Source of the DNA: Spironucleus salmonicida
Lineage: Eukaryota
DNA: 64,000 bases
Assembly (NCBI RefSeq): GCF_000497125.1
Contig: NC_090602.1
Location: 1,240,001-1,304,000 of the forward strand
Direction: 5' to 3'
Positions 1 through 64,000 of the stretch are shown here, in pieces. Within the stretch, counting starts at the first letter, position 1; each line of letters starts with the position of its first letter. The notes below the pieces were generated by a model that saw only the letters and a list, made by a program, of their open reading frames with translations, ran no database searches and was not told the origin of the DNA. The position numbers were made by a program, and so were the translations under genes.

Positions 1-796
1 TACCTTTAAAGTTAAGGGCTTTAGCCTTTTCATAAAACTTATGGGCTAGGCGAGGATAAATTAAAATACCACCACAGTCGATGTCTTCAGTTTGCTTTAA
101 ACCTACTTCTACACAAGATCTCATAGTTTCCCAACATTTTAAGAAGTGTGTCTAAATAAGAACATCCTAAATTACTTTATCATGGGCGAATTACCCTTTT
201 AAATGCTAGTCCATAAGGATTTTAGGAAGACCTAATTTACTTAAAGGTTCTCTATTCTCAATATCATAGACTAAATGTTATAAAGTCATTTATTTTTCAG
301 CACAGTACTTGACATAATCAGAGAACAATCTGAAGTTACCAAAAGTTGGCGTATTACCGGATGATTTTTTCTTAAGAGACTCCGAAGTATCATTAGCTGG
401 TTTAAGATTATTAACATCTGTGGCATCACCGTCTTCAAGAATACCACCACCTACAGAATACCAAACGCGATCACCTATAACTTTATTGGCCTGATCTAAG
501 GCTTAGAAATGTAAGCCGTTAGTATGCGCAGGCAATCTATGTTCCATATGCCATTCTATTTTGCACTTATCTCCAAGTACCTATAAAATAGCATAATCAG
601 TTTTATGTCCAGATCCAGTTAATGCCAGAGAACCATATAAATGTGCAATATATTTAGGTGCTGAAGGATAAAGAGACTGGAATAGCTCAGCTGCTTTCTT
701 AGGGCCCATAGTATGAGATGAAGATGGTCCAGAACCAATTTTGTATAAAGTTCTAAGAGAATCCATATCACGATGGCAGGGTTCATAGCATGCCAT
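1..796 (-). CDS. sdaA: Iron-sulfur-dependent L-serine dehydratase (bacterial SdaA type); 3' end lies beyond the window start
   Basis: The motifs YKIGSGPSSSHTMGP, LYGSLALTGSGHKTD, LPAHTNGL and WYSVGGG lie in one frame when TAA/TAG are read as Gln. Confidence 0.9.
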
Positions 797-1036
797 ATTT
801 ATACGGAGTGGAATAACTTGATAGTCTAATTTATAGTATTATAATAGAATTTATCACTGATTCACATTATAATTAATGAATTAAAAGGTATTTACATTAT
901 AAATATTAGTTTTACGGTAAACAAAAAATTTATAACACAGTATTATATATATTAAATTTATTTAATATATTTTGTGAAATGAAGAAATCACAAATCTCAA
1001 AGTATACATAATAGTATATAAAATTCGATAGATATA

Positions 1037-3493
1037 TCATTCTTAGTCGTTAAGCAAGTTTCCTGCAACATCATCATTTCCGAACAAATCTTCGTTATTT
1101 CCCATATCAGGTTAGTCTTCTACGACTTTTAATTTATTGTCAGCAATACGAGCGGCTTGTGCAGTCTCTAATTTAGTATTGGATAATGTGTTATCATTAG
1201 ATTGACCTAAACCCCCTGCTTAAACCTTTTCTAATCTACCTTACCATTGGTTGGCTTCATCATTTTAGCCTAATGTCTATAGACAAACTATCAAGTATTT
1301 TATAGCATCAATGCATGCAGGCCATTTCTTCAAGATTTTTCTATATTCTTCGGTAGCTTCTCTAGTTTGATTAGTTTTTCTTAAGCAAGCAGCAGCAGAT
1401 AAAAACCATGTAGGAGTCAAATAATCTACTTAAGCACCCTTCTCGAAACACAACCTTGCTTACTCATATAATTCTTATCTAACATAATAGCTACCTAACC
1501 ATTTAATGATATCTAAATTATAAGGTACTAATCTATGAGCCTCCTTGAAATAATGAGCACCTTAGCTTTCTTCTCCTAAAATTTGGTGTAATTCTCCTAA
1601 TCTAGAAAAAACACAAGGATCCTGAGTGTTGTAATTTAAGTAATAAGTCTATAAGCTATTAAGCATAACTACAGCCTCTTCAATCTTAGTTAATTTTATC
1701 AAGCATTCGGCACTCATAAATAAAGCATCAGTTTGCTATGGAATTCTAGTAATGACCTTAGTAAATTGAATCAAAGCACTTTCATATTCTTGTTTCTTGA
1801 AGTAAACTAAGCCACTGTTATAAACAGCCTATAAACAGTCAGGGTTCATCTCATACGCCTCATCAAATTCTTTCAAGCTAGCATCCCAGCGATCAAGTTT
1901 TGCCAGAGTGCAACCTAGATTTACCTTAGCAAACGAGTCGAAAGGATCAACTAAAATTGCTGTTGTAGAGTGAGCAAAAGATGCTTCGAAATCACCTTTT
2001 AAATAGTGGATGAAGGCGATGTTTGTATGAACACCTCTTGGTACAAAAGTTGCATAAGGTATTTTGTTTTTCTTCTCAACAAAGTCAGTGGCTACGACTT
2101 TTTTGGCAGATAGTTGACGTTCTTTCTCCATATCCATATAATTTTATGATTTGTTATTAGTTTTGATTAGGTTTTTATCAATTCCAAGCGCTTCTGCAGC
2201 TTCTTCTTGAGGCTTTTGCTGTTCTGCAGCAGCAGCAATTGTTAAAGATATGTTACGAGAACGTTCTAAAACTTATTAAGGCACATTAATACCCATTGAA
2301 AGAGCAGACTCTAAACCAATTCTATCAATATCCATCATTGTTGTAGTTGCCTGTTCAAAGTTGTTATTTTCTAATAAGTAAAGTGCTTTAGACATTAAGA
2401 CTTAAAGTGAAAGTGTTTAGTGACCTTTTTCTTTAAGAAGATCTGCCAAACGCTCATAACCATCTATCTCTTTATTACAAATAACAGGAGCTAATAAGCG
2501 AGAAGCGGAAAGTAACTTTGAGCGCTATTCATGTCTAACAGAAGCATTGTATCTACTTAAGTCATCTAATTCATCATCACCTCCATTATTCATGACATTA
2601 TCTCCCATATACGCATTATCATCTTCATCATTATCATCAAACATATCTGGATTATCACCAATAAGCTAACATGTCTCAATTAAACGTTTAAATGCTTCCA
2701 TCATTTACCTTTAATCATTAATCGCATAGTAGCAAATTATTAATGTGTAGATAGGTTTAAATTTAGTCATCAATGCATATATATTGATTTTGTCGGTTTC
2801 TTCATTTTTACTGTTTACTAATGAAATGCTCTTAATTAAGTTCTCTTCAATGGCGTCAACTGCCTAATTCCATCGATCCAATTTGACTTAAGTAATAGCG
2901 ATCTATTGGGCAATCATTTGTCTTAATCTTGCATATTCAGGCGGTGCGACATCTAATGCCATACTATAAACTCTGTGAGCTTTTTCATAATCACTTTTAT
3001 AAAAATAAATATTACCCATAGTCATACGAACTTCAGCCATTTCCTATTTTTCACATTGCTTAAGCATTCTTTCACATTAAACTAAGGCCTAATCATATTA
3101 TTTGGCTAAGATAAATACTTTACAAACATGTCTTCTAATACAGCAATCTAATTTCATGTTAGAAGGCTACATTATTTCTTATTACTAAGTAGCAATGTGA
3201 ATTTTCTTAAGTTGTCCCAAGAAAGATAGAGATTCTTATAACTTAGCAACAGCTTACGAAAATTAATTTTAGTCACAAAGAATCATAGCATCTCTAATGT
3301 TCTGGTAAATCGAGATTTCTATTTGCTCTGCCTACTTCTCAGGCGAGGAAACATTATCCTCTTCAGGGAGCCCATCAAAGGCAGATTTTTCTTTATTTTA
3401 CTTGGAATACCCTGCTGATTTGACAGATGACATAGGTCGTGCCATCATATCAGCACCTGTTTTCAAGGATGAGGTTGGGCGGTACGGTTGCAT
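1037..3493 (-). CDS. IFT88: Intraflagellar transport protein 88 (TPR protein), 818 aa
   Basis: N-terminus MQPYRPTSSLKTG..ARPMSSVKSAGYS; TPR arrays (AKVNLGC, AVYNSGLVYFK); ATG 3493 and TGA 1037-1039 are in frame with the supplied ORF 1829-2137. Confidence 0.88.
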
Positions 3494-3503
3494 TAAAATT
3501 CGA

Positions 3504-3520
3504 AGCGAAATTTTCAAATA
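3504..3520 (-). promoter_or_regulatory. TATTTGAAAATTTCGCT element 10 nt upstream of the IFT88 ATG
   Basis: An identical 17-mer occurs at 6763-6779. Confidence 0.5.
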
Positions 3521-3603
3521 ATTATTATATAATATAAATCATATTCCTACCAAAAAATTTACTTCCCAAAATATCATTATCTTCCAACTCCCCAACCTTC
3601 AAA

Positions 3604-4992
3604 ATGTCATTTCCGGAATTCCTGAGAACACTAAGGCGCCTACAACAGCAGGAGAAGGCAGTCACAATCGACCTCCAAACAACGATCTAGCACGCCAAGC
3701 ACTCACAGAAAATCCTGCATTTCCTGAGCCAAACTGACCGCCTGGCGGCCTAAGAGCGCGCTTCCGAGCAGCTCCGCGTATCGCAGCATCTGTAAATGCT
3801 CTCCAAGCAACTATCCATCGTTGATACGGCGATAAAATCCGCCCCATCAAATCTAAAAGCCCTGCTGCTGACGACGGAGGGAAATTTGACAGCGGCGCGG
3901 TCTGGCTGGGTCCAAGCCCGGGACGCACTGGATTTGCGCGGGCAGTCGCTTTCTGACGAAATTGAAGCTAGTTTCCGGCGCTACGAAGCCGCGGAGCGCG
4001 CTGTGAGGCTCGAAAAGCCAGTTTTGCAGGTCGCGAGGAAGCAAATTCCGGCCAAGTCGAAAATTCTACAGTAAATCAGCGATGAACTCGAGCGTATCAA
4101 GTACCCGCACGGCGGTTGGACGCAGGAGCAGCACGAGCGCTTCTACGTGCAGTGGCTTAACTCGAAAACTGGTAATCGACGCCGTTTCTGCGAGCTCCTG
4201 ACGAAAAAGCTCCCAGAATTCACCATCGGCGCCCTGCTACGCCACGACGACTTCTGCTTCCAAGTTGCAGAACTTTTGGATAAGAAGAAAAAAGAAATTT
4301 AGAAGTGGAAAGTCAAAAAAGAATTGGAATTTTCGAGCGAAAATCAAAATTTCGACGAAAATTCTCAGCCGAAAAGTGACAAAAAAGATGAGCTGAAAAT
4401 CGAAAAACTGCGCGCTTTCCGCGAGCAAAAGCTGATGGCTGCTAACGACGTTCTGAGCGAGCAACTGCGGCAGAAAATTGCAAGTTTGAAGGAGCTGAAA
4501 CGCGCAAAAATGAACGCGCAAAAAGCCTTCAAACAGCGCCAAATCGACCTCGAAATTCGCAAAAACCAGCAGCTGGAAATTGCGAATTTGGCGATTCGCG
4601 AGCAGGAGGAGGCGCTTCTGAGGCGCAAAATGGGCATCCAAACGGAGGCCGAAATCGCGAAAAAACGTCAGTCGGAAAAGCGGCTGAAAGAAACGGAAAA
4701 CGAAATTCAGCGGATTCGAATTCTGAAAAATGAAGCGATTTTGCAGAAATAGGCCGATTCTGAGCGGATTCGGAGGCTGCATGAGAACGCTCGCAGGGGC
4801 GCGCCAGAAGCTGTTCGCGACGTCGAGCGGCTTTACCGGCCCACAATGGCCCAAAAGCAGCGGATTGAGGACGTCAAAAAAGTGAAAGAAGCGAAAAAGG
4901 AGGGAAATGGCCGCTTTGGAGACGTCAACGTCGGATATGACCCGTTCGCGGTGATCCCGATAGCCGGCGGACTGAAAAGAGGCGGTTGGTGA
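3604..4992 (+). CDS. Coiled-coil protein, CCDC112-like, 462 aa
   Basis: Continuous code-6 frame with the motif YPHGGWTQEQHERF followed by a long charged coiled coil. Confidence 0.6.
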
Positions 4993-4996
4993 GTTG

Positions 4997-5041
4997 TATA
5001 TATTATCATATAATAATTAAATGTAAACTCCACTCCAATAA
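4997..5041 (+). promoter_or_regulatory. Typical compact promoter: AT-rich/TATA-like tract, then a C-rich element (CTCCACTCC) just before the ATG
   Basis: The same arrangement occurs before ATGs at 796, 3604, 6905, 8729, 45243, 46369, 51104 and 54464. Confidence 0.6.
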
Positions 5042-5581
5042 ATGTTGATTCTACTTCTCTAGGAATAGATCACCATCGACCTACCGGCTACGAGCGTAGA
5101 GTGCTTTTTCCACTATCTGAAGTCCCCAGCCGAAGTCACCGGCTACTACTAAGTCTACCCGACCGATCCAGAGAACCCTCTGAACATCTCCTTCCAAATA
5201 TCGTCCTTCGCCACGACAGCGCTTTTCGACTCCGACAAGCCGGAGGAGACTTTCTCGTCACCAGCGCATGCCGCGGGGCTCTACAAGTTCTGCTTCACCA
5301 TTTTCGATACGCCGCAGTACCATGAAAAGCTCTTTTTCGAGCTCAATGTCATTGAAATCCGTCAGGAGCATACAAATTTCGGGGAGATTGTAGGTGAATC
5401 GGAGTAGGAGATGACACGGATCCAGACCAACTACAGGAACGCCAGAATCGCCGAGCAGCAGCTCCAAACCTCGCTAAAGTCGGGTATCTGGAAAACGTGG
5501 ATCTGGAGCATGGTGGAGGTGGCTACGTTCGCGTTCATTCTGGGCACGTAGGCGCTCTGGATCGTCAAGCTCACCAAGTGA
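5042..5581 (+). CDS. p24/emp24/gp25L family (GOLD domain) cargo receptor, 179 aa
   Basis: ITIDLPATSVECFF ... GLYKFCF GOLD cysteines, then a coiled coil and a C-terminal TM helix (WIWSMVEVATFAFILGTQALWIV). Confidence 0.85.
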
Positions 5582-5585
5582 GAAC

Positions 5586-6755
5586 TCAGTTTTAGTCACT
5601 CAAAATATGTATCTCCCCGTTGTAGTTCCCCACGGCGACAGTTGAGCCGTCGTAGCTGGCTGCTATGAAGCTAATGTTGCCGCACGCAAATTCGGTTTTC
5701 GTGTCCTTTTCTACATTCCAAATCGTCAGCTTCTCGGCGGCCACGATGAGTTTCTGGTGCTGGCTTGGGTTCAAAAAGAGCAGCTGTGTGACGCCGGAGA
5801 TTTGCAGCGATTTTCCGTTGCATTTTACACCGTTTTCGTCGGCTACTGCGTACATTTCACCGTCCACGGTAAGCGAAACCGCGCGAATCCGCGTGTTTTC
5901 TTGGTTCCGGGCGGAGCTTCCGGCTTGTAAATCGGCTTTCCACTCACCATTTTCGAATCCGCAGATTACGCTTTTACCAACGCAAGCAACCGATGTGCAG
6001 GCGCTGGCGCAGCTCATATCTGGGGCCTTGATTTTTGCAGAATTGAGCCTTGTGACCCGTATATCGGCTACCAGAACGGTACCGTCTAAACTAGCCGTTA
6101 GGTACTTGTGGTTCGAGTACTGAAAGCAGCCCAAAACGCTGCTTTGGTGCTTCTGAACCAGCAGTTTTTGGTCGTTTCTGAATGAAAAAACCGAGCCATC
6201 GAAGCACGATATGAAGAGGTCCTTGGAACTGTTAAAATACACACCGATGGGGGTCGATTTAGTGGTGGTCTGGAACAGAAATTTTGCGGTGAAATCGTAG
6301 ATTTTCACATACTTCGAGAGGTGCGTGACCGCGATTTGCTCGCCATTTTCGGCCAGCGCGAGCGGCCGCGAGTCTAGCTCGAGCTGCGTGTTAGCGCTGC
6401 CGGCAACGGTCAAATCTGTGATTATCAGAACGCAGTCCTGGCCGATTGAAACGATTTTGTTCTATCGCGAAATCGCGATTTGGACTACCGGCGAAACGTG
6501 ATTGTTGTATACTTTTCGGAGCTTGAATTTGCTTGTTTTGGCGTTTTATTGCGCTAGCTATTTCGCGAAGTGCTTTGCCTCCTTTTTGTATATTGAGAAG
6601 AGCTTGTTCTGGCTAATGAGGTAGTTGAAAATTTCCTTCGCGCTCGTGCAGGCCCGCGGAATCGGGAATTAAAAGGTTTCAGTGACGTTTTGAGATGAGC
6701 AGGTGGCGATTATTTTTGGTGGAAAATACTGCAGTGAGATTTCGGTGAGTTTCAT
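5586..6755 (-). CDS. WD40 protein, DAW1/ODA16 (WDR69)-like, 389 aa
   Basis: N-terminus MKLTEISLQYFPPKII resembles the ODA16/DAW1 MKL..LRYYPPGI start; FKLRKVYNNHVSPV leads into WD repeats (LTASLDGTV). Confidence 0.6.
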
Positions 6756-6762
6756 TTTATGG

Positions 6763-6779
6763 AGCGAAATTTTCAAATA
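6763..6779 (-). promoter_or_regulatory. TATTTGAAAATTTCGCT element 7 nt upstream of the DAW1-like ATG
   Basis: An identical 17-mer occurs at 3504-3520. Confidence 0.5.
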
Positions 6780-6904
6780 TGTGGAGTTGAACTCCTTGGT
6801 GGCTGGAAGTTAACTAAAAGATAATATAAAAAAATTCAGGATGTCTGAAATTGTACTTACTTCTCTATATCTGTTCAAAATGGGCCATTTCGTTTCCCCT
6901 TTCA

Positions 6905-8686
6905 ATGGATAACAGCGAGTCATTCTCGAGCAGCTTCTCCAAATCCACTAAAACGGTCATCGCGCCCGACCTCTTCAAGCTGCAGGCAGGCGTAACTACT
7001 ATCAGGACGAAGTCATGGACTGACACGAATAAGCCTGCTCCAAAAGCTACTACTCAGGTCCCTGCATAAAAATCTCAGCAAATAACCGATTCGGAGCTGC
7101 CCGTATGCTCGTCACCGCAGAAAATTACATTGACTGAGCTACCTTCCTTCCAGAAGTTCTTCCCGCGTGTAAACGAGCTCGTGATGCCTTCGCTAACGTA
7201 GCCATATCTCTTCAAACCATCTTCACCACCGGTTGGCATATTGCTCACTGGCCCCTGTGGATGCGGGAAAACAGCTTTCGCGAACGCGATTGCAAATGAA
7301 TTTCTGAGTTCTATTCCAAAGTTGTCATTTTTCGGCGTCATTGGTACTTAGCTGATAGCAAGTAAAACTGGAGACACAGAACGCCAAATACGGGAGATTT
7401 TCGCTCTTGCCGAAGCAGCTAATCCCAGTATCATTTTAATCGATTAGTTAGAGGCGATTGCTGCTGATAGCTCGGGTAGTACTAGAGAATACGAAAGACG
7501 TGTAGTTGCGTAGTTGTGCACTTGTTTGGATAGTGTTAAAAATGTTTTCGTTATTGCGACAGCTCAGGAGGCTGGAAAGATAGATAAACAGCTGCGGAGG
7601 CCTGGGCGGTTCGACTGTGAAATCGAAATTCCAATTCCTGGAAGAGCTGATAGGCAGTTGGTCATTTAACAGATAGTGGGAAATTCACTCGAAAAGGCTG
7701 AGGTTGCGTAGTTGGCAAGGATTACACCTGGATACGTACCTGCTGATTTGCGCGCTTTGCACAGGGAGGCTGTTATTTATATGTGGAAAAATGATATACA
7801 AATGAATATGGTGTGCTTTGAGTAAAGTATTAATATGGTGCAACCAATTTCGCGTAGAGAGGGTTTAGCTACTGTTCCAGATACTTCTTTAGATGATATT
7901 GGAGGTTTGGTTTAGGTTAAAAAAGAGTTAGATCTGTGGATTTTGAAACCTATTTAGAATCCAGAATTTTATAAATAACTAGGCTTGTAAACAAGTGCTG
8001 GCGTGATTTTGTATGGCGCACCAGGAAACGGGAAGACTTTACTTGGAAAAGCTCTTGCAAACTAGGCTGAGTGCAACTTTATTTCTGTAAAAGGTCCAGA
8101 ATTACTTAATTAGTATGTTGGTGAATCTGAAAGAGCTGTAAGATAGTTATTTGAAAAAGCAAGGTCAGCCCGACCTGTTATTGTTTTCTTAGATGAATGC
8201 GAATGCCTATGTAGATAAAGAGGGTCTGGTTCAAATTCTGAAGTAACTGATCGTGTTGTAAATTAATTTTTAACAGAATTGGATGGTGTTTGTAGCGATC
8301 GTGAAGGAGTATTTGTTGTAGCTGCTACGAATAGAGTAGATCTGCTAGATAGGGCTATTATGAGACCTGGGAGACTTGAGAAAGCCATCTATGTGCCGTT
8401 ACCAAATTTGTCAGAGCGTGTCGATATATTGCGAAAGCTTATGGGTAAATGTAAAATTTGCAGTGATGTAAATAACGCTGTTTTGGAAAAAATATGTGAA
8501 AACATGGAAGGGTTTTCTGGTGCAGATTTACAGGCAGTAGTAAGGGAGGGAGGGCTAAATTGTGTTAGTAGGAATGGTGTTGAGATAAATGCTGAAGATT
8601 TTGTAATTGGATCCGGAAAAGTAAGAAGAAGCGTCTCAGATTAAGATTTACACTATTACAAATAATAAGAAAAGTAAATGCAGTGA
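6905..8686 (+). CDS. NVL: Double-ring AAA+ ATPase, NVL/Rix7 (ribosome biogenesis) type, 593 aa
   Basis: Two Walker A motifs (GPCGCGKT, GAPGNGKT), QPISRREGLATVPD linker, [38 protein letters not shown]. Confidence 0.88.
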
Positions 8687-8728
8687 GCTATTATATTATA
8701 GATATGATATTTATTCCCTTTCACTAAA

Positions 8729-10243
8729 ATGTCCATAGACAAACAAGTTTATTAGGCACGTTTTGACAAGCCAGATCACGCATGTAAGTTATTTCCAACT
8801 GATCCAACATCTAGAATTATTGCAGAGTAAACTCTTACTGCTATTCCAATGCTCCCATACGCAGAACTTTATGATCTTCATACTGACAAACCAGAAGTAG
8901 TAAAATCATCTTTGTATAGAACTTTAAGCGCCCATTTATCTCCAAATTTAGAACTCCATCAAAATTAACTATTCCCAATTCATTAAATATTGCGCTAAAT
9001 AACTGGAAATGATCCGAGCTCACCAGGGTTTCTGGGAGCTATAGCGCGCTAGAAGCTACATTTTAAGTCATTTTTACCATGGTTTTATCCAGAATAGACT
9101 GGCCTAATCTACGACTACCTAAGATAAGTCTAGGAGCATCAGCGACTTCACCAGCTTATCCTTAATAATAATCTAATAAACGATCATTTCTACCACTTTT
9201 TGACTGTTTTAGAACTTGAAGAGTTAGCGTTACGTCTTCCAAATCAGTTAACGTTCCTTACGCTCTTAACTTACATTGAAAAGCTAAATTTCAGTGAATT
9301 TGACCTCGTAGCTAACTTTCCTACCTAAAATCAAGATCTTCTGGCTCATATTTAAGCCTTCTAATTGAATTCCCTCCCAACCAATAAATTAGCTCAACTT
9401 TCACTATATTTTCGAAACCTAGCAATCAATATCCTCCCGAATCACGACCTTTTAATTAACCATAACTTCATTTAAACCTTAAATTCTGTTTAAGCTATTT
9501 ATATTCACTTCGAGCATTTTGTCTCTTCGGAGCAATTTCATTCCTAATTTTCGCTGTTTTAGCAGCAGCTTTTACACTCGAAAAAATAATTTTTCTAACT
9601 TCTTTTGAAGCTTTTCTAGTTATCAAAATTCAAGTAATTTGAGCTCGAAATTTACACTCAAATTTTTGAAGACTCCTACTCGTTTGTAGATTAAAATTTT
9701 GATTCAGCAGCGTTCACTTTCTTCGTTTTTTGTTCAGCTAGATATGTATTTTTGCTTAATCAGAATAATAGAAAATTTTCTTTCGTGTATGACAAGATTT
9801 TAAAGCTTATTAATACTGACAGATAGATTCTGATCGATTTAGAAGCAAATACGAGCGAAATCGACTAAATTTATCGGAATTTGACGAGTTTTAATTAGCA
9901 AGAAATGATGATTTAAACATAGAAAAATCGTTCATAGAAATAATTTATTATGCTTATTAAATAATATTAAATGAAAGGTATAAACTTGATTGACTAAGAG
10001 TCTATAAATCAATTTGAGCAAATAGTTTTCAAATCTAGCGATTAGATTTAAATTGGTTATAGTGGGCTCTTAAGCAGGGTTTAGTAGAGAGTAGATTTGG
10101 ACCGTTTTTCGAACAATATTGATGTTTCAAATTTGAAAAAATTTTATTTCAATTGCAACAGAACTGAAGGCGAAGAATCTGGTAAAGCTGTTAGTATGTT
10201 TAACATGTTACAGGCAATGATTGGTACCAGTTGTTTAGAATGA
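8729..10243 (+). CDS. Hypothetical protein, 504 aa
   Basis: ATG follows a C-rich element; 5' and 3' portions read open in code 6 to TGA 10241-10243; no family recognised. Confidence 0.65.
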
Positions 10244-10764
10244 TTGATTAACTATTAGTTCATGTATATATTTTCTGTTATGCTGGAATGAAAATTAGAT
10301 GCTATATTCAAGTGTTTTTATCTAACATGGAATGATTGATACCTAATGCATTCTATATTTGTAAGTAACTGTTTTTTTTCCTTGTTAGCCTAGAAATATC
10401 AAAATTGAAGACTACGATTATTTGAAATTTTGGAGAAAGAATACAGTATATGCATATTTAATATTCTTAAATTAAATTTTTTGACGTATATTATAATTTA
10501 ATTAAATATTTATTTTACTTGAATGGAATCAATAAGTTTATAAAAGAATATATAAAAACTGAATCTTACTAGCAAATTATATGATTATACAAATTTTTGT
10601 TTAAAATAATGGCATCCTCAAAATCTTAAGATAGAAATTCTTAATTTAGAAATATTATTAAAGTATAATTATATTATCTATACTTTTGTGTAATTCTTAA
10701 TTTTCTTTTTACAATTTTCTTTTATAGATTAATTATGAATACAATAACTACTTCAATTTAGATA

Positions 10765-11040
10765 ATGTTCCTTCTTTTAGCTACTTAAGAATTCACAATA
10801 CCGGGGTCTTTTATTGAATTAAACATTGAGGAAAAACTACCAATATAAGTTTAAGACAAACTAGATGTTTTAATTAGTAAATATGATACATTTGATATTT
10901 TAGCTGTTCACGTTTCAGTGGTTCAAGGTCTATTGTACAAAATCGAAGCTGATATAGAAGGGGAAATAGGGCAAATATTAATGTGGCATAAACTGGATAA
11001 TAATGTTGAATATATCAGCACAAAATGGTTAAATGAGTGA
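10765..11040 (+). CDS. Cystatin-like protein, 91 aa
   Basis: Short hydrophobic N-terminus, N-terminal PG, and VSVVQGLLYKI at the position of the QxVxG loop. Confidence 0.6.
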
Positions 11041-11049
11041 CACAAGACT

Positions 11050-12378
11050 TCACATCAAATCCCATCCACAATGTCTATCTAATACTCTGCTTTTTACTAA
11101 TTCAAAATCTCCTCCCAAGCTCATTACATCACGCATTGTCGACATTATATTTCTACTAGCTGAAAGTTCGTACAAATCTCCTTTTAAATCACTATCTAGT
11201 GTTTAGAACCCATTTTTCATGAAATTTACCATATTCATGTTATTCTTAACCACGGCCCTTTATATTGCTGAATTTTCAGTCTGAATTTCATCTTGAAGAA
11301 TTTCAACTAGCTCTTCATTATTTAATTATACAGCAAACTTAAGAGCAGTATTTCCTTAATTATCAATTATTTTCATCTCAAATTATTTTAAAAACTTTAC
11401 AGACTCAATTTATGTTTTAATAACAGATTTAATAAGTGCTGAATGACCAAATTTGTCCTAAAACCTAGCTTCTTTTTCACAGAGAATAGGAAGTAATTCA
11501 AGTTTTCCTGTTTAAGCTGCAAACATTAAACTAGTCTAATTGTCAGAATCTTAAAGTGTTATTTCATGTAAGGCTAATTTTGAAACCGTTTCTACTTCTT
11601 ATTATGTAAATTTCTATTTTCTTGTTTATTTGCATAACGTCATGAGAGCAGTTTAATTAAATTTATTTCGTAATTTAGCATATTTCTAAAATAAAATCTC
11701 TGTGTTAAGAATATGACCATTTTAGTAGCATTCATCCAAAATTGAATGGTTTGGATTAAATTTTGTATAAGAATATGTTTATGCTATAATTTCTACATTA
11801 CTAGTTTAAATAGCATAAATAAATGGATGTTTTTAGTATTCATCTAATGTATCGCCTAATTATACTCCTAAAACATCAATAAAATCTACTTTTCTATCAA
11901 TAATAGCTTTAGTATATGCAGTTTAACCGTAGACATTAACGTATGTTTCTCTACTTCTACAAAACTAAATTAAAATTTTAGCTGCTTCTGGGGCATTACA
12001 GTCTAGTGCATAAAATATTGGAAGAACCTAATAAGATTGTATAGAATACTCGTAAGCTGCTAAGATATTGACTGCTTGATAATTTTTTAGCATAATTGCG
12101 TGGTATAATGCAGTTTCTGTTCTAATTGATTATACACCCGCTTCATATGGCAATAAAAATCTTACTATATGCAATTAATTATTTTATACTGCAACCTATA
12201 ATGCAGTTTACCCAACTTAGTTAAACTATCTGCTACAGTGTTGTGCTAGATTTTAAATAATATCTAAATGGCCAATTTGGGCTGCATCAAACCACTTTTT
12301 TACACGCGCATCTTTATTATTTGTAGAGAATGTAGAGGCTGTCATAGCATCAAAATCATCTAACTAAAGATCTTGCAT
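11050..12378 (-). CDS. Ankyrin-repeat protein (diplomonad Protein 21.1-like), 442 aa
   Basis: WFDAAQIGHL start, repeated GQTAL/TALM/TSLMFAA motifs and YEAG/EARFQD linkers. Confidence 0.85.
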
Positions 12379-12425
12379 TTTTAGGTACAAAGAGGAAGCT
12401 TATATATGATATATTATATAATCAT

Positions 12426-13703
12426 TCATTACAAACTAAGATAATAAGAAACACCAATTCCAATCCAGCCAGAAATCGAGCATCCAGATGAGAAAGTCGC
12501 AGTCATAATATTACTTATTTTATGTTTTTCTTTCACTTGAACAGCTAGATCTTGAGCTCTTATAAAAAGTAGTGGTAATGCTAAACCTCCACTGAATCCG
12601 AATAATATTACTAATGCAACCGAGATATAGTCATTATGAATTACAGGATACTAATTAATTCGAGGTAAATTAATCAAAAAGAATAATGGTATAAAAAGCA
12701 ACCTTACACAGACAAATATTATTATTTGAGTAAATTACAAAGCATTTTATACAATTCTAATTTTTGCGACTAATCTGCCAAAAAAATCAGAAAATAGAAA
12801 CCCTGACATGATAAATAAACTATACCATGGGTCTATCATTGGCTTTTATGCATTCATATTAGAAATGCAAGGAATTGCTGTAGTTATAGCTGGAAAAATT
12901 AAATAAGTAATGAACTGGTTACCAAACATGAAAATAGCCAATATTTTCGATCTAGAACTTAATTTTTATGGTATTTTCTCCACTGACGTCGCAGATGAAC
13001 TTAAAAAAGAGTCAATCATTCCACCATCATCATGTTCAACAAAACTTACAGTCCCACTTTATGACTATTCTAGTGTTTCAAGTTCATGACTATCGATTGT
13101 TTAGGTTGTGAAGGTATATTTTTTAATTAACTGTTAGAGTATAAAAAAGCTACAGCAAACATAAATTCCAGCAAATATGAAATAAACTAAGCTTTAAATG
13201 AAAAGCTACTCTTCATATGATTTATCACTTAATAGTGTACTAGTATAGGCAAAAATAATCTTAAGAATCTAAACAGTAACCTCTGATAATCCTGTTCCTA
13301 ACGATAGCGCCTAATTATATTTTTTGTCGACCCTACTAGCTACTGAACCAAATGCAGTAAATAAAAACCCTGCCGCAATTCCAAGCAAACAAATAGGTAT
13401 GAATGATAATATATACCGAGCCGTCCAATTAGTAATAAAAATAAAACTAGGCAGTATGACTATACTAAAAATATTTATCAATAATCCAAGTTTTATTAAA
13501 AATACAGGCGATTTTCTCTTTTAAATTGGATTTGCTAGAAATACGGCTATAGTTTCGAAAGTATTTAAAAGAGCAGCTGATATCGAGGTAAATACTATAT
13601 CATAGAAATAAGACCAATAATCATTTGATGCTAATACGGCAAAGAACGTTATATATGCTGTAAAACCAAGAGTTACGAAAAGTGTGTAATTCTTATCGCC
13701 CAT
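12426..13703 (-). CDS. Equilibrative nucleoside transporter (ENT/SLC29), 425 aa
   Basis: Multi-TM protein with ALSLGTGLSEV, FITYLIFPAI, SDFFGRL and LFGFSGG motifs. Confidence 0.85.
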
Positions 13704-13788
13704 TTCAAATGAGTATAATTATACTATATTATAAATAATATCTGAATTTATAATAAAAATATATAGTACATTATTACATATAATATAT

Positions 13789-16700
13789 TCAATCTGTAAT
13801 GCTAATATCGATATCTTTTAACATTTTAAGAATACTTTCGCGTGTCACATTAAGTCTTATACTAAGACTTTCCTACTCGCTACTATTAAGCTTTGTAAAT
13901 TTCTTAATTATATCTCCATCAACTGAATCAACACCATTTGTAATAAATAGATTTTAAGACAATTGTTCATACGCTTAAGAAATTTCATTTTACAAAAACT
14001 ATAAAAATAATCCGTTTTTAAGTACTATTACTATAATTCCCCCCGTATCAGTACCTAAAATAACTCTATCTTTAAATGATTTAATAGTAGATGCGTTTTG
14101 AGCCAACTACAATGTTGCAATTTATACCCCATCATTTGAAATATATTTTACAATATTGGTATGGTCTATTATAATACATCCATTATGGAATGGTGTAATT
14201 AATTTCAAATCAGAGTGGTTAATAAATTCCTAATATTCCAATAAATCTAAATTAGCAATCATTAACATTCCAGACTTAATAAAATAAATTCTATCAGATA
14301 TTATTATATTCTCAATTGTTGATTCTGTAAAAGATAGTTAAGCAGTTTTAGTAAAATATAGGGCTAAATTTGATGTACCAACTTTAACGGTTTCTTAATC
14401 AGCTGATGGTGTTGTAGATAAGGTATAACGAATAAGATCGGATCCAATAGCACAATATAAAAAATTTTAATATATACTAATTGATAAACAAGGAGTGTCG
14501 GAGTCGAATTTAAAAATTCCAACTTTTATAACTGTCTTGTTAGGCTGAATTACTGTAACATCAATTTATGGTTCATGCTTAGTTATTTACATTTATTAAT
14601 GCAAGAAATGTTAATGTATATCTAGCACAGAGTATCTAGCAAATAAGAAATAAGTAATTCCGCCAATATTAGCAAACTCCATATTAACACAAACCGATGA
14701 GTCTAAAATTAATTTATGTAGTTCATTTCTAGAGTTTTAATCAAAAATTCTTAGCTACATTTTACCTAAATACTATTCAGATAAAACTACAAGGCAATTA
14801 TGTTATTAATATCTTTTTATTTTTATTGTAGAACGCTTAATAAGTGACCTTTATGTTGCATATGAAGGATTTACATTAATTTTACATATGTTTAAGTAAT
14901 AATTATGATTACAATCATCATCATCTGAATACATAACTTAATAAACTGGTGTTTCTTTATTATTTATTAACATTTGATCTGTAATAATAACCACCATATA
15001 TTTTAAAAATAATTTTTAGCTTGTTTATCCTATCTATGGATAATTAATGATAGAATGCCTACTACTTAAAAAGCATTGGTCATCATTACAGTAAATACCA
15101 ACGTCATCTAAAATCTATTCAGGCAAAAAACAAATTTTTGGTATTATTGTTAACGGCTAAGTAAGTAATGGAACAAAATGTATATCATTATTCAATACAT
15201 CTATAAAATATAATGAAGATTCAGATTTCAAGAACAACTACTTTTCTTAGGTATAAATATAGCATTTAGAAGATCGCATTGAAATAGTTTCCATAGTTTC
15301 CATTTTAATGTTAAACTGATCTTATACGATTTCAATGTCAAATTTTATTACAAATTAGTTAGAAGAAAATAATAAGTAATGATGTTGCTATATTTACAAA
15401 TAACCTACGCTATCAAATTCTATATCAAATTTATAAATTTTTTAAAGATTAAGTATTTGACCAGTTTTAAGTAAAATTGCTAGCTAATTTCTCTCCAAAA
15501 ATGCGAAAACGTAATGATGTTATTAAAGTTAGATACTTTATATTGCTATAATGATAAAATCTAATTTGATTATCTATATTATTTAAAGCTTGTTAACCAC
15601 ATCAAATATTGAAATTTCATTTTTATTTATTAAATATATATCATTTTATACTTAAATTGCTTTTTAAGCTGTAATAAGATATGAGTTTTTATCAACAAAC
15701 AACTACTAAGTAGTTACTAAAACTATTTTATTAAATATAGAGCCTACAAATATTGATGGTTATTTAATAGCATAACTTAACTCATGAAATTCTGGAACCT
15801 TAAAAAGCTAGCATACATCATCAATTTATTTATGATATTAGTATAGAATATTGCCTGTCTTACTTTAAATGTTTATAAATATTTACTTATTATAAACAAA
15901 GGAGTGGATTGTATCTTTTTTGAACACTTCCTCTATTTTAAGTTAATTAAGGGATTTTAATGAGTATCCAAATCTAAGATTTATAATACTTCCATCTCTT
16001 CCATGTGAAGTGCAAAGAAACATTCTACCATCAGAACAAATGCAAAAATCTTATATAGCACCTAAAACTGTTTGAAATCTATCATTAAATCTTTAAAGAG
16101 TTGGAGATTTTGTGCCTAATAATTCTAATATACAAGTATCTATAGACTAACTCCCTAAATAAACTAAAACTCTATGTTACTTCTGGTTATACCACGGAAT
16201 CAGCGTTAATGATGTGGAAGTAGGAAGTCTGACTAGTCCATTTTGTATTACTGGCCATTCTAATGTTTAAGCTGTCAAAACAGGTTTTTCAAGATTAAAA
16301 TCAATGTCAATATGAACTAACGAACCGTCATCAAAAGTAGAAATAAAATAAAAATGTCTACCCTACTTTGGATAGCTTATTTGACGTAAAGTTAACGGAC
16401 GTGATAAAGCATTCAATGTTCTAAATTTTTAAGGTTATTTAGATAAATGGCCTATTAGTAATGCCTCAGATTATCTAATGTTATAATATACTATTATTCT
16501 ATCAAATGCTATTGTAATTATAGGAAATAAAATCCAATTTTAAGGTCTGACCTTTGAAAAAAAATCAATCTGGTTTATTGGTTTTGTCAATGAATAATCT
16601 GATAAATTCTAAACTGTAAAAGGCCCTTCATCAATATAAATTCCTTCGTTTATATAGTTTACTCCAGGTTCAAATTTATTTATAAGACTACATGGCAGGA

Positions 16701-17397
16701 TCTCATAAGTATAAAATCTATTATTATATTACTGGTGGATTAATAAAATAGGATTCATATAAAATCCATCTACTTATCTATCTAATGGTTCACTAAAACT
16801 GACTTACGTTATTAGTCCATTTGTCTGTTTCTTAAAGTTTCCAAAACCTAAATTTATGTTAATACTTCCTTTTGAGAATTCAAAACAAACAAAAAACAGT
16901 TAATTTTGAATATTATTACTTTCTTAAAGTGTGAAACAAACTAACTATACATTCTAGCTTATTTAACATTAATCGATATACGGAGATGCTTTTTTTTGAA
17001 ATGGAATTTAAACTCTTTTGTCTTAAGCAAGAATTACCATTAACTCAAAATTTTTAATTATTTAATAATTACAATTTTCTGAAGTACCTGTAAACTATAT
17101 TAAGAACAGTTCATAATACGATGTTATAATTAAAAGTAGGTCATTTTTTGAGTATGTATTACCCCCCTTTAACACTTAAATCTAGTCTATTGATTTGTTT
17201 AAGTATATTGTTTTGCTCAAAATGAGTTCATTGCCACCATCAAAATTATATATTTCAACCGACATTTACTTAGCAGATGCCAGTTAAGGCTTATCAAGAT
17301 TAGAGTCATCAAAAAAATATCCTATCTATGATTACATGATTGATCCGCCTTCTATTATTGTCTAAGCATATAGTTGTAATTTTTCACTTTCTGTCAT
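13789..17397 (-). CDS. DDB1/CPSF160/SF3B3-family beta-propeller scaffold, most similar to DDB1, 1202 aa
   Basis: N-terminal LYAQT..QIGYFF..AKQMSVEIY..NDLLLIITSYY; middle VYLGS..VLGAIQDFCI..HGRDGSIINLRFG; C-terminal VDGDIIKKF. Frame was spot-checked. Confidence 0.72.
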
Positions 17398-17492
17398 TAT
17401 TATAATATTAAATAATATATATAATATAACTAATATATATTTATATATTATTTATTATTATATATAAATTATTCTAATAAGAAAGTTTCCAG

Positions 17493-18146
17493 ATGTCCTT
17501 CAATTCTCGTGATATTTATAAAAAGACTTACTTTGGTACAAATTAACAATCGTAAAATAAGATCTTTAAGCAAGAACTTAGCTTGGATGCAATGATGTAA
17601 ATTTAAAATTAAGTTGATACTTCAAAGTTTGGAAATTAGAAACTTATTATAGCAGTTCTGAAACAAGAATAAGATGTAGAAAATAAAATGAAAAGAGGTC
17701 AATTTGTGTTGTAAAATTAGAATAAATCAGTGGCAATGTAGTCAAAAGCGATATTGTTGCAAGATCTTGGTGCAAAGAAAAGTGTTGATTAATTAAACAT
17801 GATTTAGGACAATATTTCATACCTTGAGAGCTCAGACAGTCATCTTGATTCGATTAACATACCACCAAAATTAGAAATTCAAATTAATACATTGAAAATT
17901 TTAGGAGGTAGTGTTAAAACGAGATAATCTGAGAAAACATTTATCTAAAAAATGGTCATATAAGAGGCAACATCCCCATCAACACGGATTTAATATAAAC
18001 CATTTGTTGCTACACATAAATAAACTAGGAATCAAACATATACATCAGCAAATAATAAAGTTCCATTAAAATTTTTAGAGGATAAACTTGATCCGACTAA
18101 AATTTCAAAAAGGGCTGTGTAACTTTATAAAGATATTTTCAAGTGA
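17493..18146 (+). CDS. Hypothetical protein, 217 aa
   Basis: Fully translated open code-6 frame ending AAG-TGA. Confidence 0.65.
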
Positions 18147-18196
18147 TTTTAGTTATTATATATAATCATATGTATTTTTTAATTTTCTGTAATTTA

Positions 18197-19189
18197 ATGG
18201 ATTTTGATTCTCATCCCTGGCTGAAACTAATTTAACTTAATGATCAGTAACTTTTAAAGAGAGGTTTTCCTTAACATGCTTTTATGAAATTTAACAATCT
18301 AGACTCACTATAGATAGCAATTCTTTATGCTCCATAATCTGTTGCAATTTTGTATCCACTATTTCTATACCAAACTTAAATAACATATGATCCTTTATAG
18401 TTTGCTTATATTCATAAAAAATATGATCTGTACCATATTTTCTATGCATCCTTTAAAAAACTAAAAGATAATAAAACAGTTCTTATGTAAGCTGTTTTGG
18501 ATAAGGATAACCAATCAGTTATGGTACTATTATAATATGAAATATATGTTGTTAATTAATCTTAAGAAACTGCTCTTATTCTAGCTTTAAAGTATCGTAA
18601 TTTGGATATTATTTAGTTTTTATAAATTGAATAAGGCTTAGGTGCATGGACTCCCGAATTAGATTATTAGTTTAAACTTATTTTATAATCATCTAGGCAT
18701 TAGACACAACCATACTAAATTTAATTATAACCTTAACGATAAACAACGGATATTATCGCTAATTATTAATAATTTTAGCTGAGTAAAAACCCTAGTCAAG
18801 TATCATATATAAATCAAGAGTATACTCATCCCCCTTAAAATAAAACTATAAATACAAGTCCTATTTAATAGTCATAATAAGATAACCAAAAAGTAAAACA
18901 CGTTCAAATTAATATTAGCAAGAGTTAAGTGAAAGACTTAATTTACGAGAAGAAGGAAACTGAACAATCTGATAGCATTGAAAGCATTGACGAACTAAGT
19001 ATTGTTGATTAGTTACATAAGGAGAATAGAGCTTTAAGAAAAGAAAACTCCAAATTAAAAAAAAGAATATACTAGTTGGAAAACGAATCAAAAAGGTAAG
19101 TAGATATATCAGAAATTGCAAATAAAGAACCAGAAATTCCTATTTGTTTGTCGAAATCTGGAATGAACAGTTCTAAGAAACTATAGTGA
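18197..19189 (+). CDS. Ankyrin-repeat plus coiled-coil protein, 330 aa
   Basis: KTVLMQAV and ETALILAL ankyrin motifs, then a Q-rich linker and a coiled coil. Confidence 0.7.
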
Positions 19190-19249
19190 ATGAATATTTA
19201 AAAACAACCTAAGAATAATTAATTAAGGACTATTAAAATTATTTAAAAT

Positions 19250-19331
19250 CGTCACCTATGGGATTTGAACCCATGCGTACATAATACAATTGATTTCGAG
19301 TCAATCGCCTTAACCTCTCGGCCAAAGTGAC
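19250..19331 (-). tRNA. tRNA-Ser(CGA)
   Basis: The reverse complement GTCACTTTGGCCGAGAGGTTAAGGCGATTGACTCGAAATCAATTGTATTATGTACGCATGGGTTCAAATCCCATAGGTGACG folds as a cloverleaf with anticodon CGA, a long variable arm and discriminator G. Confidence 0.95.
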
Positions 19332-19612
19332 TGAGTAATATTCAATTTATATTATAAGATAGATATTATACCAAAATATATCCAACAGAAATAACGGTGG
19401 TACGAATATTTAATATTGTAATAAAACTAAAATATATACGTTATCCATATTTAATAAGTATTTATGCACTATTCTGTTAAAAGTTCGTACAACAATTGTA
19501 TATTATATAATAATGAAAAGTTTAATAAAAGTAGTATTACATAACCAAGTGAATATAATTTATTCACCTTAAGTAACTAAAAAGCATTAAAACTAAAGAT
19601 GACTGGAAACTT

Positions 19613-22600
19613 TCACTTGAACAGCACACTCTTACCAATTTATCCGTTTTCGTAAAATTTAATAGCAACTATGCCATCTCCCATTTCAATTCCCCACTAA
19701 AGCCCATCGATCTCCTTAAATTTCTTATTTTTGCCAAGACCTAGATACTATAAGTTGATAGTAACCTAGCCCATATCAACTACCTCAAAAACTGCACTTT
19801 TATGCAATATCTTATACGAACTCGACATCTAAACCAAAAAATTAACTTCTTCCTGAATTTTATCCTAAATCACACTGGGAAGTTTCTTTAATTATTTCAA
19901 TTACAATATCAAATGTGCCTACTTATATAATGAAACTGGTTATAATTCATCAATACCTCTATACAATATATCAATAATTTCCTATTCGCTGCACAACTTT
20001 TGCATCACAAACGCGATTTTTATTTAGTTTTAAATAGAAAATCCTACCAAGTCCTGCATAATCAGTCCCTAAAAGTCAATCTCTCGGTCCTCTTTATCTA
20101 AGAACATCACCTAAACAAGATCTTGAATTTGCGGTTAAAACCCACCAAATAGCACAACTCCACAGTCAAAATCATCATCAAAATACCTTTAGATTGCCGT
20201 TTTCATTGCATGTTTTTCCTGTCTCAAAATGTTGTATTTTGCGTCATCAAACAATTGAATTTTGTACAATTTGAAGAAATCGACAAAGAGCTGCGCGTTG
20301 TTTTAAATTGTTTCATTTGAATTGATATTATTGGAAACAATGAATGCTTCAAGCGCAGTTTCAGGCCGGAATTCGTAGCTTACAGCAAGAAAAGGACTGA
20401 AAAACTACAAAAAACTGAGCTAGTTTAAATTGGCTTAAAATAGCAATTCAGCATATTCGAAAAGTTGGTTTATCGGTTAAGATTGTGGAATTAGTTAAAA
20501 TATCGCTTGTGGGATGTATTTTTCACATAAATCTGGTTATAATGATAATATTAGTGGAAGGGAAAGTTGCGTAAGCGATATATCAGTTGTTAACTGAGGC
20601 TAATCCTATAAAATCTTAAAAATGAAGATCTAAGTTTAAACGGAGAGGTTTTAGTAGTTTTTCTTACCTTTGTAAAATTTGATTTCTGTAAGCTAGTTTT
20701 CCGGTGGCTGGTTTGGTTCTGTCTTTTGACTTTCATCGTCGTCATCGCTCCAACCTTCTACACTTTGTTGTTATTACTCTTCTTCGTCCGATTTCCATAC
20801 ACTATCCGCCTCACTGGAACTATCCCAACCTGAAGATTTTACTGATTTGGTTAAATATTCAGAATCTCCCTAAAACATTTCTAAATTGTCGTCTTGTTAT
20901 GTATCTTTTAAATTATACTAAATGACAAGTTTCACAATATCCAATAAATTAGATTACGATTCTTATATAGTTAATAAAGCTAAAACATCAATTTTTCGTC
21001 CTTGCTTCGATAGTTTTTCAATTTCAAGTGTTACCTGTATCTATGAGACTTCCCCATCACATATCAAATTTTCTGGATGAACTAACAAAATTTTAGAAAG
21101 TTTAATTACATCTTTACTATAAATTAACTACAGCGAATCAATAGCTGACTCAGACAAGGCAGAATTTTGAGAATGATACATAGTTGATTTTATGAATTCT
21201 GGACTTAAAAGAGAACCAAATTATGTAAGAACTATATCTGGATTATAATTTGAAGAAGATAAGTGATTCTAAAGCTCTGAAGCAGAAATTTAAGCTAGTA
21301 GAAAGTTCTGATAAAGTTCGTTCTCAATATAATTATTAGATGCATACATAATAAGATTTTATAATATAATTTCTTATTTTAATGTAATAACAGTAGAAAT
21401 TGGAATTTTTTCTAGAACGGATAAAATATACGCTAATTACAAGAAAATAAGTTACTTCTTTGTATTACAGAATTCACAGAGGAAATGGAATTATAGTTTA
21501 GATGGGATAAATATTTTAGGCTTATCTTCTTAATTAAATTAAAATTATAATTTAAAAGAACTTTCAATAATACTTTTAGATTGCGCAAGCGAAAACTTCG
21601 GTATATAAAACTCAAATTATTAATTAATTTCTGATGAAAATGAATCTAAAGATTATGATATATTAAAAATACTATTACAAAATTTATAGTTTTCTAGTAT
21701 CTACTAATTAGTTTAATATTTAATGAAATTATTAAAAAGTATATATAAATTGTCATTTGATATTATTTCATCATAAGAACAAAAAATAAACTAATTCTCG
21801 TTAACATGTATTTTATTTTAACTACAAAGAAATTTGTATAATTATATATCAGTTTTACAAATGGAAAGTGATATTTCAAGTTTAAGATGATTTTAAATTG
21901 GCAATTAATAAAGAATCTCTATTAAATGTTCTTTATTTTCTATAATATTATAAATATCTAATAAAACTGTTTCAAATGAAATATCATCATAATATAGTTC
22001 ATACAATGGAAGCTAATACTCCAAATATTATAAATAAAGTTATTCTCTTGTATATTTTTCCTAAACAATCAAAATCTAAAATAACTACTACTATGTAATA
22101 AATTTCAATAAGTTTAGTATATATTTACTTTCTTTTGGTAATATATTAACATCGTTAAAAATGATGCCGAAAAACGATGAAATAATATTAAATTCTTATT
22201 AAAAGAAATGTATGAAATCTAATTTTTATAATTTTATACTTAATTCTAACAAACTTTTAATATATATTTTTGGAAAATCTACTAATTAAACAACTATTTT
22301 AAATTATTTCAGTTAATTCTATTCGATTAAAGAAATTGCCAATTCATTTAATTTGTCCTTTGAATTAATAAGACTATACGAAAATGGTATTTTACTTTCA
22401 AGAAATATTTTATGAATTTATGTACCTTGTTATATATTATCTAGCAAATTATATAGTTCCATAGATTTAGCTGACCAGTGTAATGGTGCATTTTAATAAA
22501 TATAAAAACATATATCTTTATAATTATCAAGTGACTCGCTTTATTTGAGTATATGCAATAAAATTTCGTCTAAATATAAATCTTATTTATTATTACTTAA

Positions 22601-25549
22601 TATCTAGTCAATAAAAGGTTCCCAATTAACTTATTGTAAAATTGTAAGTATATAATTTTTAGATATTTTATCAACCTACAGGTATTCACATATCAATGGT
22701 ACTAATTACTCATTTAGTGGAATTAGTAAATAGTCATCAAATTTTATGAATTATTTTTACAAAATTAAATATCTCAAATACATAATAAATTGATCTACTT
22801 TATCATAATAATATTAATCTTTTGAGTGCTATATTTCTTCAAGCAATACTATAAGTGAATACTAATATGAAATTGAGGTTTTTTATAAACATTTAGGAGA
22901 TAGTAAAGATTCAATTAACAATAATAATATATCAATTATTGTTTTATCTTATGATTTCTCTTTTGGTAATTCGAAATTATATAATGCAACTAGTTGATTA
23001 AAATATTATTAAGTAAGATTTACTTTTTTAGTAAACACAAAATTTTCAAGACAACACCATGAATCATGTAAACTTTTCTATTATCCTAATAAATTATAAA
23101 TTTGAATAATCATATTAAGAGATAATTCATTGAACAAATTATTCTGCGTATACAACAACATAAAATAGTTAAGTTGTTATTAAAGAGAAGAAACTGCTAT
23201 TGCAAGAAAATTACCAGTACTACAATAAGAAGATACTTAAAAACCAAAGATTTCTGAATCTAATTGTACATTAGGATAAATAGCTGATTAACTAAATTAT
23301 GTAAGCAGCTACTATAAATTCAATATATTAAATTAATCATATTTTTAATAATATTATTAAAAAGTTAAAAACTATTATTCATTTGATACTATTTAATTAA
23401 CAAATTCTTCTAAAGAATATCTATTTTGTGACTTAAAAAATAATGATAATAACTAAATCTAAACTAAAAACTCATCTAAAATGAGTAGATATTATGTAAT
23501 CGTTTATTTAAACTAATTTTAGATTAAGAAATTTTCTTTCTCAATGCAATTAATAATCAACTAAATAATTTAAACAATTTATTAAGATTTTTAAATATAA
23601 ATATCAAAATTTCCTATTTATCTCAATCCTTAAAATATGACAATTACTCCATCAAAATAATTAGCTTATAGGATTAATAATATACCATTTTAATTTAAAA
23701 ATAATTCGCTTGATTGTTTAAAAACTTCTGAAACTAAAAAGCAAATCTCAGGACTTTACTAAATGACGGCATTTGGCTCAATTTCATTATAAATTATTTT
23801 CTCTACCTTAATGTATTTTTTTAACACTAAATCATTGAATTTTTATTTATATTTACTAAAATTCTATAATTCTAAACTAAATATAATCTCATTAATTGGC
23901 GATATTTAATCAATAGTAATAACTTTCATATTATCATCATATAAAAAACTTACTGTAATTTAATTTAAAAAGAATAAATAGTATTCTATTGATTCCCTTG
24001 TAAAGTTAGCACTAACATCATAAACTAAATAATATGAATATTATAGCTCAGGAAATATATAGCTACTCATTTAAAATGGATTATATTAAAAATCTTCGTC
24101 TTTATTCCTGGGCTAAATCTAAATCTTAGATTACACATAATTAGTCAAAATCTGTAAATCTAGTCTAAATATCTCTTCTTAGTTTTATTAAACAATAAAA
24201 ACATTTTTATCAATGAATAAATGAAGTGGTTCGTATTAAATAGATGAATCTTATAATAAACTATTAGAAAACGAGTTTAATAAGTCTTGCCGTTTATTTA
24301 ATAACTTTTTAGATGAGTAAAAAGAATAACTTAATTGTAAATCTAAACAAATTCTATTCTAATTTACTTACTCATTAAATTCATATGTTAATGATTTCTC
24401 ACTATTAACGTTAAAATATGGTATTACCAAATTTTAGCCTACTAAGTAAGTCTTATATAAGGTGTTAACTTTAAAATCTTATACTTTTAAAATCTAAGTA
24501 TCTCCAGATACTAAAAATTAATTATCTTTTTCATTAAACTAGTATAATTAACTACATTGTAAATTTAAAATAACTTATTTTTTAAATATGTTAGTAATTA
24601 ATTAGTATTTTTTATATAATATAGAACAGTTTAACTTGTTAATACTAGCTTATTATAATGTATAAGAATTTATATCGCTTTTCATTGTTTTAATATGAAT
24701 GCAGCAGTCATTTTAATATTCATAATTAAATTACTTAAGTTATTTACTACATTATAAAACAACAACTTCACAAAATTATAATGAAGGCCTAATCTCTATT
24801 ACCATATGCTAACAAATATTTTCTAACCAAAAACTTAAATAAGCAATAACTCTATAACCTTAACCAATGTTGCTTAACAACTAACTATCTTTTTATGTTA
24901 TATTAAAAAAATTAAAATTAAATAGATTTCCTTAATCAAAATTACATAAAAGTTATCTTCTTAGTTAAACACCAGTATTACTTTCGAATGTTTACCCTGG
25001 ATACCCTGATAATATATAGAGTACACCTGAAGAACTAGATGCTATACAACTAAAAAGAGAATTCTAGGTGGTGAAACAAATTGAATGCACTTTAGATTAT
25101 AAACCATTGAAAATTAATTTTGTTGGACAATATAAAAGAGGTTTGTCTTCTAAATAAATAGTTAGGAATGAATCAGATATCACAATAATATATCCATTTT
25201 ATTCAGCCATGCTAACTTCTCCTGAACCAACTGGTCCTATATAGTTAAACTTATGAAATAAATATTCGTTATAAACTTAATAATTATTATCCAATAATTG
25301 TAGATTCTACTTATTATTCTATTATAATTAACATGTTAGTAAATCAGATAACTATTTAGTTTATTGTTAATGATCTTAGAATATAAATTTTGTCTTACTA
25401 AAAATTGGAGTATTAAGCTGTTTAATATATATTCTATAAAGATCCTCTATTTAATCTTAATCCTAAATTATAGGTAAATTAAGGTTAGAATCAGTAATTT
25501 GATAAGCTAAATCAGATAGATAAGTTACCTACTAATTTGTAGTTATCAT
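19613..25549 (-). CDS. Large hypothetical protein, 1978 aa; possibly NBAS/Sec39-like (beta-propeller-like N-terminus plus helical body)
   Basis: Frame read open across 19613-20820 and 23760-25549 and spot-checked between. Contains SICFTTQNSLFSCIASSSGVLYIL and an acidic WKSDEEE..EGWSDDDE patch. The family call is weak. Confidence 0.6.
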
Positions 25550-25616
25550 TTTAATTTATTGATTATATTCTATTGTAGAATATAATAAATTATATATATA
25601 ATTTTATAAAATATAA

Positions 25617-28600
25617 ATGATAAATTCTGCGTTTAATGATATGAATATAGAATCATAAAATTCTGCAGTTGAATAAACAAAATCAGATGATTATACTATA
25701 AATTCATTGTTATTAAAGAGTTTGACATAATCATAAAAAGAAAAGCTTAAAATTTCGTAATATTTTATTAAAATTTACTAATAGATAAATAATATTGAAC
25801 TAATTAAATAAGTTACTATTTAAATATTAGGAAATATTGAACTCTTAGGATCATAACTCCCAAATGCTGTTTAAATAGTTAAATAATATTTCTAGATTAC
25901 ACCAAGCATTAGACCACAAATGATTGATATTTTATCATAAAAAATAGACAGTAAAGCCACAATGCTGGTTTTACATATTATTAAATAATTAGCTGCTATA
26001 TAAGGATCTAATACTACAAAGAGTATTATTTATAGTTAAAAAATAGATAAGATTAAAAATAATAATTCTGATATTTAATAATATGTAACTAAAAATTGGG
26101 ATATATTAAAAAATTTCTATATTAAAGAGTAGTAATTTCGTTTTAAAGAAAAAATACAATTTTCTCCAGATATTTAGCCAGAAATTATGAGCATTTCACT
26201 TAGTTAAGGACTACCTTAAATGATTGAAATATCAAATGAAATGAAATCTCAAGCATATAATATGGCTATTTAGCAATTAAATCCATTCCTAGACTACTAA
26301 TTCTAGTAATAAGAAGATAGTAACCCTAAGGATTCATTAAAAATTTTAATTAATACATCTATTTCTTTATTAGAGAAAGAAGTTAAACCTATCTATATTA
26401 ATTTTTTAAATATAGTTATACTATACTATAAATAAGAAATAACAGAAAATTAACTTAATCATATTGTACATTTTCTTCTATAGTAATATGATTAATCTAA
26501 TATTATTAAGTCACTGGTAGACTGCTTACTTGTCTAATTTTTCGATGACGTATTTTATAAATTAGTATAGAATAAATTATTTGAATAATATTTTATGCGA
26601 ATAATTTAAATTCTATTTGTTGTTTACTATTAATTTGATATTCAAATTTCTTAATAGTTTGCATCGAACTATAAAAAATTCATAAGACCGATAATTGATG
26701 ATTTAATGTATTTAAATGATAGACCATTTATGATATTTAATAAAATAATGTAAACGAGCTACTATTTTTGGGAAGAATTATGTTTACAAATTTTTTAACA
26801 AACAAATTCATATTAGAAATTTAAGTTTGAATCCAGTAATAACATCATCATTTCTGATTTTTTAAATTCTCTCGTGTCAACTGATAAGAAGGTAGTAATA
26901 TTAGAATAATAACATGATGCATTACACAATCAATCATATTTGTAGATACAAAATATTAATATTGTTAAAGAGTAGTATACAGTAATACTGTAGGCAATAT
27001 AGACATAGGAAAAAGCAGTTTAAAAACTTTTAGAAAATTAGCTTTATACTTCATAATTATAAATACTAGAGTTTATATTCTATGTTATCTAGATAAATTC
27101 TCCTTTAATTAACACTTTACTGAGTATCATTATGAATTCTTCAATTCTATGCAAAATGTATGATAATATTGTGTTATTCTAGGCTAAATAAAGAGATTAT
27201 AATTCTATTTAAAAAGTACTATAGTTTTATTTTTAAAACTAATCTAATAATATTGACTAAACTATCAATCTAAATAAGTATATAGAACTTATTGAGAGAT
27301 ATTATCTTTATGGTTGGCTTATGGAGATTGAATGCCTATTCCTGTGTAAAGATATAAATAAGGATATATAAATTCATCTAATTAATTCAATATTATCTTA
27401 TATTAGTTAATAATATGATCTTAATGTATTAGAAGTAGTATTTACAAATAAAATTTAATCTTGTCAAATTCCATATATTGCTATACTCGGCCTATACATT
27501 GTGCATTATTATATATATTAAAATAAGATTAATATCAAAGATATATAAATTTATGATGTGCAAACAAAGTATCAGACAAAGCCTATCGTTACTGATTAAT
27601 ATTTTAAAATAGTGTAAATTAAAAAATTATCAAATTTTGTTAAAATAACTGCAATACTTCTAAACTCATAAACATTTACACACTAACAAGCTGAATATTA
27701 TCAATTTATACCTTATATTTTAGCGTAGATTTCATAAATTGAAGTAGAAAACGGAAACTCATTTGAAGAGCCAAAATATATAAGATCTACATCAACATAA
27801 AAATCTAAATAATTCTCAATTTACAAGTCCAAACGACCTAACTAATCATTTGTCTCACATTTTGTATAAGAATACAATTAACTTCATGAACTTAAAGATA
27901 AATTAAACTTTTTAAAAACGCTTTTAAATGAAATTTCTTAATCCCCAGATATATTCAAAATTGACTCGGAATTTTGCTAATTTTCGTTAAGGCTACTTAA
28001 GATAGAGACAAATTCTACTATTATTGAAATGTTTTTATAAATTCTTAATTTCATATTTTAAGGAAATTATTCAAATAAATAGGTATTAATAAAATCGACA
28101 ATTGATGATACTATAATTTTACTTAATAGTAGAAAGAAAAATTTAATATTTTATGCAAACCAAGTTTGTAATTCAATTATATCCTAAGAAACATAATTAT
28201 TCTAGTAAGACTTTGTTATTAAAAATAATTATTTTGCATCAGCAATAATTGCAGCTATTAAAAATACTAATTTATAGAATATAATGTTTGGATACATTGG
28301 ATAGTATGTTATTCCAAATATTGAAAGCTAAGATGCGTTTTTTTATAATGAATTTATCAAAAAAATTTATAAATTTGCGAAAGATAGCGTAAACTATAGT
28401 TAAATTGTTAATGAAATTGAGCGAATTTTCCCTTAAAGTAAAATTACCAGCAGACCTGCAACTCCAATTAAGAAAATATTAAGATCATAAATTCCAGTAT
28501 AAGTAAAATCTAGACCAGTAACTCCAGTTAAGAAAGAATTAAGAGAAAGCCAACTATTGTAAAAAACTATTGATTCATCATAAATCTAACCTGAAACTTT

Positions 28601-30095
28601 ATCATGTTCCTAATTATTTAACTAAAGACAAACAAATAATGACATATACAGTAAAAAATAACCTTCGGAACTTTGGGAGGTTTTATTTTAAAATAATTTA
28701 GCAACATAATAGACGAACTAGGAATTAATAGCTATAACTAATTAAGCAACATAAAACTTTACTCAGTTTTAACACGTACTAGATATCATAATCTTACTTA
28801 TTTAAAATAATATTACCTCAATAATAATAAAACCATTTATATAACTCTGTAAATCTATTAAAATCTCTAACTTAAATTATTCTACTTATTTGTAGTAAAT
28901 TATTTTGTAGACTCTTTTAATGGTAAACGAAAGCGAAAATGAAAGCTTAGATGAATTTATACTAAGCTATTCGAATTTTGCTGACTTATAATTTCTCATT
29001 TTCTCATTTTCATATTTTCATGAACAAAAAACTATAGAAATTTTGTTTGATATCGGAGTAAAAATAATGAAAAATGATGTCTAAATAGCTTAAGTTTTAG
29101 CATTAACAATGTTAGAAAAATAGTGTAATAAAAAATTAACTAGAGAAAATATCATATAGTAATGCAAAATAGTTTTAAATTTAGATAGATAAGATTCTTA
29201 CGACAATATATTTATAGAAAAAAGCAAGGACATTTTTAAGTTATTCAATTATTAATCTAGCTCTGAAGTAGATATGTTTAAACTATTTCCTGTACTTAAT
29301 GAGATTGATTTGTCTGTTTCAACAATTTTCAAAGATTTGAATGATTAATTGAACTTAGAATTTAATAGTTCTTAAATATAGTGCACATAAAATATTAGTG
29401 AGAATATAGATTAAAATGTAGAATGTACATAAATCTAAGTATTATAATCACTTTGCTCAGATTTATTAATAGGAAATGAATTCATTGAAAGTATTTAATA
29501 GGTTAGCTAATAGTTGACACCAATTAAATAGAATTATGATATTATTAGTTAATTAGTTTTGAAAATTTTATTAAAAGTTGTGAAATACTATAATATTTTA
29601 GAAGAAAAATATATTATTTAAATTCTTAATAATGTTGATATATACGTAGATATTAGAGACGTATAAATGGCATTTGAAATCTTAAAATTCAGTCAAAACG
29701 ATTTCCCTATTATAAATCAAATTCTAACAAAATAAATATCTAATTTAGGTCTGACTCAGCTTATCCAACCTATTATTTAATTTTCTATTTCCATATATAG
29801 TTAAGATGAAATTCAGGATATTTAATACTTAAAATAACTACTATTACTTACAAGTATGCCACCTAGAATTTTAGCTATGAAAACTAATGATTATTCAGAA
29901 ATTAAATCAATATTCCACCTAATTATTGATCAAATACCATAACTTGAAGACATTGACTTTTAAGATAAATAATATAAAATTGCAATTCATCCTCTTTCCA
30001 TTTTAAAATTTATAGTTCAAGAGTTTAAGTTTGTGTATTATTCTAACGAAGACCAGTTTGAGGATTTCTCTGATATAACAATTTGGTTAAAATGA
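25617..30095 (+). CDS. Large helical (HEAT/TOG-like) protein with a central basic Ser/Pro linker, 1492 aa
   Basis: ATG 25617 and TGA 30093-30095 are in frame; central SRPATPIKK/SRPVTPVKK repeat with an SQIP motif. Middle was only spot-checked. Confidence 0.6.
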
Positions 30096-30100
30096 TTTTA

Positions 30101-31051
30101 TCATAAGTTTTACATCAGTCTTAGCAATGTTATAATTTTCATACTAATATCAAACTCTAATTCTAAATTCTATACTATTTTTTTAATTTAAAAAATATGC
30201 TATTTCGTGAAGGTTAAACAAAATTCGAGTATATTACGATTATCTTAACTTAATCGTGGAAGTGGAAACTCCTTTGATATAGATTTATAAAGCAATCGTG
30301 TGAACGAAAAATGGCTCTCTAACTGTTTTGATTTTTAAAAAACTTCAAGTATTTCAGATTAACTAAGTTATCTAAACTCATCATAGTCAGCGGAAAATAT
30401 ATTCTAAAAGTTAAACTAATCCAATAACCTTATTAAGGTAGTTTTGGATATTTGAGATGAACAAGCTAAACAGTTATTAATTGCAACAGAATTTGTTTTC
30501 GCAAGTTGTAACTATATTATCTCGTCATAGGTTGTTTCAGTCTTTGTTTAATTTTTGCAGTTAATAAGTGAAATACTTTCTAAATCTTCAAATTATTTAA
30601 CTTTTTCTGATGCATATTTAGAAAATTATTTAGTATCTTATAATATACTTAAATTTTAATAGGAAAACTTTGTCTTTTATTGCAAATTGGTAGAAGATAA
30701 AGCTAATGGTGATACTGAATAATTAATATTTGGTTAGATCGGGGTATTATACAGATTATTAGGTTTATTTTATAATTACTATGGTTTAATAACGGTACTT
30801 GAAACTTTAGGCTTCATATGTATATCTTCATCTTTGATTTCATATTCATCAGATGAACTACATTATATTTACAGTTCCTTTAGTAATTTTTAAACTTCAA
30901 TTTCGTCTTACACATCCTAAAGTTTATCACTATATGCTACTGAAAATTATTTATTTTTAAAGCTCTACTTAATATTTACAGTATTTTATGAATGCTCAGC
31001 AGATGGTTGAATCTCTAAACTCTGCATAATGTCATATATAACTCCATCCAT
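30101..31051 (-). CDS. Hypothetical protein, 316 aa
   Basis: Code-6 frame from MDGVIYDIMQSLE to TGA at 30101-30103. Confidence 0.6.
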
Positions 31052-31164
31052 TATATTATCTTTGTTATATTATATTAATATATAAATTCTACTACAATCA
31101 AATGTTCATTTAAAAACATACGATATAAAGAATTATTATGAGCCTAATCTACCAAATCCATCCC

Positions 31165-32040
31165 TCACTTCTTCTTCGTATTCTTAGTCTCAAGCTCCTG
31201 CAGTACCCTCGTTTTCACTTTATCCAGCTCATTTTGAGCTGCAATTTTGATCGCCTCAGCCATCTTGTCCACGTCAATCTCGCTCTCCTTGTCTGTATTT
31301 TAGGTCTCCTCCATCTTAACTTCTGTAATAATCTCCTTAATCTGCTCGTCAGCTTTCTCGTCTGCTGTTGGAGGTGCTGGTTTGAACCACTGTACTGCCT
31401 AGCTCAAAGGCTGCAAAGTTACGTTGTACTCATACTTCGCCTTCTCTAATTTAGTAGTTAAATCAGGCTTTTAAGCACCGCTTTTGCTTCCTGGCCGGCT
31501 GCCACCTTTCGTTGCTTTGGGTTCCTCAGCTCCGCCCAAAACGACGCCAAGTTGTCTTATGCTTTAAATAGAAACTATCTCGTTGATTTGTCTAGATTTT
31601 ATACTCAAAATCGGTTGTGGAGAGAATAAAAAACGCCAGAAAGAGCCGGTTTGGCAGTAGAATTCGTCCAAAAATTCAGCGCAAATCAGAGACTGAGAAT
31701 ACTCCAAAGGTGCAGTATAGAAGGTCGGAATTTCAAGTGAAAACTGTAGGAGACGGTTCCTGGCAGTAGCATACAGATCTGCCTGCGAGGACGAAATATT
31801 CTCGGAGTGTAGGTCAACCAGGGCAGTAAAAAGCGCACAGGATGCAAAATCTGATGAAAGGCGCGATGTGGCGAACACCAAAAAATTGTTTAGTAGTTCG
31901 CAAATTGCTTCGTGCTGAGGAGAAGGTTTTTATGCATTAAAAAAGAGTTTTGCAAACTAATCCGCGGTTTCTGGGTTATTAACTAGCTCTAGATATTCTT
32001 CTGGTTAGATATAAAGGTTTTAGGGGACTGAAGTATTCAT
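31165..32040 (-). CDS. Flagellar central-pair protein, C1a-32/CFAP119-like, 291 aa
   Basis: RLLQFSLEIPTFYTAPLEYSQSLICAEFLDEFYCQTGSFWRFLF resembles the C1a-32 core; C-terminal coiled coil. Confidence 0.6.
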
Positions 32041-32201
32041 GCGGACGAAATTAGGAATGAATATATTATGTAAAAAAGTATATAATAATAGTATAATATA
32101 TTGAACTTGAACTTATTATTATATACAAATAAAAATATATCAGTTTATGGTGAAATTGTATATTTTATATCTTTGTTATATAATTAACAAATTGTTTGAA
32201 A

Positions 32202-35200
32202 ATGACCACTCGACCTGTATTAGCCATTGACATTGGCTATGTTAATCTAGTGTTAAGTTCGTTAAGCAAAGATAATAAATAAAAGATATGCGGTATTTAT
32301 GGTGATGAAAACTATAAATAACCAAATTTTGATTTTGATGAGGAAAATAAACCATTTATTTGTTAACGCAATAAAGGATATCCAATATTCTACAAATCAG
32401 AATTTTTTAATTCAGACGATATAAAATATCCAACTTTGCCAGAAATTTAGCTAGCTTACTTATCAATTCCTATATCATCAATCTTCTCATGTATTTTTAA
32501 ATAAGCTAAATCTCTATTTCCATATGCTAAGGATATTATTATTTTAGTACCAAATTCATGCAAACAATGGCATCAAGATTTTCTTAGTAAAATCATATAA
32601 TAAATTTTTTAGATTACTCCAATATTTAGTCCATCTTGTGTTTCTGGAGCCTTAAATTTTGTTAAGTAAGATTCAGAGATTGTTACAGAAAAGCTAAATG
32701 GTAAACAAACATTTAACGCATTGTATATAAATTTTGGAGCATATTATGGTGATTGCGTCGCATTTAGTGTAAATTAATAAAGAGAGGTTTAATTTCTCTA
32801 AACAAAATCATCCTATAATTATGTAATAGATAATATAGGATAACTTACATATGAAGATATTTTATTAAGATTTTAAAATAATAAAAAAACAGAAAAAATT
32901 AGGAAACAAATTTCAAAATTTAAAGGCCATATTATTGATAATATTAATACACCAAATATAGAGCAAATTGAACTTTTAGGATTGAATCAAGTTTTATCTG
33001 AAGATTTACTGATAACTAATTTTAATTCCGAGGATGATGAAAATTTAATGTATGATGATAACATTATTTATGTGGATGAAATTTATTTAAAATCAAGGTA
33101 AAAAATTATAGATTCTAAAGTTTAAGCACTTCTTAATTAAGTAATTAAATAATTTTTAGAAAATGATATTAGTTTTGATATTATTATAGGGTCGGGTGGA
33201 TATTTAGTTAACAACACCGGGGTTATAAATAAATTTGTTAACTTTGAGCTAGGGAAATCGCTAATATAAATGAAACCATTTATTTCATTTTGTGCAACTG
33301 GTGGATCTTTATTTAATCTGTTTACGCAAATAAAAATTCAAGAAAAAACTATTGATATTTACTACTGTGACATCTAATCTAACTCTATTGAACATTAAAA
33401 TATTATTCAAAGAGGATAAGAATTTTAATTTTAGTATAACGGTACTATTGTTATGGAAAGCTTAAACTAAGATATTAAAATAGCAGTAGTAGAATCTTTT
33501 AACAATAAATCTGAAATTTATTTTGTTTAAATTTAATATTGTCAACTAAATTCAAAAAGTTAATTTGATTTTAACTACTATATGTATACATATTCTCCAG
33601 ACATATATTTTACTTATTCTTAAGATAAATAATAACAAAAATATTGCAATATTATTAAATATAAGAAACATGAATTATAGTATGATTTTACCCCACAATA
33701 ATAGTAAATACTATAGACATTAAAATCAAAGGAAAAATATATTTGCTTTTTAATTTTCTCAATATAATAACTAGACAATATTTATGTATCTCATTAGTGT
33801 TTATAAATATAACAATCACCATAAAATATTTATCATGTTATGTTAGAATTATCATAATAATTATCATCATTTGATACTATCCATATGGTACTAAAATAAT
33901 TAGATTCTAACAAAATTGAATCAATTTTATAAAAATTTATCTAATACGATCTTTAATAATATGAAATTTCAGAGTAAATTATATAGAATTTTTTATCTAA
34001 ACATATTGATAAGCTTATAACCTAAACTAATGGGTTCTCTTTATGTATTAGTCCAACTATTCAAATAATTAATGAAAAATTAACTTTAATAAGTAATAAC
34101 AGTACTTACATACCTGTAAATATTAAGTATCCATATTAATTTAATGAAATTAATATTATTATGCAATCTTAAACTCAAATACTTGTTGCTTCTGACGAAT
34201 CTTCTCCATTCGTGTATGTGTTCTAGCTTTCTAGTAACTATAAGGCTCCACTTGCATCTATTTTAATAAAATAAGTTTTACTCGATGAAAATGTGCTGCC
34301 ATATTTAATTAATTAATAATTTCTTTTATATCATCTAAATGATTCTTCTCAATTAATATTAAATATGACTTAAACTATATCAAATTTTAATTAAATTTAG
34401 TAATATCTCAACAAAATAGCTATACTAATTCCATTTTTGGGAAATTCTTTAATATATTACCATGCAAAATAAAAATGTTATGCTGAAATTATATCAGATG
34501 GATGTAATAAGTACTCATTAGTCTCTTACTCAGTGATAAATCTTAAAAATTAATTTTCTGAAAACGATCCAGGAATTTCTTCTCGTAATCCAAACATATA
34601 TAATCTTTCTAGTAAACTACTTAACTTTTTAGCTTCAAATTCATTGATTTATTTACTAAATAAGGATATCAGACTTAGCGTCTCATTAGACCAGGAGTTA
34701 ATTAATTCGCATATTGTTCCAGATACAACTTCTGATTATATATTTAATGGATCCTCTAAAATATTTGTCATTACATAAATCATTCTTCCATTATAATTTG
34801 TGAAAATAAATTTCAATACATCACCAAAAGAAGGTATTAAAGTAAATTATGCATAGTTATTTAACTGTAATTTAAAACCTAGAATGTTGTGTTGTGAATG
34901 TGATAATGAACCTCATAATGGTGTTTTCATACCTACGATAATGCCATCTGGATAGATTGAGTTGTTTTCAATTGGTAGAGATTGCGCAATAAAAGATTTT
35001 TCTAATGAATATATAGCACGCCCGTTACTGTAATTATTTCCATAATACATGGAAGAAATTGATGATTAAATTGTATTTCCTATCATTTCTCTAGGTCAAG
35101 TGATGTTTGGTCTCCAGTTGCAGAATTGCAAAAAATGGATATAATAAGCTCTTAGTTATAACTTAGTAACTTCATAAACAACTCCATGTTGTCCAACACA

Positions 35201-35561
35201 TAAAGAGGCAGCGTAATAAATTCCTGGAGATGCTTTTTATTAAAAATGCCCTATATCGTCATGTCATCTACATTTTTGTGATTACTGCTTTAACTGGCAT
35301 GAGAGAATAAATCCATATGAACGAAAGTGTACTGCTGGTATGATATAGTGTCCAAATTGTAAGATAATAGGTGAAAGAGATGATAAATGTTTAGTAACAA
35401 CCTGTATTTGTTAGGTTCATTTTTGCACTTTTCCAGACTGTGGGAAATGGTATAAAAAGTATAAAGATTGTGAAAATCATGTTTTTACACATAAAAGAGG
35501 AATTGGAATCTATGAAAGAGGTAATTCATCTGATACTAAAATAAATGCTGCCCATCTCTGA
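32202..35561 (+). CDS. Fusion of a degenerate Hsp70-like (actin-fold) domain with a C-terminal IBR-RING2 (RBR E3 ligase) module, 1119 aa
   Basis: N-terminal VLAIDIG, IIILVP, LYINFGAYYGD, DIIIGSGG, FCATGG; C-terminal CCPTH..CPISSCHLHFCDYCFNWH and CPNC..ERDDKC...TCICQVHFC, all in one frame. Confidence 0.75.
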
Positions 35562-35604
35562 AATAATTTATATTCAATATAATATTTAAGAAATATAATT
35601 TAAA

Positions 35605-37794
35605 ATGGTAAACTACTAGTACGTCTTTAATGAAGCTAGTATGAATAATTATTATCCTTTAAATCAGTTGATTAACTATACTTTTACATTAGATGATTAT
35701 CACTAAGTTTATGAGTGTTTTAATAACTGTACATCTACAGATATAAAATTTATTATACTATCATTCCTTAATTCAAAGCTTGCTGGTAAAATAGCCTAAT
35801 AATTTGCCAAAACTATAACTAAGCTTAATATTAATTATGAGTTAAATGTACCACTCACTTAAGCATTAGGAAAGTTTATTTTTCGATCAAACTAACTTGG
35901 TGAGGTATAAATTGATATAGATAATTAAAATGTTATTTTAAGTGCATTATCATATAAATAAAATATAGATCTTTCCTTTTCTTCTCTCTGCTTCCCATTA
36001 GACAATATTTTTAAGGTGTAAGTTCTAAAAATAATTATCTCATAAGTTATGCTTACTCGAGAACAGCTTAACGAGTTAATTCCAGAAATTATAAATTTTT
36101 TACCTTAAACTAATTCTATTTTGGATGAAATTTTTCGAAAGAAAATGAATATTGTATTTTTAATGAAATTAGCACTAGCACTTCCAACTTATTAGCGTTT
36201 TAAGCAACTTTAGAATATGTTTGACTATTAATTTCTGATTTCTAAACCTGAAAAAGTTGCAAAATTATTTGAAGTGTTGAAAAATGATGTAATATGTTAA
36301 TTTACTTAGGATTTAGATACTGAAAATATTATAGATTTTTATCAATTTTTTGGGCAAATTTTCCATATTTTTAATCAAATTAAACTTACATGGTTTCAAT
36401 AAATTGCAGCATAATTTTTATTATAGACAGATTAGGTTCTATACCTCTCAGAACAGTCTTAATTCTTCTTTTAAGGTCTTTTTAAATATATACTAAATCA
36501 AGAAATTTTAGACTTAATGATATAACGTATTGATTAATATCCATTAGAAATTTAAATTTAAGTGTTTTGTAATTTATTCAGTTATGATCTTATTAACCAA
36601 AATGCATTAAATTGCTGTCTTCAAATTTTAACTGGAAACTTCCCGATCGAAACTACGAATTTCGCATGCTATTAACTTTGCTAAATGTCATAATCTAAAA
36701 ATCAAATCGATGCAAATATTATATTAAATGCATTTGTTATCTATCAAAGAATTCTAAGACAAAACTTTACTTAGATTTTTACTTTAAATGTATTTGAATA
36801 TTACGATTTTACGTAAACTACTATCTCAGGAGCTTTAAACTAACTATCAAAAGTCCTTTTAGGGTGCAAATAATGTGATTTTTAGCAAGCTATTTAAACT
36901 GAGATTTTATAAAATATATACTTTACGCCTCATGTAGCTCTGTTCAACTTCATTTCATTTTAGAGTAATATTCTAGATATTTTATCTCTTGATCTTCAAA
37001 ATCAATTACTAATTTATATTGTTTTGCTCACAATTTAAGCTCAGAATGACACAGAAAATTAATACTAAAAACCTGAAATATGTGATTTAGAAGAATACTA
37101 AATTGGATATATACTAAGTTTTCTGGCATCTTTTGAGTTCAACCCTGAGCTTCAAGAATTCGTTCTTTTTTTACTTAACAAATAAGTAAAAAATTAATTT
37201 ATAAGTGATTTATTAATCGAAAGTGTGTATGAGTTAATACCAAATCTAGTATACAACAAGAATGGGGATGTTTTAGTGCAAAATATCTGTATTTTAGTTG
37301 ATTTTTGTAAACGGTAGATAGTTTCTGACGATCTACTACGGGTGATAATGGAGTTGTATAATTTGAAAGATGACGAAATTAGTGTCCTTGAGTAAATTAA
37401 AATACTATTTAATAATGAGGTACTTTAGTATATGACAGAGATTCTTGGTAGCGAGGAGCCGGTGGTGCGGGTGTGCTTCAGCCTACTAGCAGGCTTCATG
37501 AATTTCGGGGTCGATGTTGCAGGGATTCTGAAGGGGTTGGTGTTAGGATTCTTGGAGAACAAGAACTAGGATAGCAGGCGGAACCAGTACGAAATTAGTT
37601 GCGTGCTGAGCTACCTAAAAAATGAGGATATCCTACTGGTTCTAGGCACAGCGCTGGAGGAGCACAAGGGCGCAATAGTAGGGTAGATAGCAGATATGCT
37701 TGAATGTATACTCACAATGACCTATGACAAGTTCGATCGGTAGACCGAGATTAAGCTGCTTCTTGAAAAAGTAAAGGGTATAGTATTATTATGA
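35605..37794 (+). CDS. Hypothetical helical-repeat (possibly karyopherin-like) protein, 729 aa
   Basis: Start and stop are in frame in code 6; amphipathic helical pattern. The last ~118 codons lie in the left arm of the inverted repeat. Confidence 0.6.
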
Positions 37795-37826
37795 TATGAG
37801 TTATATTGTCCTTCTACTTCCTAGCA

Positions 37827-38957
37827 ATGATCAACCATCTACCAGTGGCCATTGCGTTATTCATTCTTTTGAACTATATCGATCAGGTACAGTCCCTATA
37901 ACTTGGCAAGGACTATAGGGTGTATCTTTTTATTTTCATATCCCACGTTCTGCTCTGCGTGTACTACTCCAATCAGTTTAAATTAGCCAGGTACCCGTTC
38001 ATTAAGAAGATCGAGCTTAAAGTACTGGTATCCAGCCTGTTATTGGATCCCCTTTGGCTAGCTGAAATATTTAAACCAAATTTGGAATACTAGTCTATTG
38101 GCGCATTTGGTTTGTTTCTAATTATCAATGGTATGTTGTCATCAGATAATGTGATGTTCAGTATCGGATGTATGATACTACCTTCAGCAAATCCCCTGAT
38201 ATCTGTATTCACTTTGCTCCTGTTTTGGAAGGAGCTAGTACGCGCCCAAAAGATTAAATTAATATTACTATCGGCAATCTCACTGATTATTCACATATTT
38301 TATTTGAAAGATTTTAACCTAAACTATCTTGTAACGACAAAGAGCCAAGAATTCTGGCTGTACTACAAACTGTCCAGTACCAGATTCTAACCATACTACA
38401 GTTTGATCAGTATAACGCTTATTGGGGCTGTCCTTCTCTTGCGTAATAGGCGTATTCCGTAGATGCACAACCTTATTTACAAGCTTACGTTAATCTCCAT
38501 CATTCTCAAATCGATGTCCGTCTATAAATTCGACGCTTGTTTCCTACAGATCATCTTTTATTCTCTCACTTTGATCAATAAAAACCTATTCTTCATTCCA
38601 ATCTACTCTAGCTTTGTGTTTCTGGTCGTCTACCCGAAGATATACAAAAGTTGGAAAATTGGTATTGTAATCGCTGCGTCGTACGTCCTTTTCGTTGGAG
38701 TGTTAACACTTTTGTCAAGTTTTTACAAAAATCACATCTTCCGGTAGCAACGCATCTTAATGTTCTTGTTTTCGTTCCTACCAATCACCATAGTGGTGTT
38801 CTCCTTCTTTGGAGGAAATATAGTTCTGCTGATCCTTCAGGAAAGCTTCGAACTCTTCTACTTATTATTGATTTTCATCACAATATTAGTTATATACCTG
38901 ATTACTAATGGTGAGCAGGAGGAGTCTTTTTGGTAGAGCTCAGTGAGTGATTAGTGA
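37827..38957 (+). CDS. Multi-pass membrane protein, copy 1, 376 aa
   Basis: A code-6 frame joins supplied ORFs 38112 and 38463; many hydrophobic segments; ends TAG-TGA. Confidence 0.75.
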
Positions 38958-39025
38958 TAGTTATATTTCGAATCTTGAAATTCCATGTATTATACCCTAA
39001 CTACTGTAAAACTTAACTTTCCAGA

Positions 39026-39922
39026 ATGGATAGCGAACATTTTGATCTGCTCCGCTAGCAACACGAAGCCCGCTAGCTTTAACTTATGGCTGATATCAAT
39101 TAATTAAAATCTGAACTCGCTCATGAACGATCAGTGTCGGCCTAACTGAATAATTCGCTGATGACGCAGACAAACGCGCATGCTAATGATACATCGCAGC
39201 TATAGGCTTCCTTGGCAGCAGCACAACTTAGAACAGAGCAGCTTACCCAAATTAATACTGATAATAAAGCGGAACTTTACGACCTGCGAAACGAGCGACG
39301 AAACTCGTAGATGTAGCTTGATGCAGCTAGACATGAATTTTTCTCATTATAGCGGCAAAATTAAACGCAGAAAGAAGAATTAATTCGGATGCAATCTCAG
39401 TTTATGGAGAGATAGGGCGCATACGAGTCGAAAATTGAAACCCTTAAGGCCGCAATTAATGGAGTATCTGGGTTGAATAATTTTAGAAATGGCGGTTTCT
39501 CTGCTGCTGTTTCTGCACTTGTTGAATCTGGAAATGACAAAGAATTGTTTCTTGCAAAAATTGCTATGCTTACTAATTAGAATGACGAATTGCTTACGCA
39601 AAATGTGAAAAATGAAACCTAGATTAAGTAACTCAAAGTTAAGATCAAATAATATCAGCATTCTTTTGAAGGTAATAATGTCCCATCGGTGAAAATACTC
39701 ATGGAACAAGTGGAGTAACTTAATGAGGAGAAAGAAGTATTAGAGGACGAAGTGGATACGAAAGCCAAGAGGATGGTTAAAATGAAACATGATATTTAAG
39801 AGCTTATAAGCGAAAATAAGAAATTACGAGCTACTACTGTAGAAATGAAATAAAACTTCCGCAACCTGCAGGATATCCGAGAACAGATTCGGGAAATGAT
39901 TGATGACGAAATGAACGAATGA
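39026..39922 (+). CDS. Coiled-coil protein, copy 1, 298 aa
   Basis: MDSEHFDLLRQQHEARQ...IREMIDDEMNE; continuous heptad-rich frame. Confidence 0.8.
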
Positions 39923-41327
39923 TTAACTAAGCATGTCTACTACTGAGTTTTTCTATACTAATGCTCATTTGATAGAAATGTTATGGAAATAGTCCTAATA
40001 TTTCGGCAACAGGCTAAGATGACAAACTCACTATTTGTTGCAGATACACGAATATCTGGGATTTTCGGGTGATGTATGATTATAGAAGTGTTATTTATGT
40101 CTGTATACCAATTATTTTATAATTTTCACTAAGCTAAGTGAGCTAGCAGACTTAAATTAAAGAGTGTAACATCAATAAGATCGTAAAACATAAAATTTAT
40201 AGGCTTTAATGCACAATATATTATTTGAGTTTAAAATATTGCTATTATACAACTAGATTAGGAACTTTGAGATCGAAATTATTAGTTTGTTATATGAATA
40301 ATTAACCTTAAAGAATGATATTATACATCGATATATTGTATAGATTCACAAATTTTTATATTATTCATCTAATGTCTCTGTAATTATAACACTAATATAT
40401 TTTTAAATTATAATAGTCACTACCGAAAATATTGAGTAATATAGTACTATACACAATAAATATAAATAATAAGAAGATACTTATGGTATCAATTTTCTAC
40501 TATTCATTAAGAAAATACTATACTTTAAACATTATTACCATATTTATAGTCTATCTTAAATTTTACTATTTTAGTATAATAAATAACAATGCATATTTTC
40601 TATTTTTTAACTGTATATTGATTTGTATAATTTATTTACCGTTTATAATCCTTACAATCTATGGTAGCTAGTGATATAGTTTTATAAATCAATCATATGC
40701 TTTATAAAATCAATACCAAATTAATACTCTTATCTGTTGGATTTAAATTATTTGGGATATAACTTAGAATTTGGTAAATACATATTAGTAAAAACTTATA
40801 TTAACCACAGTGCACAAATTTCTGATAATCGTTCAAAAAAATAGAATTATTTTTATTTAATTAAGTGTCAGCGTTAACATTTTGATAAAGTATAATATAG
40901 ATTTGATAAATTTTTATATTTTATACTTATGATAGATAACTATTCATATAAATATTATTAATATATTGAATTCGGATACAAAATTAGACACTAATATCTA
41001 ATTATGCCTTAGATATGTAGTGTATTTCATTATCATCATCATAAAGTTGAGGCATATTATAATATGGTTTGAAACTAGTTTTCACAATGTATATCATATA
41101 AACCTATTAAAAAGATATAGTCTTTTATTATATGAAAAGTAATCAGTTTAAAAGGGTATATTACATATAATCATACATCACCCGAAAATCCCAGATATTC
41201 GTGTATCTGCAACAAATAGTGAGTTTGTCATCTTAGCCTGTTGCCGAAATATTAGGACTATTTCCATAACATTTCTATCAAATGAGCATTAGTATAGAAA
41301 AACTCAGTAGTAGACATGCTTAGTTAA

Positions 41328-42224
41328 TCATTCGTTCATTTCGTCATCAATCATTTCCCGAATCTGTTCTCGGATATCCTGCAGGTTGCGGAAGTTTTAT
41401 TTCATTTCTACAGTAGTAGCTCGTAATTTCTTATTTTCGCTTATAAGCTCTTAAATATCATGTTTCATTTTAACCATCCTCTTGGCTTTCGTATCCACTT
41501 CGTCCTCTAATACTTCTTTCTCCTCATTAAGTTACTCCACTTGTTCCATGAGTATTTTCACCGATGGGACATTATTACCTTCAAAAGAATGCTGATATTA
41601 TTTGATCTTAACTTTGAGTTACTTAATCTAGGTTTCATTTTTCACATTTTGCGTAAGCAATTCGTCATTCTAATTAGTAAGCATAGCAATTTTTGCAAGA
41701 AACAATTCTTTGTCATTTCCAGATTCAACAAGTGCAGAAACAGCAGCAGAGAAACCGCCATTTCTAAAATTATTCAACCCAGATACTCCATTAATTGCGG
41801 CCTTAAGGGTTTCAATTTTCGACTCGTATGCGCCCTATCTCTCCATAAACTGAGATTGCATCCGAATTAATTCTTCTTTCTGCGTTTAATTTTGCCGCTA
41901 TAATGAGAAAAATTCATGTCTAGCTGCATCAAGCTACATCTACGAGTTTCGTCGCTCGTTTCGCAGGTCGTAAAGTTCCGCTTTATTATCAGTATTAATT
42001 TGGGTAAGCTGCTCTGTTCTAAGTTGTGCTGCTGCCAAGGAAGCCTATAGCTGCGATGTATCATTAGCATGCGCGTTTGTCTGCGTCATCAGCGAATTAT
42101 TCAGTTAGGCCGACACTGATCGTTCATGAGCGAGTTCAGATTTTAATTAATTGATATCAGCCATAAGTTAAAGCTAGCGGGCTTCGTGTTGCTAGCGGAG
42201 CAGATCAAAATGTTCGCTATCCAT
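41328..42224 (-). CDS. Coiled-coil protein, copy 2
   Basis: Mirror of 39026-39922. Confidence 0.8.
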
Positions 42225-42292
42225 TCTGGAAAGTTAAGTTTTACAGTAGTTAGGGTATAATACATGGAATTTCAAGATTCGAAATATAACTA

Positions 42293-43423
42293 TCACTAAT
42301 CACTCACTGAGCTCTACCAAAAAGACTCCTCCTGCTCACCATTAGTAATCAGGTATATAACTAATATTGTGATGAAAATCAATAATAAGTAGAAGAGTTC
42401 GAAGCTTTCCTGAAGGATCAGCAGAACTATATTTCCTCCAAAGAAGGAGAACACCACTATGGTGATTGGTAGGAACGAAAACAAGAACATTAAGATGCGT
42501 TGCTACCGGAAGATGTGATTTTTGTAAAAACTTGACAAAAGTGTTAACACTCCAACGAAAAGGACGTACGACGCAGCGATTACAATACCAATTTTCCAAC
42601 TTTTGTATATCTTCGGGTAGACGACCAGAAACACAAAGCTAGAGTAGATTGGAATGAAGAATAGGTTTTTATTGATCAAAGTGAGAGAATAAAAGATGAT
42701 CTGTAGGAAACAAGCGTCGAATTTATAGACGGACATCGATTTGAGAATGATGGAGATTAACGTAAGCTTGTAAATAAGGTTGTGCATCTACGGAATACGC
42801 CTATTACGCAAGAGAAGGACAGCCCCAATAAGCGTTATACTGATCAAACTGTAGTATGGTTAGAATCTGGTACTGGACAGTTTGTAGTACAGCCAGAATT
42901 CTTGGCTCTTTGTCGTTACAAGATAGTTTAGGTTAAAATCTTTCAAATAAAATATGTGAATAATCAGTGAGATTGCCGATAGTAATATTAATTTAATCTT
43001 TTGGGCGCGTACTAGCTCCTTCCAAAACAGGAGCAAAGTGAATACAGATATCAGGGGATTTGCTGAAGGTAGTATCATACATCCGATACTGAACATCACA
43101 TTATCTGATGACAACATACCATTGATAATTAGAAACAAACCAAATGCGCCAATAGACTAGTATTCCAAATTTGGTTTAAATATTTCAGCTAGCCAAAGGG
43201 GATCCAATAACAGGCTGGATACCAGTACTTTAAGCTCGATCTTCTTAATGAACGGGTACCTGGCTAATTTAAACTGATTGGAGTAGTACACGCAGAGCAG
43301 AACGTGGGATATGAAAATAAAAAGATACACCCTATAGTCCTTGCCAAGTTATAGGGACTGTACCTGATCGATATAGTTCAAAAGAATGAATAACGCAATG
43401 GCCACTGGTAGATGGTTGATCAT
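42293..43423 (-). CDS. Multi-pass membrane protein, copy 2
   Basis: Mirror of 37827-38957. Confidence 0.75.
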
Positions 43424-43455
43424 TGCTAGGAAGTAGAAGGACAATATAACTCATA

Positions 43456-43821
43456 TCATAATAATACTATACCCTTTACTTTTTCAAGAAGCAGCTTAAT
43501 CTCGGTCTACCGATCGAACTTGTCATAGGTCATTGTGAGTATACATTCAAGCATATCTGCTATCTACCCTACTATTGCGCCCTTGTGCTCCTCCAGCGCT
43601 GTGCCTAGAACCAGTAGGATATCCTCATTTTTTAGGTAGCTCAGCACGCAACTAATTTCGTACTGGTTCCGCCTGCTATCCTAGTTCTTGTTCTCCAAGA
43701 ATCCTAACACCAACCCCTTCAGAATCCCTGCAACATCGACCCCGAAATTCATGAAGCCTGCTAGTAGGCTGAAGCACACCCGCACCACCGGCTCCTCGCT
43801 ACCAAGAATCTGCTGCCTCAT
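43456..43821 (-). pseudogene. Duplicated 3' fragment of the 35605-37794 gene, with an in-frame ATG just outside the arm (MRQQ-ILGSEEP..., 121 aa)
   Basis: Mirror of 37439-37794; ATG at 43819-43821 is in frame and an in-frame TGA lies upstream at 43837-43839. Confidence 0.55.
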
Positions 43822-44229
43822 ATAAAACTTTTAGAATCACTTCTTATTATCAGCGGTGAACTAATTCTACCTAGTTTTTATAGTAATCATTCGTTTCTCT
43901 TAGGATTATACAATGTAGACTTACCATATCCTATTTTACACAAAAATCATTCTTTCTAATATTTTTAGTTCTAAGCAAAACCAAATAACCTATTGAACCT
44001 AGCCAAATAAATGGCTTTAGCTAATTTTTTTCCTTCACTTAACACATTAAATTGAATCTTCTTATTACATTACATCAAGCTAATTAAGGCATTTATGGTT
44101 AAAATATTCTCAGTAATAACACTTTTGCATAGTTTTCACACCTATAACAATATAGCTTCTACTGCTTACTTTTCAAATTTTCCATATTATCGCAACTTCT
44201 TACTATATGATCAATGCTTTAGTTATCCA

Positions 44230-44811
44230 TCACCCCTCTCCACTCCCGCCCACACAATCTAGTTTCCTGCCAACTTCCTTTCCGCTTAGGAAGCTCATGA
44301 AGCTCAGCTTTTCAAGTTCGTCAATGCTCATTTTCGCAAGGTCGCTCAGGCTTTTACCGGCAAAGTTGCGCGCTTGGCGCTCATTCAGGAGCGTCTTAGC
44401 GCAGTTACCAGCGGAAACGGAAAGGCCTTTCGCGCTGTTGAGTGAAAAAATGGCGTCAGTATTTGCGAAGTAGCGTGCGAAGGAAAGCAGGATTTGAGCT
44501 GTGTTCTGAGGTGAGAACGAAGGGATTTGTGATGAAAAATTTGAGTAAAGGAGCGTGATTTCGTCAATAAAAACTGCAGTTTAAGGCGTGTAGGTGGCAA
44601 TCAACAGTGTATTCTCCTACTTCAATAGTGGAAGGATCTCATGCTGATTTTGCATGATTTACTGGGCAGTCCGTAACATAATATTCAGTGTAGTAGCTAC
44701 AACTTTGGAAGATAGTTAGATATCAAAGGGTTGGTCGTGGAATGTGTATGGGAGAGTAAGGTATTATAAAAGCGGGTTAAATCTAAGTTTTGATGATAGT
44801 TGTATCTCCAT
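44230..44811 (-). CDS. ERCC1: ERCC1/Rad10-like excision repair protein, 193 aa
   Basis: LSSKLRFNPLLQYLTLPYTFHDQPFDIQL resembles the ERCC1 RQRGNPVL..PWEF..D segment; C-terminal HhH-like SLSDLAKMSIDELEKL. Confidence 0.65.
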
Positions 44812-44860
44812 TTAAAGAAAGGATAAATACTGGATAATATATCATAATATAGGCAAATAC

Positions 44861-45142
44861 TCATTTTAGTGTTATTTATTCTAGAGATTTCCATATCTGG
44901 GCTAAACAGGCTTCTTGCGATGATGAGTTATAGATAATGTCTGCTATTGATATTTCTTTAGTGAAATCTGGGTTAAATATTTGCTTTTGCTGCTCGGTTA
45001 ACTCGTGTATTATCTCATTTTAACTTTAGTGAATAAGATTAGATTTTTAGCAAATAGTTACATATTTTGATAAAATCTATCTCTCACGGCTAGGGAAATT
45101 GTTAATTAGGCGTTTTGGGTTCGGTAAAATCCTGTTTTACAT
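44861..45142 (-). CDS. Small hypothetical protein, 93 aa
   Basis: Open code-6 frame MQNRILPNPKR...QITLK. Confidence 0.5.
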
Positions 45143-45242
45143 TTTACTATAAGGTTTATTATATGTTTATATTATTATTCAAACTATATGAAAATATTAT
45201 TATATAAATTTATACACTGTTTATTTTCCCTTTCCACAAAGC

Positions 45243-46175
45243 ATGTCTGATTGGTAGCAAATTCTTGAACAATGTTTCGATCGTTAAATATTACCAGAAG
45301 ATGTGTTAAGAAAGTTGATCTTCGAAGCTATGACAATAATTACCGAAGAACCTACAGTGTTATAAGTTAATTCTATCCCTTTTTTGAATATTATAGGAGA
45401 TATACACGGTTAATTTTATGATTGTCGTTATATGCTAGATGTTGGTGGTAAACCTCCTGATTCACAATATTTATTTTTAGGTGATTATGTTGATCGTGGT
45501 TATTTTTCTTTAGAGACAGTCTAACTGTTAATTTGCTTAAAAGTTAATTATCCAAGTAAAATATTTTTACTTAGAGGTAATCACGAATGTAGGGCAGTTA
45601 CATAATCTTATGGTTTCTTTGATGAATGCATGCGTAAATTTTCTCATGCTGGTATTTGGCGTAACATAATGGAACTTTTTGATCATTTACCTTTAGCTGC
45701 TATTGTTGATGATAGAATTTATTGTGTGCATGGTGGAATATCTCCATCTTTACCTACAATTGATGATGTCCGAATTTTATAAAGAGTATCAGAAATTCCA
45801 TCTGATGGATCTTTTGCGGATCTTATGTGGTCAGACCCTTCAACCACCATTGAGTAATGGGAGCATTCATATCGTGGTGCAGGTTATTTATTTGGTGCAC
45901 GTGCTGTTGAACAATTCTTAAGAATTAATGATCTGGTTTAAATAGCCAGAGCCCATTAATTGGCTATTTAAGGATATTAGAAATATTTCAATGATACAGT
46001 GGTCACTGTTTGGTCTGCTCCTAACTATGCATATAGAACTAAAAATAGCGCTAGCATTATGAAGGTAACAGGTGAATAATAGGACTTTATTATATTTGAA
46101 GCCGTTCCGGCAGATTAAAGGGAGTTACCTCCTGACAGCTATATGAATGGGTAAACTGCAGGATGGGACTAGTGA
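45243..46175 (+). CDS. PPP-family Ser/Thr phosphatase catalytic subunit (PP2A/PP4/PP6 group), 310 aa
   Basis: GDIHGQ, GDYVDRG, RGNHE, HGGISP, DLMWSDP, RAHQL and VWSAPNY motifs. Confidence 0.95.
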
Positions 46176-46368
46176 AAAATATGGATTATTTACGGCTTAT
46201 TATTTGTAGATCAACATTTTTGTTGTAATTTAAAAATATTCAATTTTTACTAAGTATTATACATAGATCGATAATTATATAATAATTAGTGTATTAGTAT
46301 AATAAATTTTAAAAATCACCATCTAATTATATTACATCTATGATTATTTCGTCCCACTCCAATCGAAT

Positions 46369-47730
46369 ATGCCCCCACAATAATTTTTTTAATAGTAACA
46401 TGATTTAAAGAACCCCGCAGTTTCCTATATAAAATATGAAGATTGTATCGGAGTAGGTTCTTTTAAGCGGGTTTTTAGATGCATTAATATATTTGATGGT
46501 AAAGAATACGCGTGGAATGAAGTTAGTTTAGAAAAATTAGATCCAATCTCCTCGTCTAAAATATTTTAAGAGATAAAGTTTTATTAGATACTATCTCATC
46601 CTAATATAATTAAAATTTACCATTAATGGTTCAACGAATAAAATACGTTAATTTTTATTACTGAATTAATATCAGGGGGTTCATTACGAGATTTCATAAA
46701 GAAAATTCATGCCCCATTTAAATTAAAAGTCATTTAAGACTGGTCTCGACAAATTTTATCAGCCTTATAATATTTACATTCTATGAATATTCTACATAGA
46801 GATCTAAAGGCTTAAAATATATATTATGATTATACTACAAATATAGTGAAAATTGGTGATTTGGGTCTTTCAACAACTAGAGAATTTTAAGATATAGAAA
46901 TTGTTTATAATAAATAAATGTCAATGGTAGGCACCAGTGAATTTATGGCTCCTGAAATTTATTTCTAGTAGTATACTGAAAAGGTAGATATCTATGCTTT
47001 TGGAATGTGTATGTGTGAATTCTTCACCAAAGAATTTCCATATTAAGAGTGCAAGCATACTATGGAAATATACAATAAAGTTATGGCTGGTGTTCTTCCA
47101 GAGTGTGTTAAAAAGATTACTAATACTTATGCATCTGACTTAATCAGTCTTTGCTTATAAAATAAACCCGAAAAGCGACCATCAATTGCATAAATATTAT
47201 AAACTGCTTTCATGAAAACAATTTTCAATAATGAAATAGGTTCATCTTCAACACCTTAGATCGGAGCTTTGCGATTTTCTAATCGAAATAGTAATCTACG
47301 GTTAAATATCCCAGCATCACCATCATCTGTTGAAAAGGTACCCCCATAAATATAACTGAAAGTTTAGAATTATCCACCAATTACATAAGTATCAAGCACT
47401 TCAACAATCTTAAGAAACGCTCCTCAAGAGAATGAGCTGGCTTAAGATTTTTCTAAATCTCTAGGATGTTTCGAAACAGCAGATAAAATCCCATTTGTGA
47501 AATTAATTAAGTTGCATGTGAAAAATGGTATCAAAATAATAGAACTTTAGATTACAGTAGGCGAACATAAATATAAATGGCCTGTTAGTGAAGAAGATGT
47601 GGTCTAAAATAGTGTAGAAGAACTTATGGAAGTATGGAAAATTGATAGCCAATATCAATCATTAATAACTGATTAATTCAACTCGATTTGGCGAGATATA
47701 CGATTAGGTATATTAGAAAGCGAAAAGTGA
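46369..47730 (+). CDS. WNK: WNK-family protein kinase, 453 aa
   Basis: GVGSFKRVF (Lys in the Gly loop), AWNEV in place of VAIK, FITEL, WSRQIL, HRDLKAQNI, KIGDLGL, GTSEFMAPE, VDIYAFGMC. Confidence 0.93.
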
Positions 47731-47760
47731 ATTTGTAAACGTTCATATTTTTAATTATAA

Positions 47761-48009
47761 ATGACCTAAGCACAAGAAAAGATATGCTTTGAAGTACTGG
47801 AAATGATATTTGGTAAACTTCCAGAGTATAAGACCTGCGAGGAGTTATTATTTTGCTTAACAGGCGATATGAAAAGTTATGACTTTTTCATGAATCCTTC
47901 ATAAAACAGATTTTTAAAGGAGAGAATCTTAGTATCATTACAGTTGAAAATAAGGGAAAGGCTATCAAATCAAAACATTGCTAGCCTGCACAGTATCCTA
48001 TGGGCGTGA
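47761..48009 (+). CDS. Small hypothetical protein, 82 aa
   Basis: Open code-6 frame MTQAQEKICFEVLEMIFG...SILWA. Confidence 0.5.
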
Positions 48010-48082
48010 CTCGTTTTAATTTTTACTCTAACACGATATATCTATATAGTTTTGAATAAACTCTTCAAAATTCACTCTATTA

Positions 48083-48829
48083 ATGGATTAAATACAAATG
48101 AAACTGGACTAAGTCCTTTAAATAGATAATATTAAGTCTTCTATCGATGAGTCTACGCTAAATACAGTGTAAATGGTCTAAAATATGATAAAAGACCCCA
48201 AGAAACATGATATTTTACTCTAGCAAAAAAACTCTATCACCGAGTTCCTGGACAATTTCCTCGCTGTTCAGACCTAGAAATTCTAAAATTTTATCCCCTA
48301 GCCAACGGCTATTTCCCCAACTAAAAACCCGTCAGATTCTCAGCATCTCGTATCTTCAAACCCGCTCAGTCGCGACATTTTCATCCCCAATACAAACGAC
48401 CCAAACGAGCTCAGAGAAGCACTCAGCAACGCGTACAACGCATCCCTAGAACTTTAGAAGCTGGCAGAGTACCGGGCAAGCCTGAACCGCCAGGCGCGAC
48501 AAATTCTCGAGAAGTCAGAATTGGAAGGGGCAGCGCTGCGCGAAGTCATCCGCTTCCTGCTGGGTGGTAAGGCCGCGACGGTACTGGAGGCGTGCGCAGG
48601 CGGTAGGAGCGGGGTCGAGGTCTTGGAGCGATTTTTCGACGCCCAGAACGTCGACCGATTGAGCATCAACGAGCTCGCGGAAGCCCCCCTGGTGGACAGC
48701 ACCACCTTCATCTCGTGTCAAAAGGGATCGAAGCTGAGGGCGAACTCGAGTAGCCTGCGCCGAAAAGCGCTCAGCGCGTCCCGCGAGAGCGAGTACCAGA
48801 AGCTGCTCAAAAGGGTCAATCTGAAGTGA
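48083..48829 (+). CDS. Hypothetical protein, 248 aa
   Basis: Code-6 extension of supplied ORF 48521-48829; ends AAG-TGA. Confidence 0.7.
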
Positions 48830-48842
48830 GGGTTTTGCGTCT

Positions 48843-51026
48843 TCAAGCGAACTGGATCTTCAAAATTCGAGCCAGCGACACTTTATAAATCTTGCTCGAA
48901 ATCGTCTCCAGAACGAGGAAAAAATTATGCTTCTGGTGGGGTTGCAGGGTGTTCAGTAGCGCTGTTAGCGGGGCGGCAGTGAGCGTTTTCCCCCTTTTTG
49001 GTGTTATAAAATAGCCGTTGGGTGCGGCGCGCGCATGCGGTTAAAAAGACGCCTCGATGCGGGGGACCTGAAATACAGTCTTTTGAACTTTTCCCATTTG
49101 GGGCAGTGCGCGTAATTCGTCAATGTCTCCGTCGTGTAAGTAAAATATGACAATTGCAATCAGATATAGCGCTATAGCGCAGGCGAATAAATCTTCACCA
49201 TAAATTGTTTACTGAAGGCTATACACGTAAATATCGTTCTCGGTTAAGTGGTAATTTCTGTGAATTTCGTGTATTTCGTGTTAAAAGGCGACTAAATTAT
49301 TATGTAAAATGTAATTTTAGAGAATAAAAGAAATTTCAAGATAATGCGGTTTTAACGTTGTTGGGTTGAAATTTGATAGGGGGATTATGTGCATCAGTGA
49401 TATTATAGAACTATTTATATATGGCTCTGTATTTAAAATATGAGCTATAAATGATGGCAGTAATTAAAAGTGATATGAGATAACTAGTTCAGGTGGAATT
49501 TAGTACATATTCTAAATTGATTTCGGAAATTTTAACATTTTACTTAGTACCGCAGCCTATGACTCTATAGTTTAGGAATTTAGATCAGTTGAAATCTCAT
49601 TAAATGCAGAACTAAGCATTGATTCAGTTAATCTTTTTGTAAAAAAAATATAAAGTATCTCTGAATGACTATACGTGGATAACACGATTCTTTAGATATT
49701 TTGTAAGCTTTATAGAGTTTAATGAATTTAATGTAATAATTCTTGCAAAGTTCTCTAGGTAGAATATTAATTCTTTTACTTTCGCATGCTATTACATAAA
49801 CTATATAAATTATATACTCACTTTAATAGTATCTAAATATTTTTAATGAAATATTCAAAATGGAACTTGTTATTAACATGCTTATTCAAAATTTAGATAA
49901 TTAGAAAAAGGTTATTTCGATCTTGCGAGTCCAGCTAATTTATTATCTATACAATACTTCCAATGGTGAATGTACTTTTAATATTTGTAACATTTATTTA
50001 CTAAAACAAATCACCAGACTATGTTATTTACTATTATTTTAATTAGATTATTGATTAAATATTCTAGTTTTGCTCTTAAAATACTTTAAAATATAATTGC
50101 TAATCATTTTTATTTGTTATTTCTTTAACTTATGATAGTTTCCCTCCAAGTAAATAAAAAATAACGATAGAAAAAATGAAGTATGCGCAACAACTCCTTT
50201 AAATAGAGATATCTCTTAATGATAGTGCTAATTCATAAATACAATAATTTTTTTTAGATAATTATAATGTTTCATAAATTTAATTTATTTATTATAAAAA
50301 TTAAATAATAAATGTATGTCTCAGCGTTTTTGACAAAATGTAACTTATTTCTAAATAATGTTTTCTTTAGTAGCATACAGATAACTATAAGGGTCGTAAT
50401 AATGTGATTAGAAATGATGTTTCATATTTTACCCGACTTTATTTTTATTATAAGAAATATAATGTCTATGGGAAAATTTATAACTGAAATGATAGTAATA
50501 ACTCTGGTGTAATCTATAGTTGTAAATTTTCTTTTATAGTATATTATGGAATTGTGATATACGATGGAAGATAAGTTAAAAGATTTGTTATTATTTTAGG
50601 ACCACCTTGCATAATTTTGAATCTAAGTTCTGAAATTGCAATTCTAAGACTATCCTCTGGAATTAACTCTTATAAAATAGATTCTAGAAATATATTTCCT
50701 TAAATTTAGTGCTTTAATAATTATATTTTTTCTATAATTTATTCTACTTATGGTAACATATTGAGTGCATATTTTATAAGTACTGTCGGTTTCAATTATT
50801 TTGATGCGGTCTTTTTGGTTCTGATTTTTCGGACAGATTCTGTCTATATTTAATTCATCATTTTCAACTATATGTTTTATAAAGTTGTTAAAATTGTTAC
50901 TTATTCTTAAGAAACAACATGTTCTTAAGATTCAAATGCCTAATTACAATTAAGACAAATAATGCTAGTCATATCATCTGATATTTTCGTATTATTTGAA
51001 CCACAATTACTGCATGTTGAATTCAT
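48843..51026 (-). CDS. TFIIB-type zinc-ribbon protein, probable TAF1B/Rrn7-like, 727 aa
   Basis: N-terminal CSNCGSNNTKISDDMTSIICLNC, helical body, C-terminal HNFFLVLETISSKIYKVSLARIL. Frame was checked in several blocks. Confidence 0.55.
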
Positions 51027-51103
51027 TCTTTTCTGCTGAAATTATATATAATATTATATAAATCTAATTACATTCGACTCTCCGTTTTAATCAAATCCAC
51101 TAA

Positions 51104-52771
51104 ATGTTAATTCCATCTACTACCTATGCCACTATTTCTAAGATTAATGGACCTCTTGTTACTATCACAGGAGTTAAAAACCCAACATATGGAGAAATAG
51201 TGAACGTTTTATTACCTGATGGTACCAAACGTACTGGTAAAGTGCTTGAAACTTTAGAAGATAAGGCTGTAGTCTAAATTTTTGAAGGTACTGAAAAGTT
51301 AGATATACTAAACTCTAAAGTTGAACTTACTGGTGAACTTATGTAGATTGGTGTTTCTAAACATATGTTAGGTAGAGTATTTGATGGTTAGGGTCGTCCA
51401 ATTGATAATGGTCCTGAAATTATTCCTGAAATGTATTTAGATGTTGAAGGTGCTTCAATCAATCCTTGTAAACGTGTTTATCCCAAATAAATGATTTAAA
51501 CTGGTATATCTTGTATTGATGTCATGACATCTATTGCCCGTGGCCAGAAGATTCCTTTATTCTCTGGCTCTGGTTTGCCTCATAACGAAGTAGCAGCTTA
51601 AATTTGTCGTTAAGCTAAGCTTGTTGATGTTGATGGCCGCAAAGCTGGTTCTGGTGATGATAATTTTGCTATCGTATTTGCTGGTATGGGTTTAACACAT
51701 GAAGCTGCTCGCTTTTTCTAGGAGAATTTCACATAATCTGGTGCTATTTAGCGTACTATTTTATTTTTAAATACTTCTAATTCTCCTACAATTGAACGTA
51801 TCATGACGCCTCGTTTAGCTTTAACTACTGCTGAATTTTTAGCATTTACACATAATTATCATATATTAGTTATTCTTACTGATATGACCTAATACGCTGA
51901 TGCAGTTCGTTAAATTTCAATCTAAAAATAAGAGTTACCTGGTCGTAAATCTTATCCTGGTTATTTATATACTGATTTAGCTTCTATTTATGAGCGTGCT
52001 GGTAGAATTGATCAGAATAACTGGTTTTTAGGTATCAGAAACGGGAACGATGTTTAGTAAATTGGTATGATTAATACTAATTCATTTAAAGTAGAAAATA
52101 TTAAGGTTAACATGCATCATATCTATTAATTATAAAAGGATGGTAAAATTGAACTCAAAGATACTGCTACTGATGAAGATGTTAAAGTCGAAAAGATAAC
52201 TGAATTTACAGATTTCGAAGCTTTCAACAAAGATCCTACTTAATATAAGAATTTAATTATTTATTCTAGAAAGAATGAAAATTCTGGCTCAATCACCTAG
52301 ATCCCTATTTTAACACTGCCAAACGATGATATTTCACACACTATTCCCGATTTAACTGGTTATATTACTGAAGGTTAAGTTTTTGTTTCTCGTAAACTAT
52401 CAAATATGGGGTTGTATCCTTGTTTAGATCCCCTACCTTCTCTCTCACGTTTAATGAAGTCAGCTATCGGTGAAGGTATGTCTAGAAAAGACCATCAAGA
52501 TGTTTCTAACTAGTTATATTATTGTTATGCTTTAGCCTAGGAAGTATAAAACATCAAATAAATTGTTGGTGAGGACGCTCTTAGCGCTGATGATAAAATC
52601 TATCTTGCATTCTTAAATGAGTTTGAGACTAAATTCCTCAAACAAGGTTAGTTCGAAGATAGATCTATTTAAGAATCTCTTGACATTGCATGGGGAATCC
52701 TTAGAATGTTCCCTGAAAGACTTTTGTAACGTATTCCAAATGACATTATCGAATAATTTTACAGAAAGTGA
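51104..52771 (+). CDS. VMA2: V-type ATPase subunit B with an internal insertion, 555 aa
   Basis: [72 protein letters not shown]. Confidence 0.96.
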
Positions 52772-52870
52772 TGTTTTATTTTGCTATTTCGTATTTTCGT
52801 TACATAGAATTATAATTTTGTATATATATTTACTCTAGTTCAAATACTATCTTTTTTCACTTCCTCATAA

Positions 52871-54100
52871 ATGAAAATTAAACCATAAAAACGCTTATTA
52901 ATTCATATTTAGAATTAGTTTTACCAATATTTTTCAAATCAACAGATTCAGAATCTGTATTTTATCATTAATGGCGAACATACAAACTCGGCCTTAATGA
53001 TTTTTCTTCTCCAAAATTTCAATGCTAAACAGCAAAAGCAGTTCACTCTAACAGTTTCCGGAGACCAAATCACCCAAGAAGCCTCACTGATAGTTGAAAA
53101 TTATCACCTGGCACTTACACCTAATATACCTCCTGAAAACGCACTGTACGTCTCCCTGCTCAGCAAAAATGCCTTAATTACTAGTTTTTTGGATCAAATT
53201 TTTGAAAAATCTCACTTTTACCTCTTTTCATAGATTTCCGACATAGAGCTCTAGGAGCAGGCCGAACAGGCCGATTTCAGTTTCACGGCGATGCCCTTCA
53301 CGCCGTTTATGGAGAAGTCCGTCCATGTCAACTATTCGGTGATCTCTAATCTACAGAAGTCACTGATAGCATTCTAGCTGTCCAAACCGGTCAAAATTGA
53401 GCCATTTTACCGCTTCCCAGAGCCGCTGGGAGGTGTCCCTCCCGCACTGCTGAACTCAGCCTGCCGCATTTTATCAACCGCGCAACCTCAAAAAAAGACG
53501 ATTCTGGTCGCTTTTTCTGGTGGAAAAGACTCCGCGGCGACGTATCTAACGTTACAGGCATTGCAGCCCCGCTTCGATTTTGCTCTCAAGGCACAGCTTT
53601 TCGACCCGCAGCTGCCGGGATTTTCGACGGAAAGGGTGCAGAAAGTGGCTGATTATTTCGGAATTCCACTCGAAATCGTGACTAAAAAGGTTGTCCCGCA
53701 GGACTTCTCGTTATGCGCCTCATGTGCTCGCGCGCGGCGAATTGCGCTCCTGGAGTCCAGACCAGCGTTTCTAGCGCTTGGTCACCATCTAAAGGACTCG
53801 GTAGAGACCATTTTGATGACCGGAATGCACAATGGCGCTTTTTTTCCGCTCCGGGGACTATACACCCCGGAGATCGACGGGGTGGACGGGGAGACGCGAG
53901 TGATCCGGCCGCTGCTGGACTGCACGCAGGGGGACGTGCTGGCATTCACCGGTGCGTTCGCGGTGGAATTCGTGAGCTCCGACGCAGCCGAGTGCGACTT
54001 CGCTGCACGGGGAGGTGGAAAGGAGAGCGAAAGGGGGAGAATCCGGCGGTTCCTAGACGGGCGCGACTACGGCTGGTTCGCGGAAATGGGCTATGAATGA
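52871..54100 (+). CDS. PP-loop ATPase, TtcA-like tRNA thiolation enzyme with an N-terminal extension, 409 aa
   Basis: ILVAFSGGKDS, DPQLPGF, LCASCARARR, LALGHHLKDSVET and VIRPL; the frame joins supplied ORFs 52997 and 53561. Confidence 0.8.
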
Positions 54101-54113
54101 GAAACGGGTACAA

Positions 54114-54464
54114 TCACTTGTTGGAGGAATACTTGGAGATGGCAGACTCGGCGTGAGACTGGGCGGCCTTGTAGAGCTCACCACCGTTAAGCACGAGTTT
54201 GGCGGCAGCGGTGATCTGGGACTTACCAATGGTGTTACGGTGGTGCTGTCTGGCGATCTGGGAGGCTTCGGAGGCGATTCTCTCGAAGAGATCGTTGACC
54301 ATGGAGTTCATGGCGGCCATGCACTGCTTGGAGACACCACAGTCAGCGTCCTTGCCCTGGAAGGCATCAGAGGCCTTGAGAACCTTGAGGATGTAGGTAC
54401 CATAGGTCTCTACTCTCTTCATCTTACGGGTAGCTTTGGCTTCAGGGGCGGATCCAAGGGACAT
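54114..54464 (-). CDS. H2B: Histone H2B, copy 1
   Basis: KRVETYGTYILKVLK, MNSMVNDLFERIASEAS, AKLVL.GEL, AISKY. Confidence 0.95.
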   Translation of the reverse strand: MSLGSAPEAKATRKMKRVETYGTYILKVLKASDAFQGKDADCGVSKQCMAAMNSMVNDLFERIASEASQIARQHHRNTIGKSQITAAAKLVLNGGELYKAAQSHAESAISKYSSNK

Positions 54465-54691
54465 TTTAAATAGTGGAGTGGAAATGCCAATCTAGGCACC
54501 TGGGCCTAGTCACTTGCGCAGGCTCACTTTTGCGAAATCACTATACTCCACATTATTATATTGCATATACCTCGTATACTCGGGAGAAAGCGAAATAGCC
54601 CAAAGATGGCTGAGTCTACTTTTGTGTACACTTCATCCTACAACGGCGACTTAATGACTTCGCACCTAGGCAGGCAGCCTCCAGTGGTCAG

Positions 54692-55531
54692 TCAGATAGC
54701 ACGATCTCTGATGCTCTACCACGCCATTAACTCACAAATCACGCTGCCGGCGACACACCTGGCGCGCGTGCTCAAGGTGTACACGAACGCAGCATCGCAT
54801 AGCGGGTCGATTTCACACAGCAGCTGGTTCTTTAAGACTACAGCCCCTGTCTCAAGTAGACCTAACAGCAGTCCAGATACAGGCGCACATACGCTGAGCT
54901 GGCCTCGGCGATGGGTCACAGCATCCATTTTTCGGTTGAGGCACTCGCCGGACTCTGTCTACAGGCCCCCCTCATCAGACTCAATGACTCCTATCGGGTC
55001 TCCTATTTTTACAAACTCTCCAATCCCTCGTTTTGCTGTCCACCTCCCGCCGATCTCAGCGCGGGCCTCGCGTTCGAATGAATATCCACCGATTAGCTCT
55101 GGCTCCGACATTTTCTACTGTTTCTAGCGTGTTCCCGCATAGCGCCCCGACTTTTAGATTACAATACTGGCCGTTAGACCCTCTATTCCCCAATTGGTTG
55201 AAATTGTCACCCCTTGGAATTTGAATTGGGTGGGTGCGGTGTTAACAACAATATCATATTAGATATCGGATAGAAACTTAGACGAACTCGTCAAAACCGG
55301 TATAATATTGTCCACTAGGGCCTTGTTAAGCTGTTCTAGCGTCGTTACCCGACGTGCAGTTACCCCCTCTACCTCGAATCCTCCTACAAAAACCGCTTAG
55401 CAAAAGCTTTTCATTCGCTTTAGCGAAGTGGGATGATCTAGTTCTAGGCAGAATGCTGTGATTTATAACCGGGACAGGTAGATGGTCACGGCAGTGCCAA
55501 CCTCTCCCGCACCGATTACAAGGACTCTCAT
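54692..55531 (-). CDS. yqeB: YqeB-family protein (selenium-dependent molybdenum hydroxylase system), copy 1, 279 aa
   Basis: MRVLVIGAGEVGTAV, LELDHPTSLKRMKSFCQAV..VEGVTARR, PELIGGYSFEREARA, IGEFVKIGDPIG, APVSGLLLGLL, EIDP, ARCVAGSV. Fully translated in code 6. Confidence 0.85.
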
Positions 55532-56149
55532 TCGAAATAATATATGAATCAATATATAATAACGGCTTCCACTTACATCTGAAATTAAACATAGAATGCC
55601 TGCACATTCACTGCAATGATTTCCACCATTATTGACTCCTATGTACAATTCAACGATGCAAAATTCTATCCCACAAATTGATTTTATTATCCGTTGATTG
55701 TGTTAGCTCAACTTTGTTACTGCATTTAAGTCTTATAGGCAACATTGTTGAAGCCCTTAATATTTGTGAAGATTTGAAGCCATGATCGTAATTTCACATT
55801 AGTAACTAACGCAATAGTGTCCTTTTAGGCTTATAGAAATATATGATATATAGAAAACAAATGACAGGTGGTTCCAGTTAAAATAATGGCCTTAATTTAT
55901 ATTTAAGCTTCATACTGGAGAAAAGTTAGAGTTTTTCATTTTATTTATTTATACTAGCCGTTTATGAAATTTATATCGTACTCCTGACTGGCACTCGTAA
56001 TTTTCGATATTTAATCATCATTTTATCTGTGCCTCCAATGATAGAGCTTAAACACTACTGTTACATTTTTTGTTCTTTGGCAATTTTCTCAAACCGATGA
56101 ATTTATCCTGCTACACACCTTCACACCCTCAGCATCAGTTGAGGAGCGC

Positions 56150-56350
56150 GTGATCCGGCCGCTGCTGGACTGCACGCAGGGGGACGTGCTGGCATTCACC
56201 GGTGCGTTCGCGGTGGAATTCGTGAGCTCCGACGCAGCCGAGTGCGACTTCGCTGCACGGGGAGGTGGAAAGGAGAGCGAAAGGGGGAGAATCCGGCGGT
56301 TCCTAGACGGGCGCGACTACGGCTGGTTCGCGGAAATGGGCTATGAATGA
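56150..56350 (+). pseudogene. 3' fragment of the TtcA-like gene at the array junction (also 58400-58600, 60650-60850, 62900-63100)
   Basis: Identical to 53900-54100; no in-frame ATG back to the upstream in-frame TGA. Confidence 0.8.
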
Positions 56351-56363
56351 GAAACGGGTACAA

Positions 56364-56714
56364 TCACTTGTTGGAGGAATACTTGGAGATGGCAGACTCG
56401 GCGTGAGACTGGGCGGCCTTGTAGAGCTCACCACCGTTAAGCACGAGTTTGGCGGCAGCGGTGATCTGGGACTTACCAATGGTGTTACGGTGGTGCTGTC
56501 TGGCGATCTGGGAGGCTTCGGAGGCGATTCTCTCGAAGAGATCGTTGACCATGGAGTTCATGGCGGCCATGCACTGCTTGGAGACACCACAGTCAGCGTC
56601 CTTGCCCTGGAAGGCATCAGAGGCCTTGAGAACCTTGAGGATGTAGGTACCATAGGTCTCTACTCTCTTCATCTTACGGGTAGCTTTGGCTTCAGGGGCG
56701 GATCCAAGGGACAT
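56364..56714 (-). CDS. H2B: Histone H2B, copy 2
   Basis: Identical to copy 1. Confidence 0.95.
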   Translation of the reverse strand: MSLGSAPEAKATRKMKRVETYGTYILKVLKASDAFQGKDADCGVSKQCMAAMNSMVNDLFERIASEASQIARQHHRNTIGKSQITAAAKLVLNGGELYKAAQSHAESAISKYSSNK

Positions 56715-56941
56715 TTTAAATAGTGGAGTGGAAATGCCAATCTAGGCACCTGGGCCTAGTCACTTGCGCAGGCTCACTTTTGCGAAATCACTATACTCCA
56801 CATTATTATATTGCATATACCTCGTATACTCGGGAGAAAGCGAAATAGCCCAAAGATGGCTGAGTCTACTTTTGTGTACACTTCATCCTACAACGGCGAC
56901 TTAATGACTTCGCACCTAGGCAGGCAGCCTCCAGTGGTCAG

Positions 56942-57781
56942 TCAGATAGCACGATCTCTGATGCTCTACCACGCCATTAACTCACAAATCACGCTGCCGG
57001 CGACACACCTGGCGCGCGTGCTCAAGGTGTACACGAACGCAGCATCGCATAGCGGGTCGATTTCACACAGCAGCTGGTTCTTTAAGACTACAGCCCCTGT
57101 CTCAAGTAGACCTAACAGCAGTCCAGATACAGGCGCACATACGCTGAGCTGGCCTCGGCGATGGGTCACAGCATCCATTTTTCGGTTGAGGCACTCGCCG
57201 GACTCTGTCTACAGGCCCCCCTCATCAGACTCAATGACTCCTATCGGGTCTCCTATTTTTACAAACTCTCCAATCCCTCGTTTTGCTGTCCACCTCCCGC
57301 CGATCTCAGCGCGGGCCTCGCGTTCGAATGAATATCCACCGATTAGCTCTGGCTCCGACATTTTCTACTGTTTCTAGCGTGTTCCCGCATAGCGCCCCGA
57401 CTTTTAGATTACAATACTGGCCGTTAGACCCTCTATTCCCCAATTGGTTGAAATTGTCACCCCTTGGAATTTGAATTGGGTGGGTGCGGTGTTAACAACA
57501 ATATCATATTAGATATCGGATAGAAACTTAGACGAACTCGTCAAAACCGGTATAATATTGTCCACTAGGGCCTTGTTAAGCTGTTCTAGCGTCGTTACCC
57601 GACGTGCAGTTACCCCCTCTACCTCGAATCCTCCTACAAAAACCGCTTAGCAAAAGCTTTTCATTCGCTTTAGCGAAGTGGGATGATCTAGTTCTAGGCA
57701 GAATGCTGTGATTTATAACCGGGACAGGTAGATGGTCACGGCAGTGCCAACCTCTCCCGCACCGATTACAAGGACTCTCAT
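56942..57781 (-). CDS. yqeB: YqeB-family protein, copy 2
   Basis: Copy 1 + 2250. Confidence 0.85.
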
Positions 57782-58613
57782 TCGAAATAATATATGAATC
57801 AATATATAATAACGGCTTCCACTTACATCTGAAATTAAACATAGAATGCCTGCACATTCACTGCAATGATTTCCACCATTATTGACTCCTATGTACAATT
57901 CAACGATGCAAAATTCTATCCCACAAATTGATTTTATTATCCGTTGATTGTGTTAGCTCAACTTTGTTACTGCATTTAAGTCTTATAGGCAACATTGTTG
58001 AAGCCCTTAATATTTGTGAAGATTTGAAGCCATGATCGTAATTTCACATTAGTAACTAACGCAATAGTGTCCTTTTAGGCTTATAGAAATATATGATATA
58101 TAGAAAACAAATGACAGGTGGTTCCAGTTAAAATAATGGCCTTAATTTATATTTAAGCTTCATACTGGAGAAAAGTTAGAGTTTTTCATTTTATTTATTT
58201 ATACTAGCCGTTTATGAAATTTATATCGTACTCCTGACTGGCACTCGTAATTTTCGATATTTAATCATCATTTTATCTGTGCCTCCAATGATAGAGCTTA
58301 AACACTACTGTTACATTTTTTGTTCTTTGGCAATTTTCTCAAACCGATGAATTTATCCTGCTACACACCTTCACACCCTCAGCATCAGTTGAGGAGCGCG
58401 TGATCCGGCCGCTGCTGGACTGCACGCAGGGGGACGTGCTGGCATTCACCGGTGCGTTCGCGGTGGAATTCGTGAGCTCCGACGCAGCCGAGTGCGACTT
58501 CGCTGCACGGGGAGGTGGAAAGGAGAGCGAAAGGGGGAGAATCCGGCGGTTCCTAGACGGGCGCGACTACGGCTGGTTCGCGGAAATGGGCTATGAATGA
58601 GAAACGGGTACAA

Positions 58614-58964
58614 TCACTTGTTGGAGGAATACTTGGAGATGGCAGACTCGGCGTGAGACTGGGCGGCCTTGTAGAGCTCACCACCGTTAAGCACGAGTTT
58701 GGCGGCAGCGGTGATCTGGGACTTACCAATGGTGTTACGGTGGTGCTGTCTGGCGATCTGGGAGGCTTCGGAGGCGATTCTCTCGAAGAGATCGTTGACC
58801 ATGGAGTTCATGGCGGCCATGCACTGCTTGGAGACACCACAGTCAGCGTCCTTGCCCTGGAAGGCATCAGAGGCCTTGAGAACCTTGAGGATGTAGGTAC
58901 CATAGGTCTCTACTCTCTTCATCTTACGGGTAGCTTTGGCTTCAGGGGCGGATCCAAGGGACAT
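58614..58964 (-). CDS. H2B: Histone H2B, copy 3
   Basis: Identical to copy 1. Confidence 0.95.
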   Translation of the reverse strand: MSLGSAPEAKATRKMKRVETYGTYILKVLKASDAFQGKDADCGVSKQCMAAMNSMVNDLFERIASEASQIARQHHRNTIGKSQITAAAKLVLNGGELYKAAQSHAESAISKYSSNK

Positions 58965-59191
58965 TTTAAATAGTGGAGTGGAAATGCCAATCTAGGCACC
59001 TGGGCCTAGTCACTTGCGCAGGCTCACTTTTGCGAAATCACTATACTCCACATTATTATATTGCATATACCTCGTATACTCGGGAGAAAGCGAAATAGCC
59101 CAAAGATGGCTGAGTCTACTTTTGTGTACACTTCATCCTACAACGGCGACTTAATGACTTCGCACCTAGGCAGGCAGCCTCCAGTGGTCAG

Positions 59192-60031
59192 TCAGATAGC
59201 ACGATCTCTGATGCTCTACCACGCCATTAACTCACAAATCACGCTGCCGGCGACACACCTGGCGCGCGTGCTCAAGGTGTACACGAACGCAGCATCGCAT
59301 AGCGGGTCGATTTCACACAGCAGCTGGTTCTTTAAGACTACAGCCCCTGTCTCAAGTAGACCTAACAGCAGTCCAGATACAGGCGCACATACGCTGAGCT
59401 GGCCTCGGCGATGGGTCACAGCATCCATTTTTCGGTTGAGGCACTCGCCGGACTCTGTCTACAGGCCCCCCTCATCAGACTCAATGACTCCTATCGGGTC
59501 TCCTATTTTTACAAACTCTCCAATCCCTCGTTTTGCTGTCCACCTCCCGCCGATCTCAGCGCGGGCCTCGCGTTCGAATGAATATCCACCGATTAGCTCT
59601 GGCTCCGACATTTTCTACTGTTTCTAGCGTGTTCCCGCATAGCACCCCGACTTTTAGATTACAATACTGGCCGTTAGACCCTCTATTCCCCAATTGGTTG
59701 AAATTGTCACCCCTTGGAATTTGAATTGGGTGGGTGCGGTGTTAACAACAATATCATATTAGATATCGGATAGAAACTTAGACGAACTCGTCAAAACCGG
59801 TATAATATTGTCCACTAGGGCCTTGTTAAGCTGTTCTAGCGTCGTTACCCGACGTGCAGTTACCCCCTCTACCTCGAATCCTCCTACAAAAACCGCTTAG
59901 CAAAAGCTTTTCATTCGCTTTAGCGAAGTGGGATGATCTAGTTCTAGGCAGAATGCTGTGATTTATAACCGGGACAGGTAGATGGTCACGGCAGTGCCAA
60001 CCTCTCCCGCACCGATTACAAGGACTCTCAT
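59192..60031 (-). CDS. yqeB: YqeB-family protein, copy 3 (Arg to Cys variant)
   Basis: Copy 1 + 4500; G>A at 59644 changes CGC to TGC. Confidence 0.85.
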
Positions 60032-60863
60032 TCGAAATAATATATGAATCAATATATAATAACGGCTTCCACTTACATCTGAAATTAAACATAGAATGCC
60101 TGCACATTCACTGCAATGATTTCCACCATTATTGACTCCTATGTACAATTCAACGATGCAAAATTCTATCCCACAAATTGATTTTATTATCCGTTGATTG
60201 TGTTAGCTCAACTTTGTTACTGCATTTAAGTCTTATAGGCAACATTGTTGAAGCCCTTAATATTTGTGAAGATTTGAAGCCATGATCGTAATTTCACATT
60301 AGTAACTAACGCAATAGTGTCCTTTTAGGCTTATAGAAATATATGATATATAGAAAACAAATGACAGGTGGTTCCAGTTAAAATAATGGCCTTAATTTAT
60401 ATTTAAGCTTCATACTGGAGAAAAGTTAGAGTTTTTCATTTTATTTATTTATACTAGCCGTTTATGAAATTTATATCGTACTCCTGACTGGCACTCGTAA
60501 TTTTCGATATTTAATCATCATTTTATCTGTGCCTCCAATGATAGAGCTTAAACACTACTGTTACATTTTTTGTTCTTTGGCAATTTTCTCAAACCGATGA
60601 ATTTATCCTGCTACACACCTTCACACCCTCAGCATCAGTTGAGGAGCGCGTGATCCGGCCGCTGCTGGACTGCACGCAGGGGGACGTGCTGGCATTCACC
60701 GGTGCGTTCGCGGTGGAATTCGTGAGCTCCGACGCAGCCGAGTGCGACTTCGCTGCACGGGGAGGTGGAAAGGAGAGCGAAAGGGGGAGAATCCGGCGGT
60801 TCCTAGACGGGCGCGACTACGGCTGGTTCGCGGAAATGGGCTATGAATGAGAAACGGGTACAA

Positions 60864-61214
60864 TCACTTGTTGGAGGAATACTTGGAGATGGCAGACTCG
60901 GCGTGAGACTGGGCGGCCTTGTAGAGCTCACCACCGTTAAGCACGAGTTTGGCGGCAGCGGTGATCTGGGACTTACCAATGGTGTTACGGTGGTGCTGTC
61001 TGGCGATCTGGGAGGCTTCGGAGGCGATTCTCTCGAAGAGATCGTTGACCATGGAGTTCATGGCGGCCATGCACTGCTTGGAGACACCACAGTCAGCGTC
61101 CTTGCCCTGGAAGGCATCAGAGGCCTTGAGAACCTTGAGGATGTAGGTACCATAGGTCTCTACTCTCTTCATCTTACGGGTAGCTTTGGCTTCAGGGGCG
61201 GATCCAAGGGACAT
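60864..61214 (-). CDS. H2B: Histone H2B, copy 4
   Basis: Identical to copy 1. Confidence 0.95.
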   Translation of the reverse strand: MSLGSAPEAKATRKMKRVETYGTYILKVLKASDAFQGKDADCGVSKQCMAAMNSMVNDLFERIASEASQIARQHHRNTIGKSQITAAAKLVLNGGELYKAAQSHAESAISKYSSNK

Positions 61215-61441
61215 TTTAAATAGTGGAGTGGAAATGCCAATCTAGGCACCTGGGCCTAGTCACTTGCGCAGGCTCACTTTTGCGAAATCACTATACTCCA
61301 CATTATTATATTGCATATACCTCGTATACTCGGGAGAAAGCGAAATAGCCCAAAGATGGCTGAGTCTACTTTTGTGTACACTTCATCCTACAACGGCGAC
61401 TTAATGACTTCGCACCTAGGCAGGCAGCCTCCAGTGGTCAG

Positions 61442-62281
61442 TCAGATAGCACGATCTCTGATGCTCTACCACGCCATTAACTCACAAATCACGCTGCCGG
61501 CGACACACCTGGCGCGCGTGCTCAAGGTGTACACGAACGCAGCATCGCATAGCGGGTCGATTTCACACAGCAGCTGGTTCTTTAAGACTACAGCCCCTGT
61601 CTCAAGTAGACCTAACAGCAGTCCAGATACAGGCGCACATACGCTGAGCTGGCCTCGGCGATGGGTCACAGCATCCATTTTTCGGTTGAGGCACTCGCCG
61701 GACTCTGTCTACAGGCCCCCCTCATCAGACTCAATGACTCCTATCGGGTCTCCTATTTTTACAAACTCTCCAATCCCTCGTTTTGCTGTCCACCTCCCGC
61801 CGATCTCAGCGCGGGCCTCGCGTTCGAATGAATATCCACCGATTAGCTCTGGCTCCGACATTTTCTACTGTTTCTAGCGTGTTCCCGCATAGCGCCCCGA
61901 CTTTTAGATTACAATACTGGCCGTTAGACCCTCTATTCCCCAATTGGTTGAAATTGTCACCCCTTGGAATTTGAATTGGGTGGGTGCGGTGTTAACAACA
62001 ATATCATATTAGATATCGGATAGAAACTTAGACGAACTCGTCAAAACCGGTATAATATTGTCCACTAGGGCCTTGTTAAGCTGTTCTAGCGTCGTTACCC
62101 GACGTGCAGTTACCCCCTCTACCTCGAATCCTCCTACAAAAACCGCTTAGCAAAAGCTTTTCATTCGCTTTAGCGAAGTGGGATGATCTAGTTCTAGGCA
62201 GAATGCTGTGATTTATAACCGGGACAGGTAGATGGTCACGGCAGTGCCAACCTCTCCCGCACCGATTACAAGGACTCTCAT
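61442..62281 (-). CDS. yqeB: YqeB-family protein, copy 4
   Basis: Copy 1 + 6750. Confidence 0.85.
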
Positions 62282-63113
62282 TCGAAATAATATATGAATC
62301 AATATATAATAACGGCTTCCACTTACATCTGAAATTAAACATAGAATGCCTGCACATTCACTGCAATGATTTCCACCATTATTGACTCCTATGTACAATT
62401 CAACGATGCAAAATTCTATCCCACAAATTGATTTTATTATCCGTTGATTGTGTTAGCTCAACTTTGTTACTGCATTTAAGTCTTATAGGCAACATTGTTG
62501 AAGCCCTTAATATTTGTGAAGATTTGAAGCCATGATCGTAATTTCACATTAGTAACTAACGCAATAGTGTCCTTTTAGGCTTATAGAAATATATGATATA
62601 TAGAAAACAAATGACAGGTGGTTCCAGTTAAAATAATGGCCTTAATTTATATTTAAGCTTCATACTGGAGAAAAGTTAGAGTTTTTCATTTTATTTATTT
62701 ATACTAGCCGTTTATGAAATTTATATCGTACTCCTGACTGGCACTCGTAATTTTCGATATTTAATCATCATTTTATCTGTGCCTCCAATGATAGAGCTTA
62801 AACACTACTGTTACATTTTTTGTTCTTTGGCAATTTTCTCAAACCGATGAATTTATCCTGCTACACACCTTCACACCCTCAGCATCAGTTGAGGAGCGCG
62901 TGATCCGGCCGCTGCTGGACTGCACGCAGGGGGACGTGCTGGCATTCACCGGTGCGTTCGCGGTGGAATTCGTGAGCTCCGACGCAGCCGAGTGCGACTT
63001 CGCTGCACGGGGAGGTGGAAAGGAGAGCGAAAGGGGGAGAATCCGGCGGTTCCTAGACGGGCGCGACTACGGCTGGTTCGCGGAAATGGGCTATGAATGA
63101 GAAACGGGTACAA

Positions 63114-63464
63114 TCACTTGTTGGAGGAATACTTGGAGATGGCAGACTCGGCGTGAGACTGGGCGGCCTTGTAGAGCTCACCACCGTTAAGCACGAGTTT
63201 GGCGGCAGCGGTGATCTGGGACTTACCAATGGTGTTACGGTGGTGCTGTCTGGCGATCTGGGAGGCTTCGGAGGCGATTCTCTCGAAGAGATCGTTGACC
63301 ATGGAGTTCATGGCGGCCATGCACTGCTTGGAGACACCACAGTCAGCGTCCTTGCCCTGGAAGGCATCAGAGGCCTTGAGAACCTTGAGGATGTAGGTAC
63401 CATAGGTCTCTACTCTCTTCATCTTACGGGTAGCTTTGGCTTCAGGGGCGGATCCAAGGGACAT
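63114..63464 (-). CDS. H2B: Histone H2B, copy 5
   Basis: Identical to copy 1. Confidence 0.95.
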   Translation of the reverse strand: MSLGSAPEAKATRKMKRVETYGTYILKVLKASDAFQGKDADCGVSKQCMAAMNSMVNDLFERIASEASQIARQHHRNTIGKSQITAAAKLVLNGGELYKAAQSHAESAISKYSSNK

Positions 63465-63691
63465 TTTAAATAGTGGAGTGGAAATGCCAATCTAGGCACC
63501 TGGGCCTAGTCACTTGCGCAGGCTCACTTTTGCGAAATCACTATACTCCACATTATTATATTGCATATACCTCGTATACTCGGGAGAAAGCGAAATAGCC
63601 CAAAGATGGCTGAGTCTACTTTTGTGTACACTTCATCCTACAACGGCGACTTAATGACTTCGCACCTAGGCAGGCAGCCTCCAGTGGTCAG

Positions 63692-64000
63692 TCAGATAGC
63701 ACGATCTCTGATGCTCTACCACGCCATTAACTCACAAATCACGCTGCCGGCGACACACCTGGCGCGCGTGCTCAAGGTGTACACGAACGCAGCATCGCAT
63801 AGCGGGTCGATTTCACACAGCAGCTGGTTCTTTAAGACTACAGCCCCTGTCTCAAGTAGACCTAACAGCAGTCCAGATACAGGCGCACATACGCTGAGCT
63901 GGCCTCGGCGATGGGTCACAGCATCCATTTTTCGGTTGAGGCACTCGCCGGACTCTGTCTACAGGCCCCCCTCATCAGACTCAATGACTCCTATCGGGTC
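63692..64000 (-). CDS. yqeB: YqeB-family protein, copy 5 (5' part lies beyond the window end)
   Basis: Copy 1 + 9000, cut by the window edge. Confidence 0.8.

Follow-up and report, generated by a model that had tools for sequence, protein, structure and literature searches.

The open reading frame at positions 32202 to 35561 of the window (the whole 64,000-nucleotide stretch of DNA that was analysed) is a genuine gene with one exon, from a eukaryote, probably a hexamitid diplomonad, in which TAA and TAG encode Gln. Its product of 1119 amino acids belongs to an unnamed family of RBR-like ubiquitin ligases from protists and is more divergent than any other known member. The gene, its family membership and its conserved ligands are shown, and we give the best explanation of the whole, a divergent RBR-like ligase joined to a lineage-specific and probably ASKHA-type (actin/Hsp70-type) N-terminal head, a probability of about 0.5. 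A sequence-only reading had proposed an Hsp70-like domain fused to an RBR module; homology upholds the ligase half of that proposal, and the Hsp70-like half drew no profile, PDB or hhalign support. The features of the gene, all on the + strand, are as follows.

32202..35561, + strand: whole open reading frame, 1119 codons plus a TGA stop, TAA/TAG read as Gln
32202..33356, + strand: residues 1-385, putative degenerate ASKHA/Hsp70-like region, suggested by ESM Atlas features
32214..32261, + strand: residues 5-20, phosphate-1-like motif of ASKHA type, the only N-terminal motif above chance
33357..34406, + strand: residues 386-735, middle region, Gln/Ile-rich, no relatives and no family matched
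34407..34817, + strand: residues 736-872, domain X, common to the N-terminal part of five long relatives
34887..35000, + strand: residues 896-933, remnant at the RING1 position, with C897, C898, C900, H905 and C928 only
35070..35186, + strand: residues 957-995, linker, with the family motif (W/F)PxxP(L/I)GQ, here FPIISLGQ, before the IBR
35187..35330, + strand: residues 996-1043, IBR (BRcat) finger, C997, H1000, C1016, C1021, C1026, C1029, H1033, C1043
35349..35492, + strand: residues 1050-1097, Rcat (RING2), C1050, C1053, C1068, C1070, C1075, C1080, H1093, H1097
35388..35390, + strand: TGT codon of Cys1063, at the catalytic position of the Rcat, Cys in 14 of 14 aligned sequences

The gene and its reading frame

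Read with translation table 11, the frame is interrupted by many stops; under table 6, with TAA and TAG as Gln, it becomes a single open reading frame of 1119 amino acids with 80 in-frame TAA/TAG codons (66 TAA and 14 TAG). Its 1120 codons include one TGA. The sequence-only reading had named an in-frame TGA between the two halves as a finding that would refute it; the sole in-frame TGA is the terminal stop, and that refutation does not arise. Over the same interval the other two forward frames contain 10 and 53 TGA codons and the three reverse frames 33, 16 and 8. Upstream, a TGA lies in frame 17 codons 5' of the start ATG, and within the frame the composition follows the coding-type order GC1 > GC2 > GC3 in all four segments. 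A tblastn search within the window returned no paralogue of the protein.

Further support comes from four sequencing runs of one study. The kind of run is unrecorded ("RNA?" is a guess); they look like a transcriptome, and we do not count them as evidence of transcription. Their contigs agree with the open reading frame letter for letter (100% identity, no joints or indels), and single contigs covering 32741-33886, 33822-35554 and 33894-35501 link head, middle and tail. On this gene the contigs start at 32209-32214 and stop at 35553-35558, with a word depth in the four runs of 3-27, as against 250-312 on the neighbouring gene at 31165-32040. At 31150 one contig of that neighbour has a loose end of eight T, and parts of the intergenic DNA are without contig cover in the four runs.

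That the protein is an artefact, either two genes fused by an error of assembly or reading or a chance frame in AT-rich DNA, strikes us as extremely improbable. Table 6 does yield long spurious frames in the same DNA, such as one of 569 amino acids in antisense at 32593-34302, but a frame with one TGA where the others hold 8-53, and with Cys and His columns conserved in 13 relatives, is hard to reconcile with chance. Likewise, the contigs were assembled independently, albeit possibly from the same sample as the window, and they bridge the parts of the gene.

The C-terminal module and its family

A phmmer search of 1.84 billion representative proteins identified 14 relatives (E 9e-9 to 9e-4), every one of which matches residues 942-1105 only. 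A Pfam IBR-type match at E <= 0.01 is present in 11 of these 14, with the curated cut-off reached by three. The unnamed family comprises at least 18 proteins (P0002-P0019), drawn from Logan and ENA assemblies and without names, and comparison of the linker-IBR-Rcat module with it gives an hhalign E of 8e-13 and a profile-alignment z of 32.6. The similarity of the C-terminus to the RBR-like family exceeds chance.

The link to RBR ligases as such is transitive, running through the family profile. Taken alone, the 1119-residue protein matched no RBR structure in the PDB, and neither the whole protein nor residues 868-1119 matched the Pfam IBR models PF01485, PF22191 and PF22605 at E <= 10. When the PDB was searched with a profile built from the 14 aligned sequences of alignment A1 (the protein and 13 relatives), 49 sequences came up at E <= 1, the top 39 of which (E <= 0.0031) are RBR ligases without exception. 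The matches fall on the Rcat/IBR of parkin (the best, at E 2e-8), ARIH1, ARIH2, RNF216, CUL9 and HOIL-1, and the alignment extends over the IBR and RING2 of ARIH2 and RNF216. The A1 profile gave no match among longer proteins of 1582-4515 amino acids, and a search of viral contigs gave 237 pattern matches and no relatives. A search for homologues of near-equal length retrieved, among 5153 candidates, the protein itself only. Its end branch in the family tree is the longest, at 8.29 against a median of 1.18 (7 times).

Domain X provides a second tie to the family. Compared over residues 738-872 with the five long relatives (P0008, P0013 and P0016-P0018, alignment A3), it gives an hhalign E of 1.5e-3 and a profile-alignment z of 9.9, reached in 0 of 200 shuffles, whereas controls with other parts of the protein score z = 0.1 and 2.3; BLASTP against P0013 gives E 0.015. 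The A2 profile met Rcat matches only in the PDB, with the other domains of the long relatives unmatched. A reading of the relatives' domain X as an Hsp70 remnant was rejected (hhalign E 0.6-0.9).

Within the module, all 17 columns that are invariant in A1, which include every ligand of the IBR and Rcat as well as Cys1063, are kept in the protein. In the IBR, C997, H1000, C1016, C1021, C1026, C1029 and H1033 are invariant in both A1 and A4, followed by C1043. The family motif CPxHP reads CPTH here. A1 is likewise invariant at C1050, C1053, C1068, C1070, C1075 and H1093 of the Rcat, whose second zinc site is spaced much like a C2H2 finger (C-x4-C-x12-H-x3-H). The linker carries Gly965, also invariant in A1, and may be the counterpart of the helical linker between RING1 and BRcat described for parkin and HHARI (PMC3940038). 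At the RING1 position the relatives have just one Cys (9 of 13) and a CxxC, the first Cys of which is Gly925 here, and so there is no eight-ligand RING in the family.

These observations agree with what had been read from the letters of the C-terminus, where the strings CPNC (residue 1050), ERDDKC (1058), TCIC (1067) and HFC (1073) were all located. An IBR and a RING2 with Cys at the catalytic position are confirmed by the homology to 14 proteins and the match of the family profile to RBR structures, the degenerate RING1 is real in the form of the remnant at residues 896-933, and the usual His following the catalytic Cys is indeed absent, with Val1065 at +2 of Cys1063. This His is used by parkin and HHARI (PMC3940038, PMC11354881). 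The 13 relatives have His (6), Arg (5), Leu (1) or Ile (1) at this position; the degeneracy of RING1 and the variation at +2 belong to the whole family and are not peculiar to this gene. Specific to the protein are five changes where the 13 relatives are invariant: Asn to Leu1064, Gly to Gln1071, Tyr to Thr1076, Cys to Pro1078 and Lys to Arg1059. The Cys lost at Pro1078 has another, Cys1080, two residues on.

The family core consists of domain X, a remnant in place of RING1 with one putative zinc site, a WPxxPLGQ linker, the IBR/BRcat and an Rcat with its active-site Cys, and occupies residues 736-1097 of this protein. We propose that E2~ubiquitin would pass its ubiquitin to Cys1063 as a thioester, from which it would be transferred to a substrate, and that the N-terminal region might choose the substrate or keep the ligase inactive. 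Without a canonical RING1 the usual dock for the E2 is missing; because the RING1 of this family is no RING, the E2 may be recruited through another surface or a partner.

Given the five changes at family-invariant positions and the long branch, the ligase may be inactive. The protein would then be an expressed pseudo-ligase that serves as a scaffold or zinc-finger adaptor, its Rcat no longer transferring ubiquitin, an outcome that we consider possible if rather unlikely. In its favor, the five changes cluster around Cys1063 and the second zinc site, the branch is 7 times the median, the +2 His is gone, and the tail alone comes nearer to a C2H2 finger (TFIIIA-like, E 0.5 in the PDB, not significant) than to any RBR structure. 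However, the +2 His is missing in 7 of the 13 relatives too, and parkin itself has Met, not Asn, at +1. Moreover, the zinc ligands and Cys1063 were kept along this very long branch, which suggests selection on the fold and on the Cys.

The N-terminal head

Evidence that the first ~385 residues form a degenerate actin/Hsp70-type (ASKHA) fold is mixed, and from the sequence we lean slightly toward it. The strings on which an Hsp70-like domain had been based are present (AIDIG at residue 8, IIILVP at 112, INFGAYYGD at 176 and IIIGSGG at 327), and the first of them falls within the strongest signal. Residues 5-20 match a phosphate-1 block made from sequences of the DnaK family with a score of 20.6, the highest of 505 positions. 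None of 2000 shuffles attained this value, nor did any of 12,374 positions in 19 other window proteins, which peaked at 17.9. The same region is aligned to DnaK residues 3-34 by both hhalign and hmmsearch, not significantly on its own, and hmmsearch --max with an 80-sequence DnaK profile found residues 6-30 only (E 0.07). The second signal comes from the ESM Atlas, in which residues 1-400 drew 30 hits scoring 0.95-0.93, and every hit listed is an Hsp70-named cluster. By the tool's own figure, a first hit of 0.95 is matched by about 1 in 100 shuffled proteins. The hits share 135-150 of 256 features with the head, compared with 170 typical of the same family, figures that are uncalibrated for parts of proteins.

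Other comparisons failed to bear out an Hsp70-like domain at the N-terminus. Neither Pfam (HSP70, MreB_Mbl and others) nor NCBIfam gave a match for the head at E <= 10, PADLOC and PHROGs offered nothing relevant, and the PDB returned four unrelated matches for residues 1-400 at E <= 10. In hhalign the head aligns to Hsp70, MreB and joint profiles at E values of 0.2-0.4, compared with 3e-13 for an MreB control and 3e-10 for a divergent Hsp70-like control; global hhalign (-glob) and semi-global alignment gave trivial end overlaps only, and BLASTP against Escherichia coli DnaK gave a best E of 0.24. In a gapped local profile alignment the real head stood at z = 0.17, equalled or exceeded by 56 of 150 shuffles. 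The connect-1, phosphate-2, adenosine and connect-2 motifs were sought in their order and spacing. Leaving out phosphate-1, the summed score of the other five Hsp70 blocks has z = 1.25 and is attained by 215 of 2000 shuffles, and the places named earlier for these motifs come 6th to 17th among some 500 positions per block. The head's windowed block statistic of 47.1 is attained by 49 of 5084 offsets of real window proteins, with MreB controls at ~150.

The region of ~735 residues ahead of the family core was found in no other protein searched. A tblastn search of the head against plasmids gave no match, 201 genomes of one bacterial phylum gave two (E 0.4-0.9, short frames), JGI metagenomes gave 106 pattern matches and no relatives, and the five long relatives gave no Hsp70 match. 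The head is an orphan, and therefore conservation cannot argue for its function. For the middle region, an ESM Atlas search with residues 480-890 gave no usable match, and residues 375-520 aligned to the substrate-binding beta domain of DnaK (386-510) with z = -0.18, 100 of 200 shuffles scoring at or above the real sequence.

The head may be of another fold or of low order, in a fast-evolving family member whose residues 5-20 resemble phosphate-1 through convergence or by chance; we rate this as a plausible alternative of less than even probability. It accords with the confinement of profile, PDB and profile-profile signals to residues 5-36, with a block test that is at chance once phosphate-1 is removed, and with the lack of an Hsp70 match in the five long relatives. 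Matching Hsp70 motifs by eye is also unreliable, as similar "motifs" could be picked out in the relatives' domain X, where hhalign gave E 0.6-0.9, and the counts of shared ESM features are such as chance hits or remote relatives give. Yet the phosphate-1 match, unequalled in shuffles or background, sits right at the N-terminus, where ASKHA domains begin, and the first ESM hit names the same family.

If the head is such a fold, its phosphate loops look dead: aligned as Hsp70, the Thr-Thr of phosphate-1 is replaced by Tyr-Val and the D-x-G-G-G-T of phosphate-2 by N-F-G-A-Y-Y, and the loops would no longer hold ATP. A pseudo-ATPase would then fit better than a recognise-and-ubiquitinate factor. 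A working single-chain chaperone-ligase, with an ATP-regulated head that binds misfolded clients and a tail that ubiquitinates them in place of the Hsp70-CHIP or Hsp70-parkin pair, is a poor prospect in our judgment. It can draw on the presence of head and ligase module in one open reading frame bridged by single contigs, on the ESM features and phosphate-1 motif that point to Hsp70, and on the retention of Cys1063 and all zinc ligands. Set against these are the replaced ATP-binding Thr and Gly of both loops in the Hsp70 alignment, the undetected substrate-binding beta domain and the lack of an Hsp70 profile match of any kind. Such a head is missing from every other member of the ligase family, and so conservation offers no argument for a function.

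Relation to known ligases and chaperones

The protein resembles the RBR E3s (parkin, HHARI/ARIH1, ARIH2, RNF216, CUL9 and HOIL-1) in its C-terminal module, with the Cys/His patterns of IBR and Rcat, a Cys at the thioester position and a conserved linker before the IBR, and the family profile finds them at E 2e-8 to 3e-3. With parkin it shares the Rcat spacing C-x2-C-x9-C-x4-C. It differs from them, as do its relatives, in having no eight-ligand RING1, and also in Val for His at +2 and in the C-x4-C-x12-H-x3-H spacing of the second zinc site of its Rcat, and alone it falls below Pfam and PDB thresholds. Its N-terminal partner domains resemble none of those that a 2014 review lists for human RBRs (PMC3940038). 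Within the unnamed family P0002-P0019 the likeness covers domain X and the remnant-linker-IBR-Rcat module. The long relatives have domain X near the N-terminus, with about 500 residues (coiled-coil-like and other) before the module, whereas here domain X adjoins the module and about 735 unique residues stand ahead of it. For residues 1-400 the nearest ESM clusters are divergent "Hsp70 family proteins" of bacteria and fungi, some carrying PF00012 and others outside any Pfam family, a likeness of language-model features alone, with no alignment or E-value.

In chaperone-assisted ubiquitination, Hsp70 and its ligase, the U-box protein CHIP/STUB1 or parkin, are separate proteins. Interactions of parkin with Hsp70 and with CHIP are listed in the same review (PMC3940038). 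The idea would be the same here, a client-recognising part of Hsp70 type coupled to a ligase, except that the coupling would be covalent and that the ATP site of the putative Hsp70 head looks dead. That an ASKHA domain of Hsp70 type has been covalently joined in nature to a Cys-dependent RBR-like ligase without RING1 is, taken as a whole, a doubtful proposition; such a fusion could be a single-chain factor that recognises and ubiquitinates or an E3 gated by a pseudo-ATPase, and would have arisen in one protist lineage from a member of an undescribed ligase family. Among the titles and abstract openings of the literature covered, we found no report of chaperone-coupled ubiquitination in one chain, and we offer it as a lead and not as a finding.

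According to the 2014 review, RING1, BRcat and Rcat had up to then always occurred together, with no isolated BRcat or Rcat known (PMC3940038). A family with an IBR and an Rcat but a mere remnant of RING1 would, if it works, raise the question of how the E2 is recruited. If the head of this protein does have an Hsp70/actin-type fold, the protein would represent chaperone-coupled ubiquitination as carried out naturally by a single chain.

The gene and its surroundings

The region 32202–35561 yields no long reading frame under the bacterial code. Under table 6, in which TAA and TAG specify Gln, the same region is a single ORF of 1,119 codons on the + strand, with Gln encoded by TAA (66), TAG (14), CAA (18) and CAG (3). 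The only TGA in this frame is the stop at 35559–35561, while the five other frames over the same span contain 10, 53, 33, 16 and 8, and an in-frame TGA lies 17 codons 5' of the ATG. Both halves of the protein, which the sequence-only reading had taken for an Hsp70-like domain fused to an RBR ubiquitin ligase module, thus lie in one frame uninterrupted by TGA. GC content declines from codon position 1 to 3 in all four segments of the ORF. Contigs of four public runs from one study also match the ORF at 100%, free of joints, indels and letter differences. Individual contigs cover 32741–33886, 33822–35554 and 33894–35501, so that a second assembly, one that may share its sample with the window, links head, middle and tail. 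The gene is a single ORF.

Upstream lies a divergent neighbor (31165–32040, −), the two start codons being 161 bases apart. The downstream ORF as listed (35380–37794) overlaps the last 182 bases of the RBR-like gene in a different frame; its more likely start is the ATG at 35605, 44 bases past the RBR-like gene's stop.

The window is densely filled with long uninterrupted table 6 ORFs, including members of the TPR, WD40, AAA ATPase, ankyrin, kinase, V-type ATPase B and flagellar C1a-32-like families, and its mean GC is about one third. A comparison table in the Hexamita inflata genome paper has G+C values of 33.3% and 33.5% in its first two columns, and the paper describes diplomonads as intron poor and Hexamitinae as using an alternative code (PMC11787283). 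Base composition is strongly split between conserved and lineage-specific genes: the very long ORFs below have GC within 20–27%, and clear-family genes near them, such as the AAA ATPase (6905–8686) and WD40 (5586–6923) genes, have 45–50%.

Very long ORFs (table 6, no Pfam family, GC within 20–27%) and the single tRNA gene
13789–17397, −, ORF of 1,202 aa
19613–26194, −, ORF of 2,193 aa
25617–30095, +, ORF of 1,492 aa
35605–37794, +, ORF of ~729 aa
19250–19331, −, tRNA-Ser, anticodon CGA, within the listed 447-aa ORF 18105–19448 (−)

The tRNA gene lies directly upstream of the 2,193-aa ORF. Two repeats were also observed. A tandem array (53891–64000; 2,250-bp unit, at least 4.5 copies, 99–100% identity) begins within the 3' end of a PP-loop ATPase gene (52871–54100), reaches the window end and has 47–49% GC amid an AT-rich region. 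Rfam gave no match to it; each unit encodes a 116-aa histone-fold ORF (first copy 54114–54464, −; Pfam Histone, E 2.7e-13), apparently an H2B. A perfect inverted repeat (37439–40084 and 41166–43811; arms of 2,646 nt, 100% identity, spacer 1,081 nt) reflects a recent inverted duplication or else an artifact of assembly, and one contig of run X4 carries, precisely at the arm boundary 37439, a loose end of 255 letters. Both arms encode a 376-aa ORF, seemingly multi-membrane-spanning, and a 298-aa ORF resembling a coiled coil, neither with a Pfam match.

An RBR-like module and a divergent family member

Neither Pfam (E ≤ 10, protein whole and in three pieces) nor solved structures gave a match to the protein itself. 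Among 1.84 billion representatives, phmmer found 15 proteins including the query at E ≤ 0.001, and all 14 others match solely within residues 942–1105 (E 9e-9 to 9e-4). Eleven of these 14 have a Pfam IBR-type match (E ≤ 0.01) on the last finger, three reaching the curated cutoff. An alignment of the tail with 13 relatives has 17 invariant columns: Gly965, within a (W/F)PxxP(L/I)GQ motif; C997, P998 and H1000 of a CPxH; C1016, C1021, C1026, C1029 and H1033 of the IBR; C1050, P1051 and C1053 of a CPxC; and C1063, C1068, C1070, C1075 and H1093 of the Rcat. Its profile matched 49 PDB sequences at E ≤ 1, including parkin Rcat (2e-8), ARIH1, RNF216, CUL9 and HOIL-1, with ARIH2 matched across IBR plus RING2. 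Every one of the top 39 is an RBR ligase, which identifies the tail as an RBR-type IBR-Rcat pair.

In the printed profile alignment parkin C431 stands opposite C1063. As aligned, the protein retains all zinc ligands and the Cys at the thioester position, bearing out the IBR and RING2 with a catalytic-position Cys recognized earlier. The degenerate RING1 was likewise correctly seen: the relatives have at this position one Cys (9/13) and a CxxC, which is not a RING, and the S. salmonicida protein has C897, C898, C900, H905 and C928, with Gly925 replacing the first Cys of the CxxC. No canonical RING1 was found in any of the 18 family proteins compared (P0002–P0019). In these the Rcat ends with a C-x2-C ... 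H-x3-4-H site; several share a conserved DPPDY(R/K)(R/K)(Y/F) ... FY..YP tail after it, and a region common to several looks RRM-like by eye.

A word-index search with the tail alignment had added four of these proteins (P0016–P0019). Five relatives are long (P0008, P0013 and P0016–P0018; 811–998 aa), and none has an Hsp70 match in Pfam (E ≤ 1). Compared with their alignment by hhalign, the whole protein matches through the tail (E 8e-13) and, as a second local match, through residues 738–872 to columns 130–274 (E 1.5e-3, probability 17%); P0013 aligns over this stretch in BLASTP too (E 0.015). Profile alignment of residues 700–890 with this region, domain X, gave z = 9.9, and none of 200 shuffles scored as high; z was 0.1 and 2.3 for two other stretches of the protein and 32.6 for the tail, the positive control. 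Membership in the RBR-like family is thus shown via two domains. Domain X has no Pfam or PDB match. In the long relatives it lies near the N terminus, ~500 residues ahead of the module, whereas here it adjoins the module; the gene is thus a rearranged and very divergent member of the family.

The head as a candidate Hsp70/actin-type fold

Residues 1–735 have no relative at E ≤ 0.001 among 1.84 billion proteins. Part of the proposed Hsp70 likeness stood. The phosphate-1 block (16 residues, from 15 Hsp70-family sequences) scores 20.6 at residues 5–20, the best of 505 positions. None of 2,000 shuffles matched this score within the allowed window, nor did any of the 12,374 positions offered by 19 further proteins of the window (maximum 17.9). 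Residues 5–36 were placed on DnaK 3–34 (hhalign E 0.21, hmmsearch E 0.07, each as a single comparison). ESM Atlas features of residues 1–400 gave 30 matches, all those listed being Hsp70-named clusters, at scores of 0.95–0.93, where about 1 in 100 shuffled proteins also reaches 0.95, and with 135–150 of 256 features in common, under the 170 typical of same-family matches; both yardsticks were calibrated on whole proteins rather than parts.

Other results, however, spoke against it. The other five blocks jointly score at chance (z = 1.25; 215/2,000 shuffles), and the motif places originally named rank just 6th to 17th for their blocks. The windowed all-block sum of 47.1 is reached at 49 of 5,084 offsets in real window proteins, and two MreB sequences outside the profile score ~150. 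Gapped local alignment to a DnaK nucleotide-binding-domain profile gave z = 0.17, a result that 56 of 150 shuffles equaled or exceeded. Against Hsp70-diverse, MreB and joint profiles, hhalign returned E 0.2–0.4, compared with 3e-13 for MreB versus DnaK and 3e-10 for a divergent Hsp70-like protein in the same setup. The head found nothing in Pfam, NCBIfam, PADLOC, PHROGs or the PDB, and no substrate-binding beta domain was detectable (z = −0.18).

We therefore treat the Hsp70 head as a candidate, an actin/Hsp70-type fold being only slightly favored. If the fold and the putative alignment hold, the Thr-Thr of phosphate-1 is Tyr-Val and the DxGGGT of phosphate-2 would be NFGAYY, suggesting a pseudo-ATPase. 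A naturally occurring fusion of Hsp70 to an RBR ligase is not mentioned in the titles and abstract openings searched, which include few subscription journals.

Possible activity of the module

RBR ligases transfer ubiquitin in two steps via a Cys thioester (PMC11354881, PMC3940038). By analogy, ubiquitin would pass from an E2 onto Cys1063 and then from Cys1063 to the substrate. The head and middle may serve substrate choice or autoinhibition, the roles that accessory domains have in parkin and HHARI (PMC3940038).

A pseudo-ligase is a serious, if rather unlikely, alternative, favored by the number of substitutions near the active site. At five positions invariant in 13 relatives the protein departs, having Leu1064 for Asn, Gln1071 for Gly, Thr1076 for Tyr, Arg1059 for Lys and Pro1078 for Cys; in the last case Cys1080 follows two residues later. 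A tree built from 16 modules, which leaves out P0012, missed by the motif rule, and the fragments P0003 and P0019, gives the protein a terminal branch of 8.29 changes per column, the median being 1.18. The His expected after the catalytic-position Cys is indeed missing, as noted from the sequence, the residue two on being Val. Among the 13 relatives, six have His at this place, five Arg, one Leu and one Ile, so the absence of His, seen in 7 of 13, is common in the family.

This RING1-less family appears to be undescribed. Parkin cut down to BRcat-Rcat, with neither RING0 nor RING1, is reported to have high activity (PMC3940038), so an enzyme family without a true RING1 is not implausible.

Follow-up and report, generated by a model that had tools for sequence, protein, structure and literature searches.

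In trypanosomatids, each core histone is encoded in its own tandem array and histone mRNAs are polyadenylated, as in Spironucleus salmonicida; these arrays lie in polycistronic units, unlike the S. salmonicida array described here, and they are not known to carry a foreign passenger gene. For S. salmonicida itself, Xu et al. reported in 2022 a tandem array of histone H4 on chromosome 3 (PMC9509377). According to the available portions of that paper, the array consists of about ten head-to-tail copies of a single core-histone type, with pseudo-copies and irregularly interspersed non-histone genes (reverse transcriptase), and duplicated regions of this genome are GC-richer; an H2B array is not mentioned there (0 occurrences of 'H2B'). 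In the excerpted text of a review (PMC13525598), the histone/5S or rDNA units of Artemia, Mytilus and the boll weevil likewise contain an unrelated gene per unit and evolve in concert, with histone quartets or quintets joined to rRNA genes. None of the categories in that text comprises a unit of a histone and a bacterial-type protein-coding gene, and Giardia is described there as having two to three single copies of each core histone.

The S. salmonicida unit described here, by contrast, joins one histone type, H2B, to a bacterial-type protein-coding gene of the YqeB family, and the two genes alternate in a strict 2250-bp period, unlike the H4 array. Parts of this were already known: the 2014 genome paper, as far as its excerpted text goes, reported three identical copies of the YqeB gene, singled the gene out as the first in a eukaryote, and described selenium machinery (tRNA-Sec and a SelD-NifS fusion; PMC3916229). 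Neither that report nor the 2022 report of the H4 array describes an H2B-YqeB unit. In a limited literature collection, no paper paired Spironucleus with YqeB by name, papers on S. salmonicida and H2B concerned other topics, and Spironucleus occurred together with selenium-dependent molybdenum only in the 2014 paper.

Comparison of the window (the whole stretch of 64,000 nt that was analysed) with itself revealed unbroken identity at an offset of 2250 across the array, except at positions 57394 and 59644, both of which trace to a single difference at 59644 (Table 1). The offset comparison was used in place of Tandem Repeats Finder, which has a longest period of 500 and returned 0 rows for the 2250-bp array. 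At least 4.5 near-identical units of 2,250 bp had been claimed in the initial annotation, together with a recent or homogenised origin; the comparison gives 4.49 units with one base differing in 10,101 bp of array, which fits either origin. Each unit carries H2B (116 aa) and a YqeB-family gene (279 aa), both intact, together with an AT-rich spacer and 201 bp of a PP-loop ATPase gene, a stub that lacks a start. The locus is therefore a head-to-tail tandem array with a complete histone gene per unit and 5/5 H2B frames intact. Searching the window with tblastn gave five copies of H2B, all within the array, four complete copies and one partial copy of the YqeB-like gene, and one full-length PP-loop gene with four stubs. 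An Rfam search of positions 52800-56400 yielded no match at E up to 0.1. The window also holds a perfect 2646-nt inverted repeat.

Table 1 Features of the H2B-YqeB array and its left flank (window positions)
Feature	Position	Strand	Basis or remark
PP-loop ATPase gene, full-length, TtcA/TilS-like, 409 aa (table 6)	52871..54100	+	open frame, Pfam
Tandem array, head-to-tail	53900..64000	.	exact period 2250 bp; 4.49 units in window, continues past window end
Unit 1	53900..56149	.	offset self-comparison
H2B 3' UTR, 13 nt	54101..54113	-	poly(A) site 54101
Histone H2B, 116 aa, stop TGA	54114..54464	-	open frame, tblastn, Pfam Histone
Intergenic region, 227 bp, YqeB stop to H2B ATG	54465..54691	-	presumed H2B promoter, from sequence only
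YqeB-family gene, 279 aa	54692..55531	-	uninterrupted with table 6, in which its 8 in-frame TAA/TAG codons encode Q
AT-rich spacer, 32.5% GC	55532..56149	.	includes possible 84-codon YqeB N-terminal extension
Unit 2	56150-58399	.	identical to unit 1
Dead 3' stub of PP-loop gene	56150..56350	+	last 66 codons and stop; no in-frame ATG upstream
Further PP-loop stubs	58400-58600, 60650-60850, 62900-63100		self-comparison, tblastn
Further H2B copies	56364-56714, 58614-58964, 60864-61214, 63114-63464		tblastn
Further YqeB copies	56942-57781, 59192-60031 (R130C variant), 61442-62281		tblastn
Partial YqeB copy	63692-64000		cut by window end
Unit 3	58400-60649	.	one base differs from unit 1, offset 1245, G to A
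Sole inter-unit difference in window	59644..59644	.	unit 3 G to A, R130C in YqeB
Unit 4	60650-62899	.	identical to unit 1
Unit 5, partial, 1101 nt	62900-64000	.	identical to unit 1

Contigs were then examined that had been built for each public run by a method different from that of the reference assembly. One contig of run X3 holds the unit-to-unit joint (56149 to 53900), flanked by 608 and 1087 letters, and a 2280-nt contig of run X1 (the unit plus 30 nt) closes on itself. The ratio of unit to flank contig depth was 94.6/12.8 = 7.39 in X1 and 1287.1/177.9 = 7.23 in X3 (2/2 DNA runs examined), where summed contig depth is not equivalent to copy number and may be inflated by composition bias (flank about 34% GC, unit 47%). 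Both runs come from one sample, possibly the source of the reference assembly, and are thus independent as data and not as samples. The initial annotation had set amplification against single-copy read depth; because the joint occurs in separate contigs and depth is raised 7.2-7.4-fold, the array is real, and its status as a genuine chromosomal amplification is confirmed. The whole array is probably about seven units long. In X3, depth was 712.9 and 1716.1 for some short pieces within YqeB, or 4.0-fold and 9.6-fold that of the flank, and one contig leaves the unit at 55580 into sequence absent from the window, its 30-nt loose end having no match in the window at up to 3 mismatches. It may be, then, that units beyond the window are not all the same or that partial copies are located elsewhere.

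The H2B protein scored 50.7 bits against Pfam Histone (PF00125, cut-off 26.4), and its nearest named relatives were the H2B proteins of Giardia muris (51% identity) and Hexamita inflata, with 52.8% for Giardia H2B by tblastn; the combination of histone fold and nearest relatives identifies it as a core histone H2B. It alone matched a histone family among the 11 open frames of at least 70 aa overlapping the PP-loop 3' region and unit 1, from which it follows that the unit contains no H2A, H3 or H4, as first proposed. The Pfam scan took in 15 of the 79 listed frames of the window and covered small frames from 53215 rightwards. According to the accessible part of a supplement (PMC6397501), which gives gene order and fold changes rather than expression levels, the old annotation has one more H2B gene, SS50377_10199, whose neighbours are unrelated genes; H2B is therefore also encoded outside the array.

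Expression of the histone gene was evident from the RNA-type runs (including X5 and X6, among four 2019 runs and presumed rather than recorded to be RNA): in 2/2 such runs examined, contigs cover H2B and end in poly(A). Untemplated T runs stand directly before 54101 in the contigs of X5 and X6, at a place where the genome is not T-rich. The poly(A) site measured in this way gives a 13-nt 3' UTR bordering directly on the convergent PP-loop gene's stop codon (54098-54100, against 54114-54116 for the H2B stop). The 13-nt distance between the two stops and the left breakpoint within the TtcA-like gene, both noted initially, agree with these coordinates. Going by the excerpted text of PMC1805757, S. 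salmonicida 3' UTRs are as a rule 9-14 nt long. As the poly(A) site lies 13 nt past the H2B stop and such short 3' UTRs are usual, the stub falls outside the H2B mRNA, which weakens the initial suggestion that it matters by preserving the H2B 3' region. These 201 bp seem to be there by chance, as a result of the position of the founding breakpoint. At the other end of the gene, an A/T-rich stretch lies directly 5' of the ATG, and the 227-bp intergenic region is presumed to be the H2B promoter. In X5 the H2B contigs had depths of 5943-10000, whereas depth was 26.4 in the PP-loop gene contig and 237.7 in the one spanning YqeB and the spacer, and as contig depth is unsuited to ranking genes the H2B excess is a weak hint.

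The left end of unit 1 is formed by the last 201 bp of the full-length PP-loop gene, over which an RNA-type contig begins at 52884. The encoded protein scored 48.3 bits against Pfam PP-loop (cut-off 27) and 71.1 bits against NCBIfam TtcA, well under the curated cut-off of 272. In the old annotation this gene is SS50377_13021, with Giardia orthologues named PP-loop ATPases (PMC6397501, accessible part of the supplement). On these grounds we prefer the name PP-loop ATPase of TtcA/TilS type to the earlier label 'TtcA-like'. The description 'prokaryote-derived' fits YqeB and would be putative for the PP-loop gene, which has Giardia orthologues.

In the S. salmonicida code TAA and TAG specify glutamine and TGA is the stop (NCBI table 6), and only under this table does the YqeB-like gene form a single open frame, intact in 4/4 complete copies; it fragments under the standard code. 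Interpretation of the region as exons or a frameshifted pseudogene was accordingly dropped. A 447-aa open frame also crosses H2B and YqeB on the antisense strand, and an open frame counts for little in either direction when the code has only one stop codon. The R130C form of unit 3 and the R130 form are both present in public collections (P0034, P0036), and one S. salmonicida protein of the cluster bears the name 'YqeB family'. A possible N-terminal extension would reach an ATG at 55783; a 363-aa form is in public annotation (P0101), and GC3 is 0.24 in the extension versus 0.53 in the core.

Against TIGR03309 the protein scored 107.4 bits (E 8.1e-31), with an equivalog cut-off of 220; it is homologous to the YqeB family, and its functional equivalence with the TIGR03309 equivalog is putative. 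The match is colinear over profile positions 1-254, in two stretches, and a GxGxxG-like start, VEGVTAR, IIPVL, LIGGY..ER and DP.C are retained. The alignment has 56 columns invariant over 11 sequences, which by construction include the S. salmonicida protein. Unlike the family, S. salmonicida has deleted ILAKRNLG and G.DCH, altered ETMRGH and gained a 26-residue insert, the three motifs being nearly invariant in 10/10 aligned bacterial-type relatives; the gene also stands apart in being eukaryotic, in using TAA/TAG as Gln codons and in being arrayed with a histone gene. A Hexamita inflata relative keeps the TDCH and ETNRGH stretches and is without the ILAKRNLG stretch. The S. salmonicida protein has the longest end branch of the family tree (2.51 versus a median of 1.02) and is its most divergent member. 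A free quick tree did not join it with the Hexamita proteins, whereas a tree constrained to do so was better by 17.4 log-likelihood units (p-AU 0.733), the long branches leaving placement unsure either way. A PDB search with the protein gave no solved structure (best E-value 0.06). Equivalogs of TIGR03309 are expected in genomes that also encode SelD, YqeC and a molybdenum hydroxylase; for SelD, the 2014 paper reports the SelD-NifS fusion of S. salmonicida.

RNA-type contigs cover the YqeB frame. In the X5 contig concerned, 89 nt belong to the 5' end of H2B, where depth is so great that this segment by itself could explain the contig's mean, so the value of 237.7 is not usable as a YqeB RNA level; the spacer contigs of these runs may reflect faint DNA carry-over, seven-fold enriched in the array.

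We consider it reasonably probable that H2B dosage was favoured or tolerated, with YqeB and the stub as passengers, and that the array arose by a founding duplication followed by unequal exchange. A non-homologous event would have duplicated a 2250-bp segment once, with breakpoints at 53899/53900 and 56149/56150, taking in the PP-loop 3' end, the convergent H2B gene, the YqeB gene upstream of H2B and the AT-rich spacer. At these breakpoints 7/12 preceding bases agree; microhomology was rejected because this agreement was judged not above chance, and extended homology is likewise absent. The unit would then have multiplied by unequal exchange between sister or homologous copies, and unequal exchange or gene conversion would maintain the near-identity of the copies. 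Each unit would supply a complete H2B transcription unit, comprising the A/T-rich start region, 116 codons and the 13-nt 3' UTR with its poly(A) tail, and the trait favoured or tolerated by selection would be H2B dosage. The position of the founding breakpoints would explain why the divergent YqeB-like gene and the stub without a start are carried as passengers. The H2B array is an ordinary histone gene amplification with an unusual passenger; as to passenger status, we lean towards YqeB hitchhiking on H2B rather than being dosage-selected, because H4 is also arrayed, the H2B RNA-type contigs are very deep, and YqeB is divergent and motif-poor.

Somewhat unlikely, in our estimate, is a neutral by-product, namely one of many recent segmental duplications, kept identical by gene conversion, in which neither gene's dose is selected. 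Duplicated regions of at least 95% identity are widespread in the 2022 assembly (PMC9509377, available portions), the same window contains the perfect inverted repeat, and with random breakpoints a unit would be expected to include such parts as the useless stub and the 618-bp spacer. About seven copies, however, require repeated expansion rather than a single event, and arraying of a second core histone, H4, documented in those portions of PMC9509377, would be an unlikely chance under random duplication.

We regard as improbable that YqeB dosage is selected and H2B is the passenger, giving a selenium-using parasite more of a selenium-related maturation factor. The selenium machinery and three identical YqeB copies in the excerpted 2014 paper (PMC3916229) are in its favour, and YqeB, being open in all copies and covered by RNA-type contigs, may be functional and useful at a higher dose. 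The Hexamita inflata relatives, with a shared origin unrejected, suggest that the gene has been kept for a long time. Against this, the protein is the most divergent of its family, lacks near-invariant motifs and scores under the family cut-off; the one change seen between copies, R130C, is a replacement; and the H2B contigs in X5 are at least about 25 times as deep as the contig over YqeB, which as a depth comparison weighs little. The 2014 copies, being array copies travelling with H2B, are also not independent evidence for an amplified selenium trait.

More speculative still, and in our view very improbable, is that the YqeB-like protein is a bacterial selenium-cofactor maturation protein with a new role in Spironucleus, its dose coupled to that of H2B through the shared unit. 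Unequal exchange would then shift the doses of both genes together, and this would be the first histone array with a repeat unit built around a laterally acquired, selected protein-coding gene. Finally, although it is difficult to establish the length of an array whose units are identical, and the right end lies beyond the window, it is hardly credible that a long-read assembler over-expanded one unit or some other number of units, an artefact already largely refuted by the joint in separately built contigs, the roughly 7.3-fold depth in 2/2 DNA runs, and the three YqeB copies and scaffolds broken at the array locus in the 2014 assembly.

Under the favoured reading of an H2B amplification with passengers, no new mechanism is involved, both tandem arrays of one histone and concerted evolution being well known, and the value of the finding is local. 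With H2B, S. salmonicida has an arrayed histone in addition to H4, against two to three dispersed copies in Giardia, and the array explains the three identical copies in 2014 of what was then the only known eukaryotic YqeB-type gene. GC content begins to rise some 670 bp before the left edge of the array, and the spacer within the repeat remains at 32.5% GC, which shows that the array arose within a pre-existing GC-rich patch; the observation is relevant to the proposal that S. salmonicida sequence becomes GC-rich through duplication itself.

Comparison of the window with itself revealed continuous self-identity at an offset of 2,250 bases from 53900 to the window end, barring positions 57394 and 59644, and these two mismatches reflect one single difference, at 59644. 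Units 2 and 4 and the 1,101 nt of partial unit 5 have the same sequence as unit 1, and unit 3 carries a G to A change relative to unit 1 at offset 1245. The array within the window amounts to 4.49 units with one difference in 10.1 kb, confirming the tandem, near-identical structure described in the initial annotation. Tandem Repeats Finder gave no report for the array, since the longest period that it covers is 500. The left edge, 53900, lies inside the PP-loop gene, in agreement with the earlier placement of the breakpoint within a gene then called "TtcA-like". Seven of 12 bases are shared between the unique flank before 53900 and the end of the spacer, which argues against extended homology as the driver of the founding duplication.

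Layout of one 2,250-bp unit (unit 1, 53900–56149), in window numbering
Feature	Position	Strand	Remark
YqeB-like gene	55531–54692	minus	ATG to stop under NCBI table 6
Intergenic region, 227 bp	between YqeB-like gene and H2B		
H2B	54464–54114	minus	3' of YqeB-like gene in unit order
PP-loop gene, last 201 bp	53900–54100	plus	convergent with H2B
Spacer, AT-rich	remaining 618 bp of unit		32.5% GC

The H2B protein matched the Pfam histone family with 50.7 bits (cut-off 26.4), with H2B of Giardia muris (51% identity) and of Hexamita inflata as its top-ranking named relatives. Among 11 open frames of at least 70 aa overlapping the PP-loop 3' region and unit 1, H2B was the sole histone, as expected from the earlier reading that the unit holds no H2A, H3 or H4. 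Searches with tblastn located five copies of H2B in the window, four complete copies of YqeB and one cut, and the PP-loop gene once in full and as four start-less 3' stubs, upstream of which no in-frame ATG was found. In the public proteins, every H2B protein of S. salmonicida falls in one single-sequence cluster. Outside the window, the 2014 annotation lists H2B gene SS50377_10199 with a hypothetical protein gene on one side and a periodic tryptophan protein gene on the other; this is probably a solitary copy elsewhere.

Under table 6 the full PP-loop gene spans 52871–54100 and encodes 409 aa, and an RNA-type contig starting at 52884 is consistent with its start. The TtcA model scored 71.1 bits against a cut-off of 272, and the old annotation lists Giardia orthologues named PP-loop ATPases; we therefore name the product a TtcA/TilS-type PP-loop ATPase and refrain from counting the gene among recent acquisitions from bacteria.

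The GC content of the unit is 47.1%, and third-position GC (GC3) is 0.72 in H2B, 0.53 in YqeB and 0.76 in the stub. The increase in GC starts near 53230 within the PP-loop gene, some 670 bp before the left edge of the array, indicating that the array arose in a GC-rich patch that already existed. Duplicated regions of the 2022 chromosome-scale assembly are described as richer in GC (44.7% vs 30.7%; PMC9509377). In the present array, being repeated has not raised the GC content of the spacer, or has yet to do so. Adjoining the patch is a V-type ATPase subunit B-like gene of very low GC3 (0.23; 50936–52771, plus strand), whose nucleotide-binding domain match is split into two separate parts, suggestive of an insertion.

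The account that we favour, and judge rather likely as a whole, begins with one non-homologous duplication. Unequal exchange would then have expanded and homogenised the units, H2B dosage would have been the trait favoured or tolerated by selection, and the YqeB-like gene and PP-loop stub would have been carried along as passengers. Neutral amplification, in which dosage would have had no part, is a less likely course that still deserves some weight.

The two runs of the second study (X5 and X6) are taken as RNA by guess only. Their contigs end at gene borders, leaving 52800–52883 uncovered (as read from the first depth bin), and carry untemplated T runs immediately before 54101, where the genome is not T-rich; these runs place the start of a poly(A) tail 13 nt past the H2B stop. 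In S. salmonicida, 3' UTRs of 9–14 nt are reported, with TGA itself central in the signal (Andersson et al. 2007, PMC1805757). With the site at 54101, the end of the H2B mRNA adjoins the PP-loop stop codon and the stub lies entirely outside the message, which weakens the idea that the stub matters for preserving the H2B 3' region. Contig depths cannot rank genes, a caveat of the tool itself, and in X5 they were 5943 to 10000 for H2B contigs and 26.4 for the PP-loop gene. YqeB is also covered by contigs of the RNA-type runs, and the X5 contig over YqeB and spacer has a depth of 237.7; the 5'-most 89 nt of H2B form part of this contig and could alone explain that mean, so only a bound is possible, placing YqeB at least about 24-fold under H2B in X5. 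Selection on the dose of YqeB itself, as the driver of the amplification, we regard as improbable.

The stretch is contained in 8 public runs, and the contigs of 4 were compared with the window. In the DNA runs X1 and X3, contig depth was 12.8 and 177.9 over the single-copy flank and 94.6 and 1287.1 over the unit, giving ratios of 7.39 and 7.23, and not the single-copy depth or lone unit that would mark a false array. X1 yielded a self-closing contig of 2,280 nt, one unit plus 30 nt, and one X3 contig descends from 54986 to 53900 and then from 56149 to 55542, crossing a unit-to-unit joint. The two runs derive from one sample, possibly the assembly source, and are thus not an independent sample; their contigs were built per run by a different method. 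The array structure is real, and an artefact is a very slight prospect. By the tool's own caveat, contig depths added together cannot be read as copy number, and the flank has a lower GC content than the unit (about 34% vs 47%); we therefore state the array only as about 7 units, perhaps 5–7. Among the X3 contigs over 55012–55580, short pieces inside YqeB reached depths of 712.9 and 1716.1 (4.0-fold and 9.6-fold the flank value), and a contig exits the unit at 55580 into sequence without a match in the window. These observations hint at variant units outside the window, or at partial YqeB copies situated elsewhere.

One protein in the same cluster as the YqeB-like product bears the name Spironucleus salmonicida from its source. 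In the Spironucleus group, TAA and TAG encode glutamine. Read with the standard code, the YqeB region appears as five pieces in different-looking frames that match TIGR03309 in order, and read with table 6 it forms a single open frame. The gene was taken as the 279-aa reading from ATG to stop, with 8 in-frame TAA/TAG codons. TIGR03309 matched the predicted protein with 107.4 bits (E 8.1e-31), under the equivalog cut-off of 220; searches for Pfam families and solved structural relatives returned none. A word-indexed search gave 65 proteins, in which the next-best match showed 30% identity. An exhaustive search gave 599 with E values up to 0.001, of which 107 reached 1e-10 or lower; at 1e-30 or lower, the protein itself was the only match. 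Ten proteins were looked up, of which eight were YqeB hits, and the named eukaryotic YqeB relatives in this set were limited to two from Hexamita inflata, annotated as YqeB family (33% identity). Aligned with 10 bacterial-type relatives, the Spironucleus protein retains many invariant residues and carries a 26-residue insert. Of the nearly invariant stretches, ILAKRNLG and G.DCH are missing from it and ETMRGH is altered; the Hexamita protein retains TDCH and ETNRGH stretches and lacks ILAKRNLG.

The Spironucleus protein forms the longest end branch in a 51-row tree (2.51 vs a median of 1.02). A tree joining both diplomonad proteins was better by 17.4 log-likelihood units and was not rejected (p-AU 0.733), which is compatible with a single old acquisition of YqeB, with the long branches as a caveat. 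The sole variant between YqeB copies in the window is the replacement R130C. Public annotation holds a 279-aa form (P0034/P0036) and a 363-aa form (P0101). The 84-codon extension (55532–55783, minus strand) is AT-rich, with a GC3 of 0.24 vs 0.53 in the core, and one RNA-type contig extends past it to 55867. Antisense to H2B and YqeB, each unit also contains a 447-aa table 6 open frame (54093–55433, plus strand) for which no family match was found; under a code with one stop codon, an open frame is weak evidence.

The old gene order (PMC6397501) runs from PP-loop gene SS50377_13021 to H2B gene 13020 and a scaffold end beside truncated YqeB EST46867, so the H2B/YqeB adjacency has stood in public annotation since 2014. 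The genes listed there include two more YqeB (13473 and 13475) and the further H2B (10199), the latter between unrelated genes. In the limited literature collection searched, no text describing an H2B-YqeB repeat unit was found. The 2022 assembly paper reports an H4 tandem array with interspersed reverse transcriptase genes and a 40-copy 5S array, with H2B unmentioned (PMC9509377). According to a 2026 review, histone genes are organised as pairs, as quartets or quintets, singly, or interspersed with rRNA genes, and each core histone of Giardia is present as 2–3 single copies (PMC13525598). We regard the present array as another member of the histone tandem arrays, unusual for the passenger that it carries.

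The window also holds a perfect inverted repeat (37439–40084 and 41166–43811), whose 2,646-nt arms are 100% complementary and separated by 1,081 nt, each arm carrying the same 376-aa membrane-like frame and the same 298-aa coiled-coil-like frame.

Follow-up and report, generated by a model that had tools for sequence, protein, structure and literature searches.

The minus strand of positions 54692-55531 in the stretch of Spironucleus salmonicida DNA studied here (64,000 nucleotides of contig NC_090602.1; hereafter, the window) very probably carries a real gene whose identity lies within the YqeB family (TIGR03309/EF2563), a family of bacteria and archaea apart from its diplomonad members. The gene is read in the code of its host and is repeated, together with a histone H2B gene, in a tandem array of 2,250-bp units. 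In the explanation that we favour, to which we give about an even chance of being right, a laterally acquired YqeB gene was amplified along with H2B and encodes a protein that is folded but diverged. The presence of a YqeB-type gene in a diplomonad has been known since 2014 and, hence, is itself not a new finding. What is added here is that (i) the H2B tandem unit would explain the multiple identical copies of the YqeB-like gene; and (ii) the conserved core of the family is much lost in the copy of this organism, but not in those of Hexamita.

Reading frame and genetic code

Positions 54692-55531 on the minus strand, when translated under NCBI table 6, encode 279 residues and end in TGA. The frame contains eight in-frame TAA/TAG codons (at Q23, 45, 91, 126, 136, 139, 191 and 272), which represent 8 of the 14 Gln codons of the gene, and no internal TGA, so that the intact 279-aa minus-strand protein of the original prediction, with TAA and TAG as Gln, is recovered in full. 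It was likewise correct that a standard ORF view shows two fragments beneath a misleading antisense ORF: with table 11, the minus strand yields only fragments (54716-54928 and 54959-55111), and a plus-strand ORF of 188 aa (54561-55127) overlies them. By contrast, the gene can hardly be called hidden, as was then claimed, since an identical 279-aa protein is already present in a public protein collection, in a cluster of five members on one 1.61-Mb contig.

The surrounding sequence is that of a eukaryote in which TAA and TAG are read as Gln, as had been proposed. The window holds long intron-free code-6 ORFs (TPR/IFT-like, WD40, AAA, ankyrin, kinase and V-ATPase subunit B), and 29 of the 33 Gln codons of the V-ATPase B gene are TAA or TAG. 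The YqeB-like gene and its neighbours share the diplomonad (Hexamitinae-type) code, in which TAA and TAG are sense codons and TGA is the only stop.

In such a code, open frames are cheap. Approximately 0.04 of random frames of matched composition and equal length lack TGA, and a 447-codon frame on the plus strand (54093-55436), antisense to both H2B and the YqeB-like gene and recurring each 2,250 bp, is also open in code 6, an illustration of the ease with which a code with TGA as sole stop produces long false ORFs. The remaining two minus-strand frames over the locus contain eight TGA codons each, versus none internal to the YqeB-like frame. Openness by itself is weak evidence for the gene and, therefore, it is homology that must support the gene call.

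Some other features of the window deserve mention. The gene for V-ATPase subunit B (50936-52771, plus strand) has an insertion of around 100 aa that splits the nucleotide-binding domain; its homologues mostly align over about half of the protein, and one protein with 80% identity can be aligned along its whole length. An inverted repeat without any mismatch (100%), with arms of 2,646 nt at 37439-40084 and 41166-43811 and a spacer of 1,081 nt, could reflect either a true palindromic duplication or an artefact of the assembly; each arm holds code-6 ORFs of 376 aa and 298 aa with no Pfam match. Finally, a tRNA-Ser(CGA) at 19250-19331 (minus strand) is the sole RNA family match in the window.

Family assignment

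The homology is clear. The profile TIGR03309 (YqeB) matches the protein with an E-value of 8.1e-31 and 107.4 bits, and is the sole family below E 0.01 (the runner-up has an E-value of 0.06). An exhaustive phmmer search of 1.84 billion representative sequences returned 599 proteins with E<=1e-3, of which 107 have E<=1e-10. In the alignment to 58 homologues, residues 1-279 are aligned in a single frame with no frameshift, at 25-33% identity, and six invariant columns as well as 13 of the 19 near-invariant ones are kept. The protein is, then, as the original prediction had it, a YqeB homologue; all the motifs listed in that prediction are present and align with bacterial YqeB proteins, and the insertion reported ahead of the APVSG motif is found at about residues 185-212, with a length of around 25 aa.

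Two levels of membership in the family must be distinguished here: (i) at the level of homology, the similarity is significant and full-length, TIGR03309 being the best and only match; (ii) at the equivalog level, the protein stays below the curated cutoff (107.4 bits versus 220 bits). The Pfam scan of the 279-aa protein gave nothing significant, including no XdhC match. Similarly, a sequence search of the PDB with the protein gave no match below E 0.06, and no solved structure of any YqeB family member was found by sequence search.

The protein resembles the bacterial YqeB/EF2563 proteins (e.g., those of Oscillospiraceae and Clostridioides difficile) in its length, in its Rossmann-like N-terminal half with GxGxxG, in the order of its motifs and in a C-terminal barrel like that of biotinyl carriers. 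It differs from them in its low identity (25-33%), in its score against the family profile (107 bits versus 266-343 bits for four typical bacterial homologues, P0042, P0069, P0075 and P0078), in the absence of the central motifs and in its location, in a eukaryotic H2B array instead of a purine or molybdenum-hydroxylase locus. A further point of reference is provided by the XdhC-type molybdenum cofactor insertion factors: many bacterial YqeB homologues bear the JGI label "xanthine dehydrogenase accessory factor", and archaeal YqeB is described as fused to an XdhC-like half (PMC2276186). The window protein, in contrast, has neither a Pfam XdhC match nor a fused XdhC half.

The tandem array

The YqeB-like gene is part of a head-to-tail tandem array of 2,250-bp units which extends from position 53900 to the end of the window (64000). 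The array was detected by means of a repeat search and a script; the period is exactly 2,250, with 0-1 mismatches per unit past the left junction. Four full copies of the YqeB-like gene and a partial one lie in the window, all on the minus strand: copy 1 at 54692-55531; copy 2 at 56942-57781, with an identical protein; copy 3 at 59192-60031, in which a G>A change at 59644 causes the substitution R130C on a conserved Arg; copy 4 at 61442-62281, identical to copy 1; and copy 5 at 63692-64000, of which the C-terminal 102 codons and the stop, identical to those of copy 1, fall within the window.

Each unit also contains a histone H2B gene of 116 aa (copy 1 at 54114-54464, minus strand; Pfam Histone, E 2.7e-13), and the copies that start at 56364, 58614, 60864 and 63114 are identical to it, so that all five agree. 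The YqeB-like gene is situated 227 bp upstream of H2B in the same orientation. Between the YqeB-like stop and the ATG of H2B lies a spacer (54465-54691) with a C-rich element, the sequence TATTTAAA and an A-run directly before that ATG. On the other side of the YqeB-like gene, a 618-bp AT-rich spacer (55532-56149; GC 0.325) lies upstream of its ATG, with a TATA-like sequence at most 35 nt from that ATG and an in-frame upstream ATG at 55783. The host-like AT-rich promoter that had been predicted is recognizable in the TATA-like AT-rich stretch ahead of the ATG.

The third coding component of the unit is a remnant. A PP-loop (TtcA/TilS-like) gene lies at 52871-54100 on the plus strand (Pfam ATP_bind_3, E 1.2e-12; NCBIfam TtcA, 71 bits; the TtcA/TilS scores are below cutoff), and this is its sole full copy in the window. 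Its last 67 codons or so (53900-54100) open each repeat unit and recur as dead fragments, for instance at 56150-56350. As regards the PP-loop protein itself, the AT-rich N-terminal half holds all six TAA/TAG codons and the GC-rich C-terminal ATPase domain none; a word-based search for relatives gave the protein itself and one weak match; and RNA-like contigs begin at 52881-52884, just within the called ATG, so that the true start may be further downstream.

Raw reads are consistent with the array. In a DNA run, which is perhaps the source of the assembly itself and, hence, not independent of it, a contig of 2,280 nt closes on itself (from 56140 to 53896), and word depth is 94.6 in the unit versus 12.8 in the unique flank, which suggests an array of about seven copies. 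The cluster of five proteins on one contig in the public collection would point to five. Contigs of the DNA and RNA-like runs join the unique flank to the unit, and the unit-to-unit joint is seen in three of the four runs.

Since one gene in the unit is a dead fragment and another, the histone gene, is very highly represented, the YqeB-like copies can be regarded as passengers of H2B amplification. Judging from this content of the unit, the identity of the copies is best explained by hitch-hiking with H2B, not by selection for YqeB dosage.

Transcription

Evidence for transcription comes from three RNA-like runs of one study, whose nature as RNA is a guess. In all three, contigs span the whole YqeB-like ORF (54346-56140, 54370-55958 and 54101-55867). 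One of the runs has cover over the single-copy PP-loop gene and none over the multi-copy spacer past 55958; the lack of coverage of a multi-copy spacer argues against plain DNA carry-over. From this strandless contig cover it can be said that the YqeB-like region is probably transcribed. Ahead of the YqeB-like ATG, the contigs continue for a further 336-427 nt, a distance that includes several other ATGs; of these, the in-frame one at 55783 would yield a protein of 363 aa.

In Spironucleus, the UGA in AGTGA has been described as terminating translation and also signalling polyadenylation, the 3' UTR being some 13-14 nt long (PMC2874811, PMC3916229). The H2B gene agrees with this rule: in the three RNA-like runs, a poly(T) loose end is found at 54101, i.e., 13 nt past the AAGTGA stop. 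Upstream of H2B there are a C-rich element, a TATA-like element and an A-run, element types that are reported for S. salmonicida promoters (PMC3916229). In the RNA-like runs, the depth of H2B exceeds that of its neighbours by factors of tens to hundreds; the depth figures of the region, being averages over H2B-containing contigs, are contaminated by H2B. The YqeB-like gene ends in ATCTGA, not in the AGTGA of the Hexamitinae stop/poly(A) signal, and no poly(T) loose end is listed near 54679, after its stop, although contigs cannot prove an end absent. An AAGTGA on the minus strand at about 54500-54515, some 180 nt 3' of the YqeB-like stop and within the upstream spacer of H2B, could, to judge by its sequence, serve as a late poly(A) signal for the YqeB-like transcript.

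Divergence, conserved core and predicted fold

With regard to the family, the window protein appears from the alignment to be the most diverged member examined. Of seven comparators scored against TIGR03309, six pass the cutoff, with 266-343 bits, and the bacterial P0117 falls short of it, with 203 bits. From 80 single-domain homologues, 52 columns conserved in at least 80% of the sequences and 26 conserved in at least 90% were defined. The window protein retains 32 of the former (homologues, 34-52; median 48) and 18 of the latter (homologues, 20-26; median 25), the lowest retention of the 81 sequences. The lowest bacterial homologues are near, with 34 and 36 of the 52 columns, and the erosion would thus be relative, not absolute.

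The losses cluster in the polar core; the scaffold positions (Gly, Pro and hydrophobic residues) have been spared. Using motif labels coined from this alignment (KRN, GPG and ETxRGHxLGR), the changes are as follows: the K of KRN is deleted; GPG is now NWG; a TAA-encoded Q occupies the position of E126; ETxRGHxLGR has its RGH segment deleted; Leu has replaced each of R223, K237 and R244; and SDK is now STR. We know of no residue in the YqeB family with a demonstrated role.

The AlphaFold2 model reaches a pLDDT of 88.2 and a pTM of 0.86, with low confidence only near residues 111-140 and 190-210; it was built on the family alignment and, in this respect, its fold is not evidence independent of homology. 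The model has the two-domain architecture of YqeB, a Rossmann-like half plus a barrel, and Foldseek places its C-terminal half close to biotinyl-carrier barrels (TM 0.76-0.86, normalised to the target). This barrel match echoes the resemblance between C. difficile YqeB and AccB (PMC11448449).

Two consequences would follow from these observations. As there are no frameshifts despite approximately 70% divergence, a folded protein would have been under selection for most of the history of the gene; and because the conserved core is altered, the ancestral activity would have been changed or lost.

Origin and relatives in diplomonads

A lateral origin is the natural reading because the YqeB family is otherwise bacterial and archaeal. 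The original prediction of lateral acquisition followed by domestication into the host code is in line with this distribution and with the reading of TAA/TAG as Gln in the gene.

A diplomonad YqeB was already in print. The S. salmonicida genome paper (PMC3916229, 2014) mentions "three identical homologs" of a gene unique to prokaryotes with orphan SelD, previously undetected, according to that paper, in any eukaryotic genome; it cites Haft and Self (2008) and Zhang et al. (2008) and speculates on selenocysteine-independent use of selenium. The marker of Haft and Self is TIGR03309/YqeB (PMC2276186). Although the main text of PMC3916229 gives neither sequence nor gene identifier, it is strongly suggested that its gene is the one at 54692-55531: both concern a diplomonad that reads TAA/TAG as Gln, both belong to one family, and several identical copies exist in each case. 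Differences are the number of copies (three there; here four full and one partial in the window, and around seven by DNA depth) and the fact that its passages on selenium metabolism mention no H2B tandem unit and no lost family motifs. The same organism is reported to have a bacterial-type SelD-NifS fusion (PMC3916229, PMC6397501) and, alongside it, selenocysteine machinery and three selenoprotein W genes (PMC3916229, PMC6397501, PMC2874811).

Two further eukaryotic proteins come from Hexamita inflata, CAL6019453.1 (P0070) and CAL6032496.1 (P0339), which are near-identical paralogues annotated as YqeB family. P0070 is the second-best match to the window protein (E 4.2e-20; in BLASTP, 29% identity over 286 columns), and with 272 bits the two paralogues exceed the cutoff of TIGR03309. 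They share with the window protein the diplomonad host and the family, but they keep GLGP, ETNRGHDLGR, RGL, DPRG and DK and do not have the 25-aa insertion. With these proteins and the homologs of 2014 on record, the earlier statement that no characterised eukaryotic example was known is not supported.

Literature searches added little: (i) for YqeB, selenium and eukaryotes, no paper about a eukaryotic YqeB, judging by titles and the beginnings of abstracts, and one paper on Lokiarchaeota and eukaryotic selenocysteine systems; (ii) for diplomonads and molybdenum hydroxylase, only PMC3916229; (iii) for Spironucleus and molybdopterin, unrelated papers only; (iv) for Hexamita inflata and selenium, none on YqeB by title; and (v) for molybdenum utilization in eukaryotes and Giardia, one unrelated paper. 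In the text of the H. inflata genome paper, the terms selen, molybd and YqeB do not occur.

The relationship between the two diplomonad lineages can be read in more than one way. No terminal branch in the tree is longer than that of the window protein (2.18 versus a median of 0.88). In quick free-search trees, it groups with a divergent clade that includes the Pseudomonadota-MAG proteins P0117, P0134 and P0208 (SH-aLRT 92 and 86). A tree in which the window protein and the two Hexamita proteins were held as a clade has a log-likelihood 21.8 above that of the short free search and is not rejected (p-AU 0.775). Rare residues in common with the window protein number 7 for Hexamita, 11 for P0117 and 11 for P0134 (median 5; maximum 11), and give no clear preference to either placement. 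It is possible that a single acquisition took place in the diplomonad ancestor, followed by fast divergence in the present lineage, or that there were two acquisitions.

What the gene may be doing

One reading may be discarded at once. Bacterial contamination or an assembly artefact might be thought of in view of the bacterial character of the family and of the GC content of the region (0.47-0.50, versus 0.20-0.35 over most of the window). Nevertheless, the same 2,250-bp unit contains a eukaryotic histone H2B, the YqeB-like ORF requires the host code, other host genes of the window are equally GC-rich (WD40, 0.47; H2B, 0.56), and contigs of the DNA and RNA-like runs show the flank-unit join, with the unit-unit joint in three of four runs. 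On these grounds contamination is rejected, and its probability is virtually negligible. More serious is the possibility that function was lost once the gene had been transferred, and that the gene survives as a decaying passenger solely by virtue of its place in the amplified H2B unit, with a frame that stays open since TGA is the one stop of the host. The frequency of TGA-free random frames (about 0.04) and the open 447-codon antisense frame are compatible with such decay, and so are the lowest retention of conserved residues among 81 sequences, the longest branch, the dead gene fragment in the same unit, the ATCTGA stop context, unlike the AGTGA signal of the host, and the R130C substitution of copy 3 at a conserved Arg. 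Yet the 279 codons have been maintained without a frameshift through around 70% divergence, the other two minus-strand frames carry eight TGA codons each against none internal here, the predicted fold is confident, and the changes have affected polar positions and spared the Gly, Pro and hydrophobic scaffold, a pattern that points to selection for a folded protein. Decay is, on balance, somewhat unlikely.

At the opposite end, the protein might be a working YqeB and, in consequence, reveal a third, selenocysteine-independent selenium trait, namely the labile-selenium maturation of a molybdenum hydroxylase. Its homology to TIGR03309 speaks for this, as do the restriction of the prokaryotic family to selD-positive genomes (as reported in PMC2276186), the SelD-NifS fusion of S. 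salmonicida, whose genome paper raised the idea (PMC3916229), the need of C. difficile for YqeB in selenium-dependent growth on xanthine and urate (PMC11448449), and the canonical YqeB of H. inflata, with its 272 bits. On the other hand, the window protein does not reach the curated cutoff (107 versus 220 bits) and has lost the K of KRN, GPG, E126, the RGH segment, R223, K237 and R244. By this comparison of sequences, the sub-cutoff score and the lost core residues would weaken the pathway reading. The 23 window ORFs scanned against Pfam include nothing molybdenum-related, and none of YqeC, YgfJ/MocA, XdhC, Moco synthesis or an XDH-family hydroxylase was found among them; in the main text of PMC3916229, the terms xanthine, purine, moco and aldehyde oxid do not occur, and molybd appears once, in the title of a reference. 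We consider this reading quite unlikely, and a canonical YqeB pathway role in this organism seems doubtful.

The explanation that we favour, that of a diverged but folded protein, lies between these two. A bacterial YqeB (TIGR03309/EF2563) gene would have been acquired laterally by a diplomonad and would now be a nuclear gene, read in the host code with TAA or TAG at 8 of its 14 Gln codons. A 2,250-bp segment comprising the tail of the PP-loop gene, H2B, the YqeB-like gene and the AT-rich spacer would have been tandemly amplified, the YqeB-like copies being multiplied as hitch-hikers of H2B. The protein would keep the two-domain fold, i.e., the Rossmann-like GxGxxG half and the biotinyl-carrier-like barrel, with its conserved polar core largely replaced or deleted. 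It would still be made and folded; any activity that it has would be that of a ligand-binding accessory protein in diverged form, perhaps still tied to the selenium branch with SelD-NifS that has been described in S. salmonicida, and probably not that of a canonical maturase of selenium-dependent molybdenum hydroxylases. This functional part of the explanation is put forward tentatively.

Significance for selenium biology

Of the ways in which cells use selenium, the one that YqeB marks is the least understood, and so is YqeB among the markers of that route. The S. salmonicida/Hexamita pair combines, within diplomonads, a copy with a much altered core and copies that retain it and, therefore, offers a natural comparison for learning which residues of YqeB matter. 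It is conceivable, though very unlikely, that the diplomonads S. salmonicida and Hexamita practise a SelD-dependent, selenocysteine-independent use of selenium via a laterally acquired YqeB, rebuilt in the present organism for a target other than a classical molybdenum hydroxylase. If true, eukaryotes would thereby gain their first case of third-trait selenium biology.
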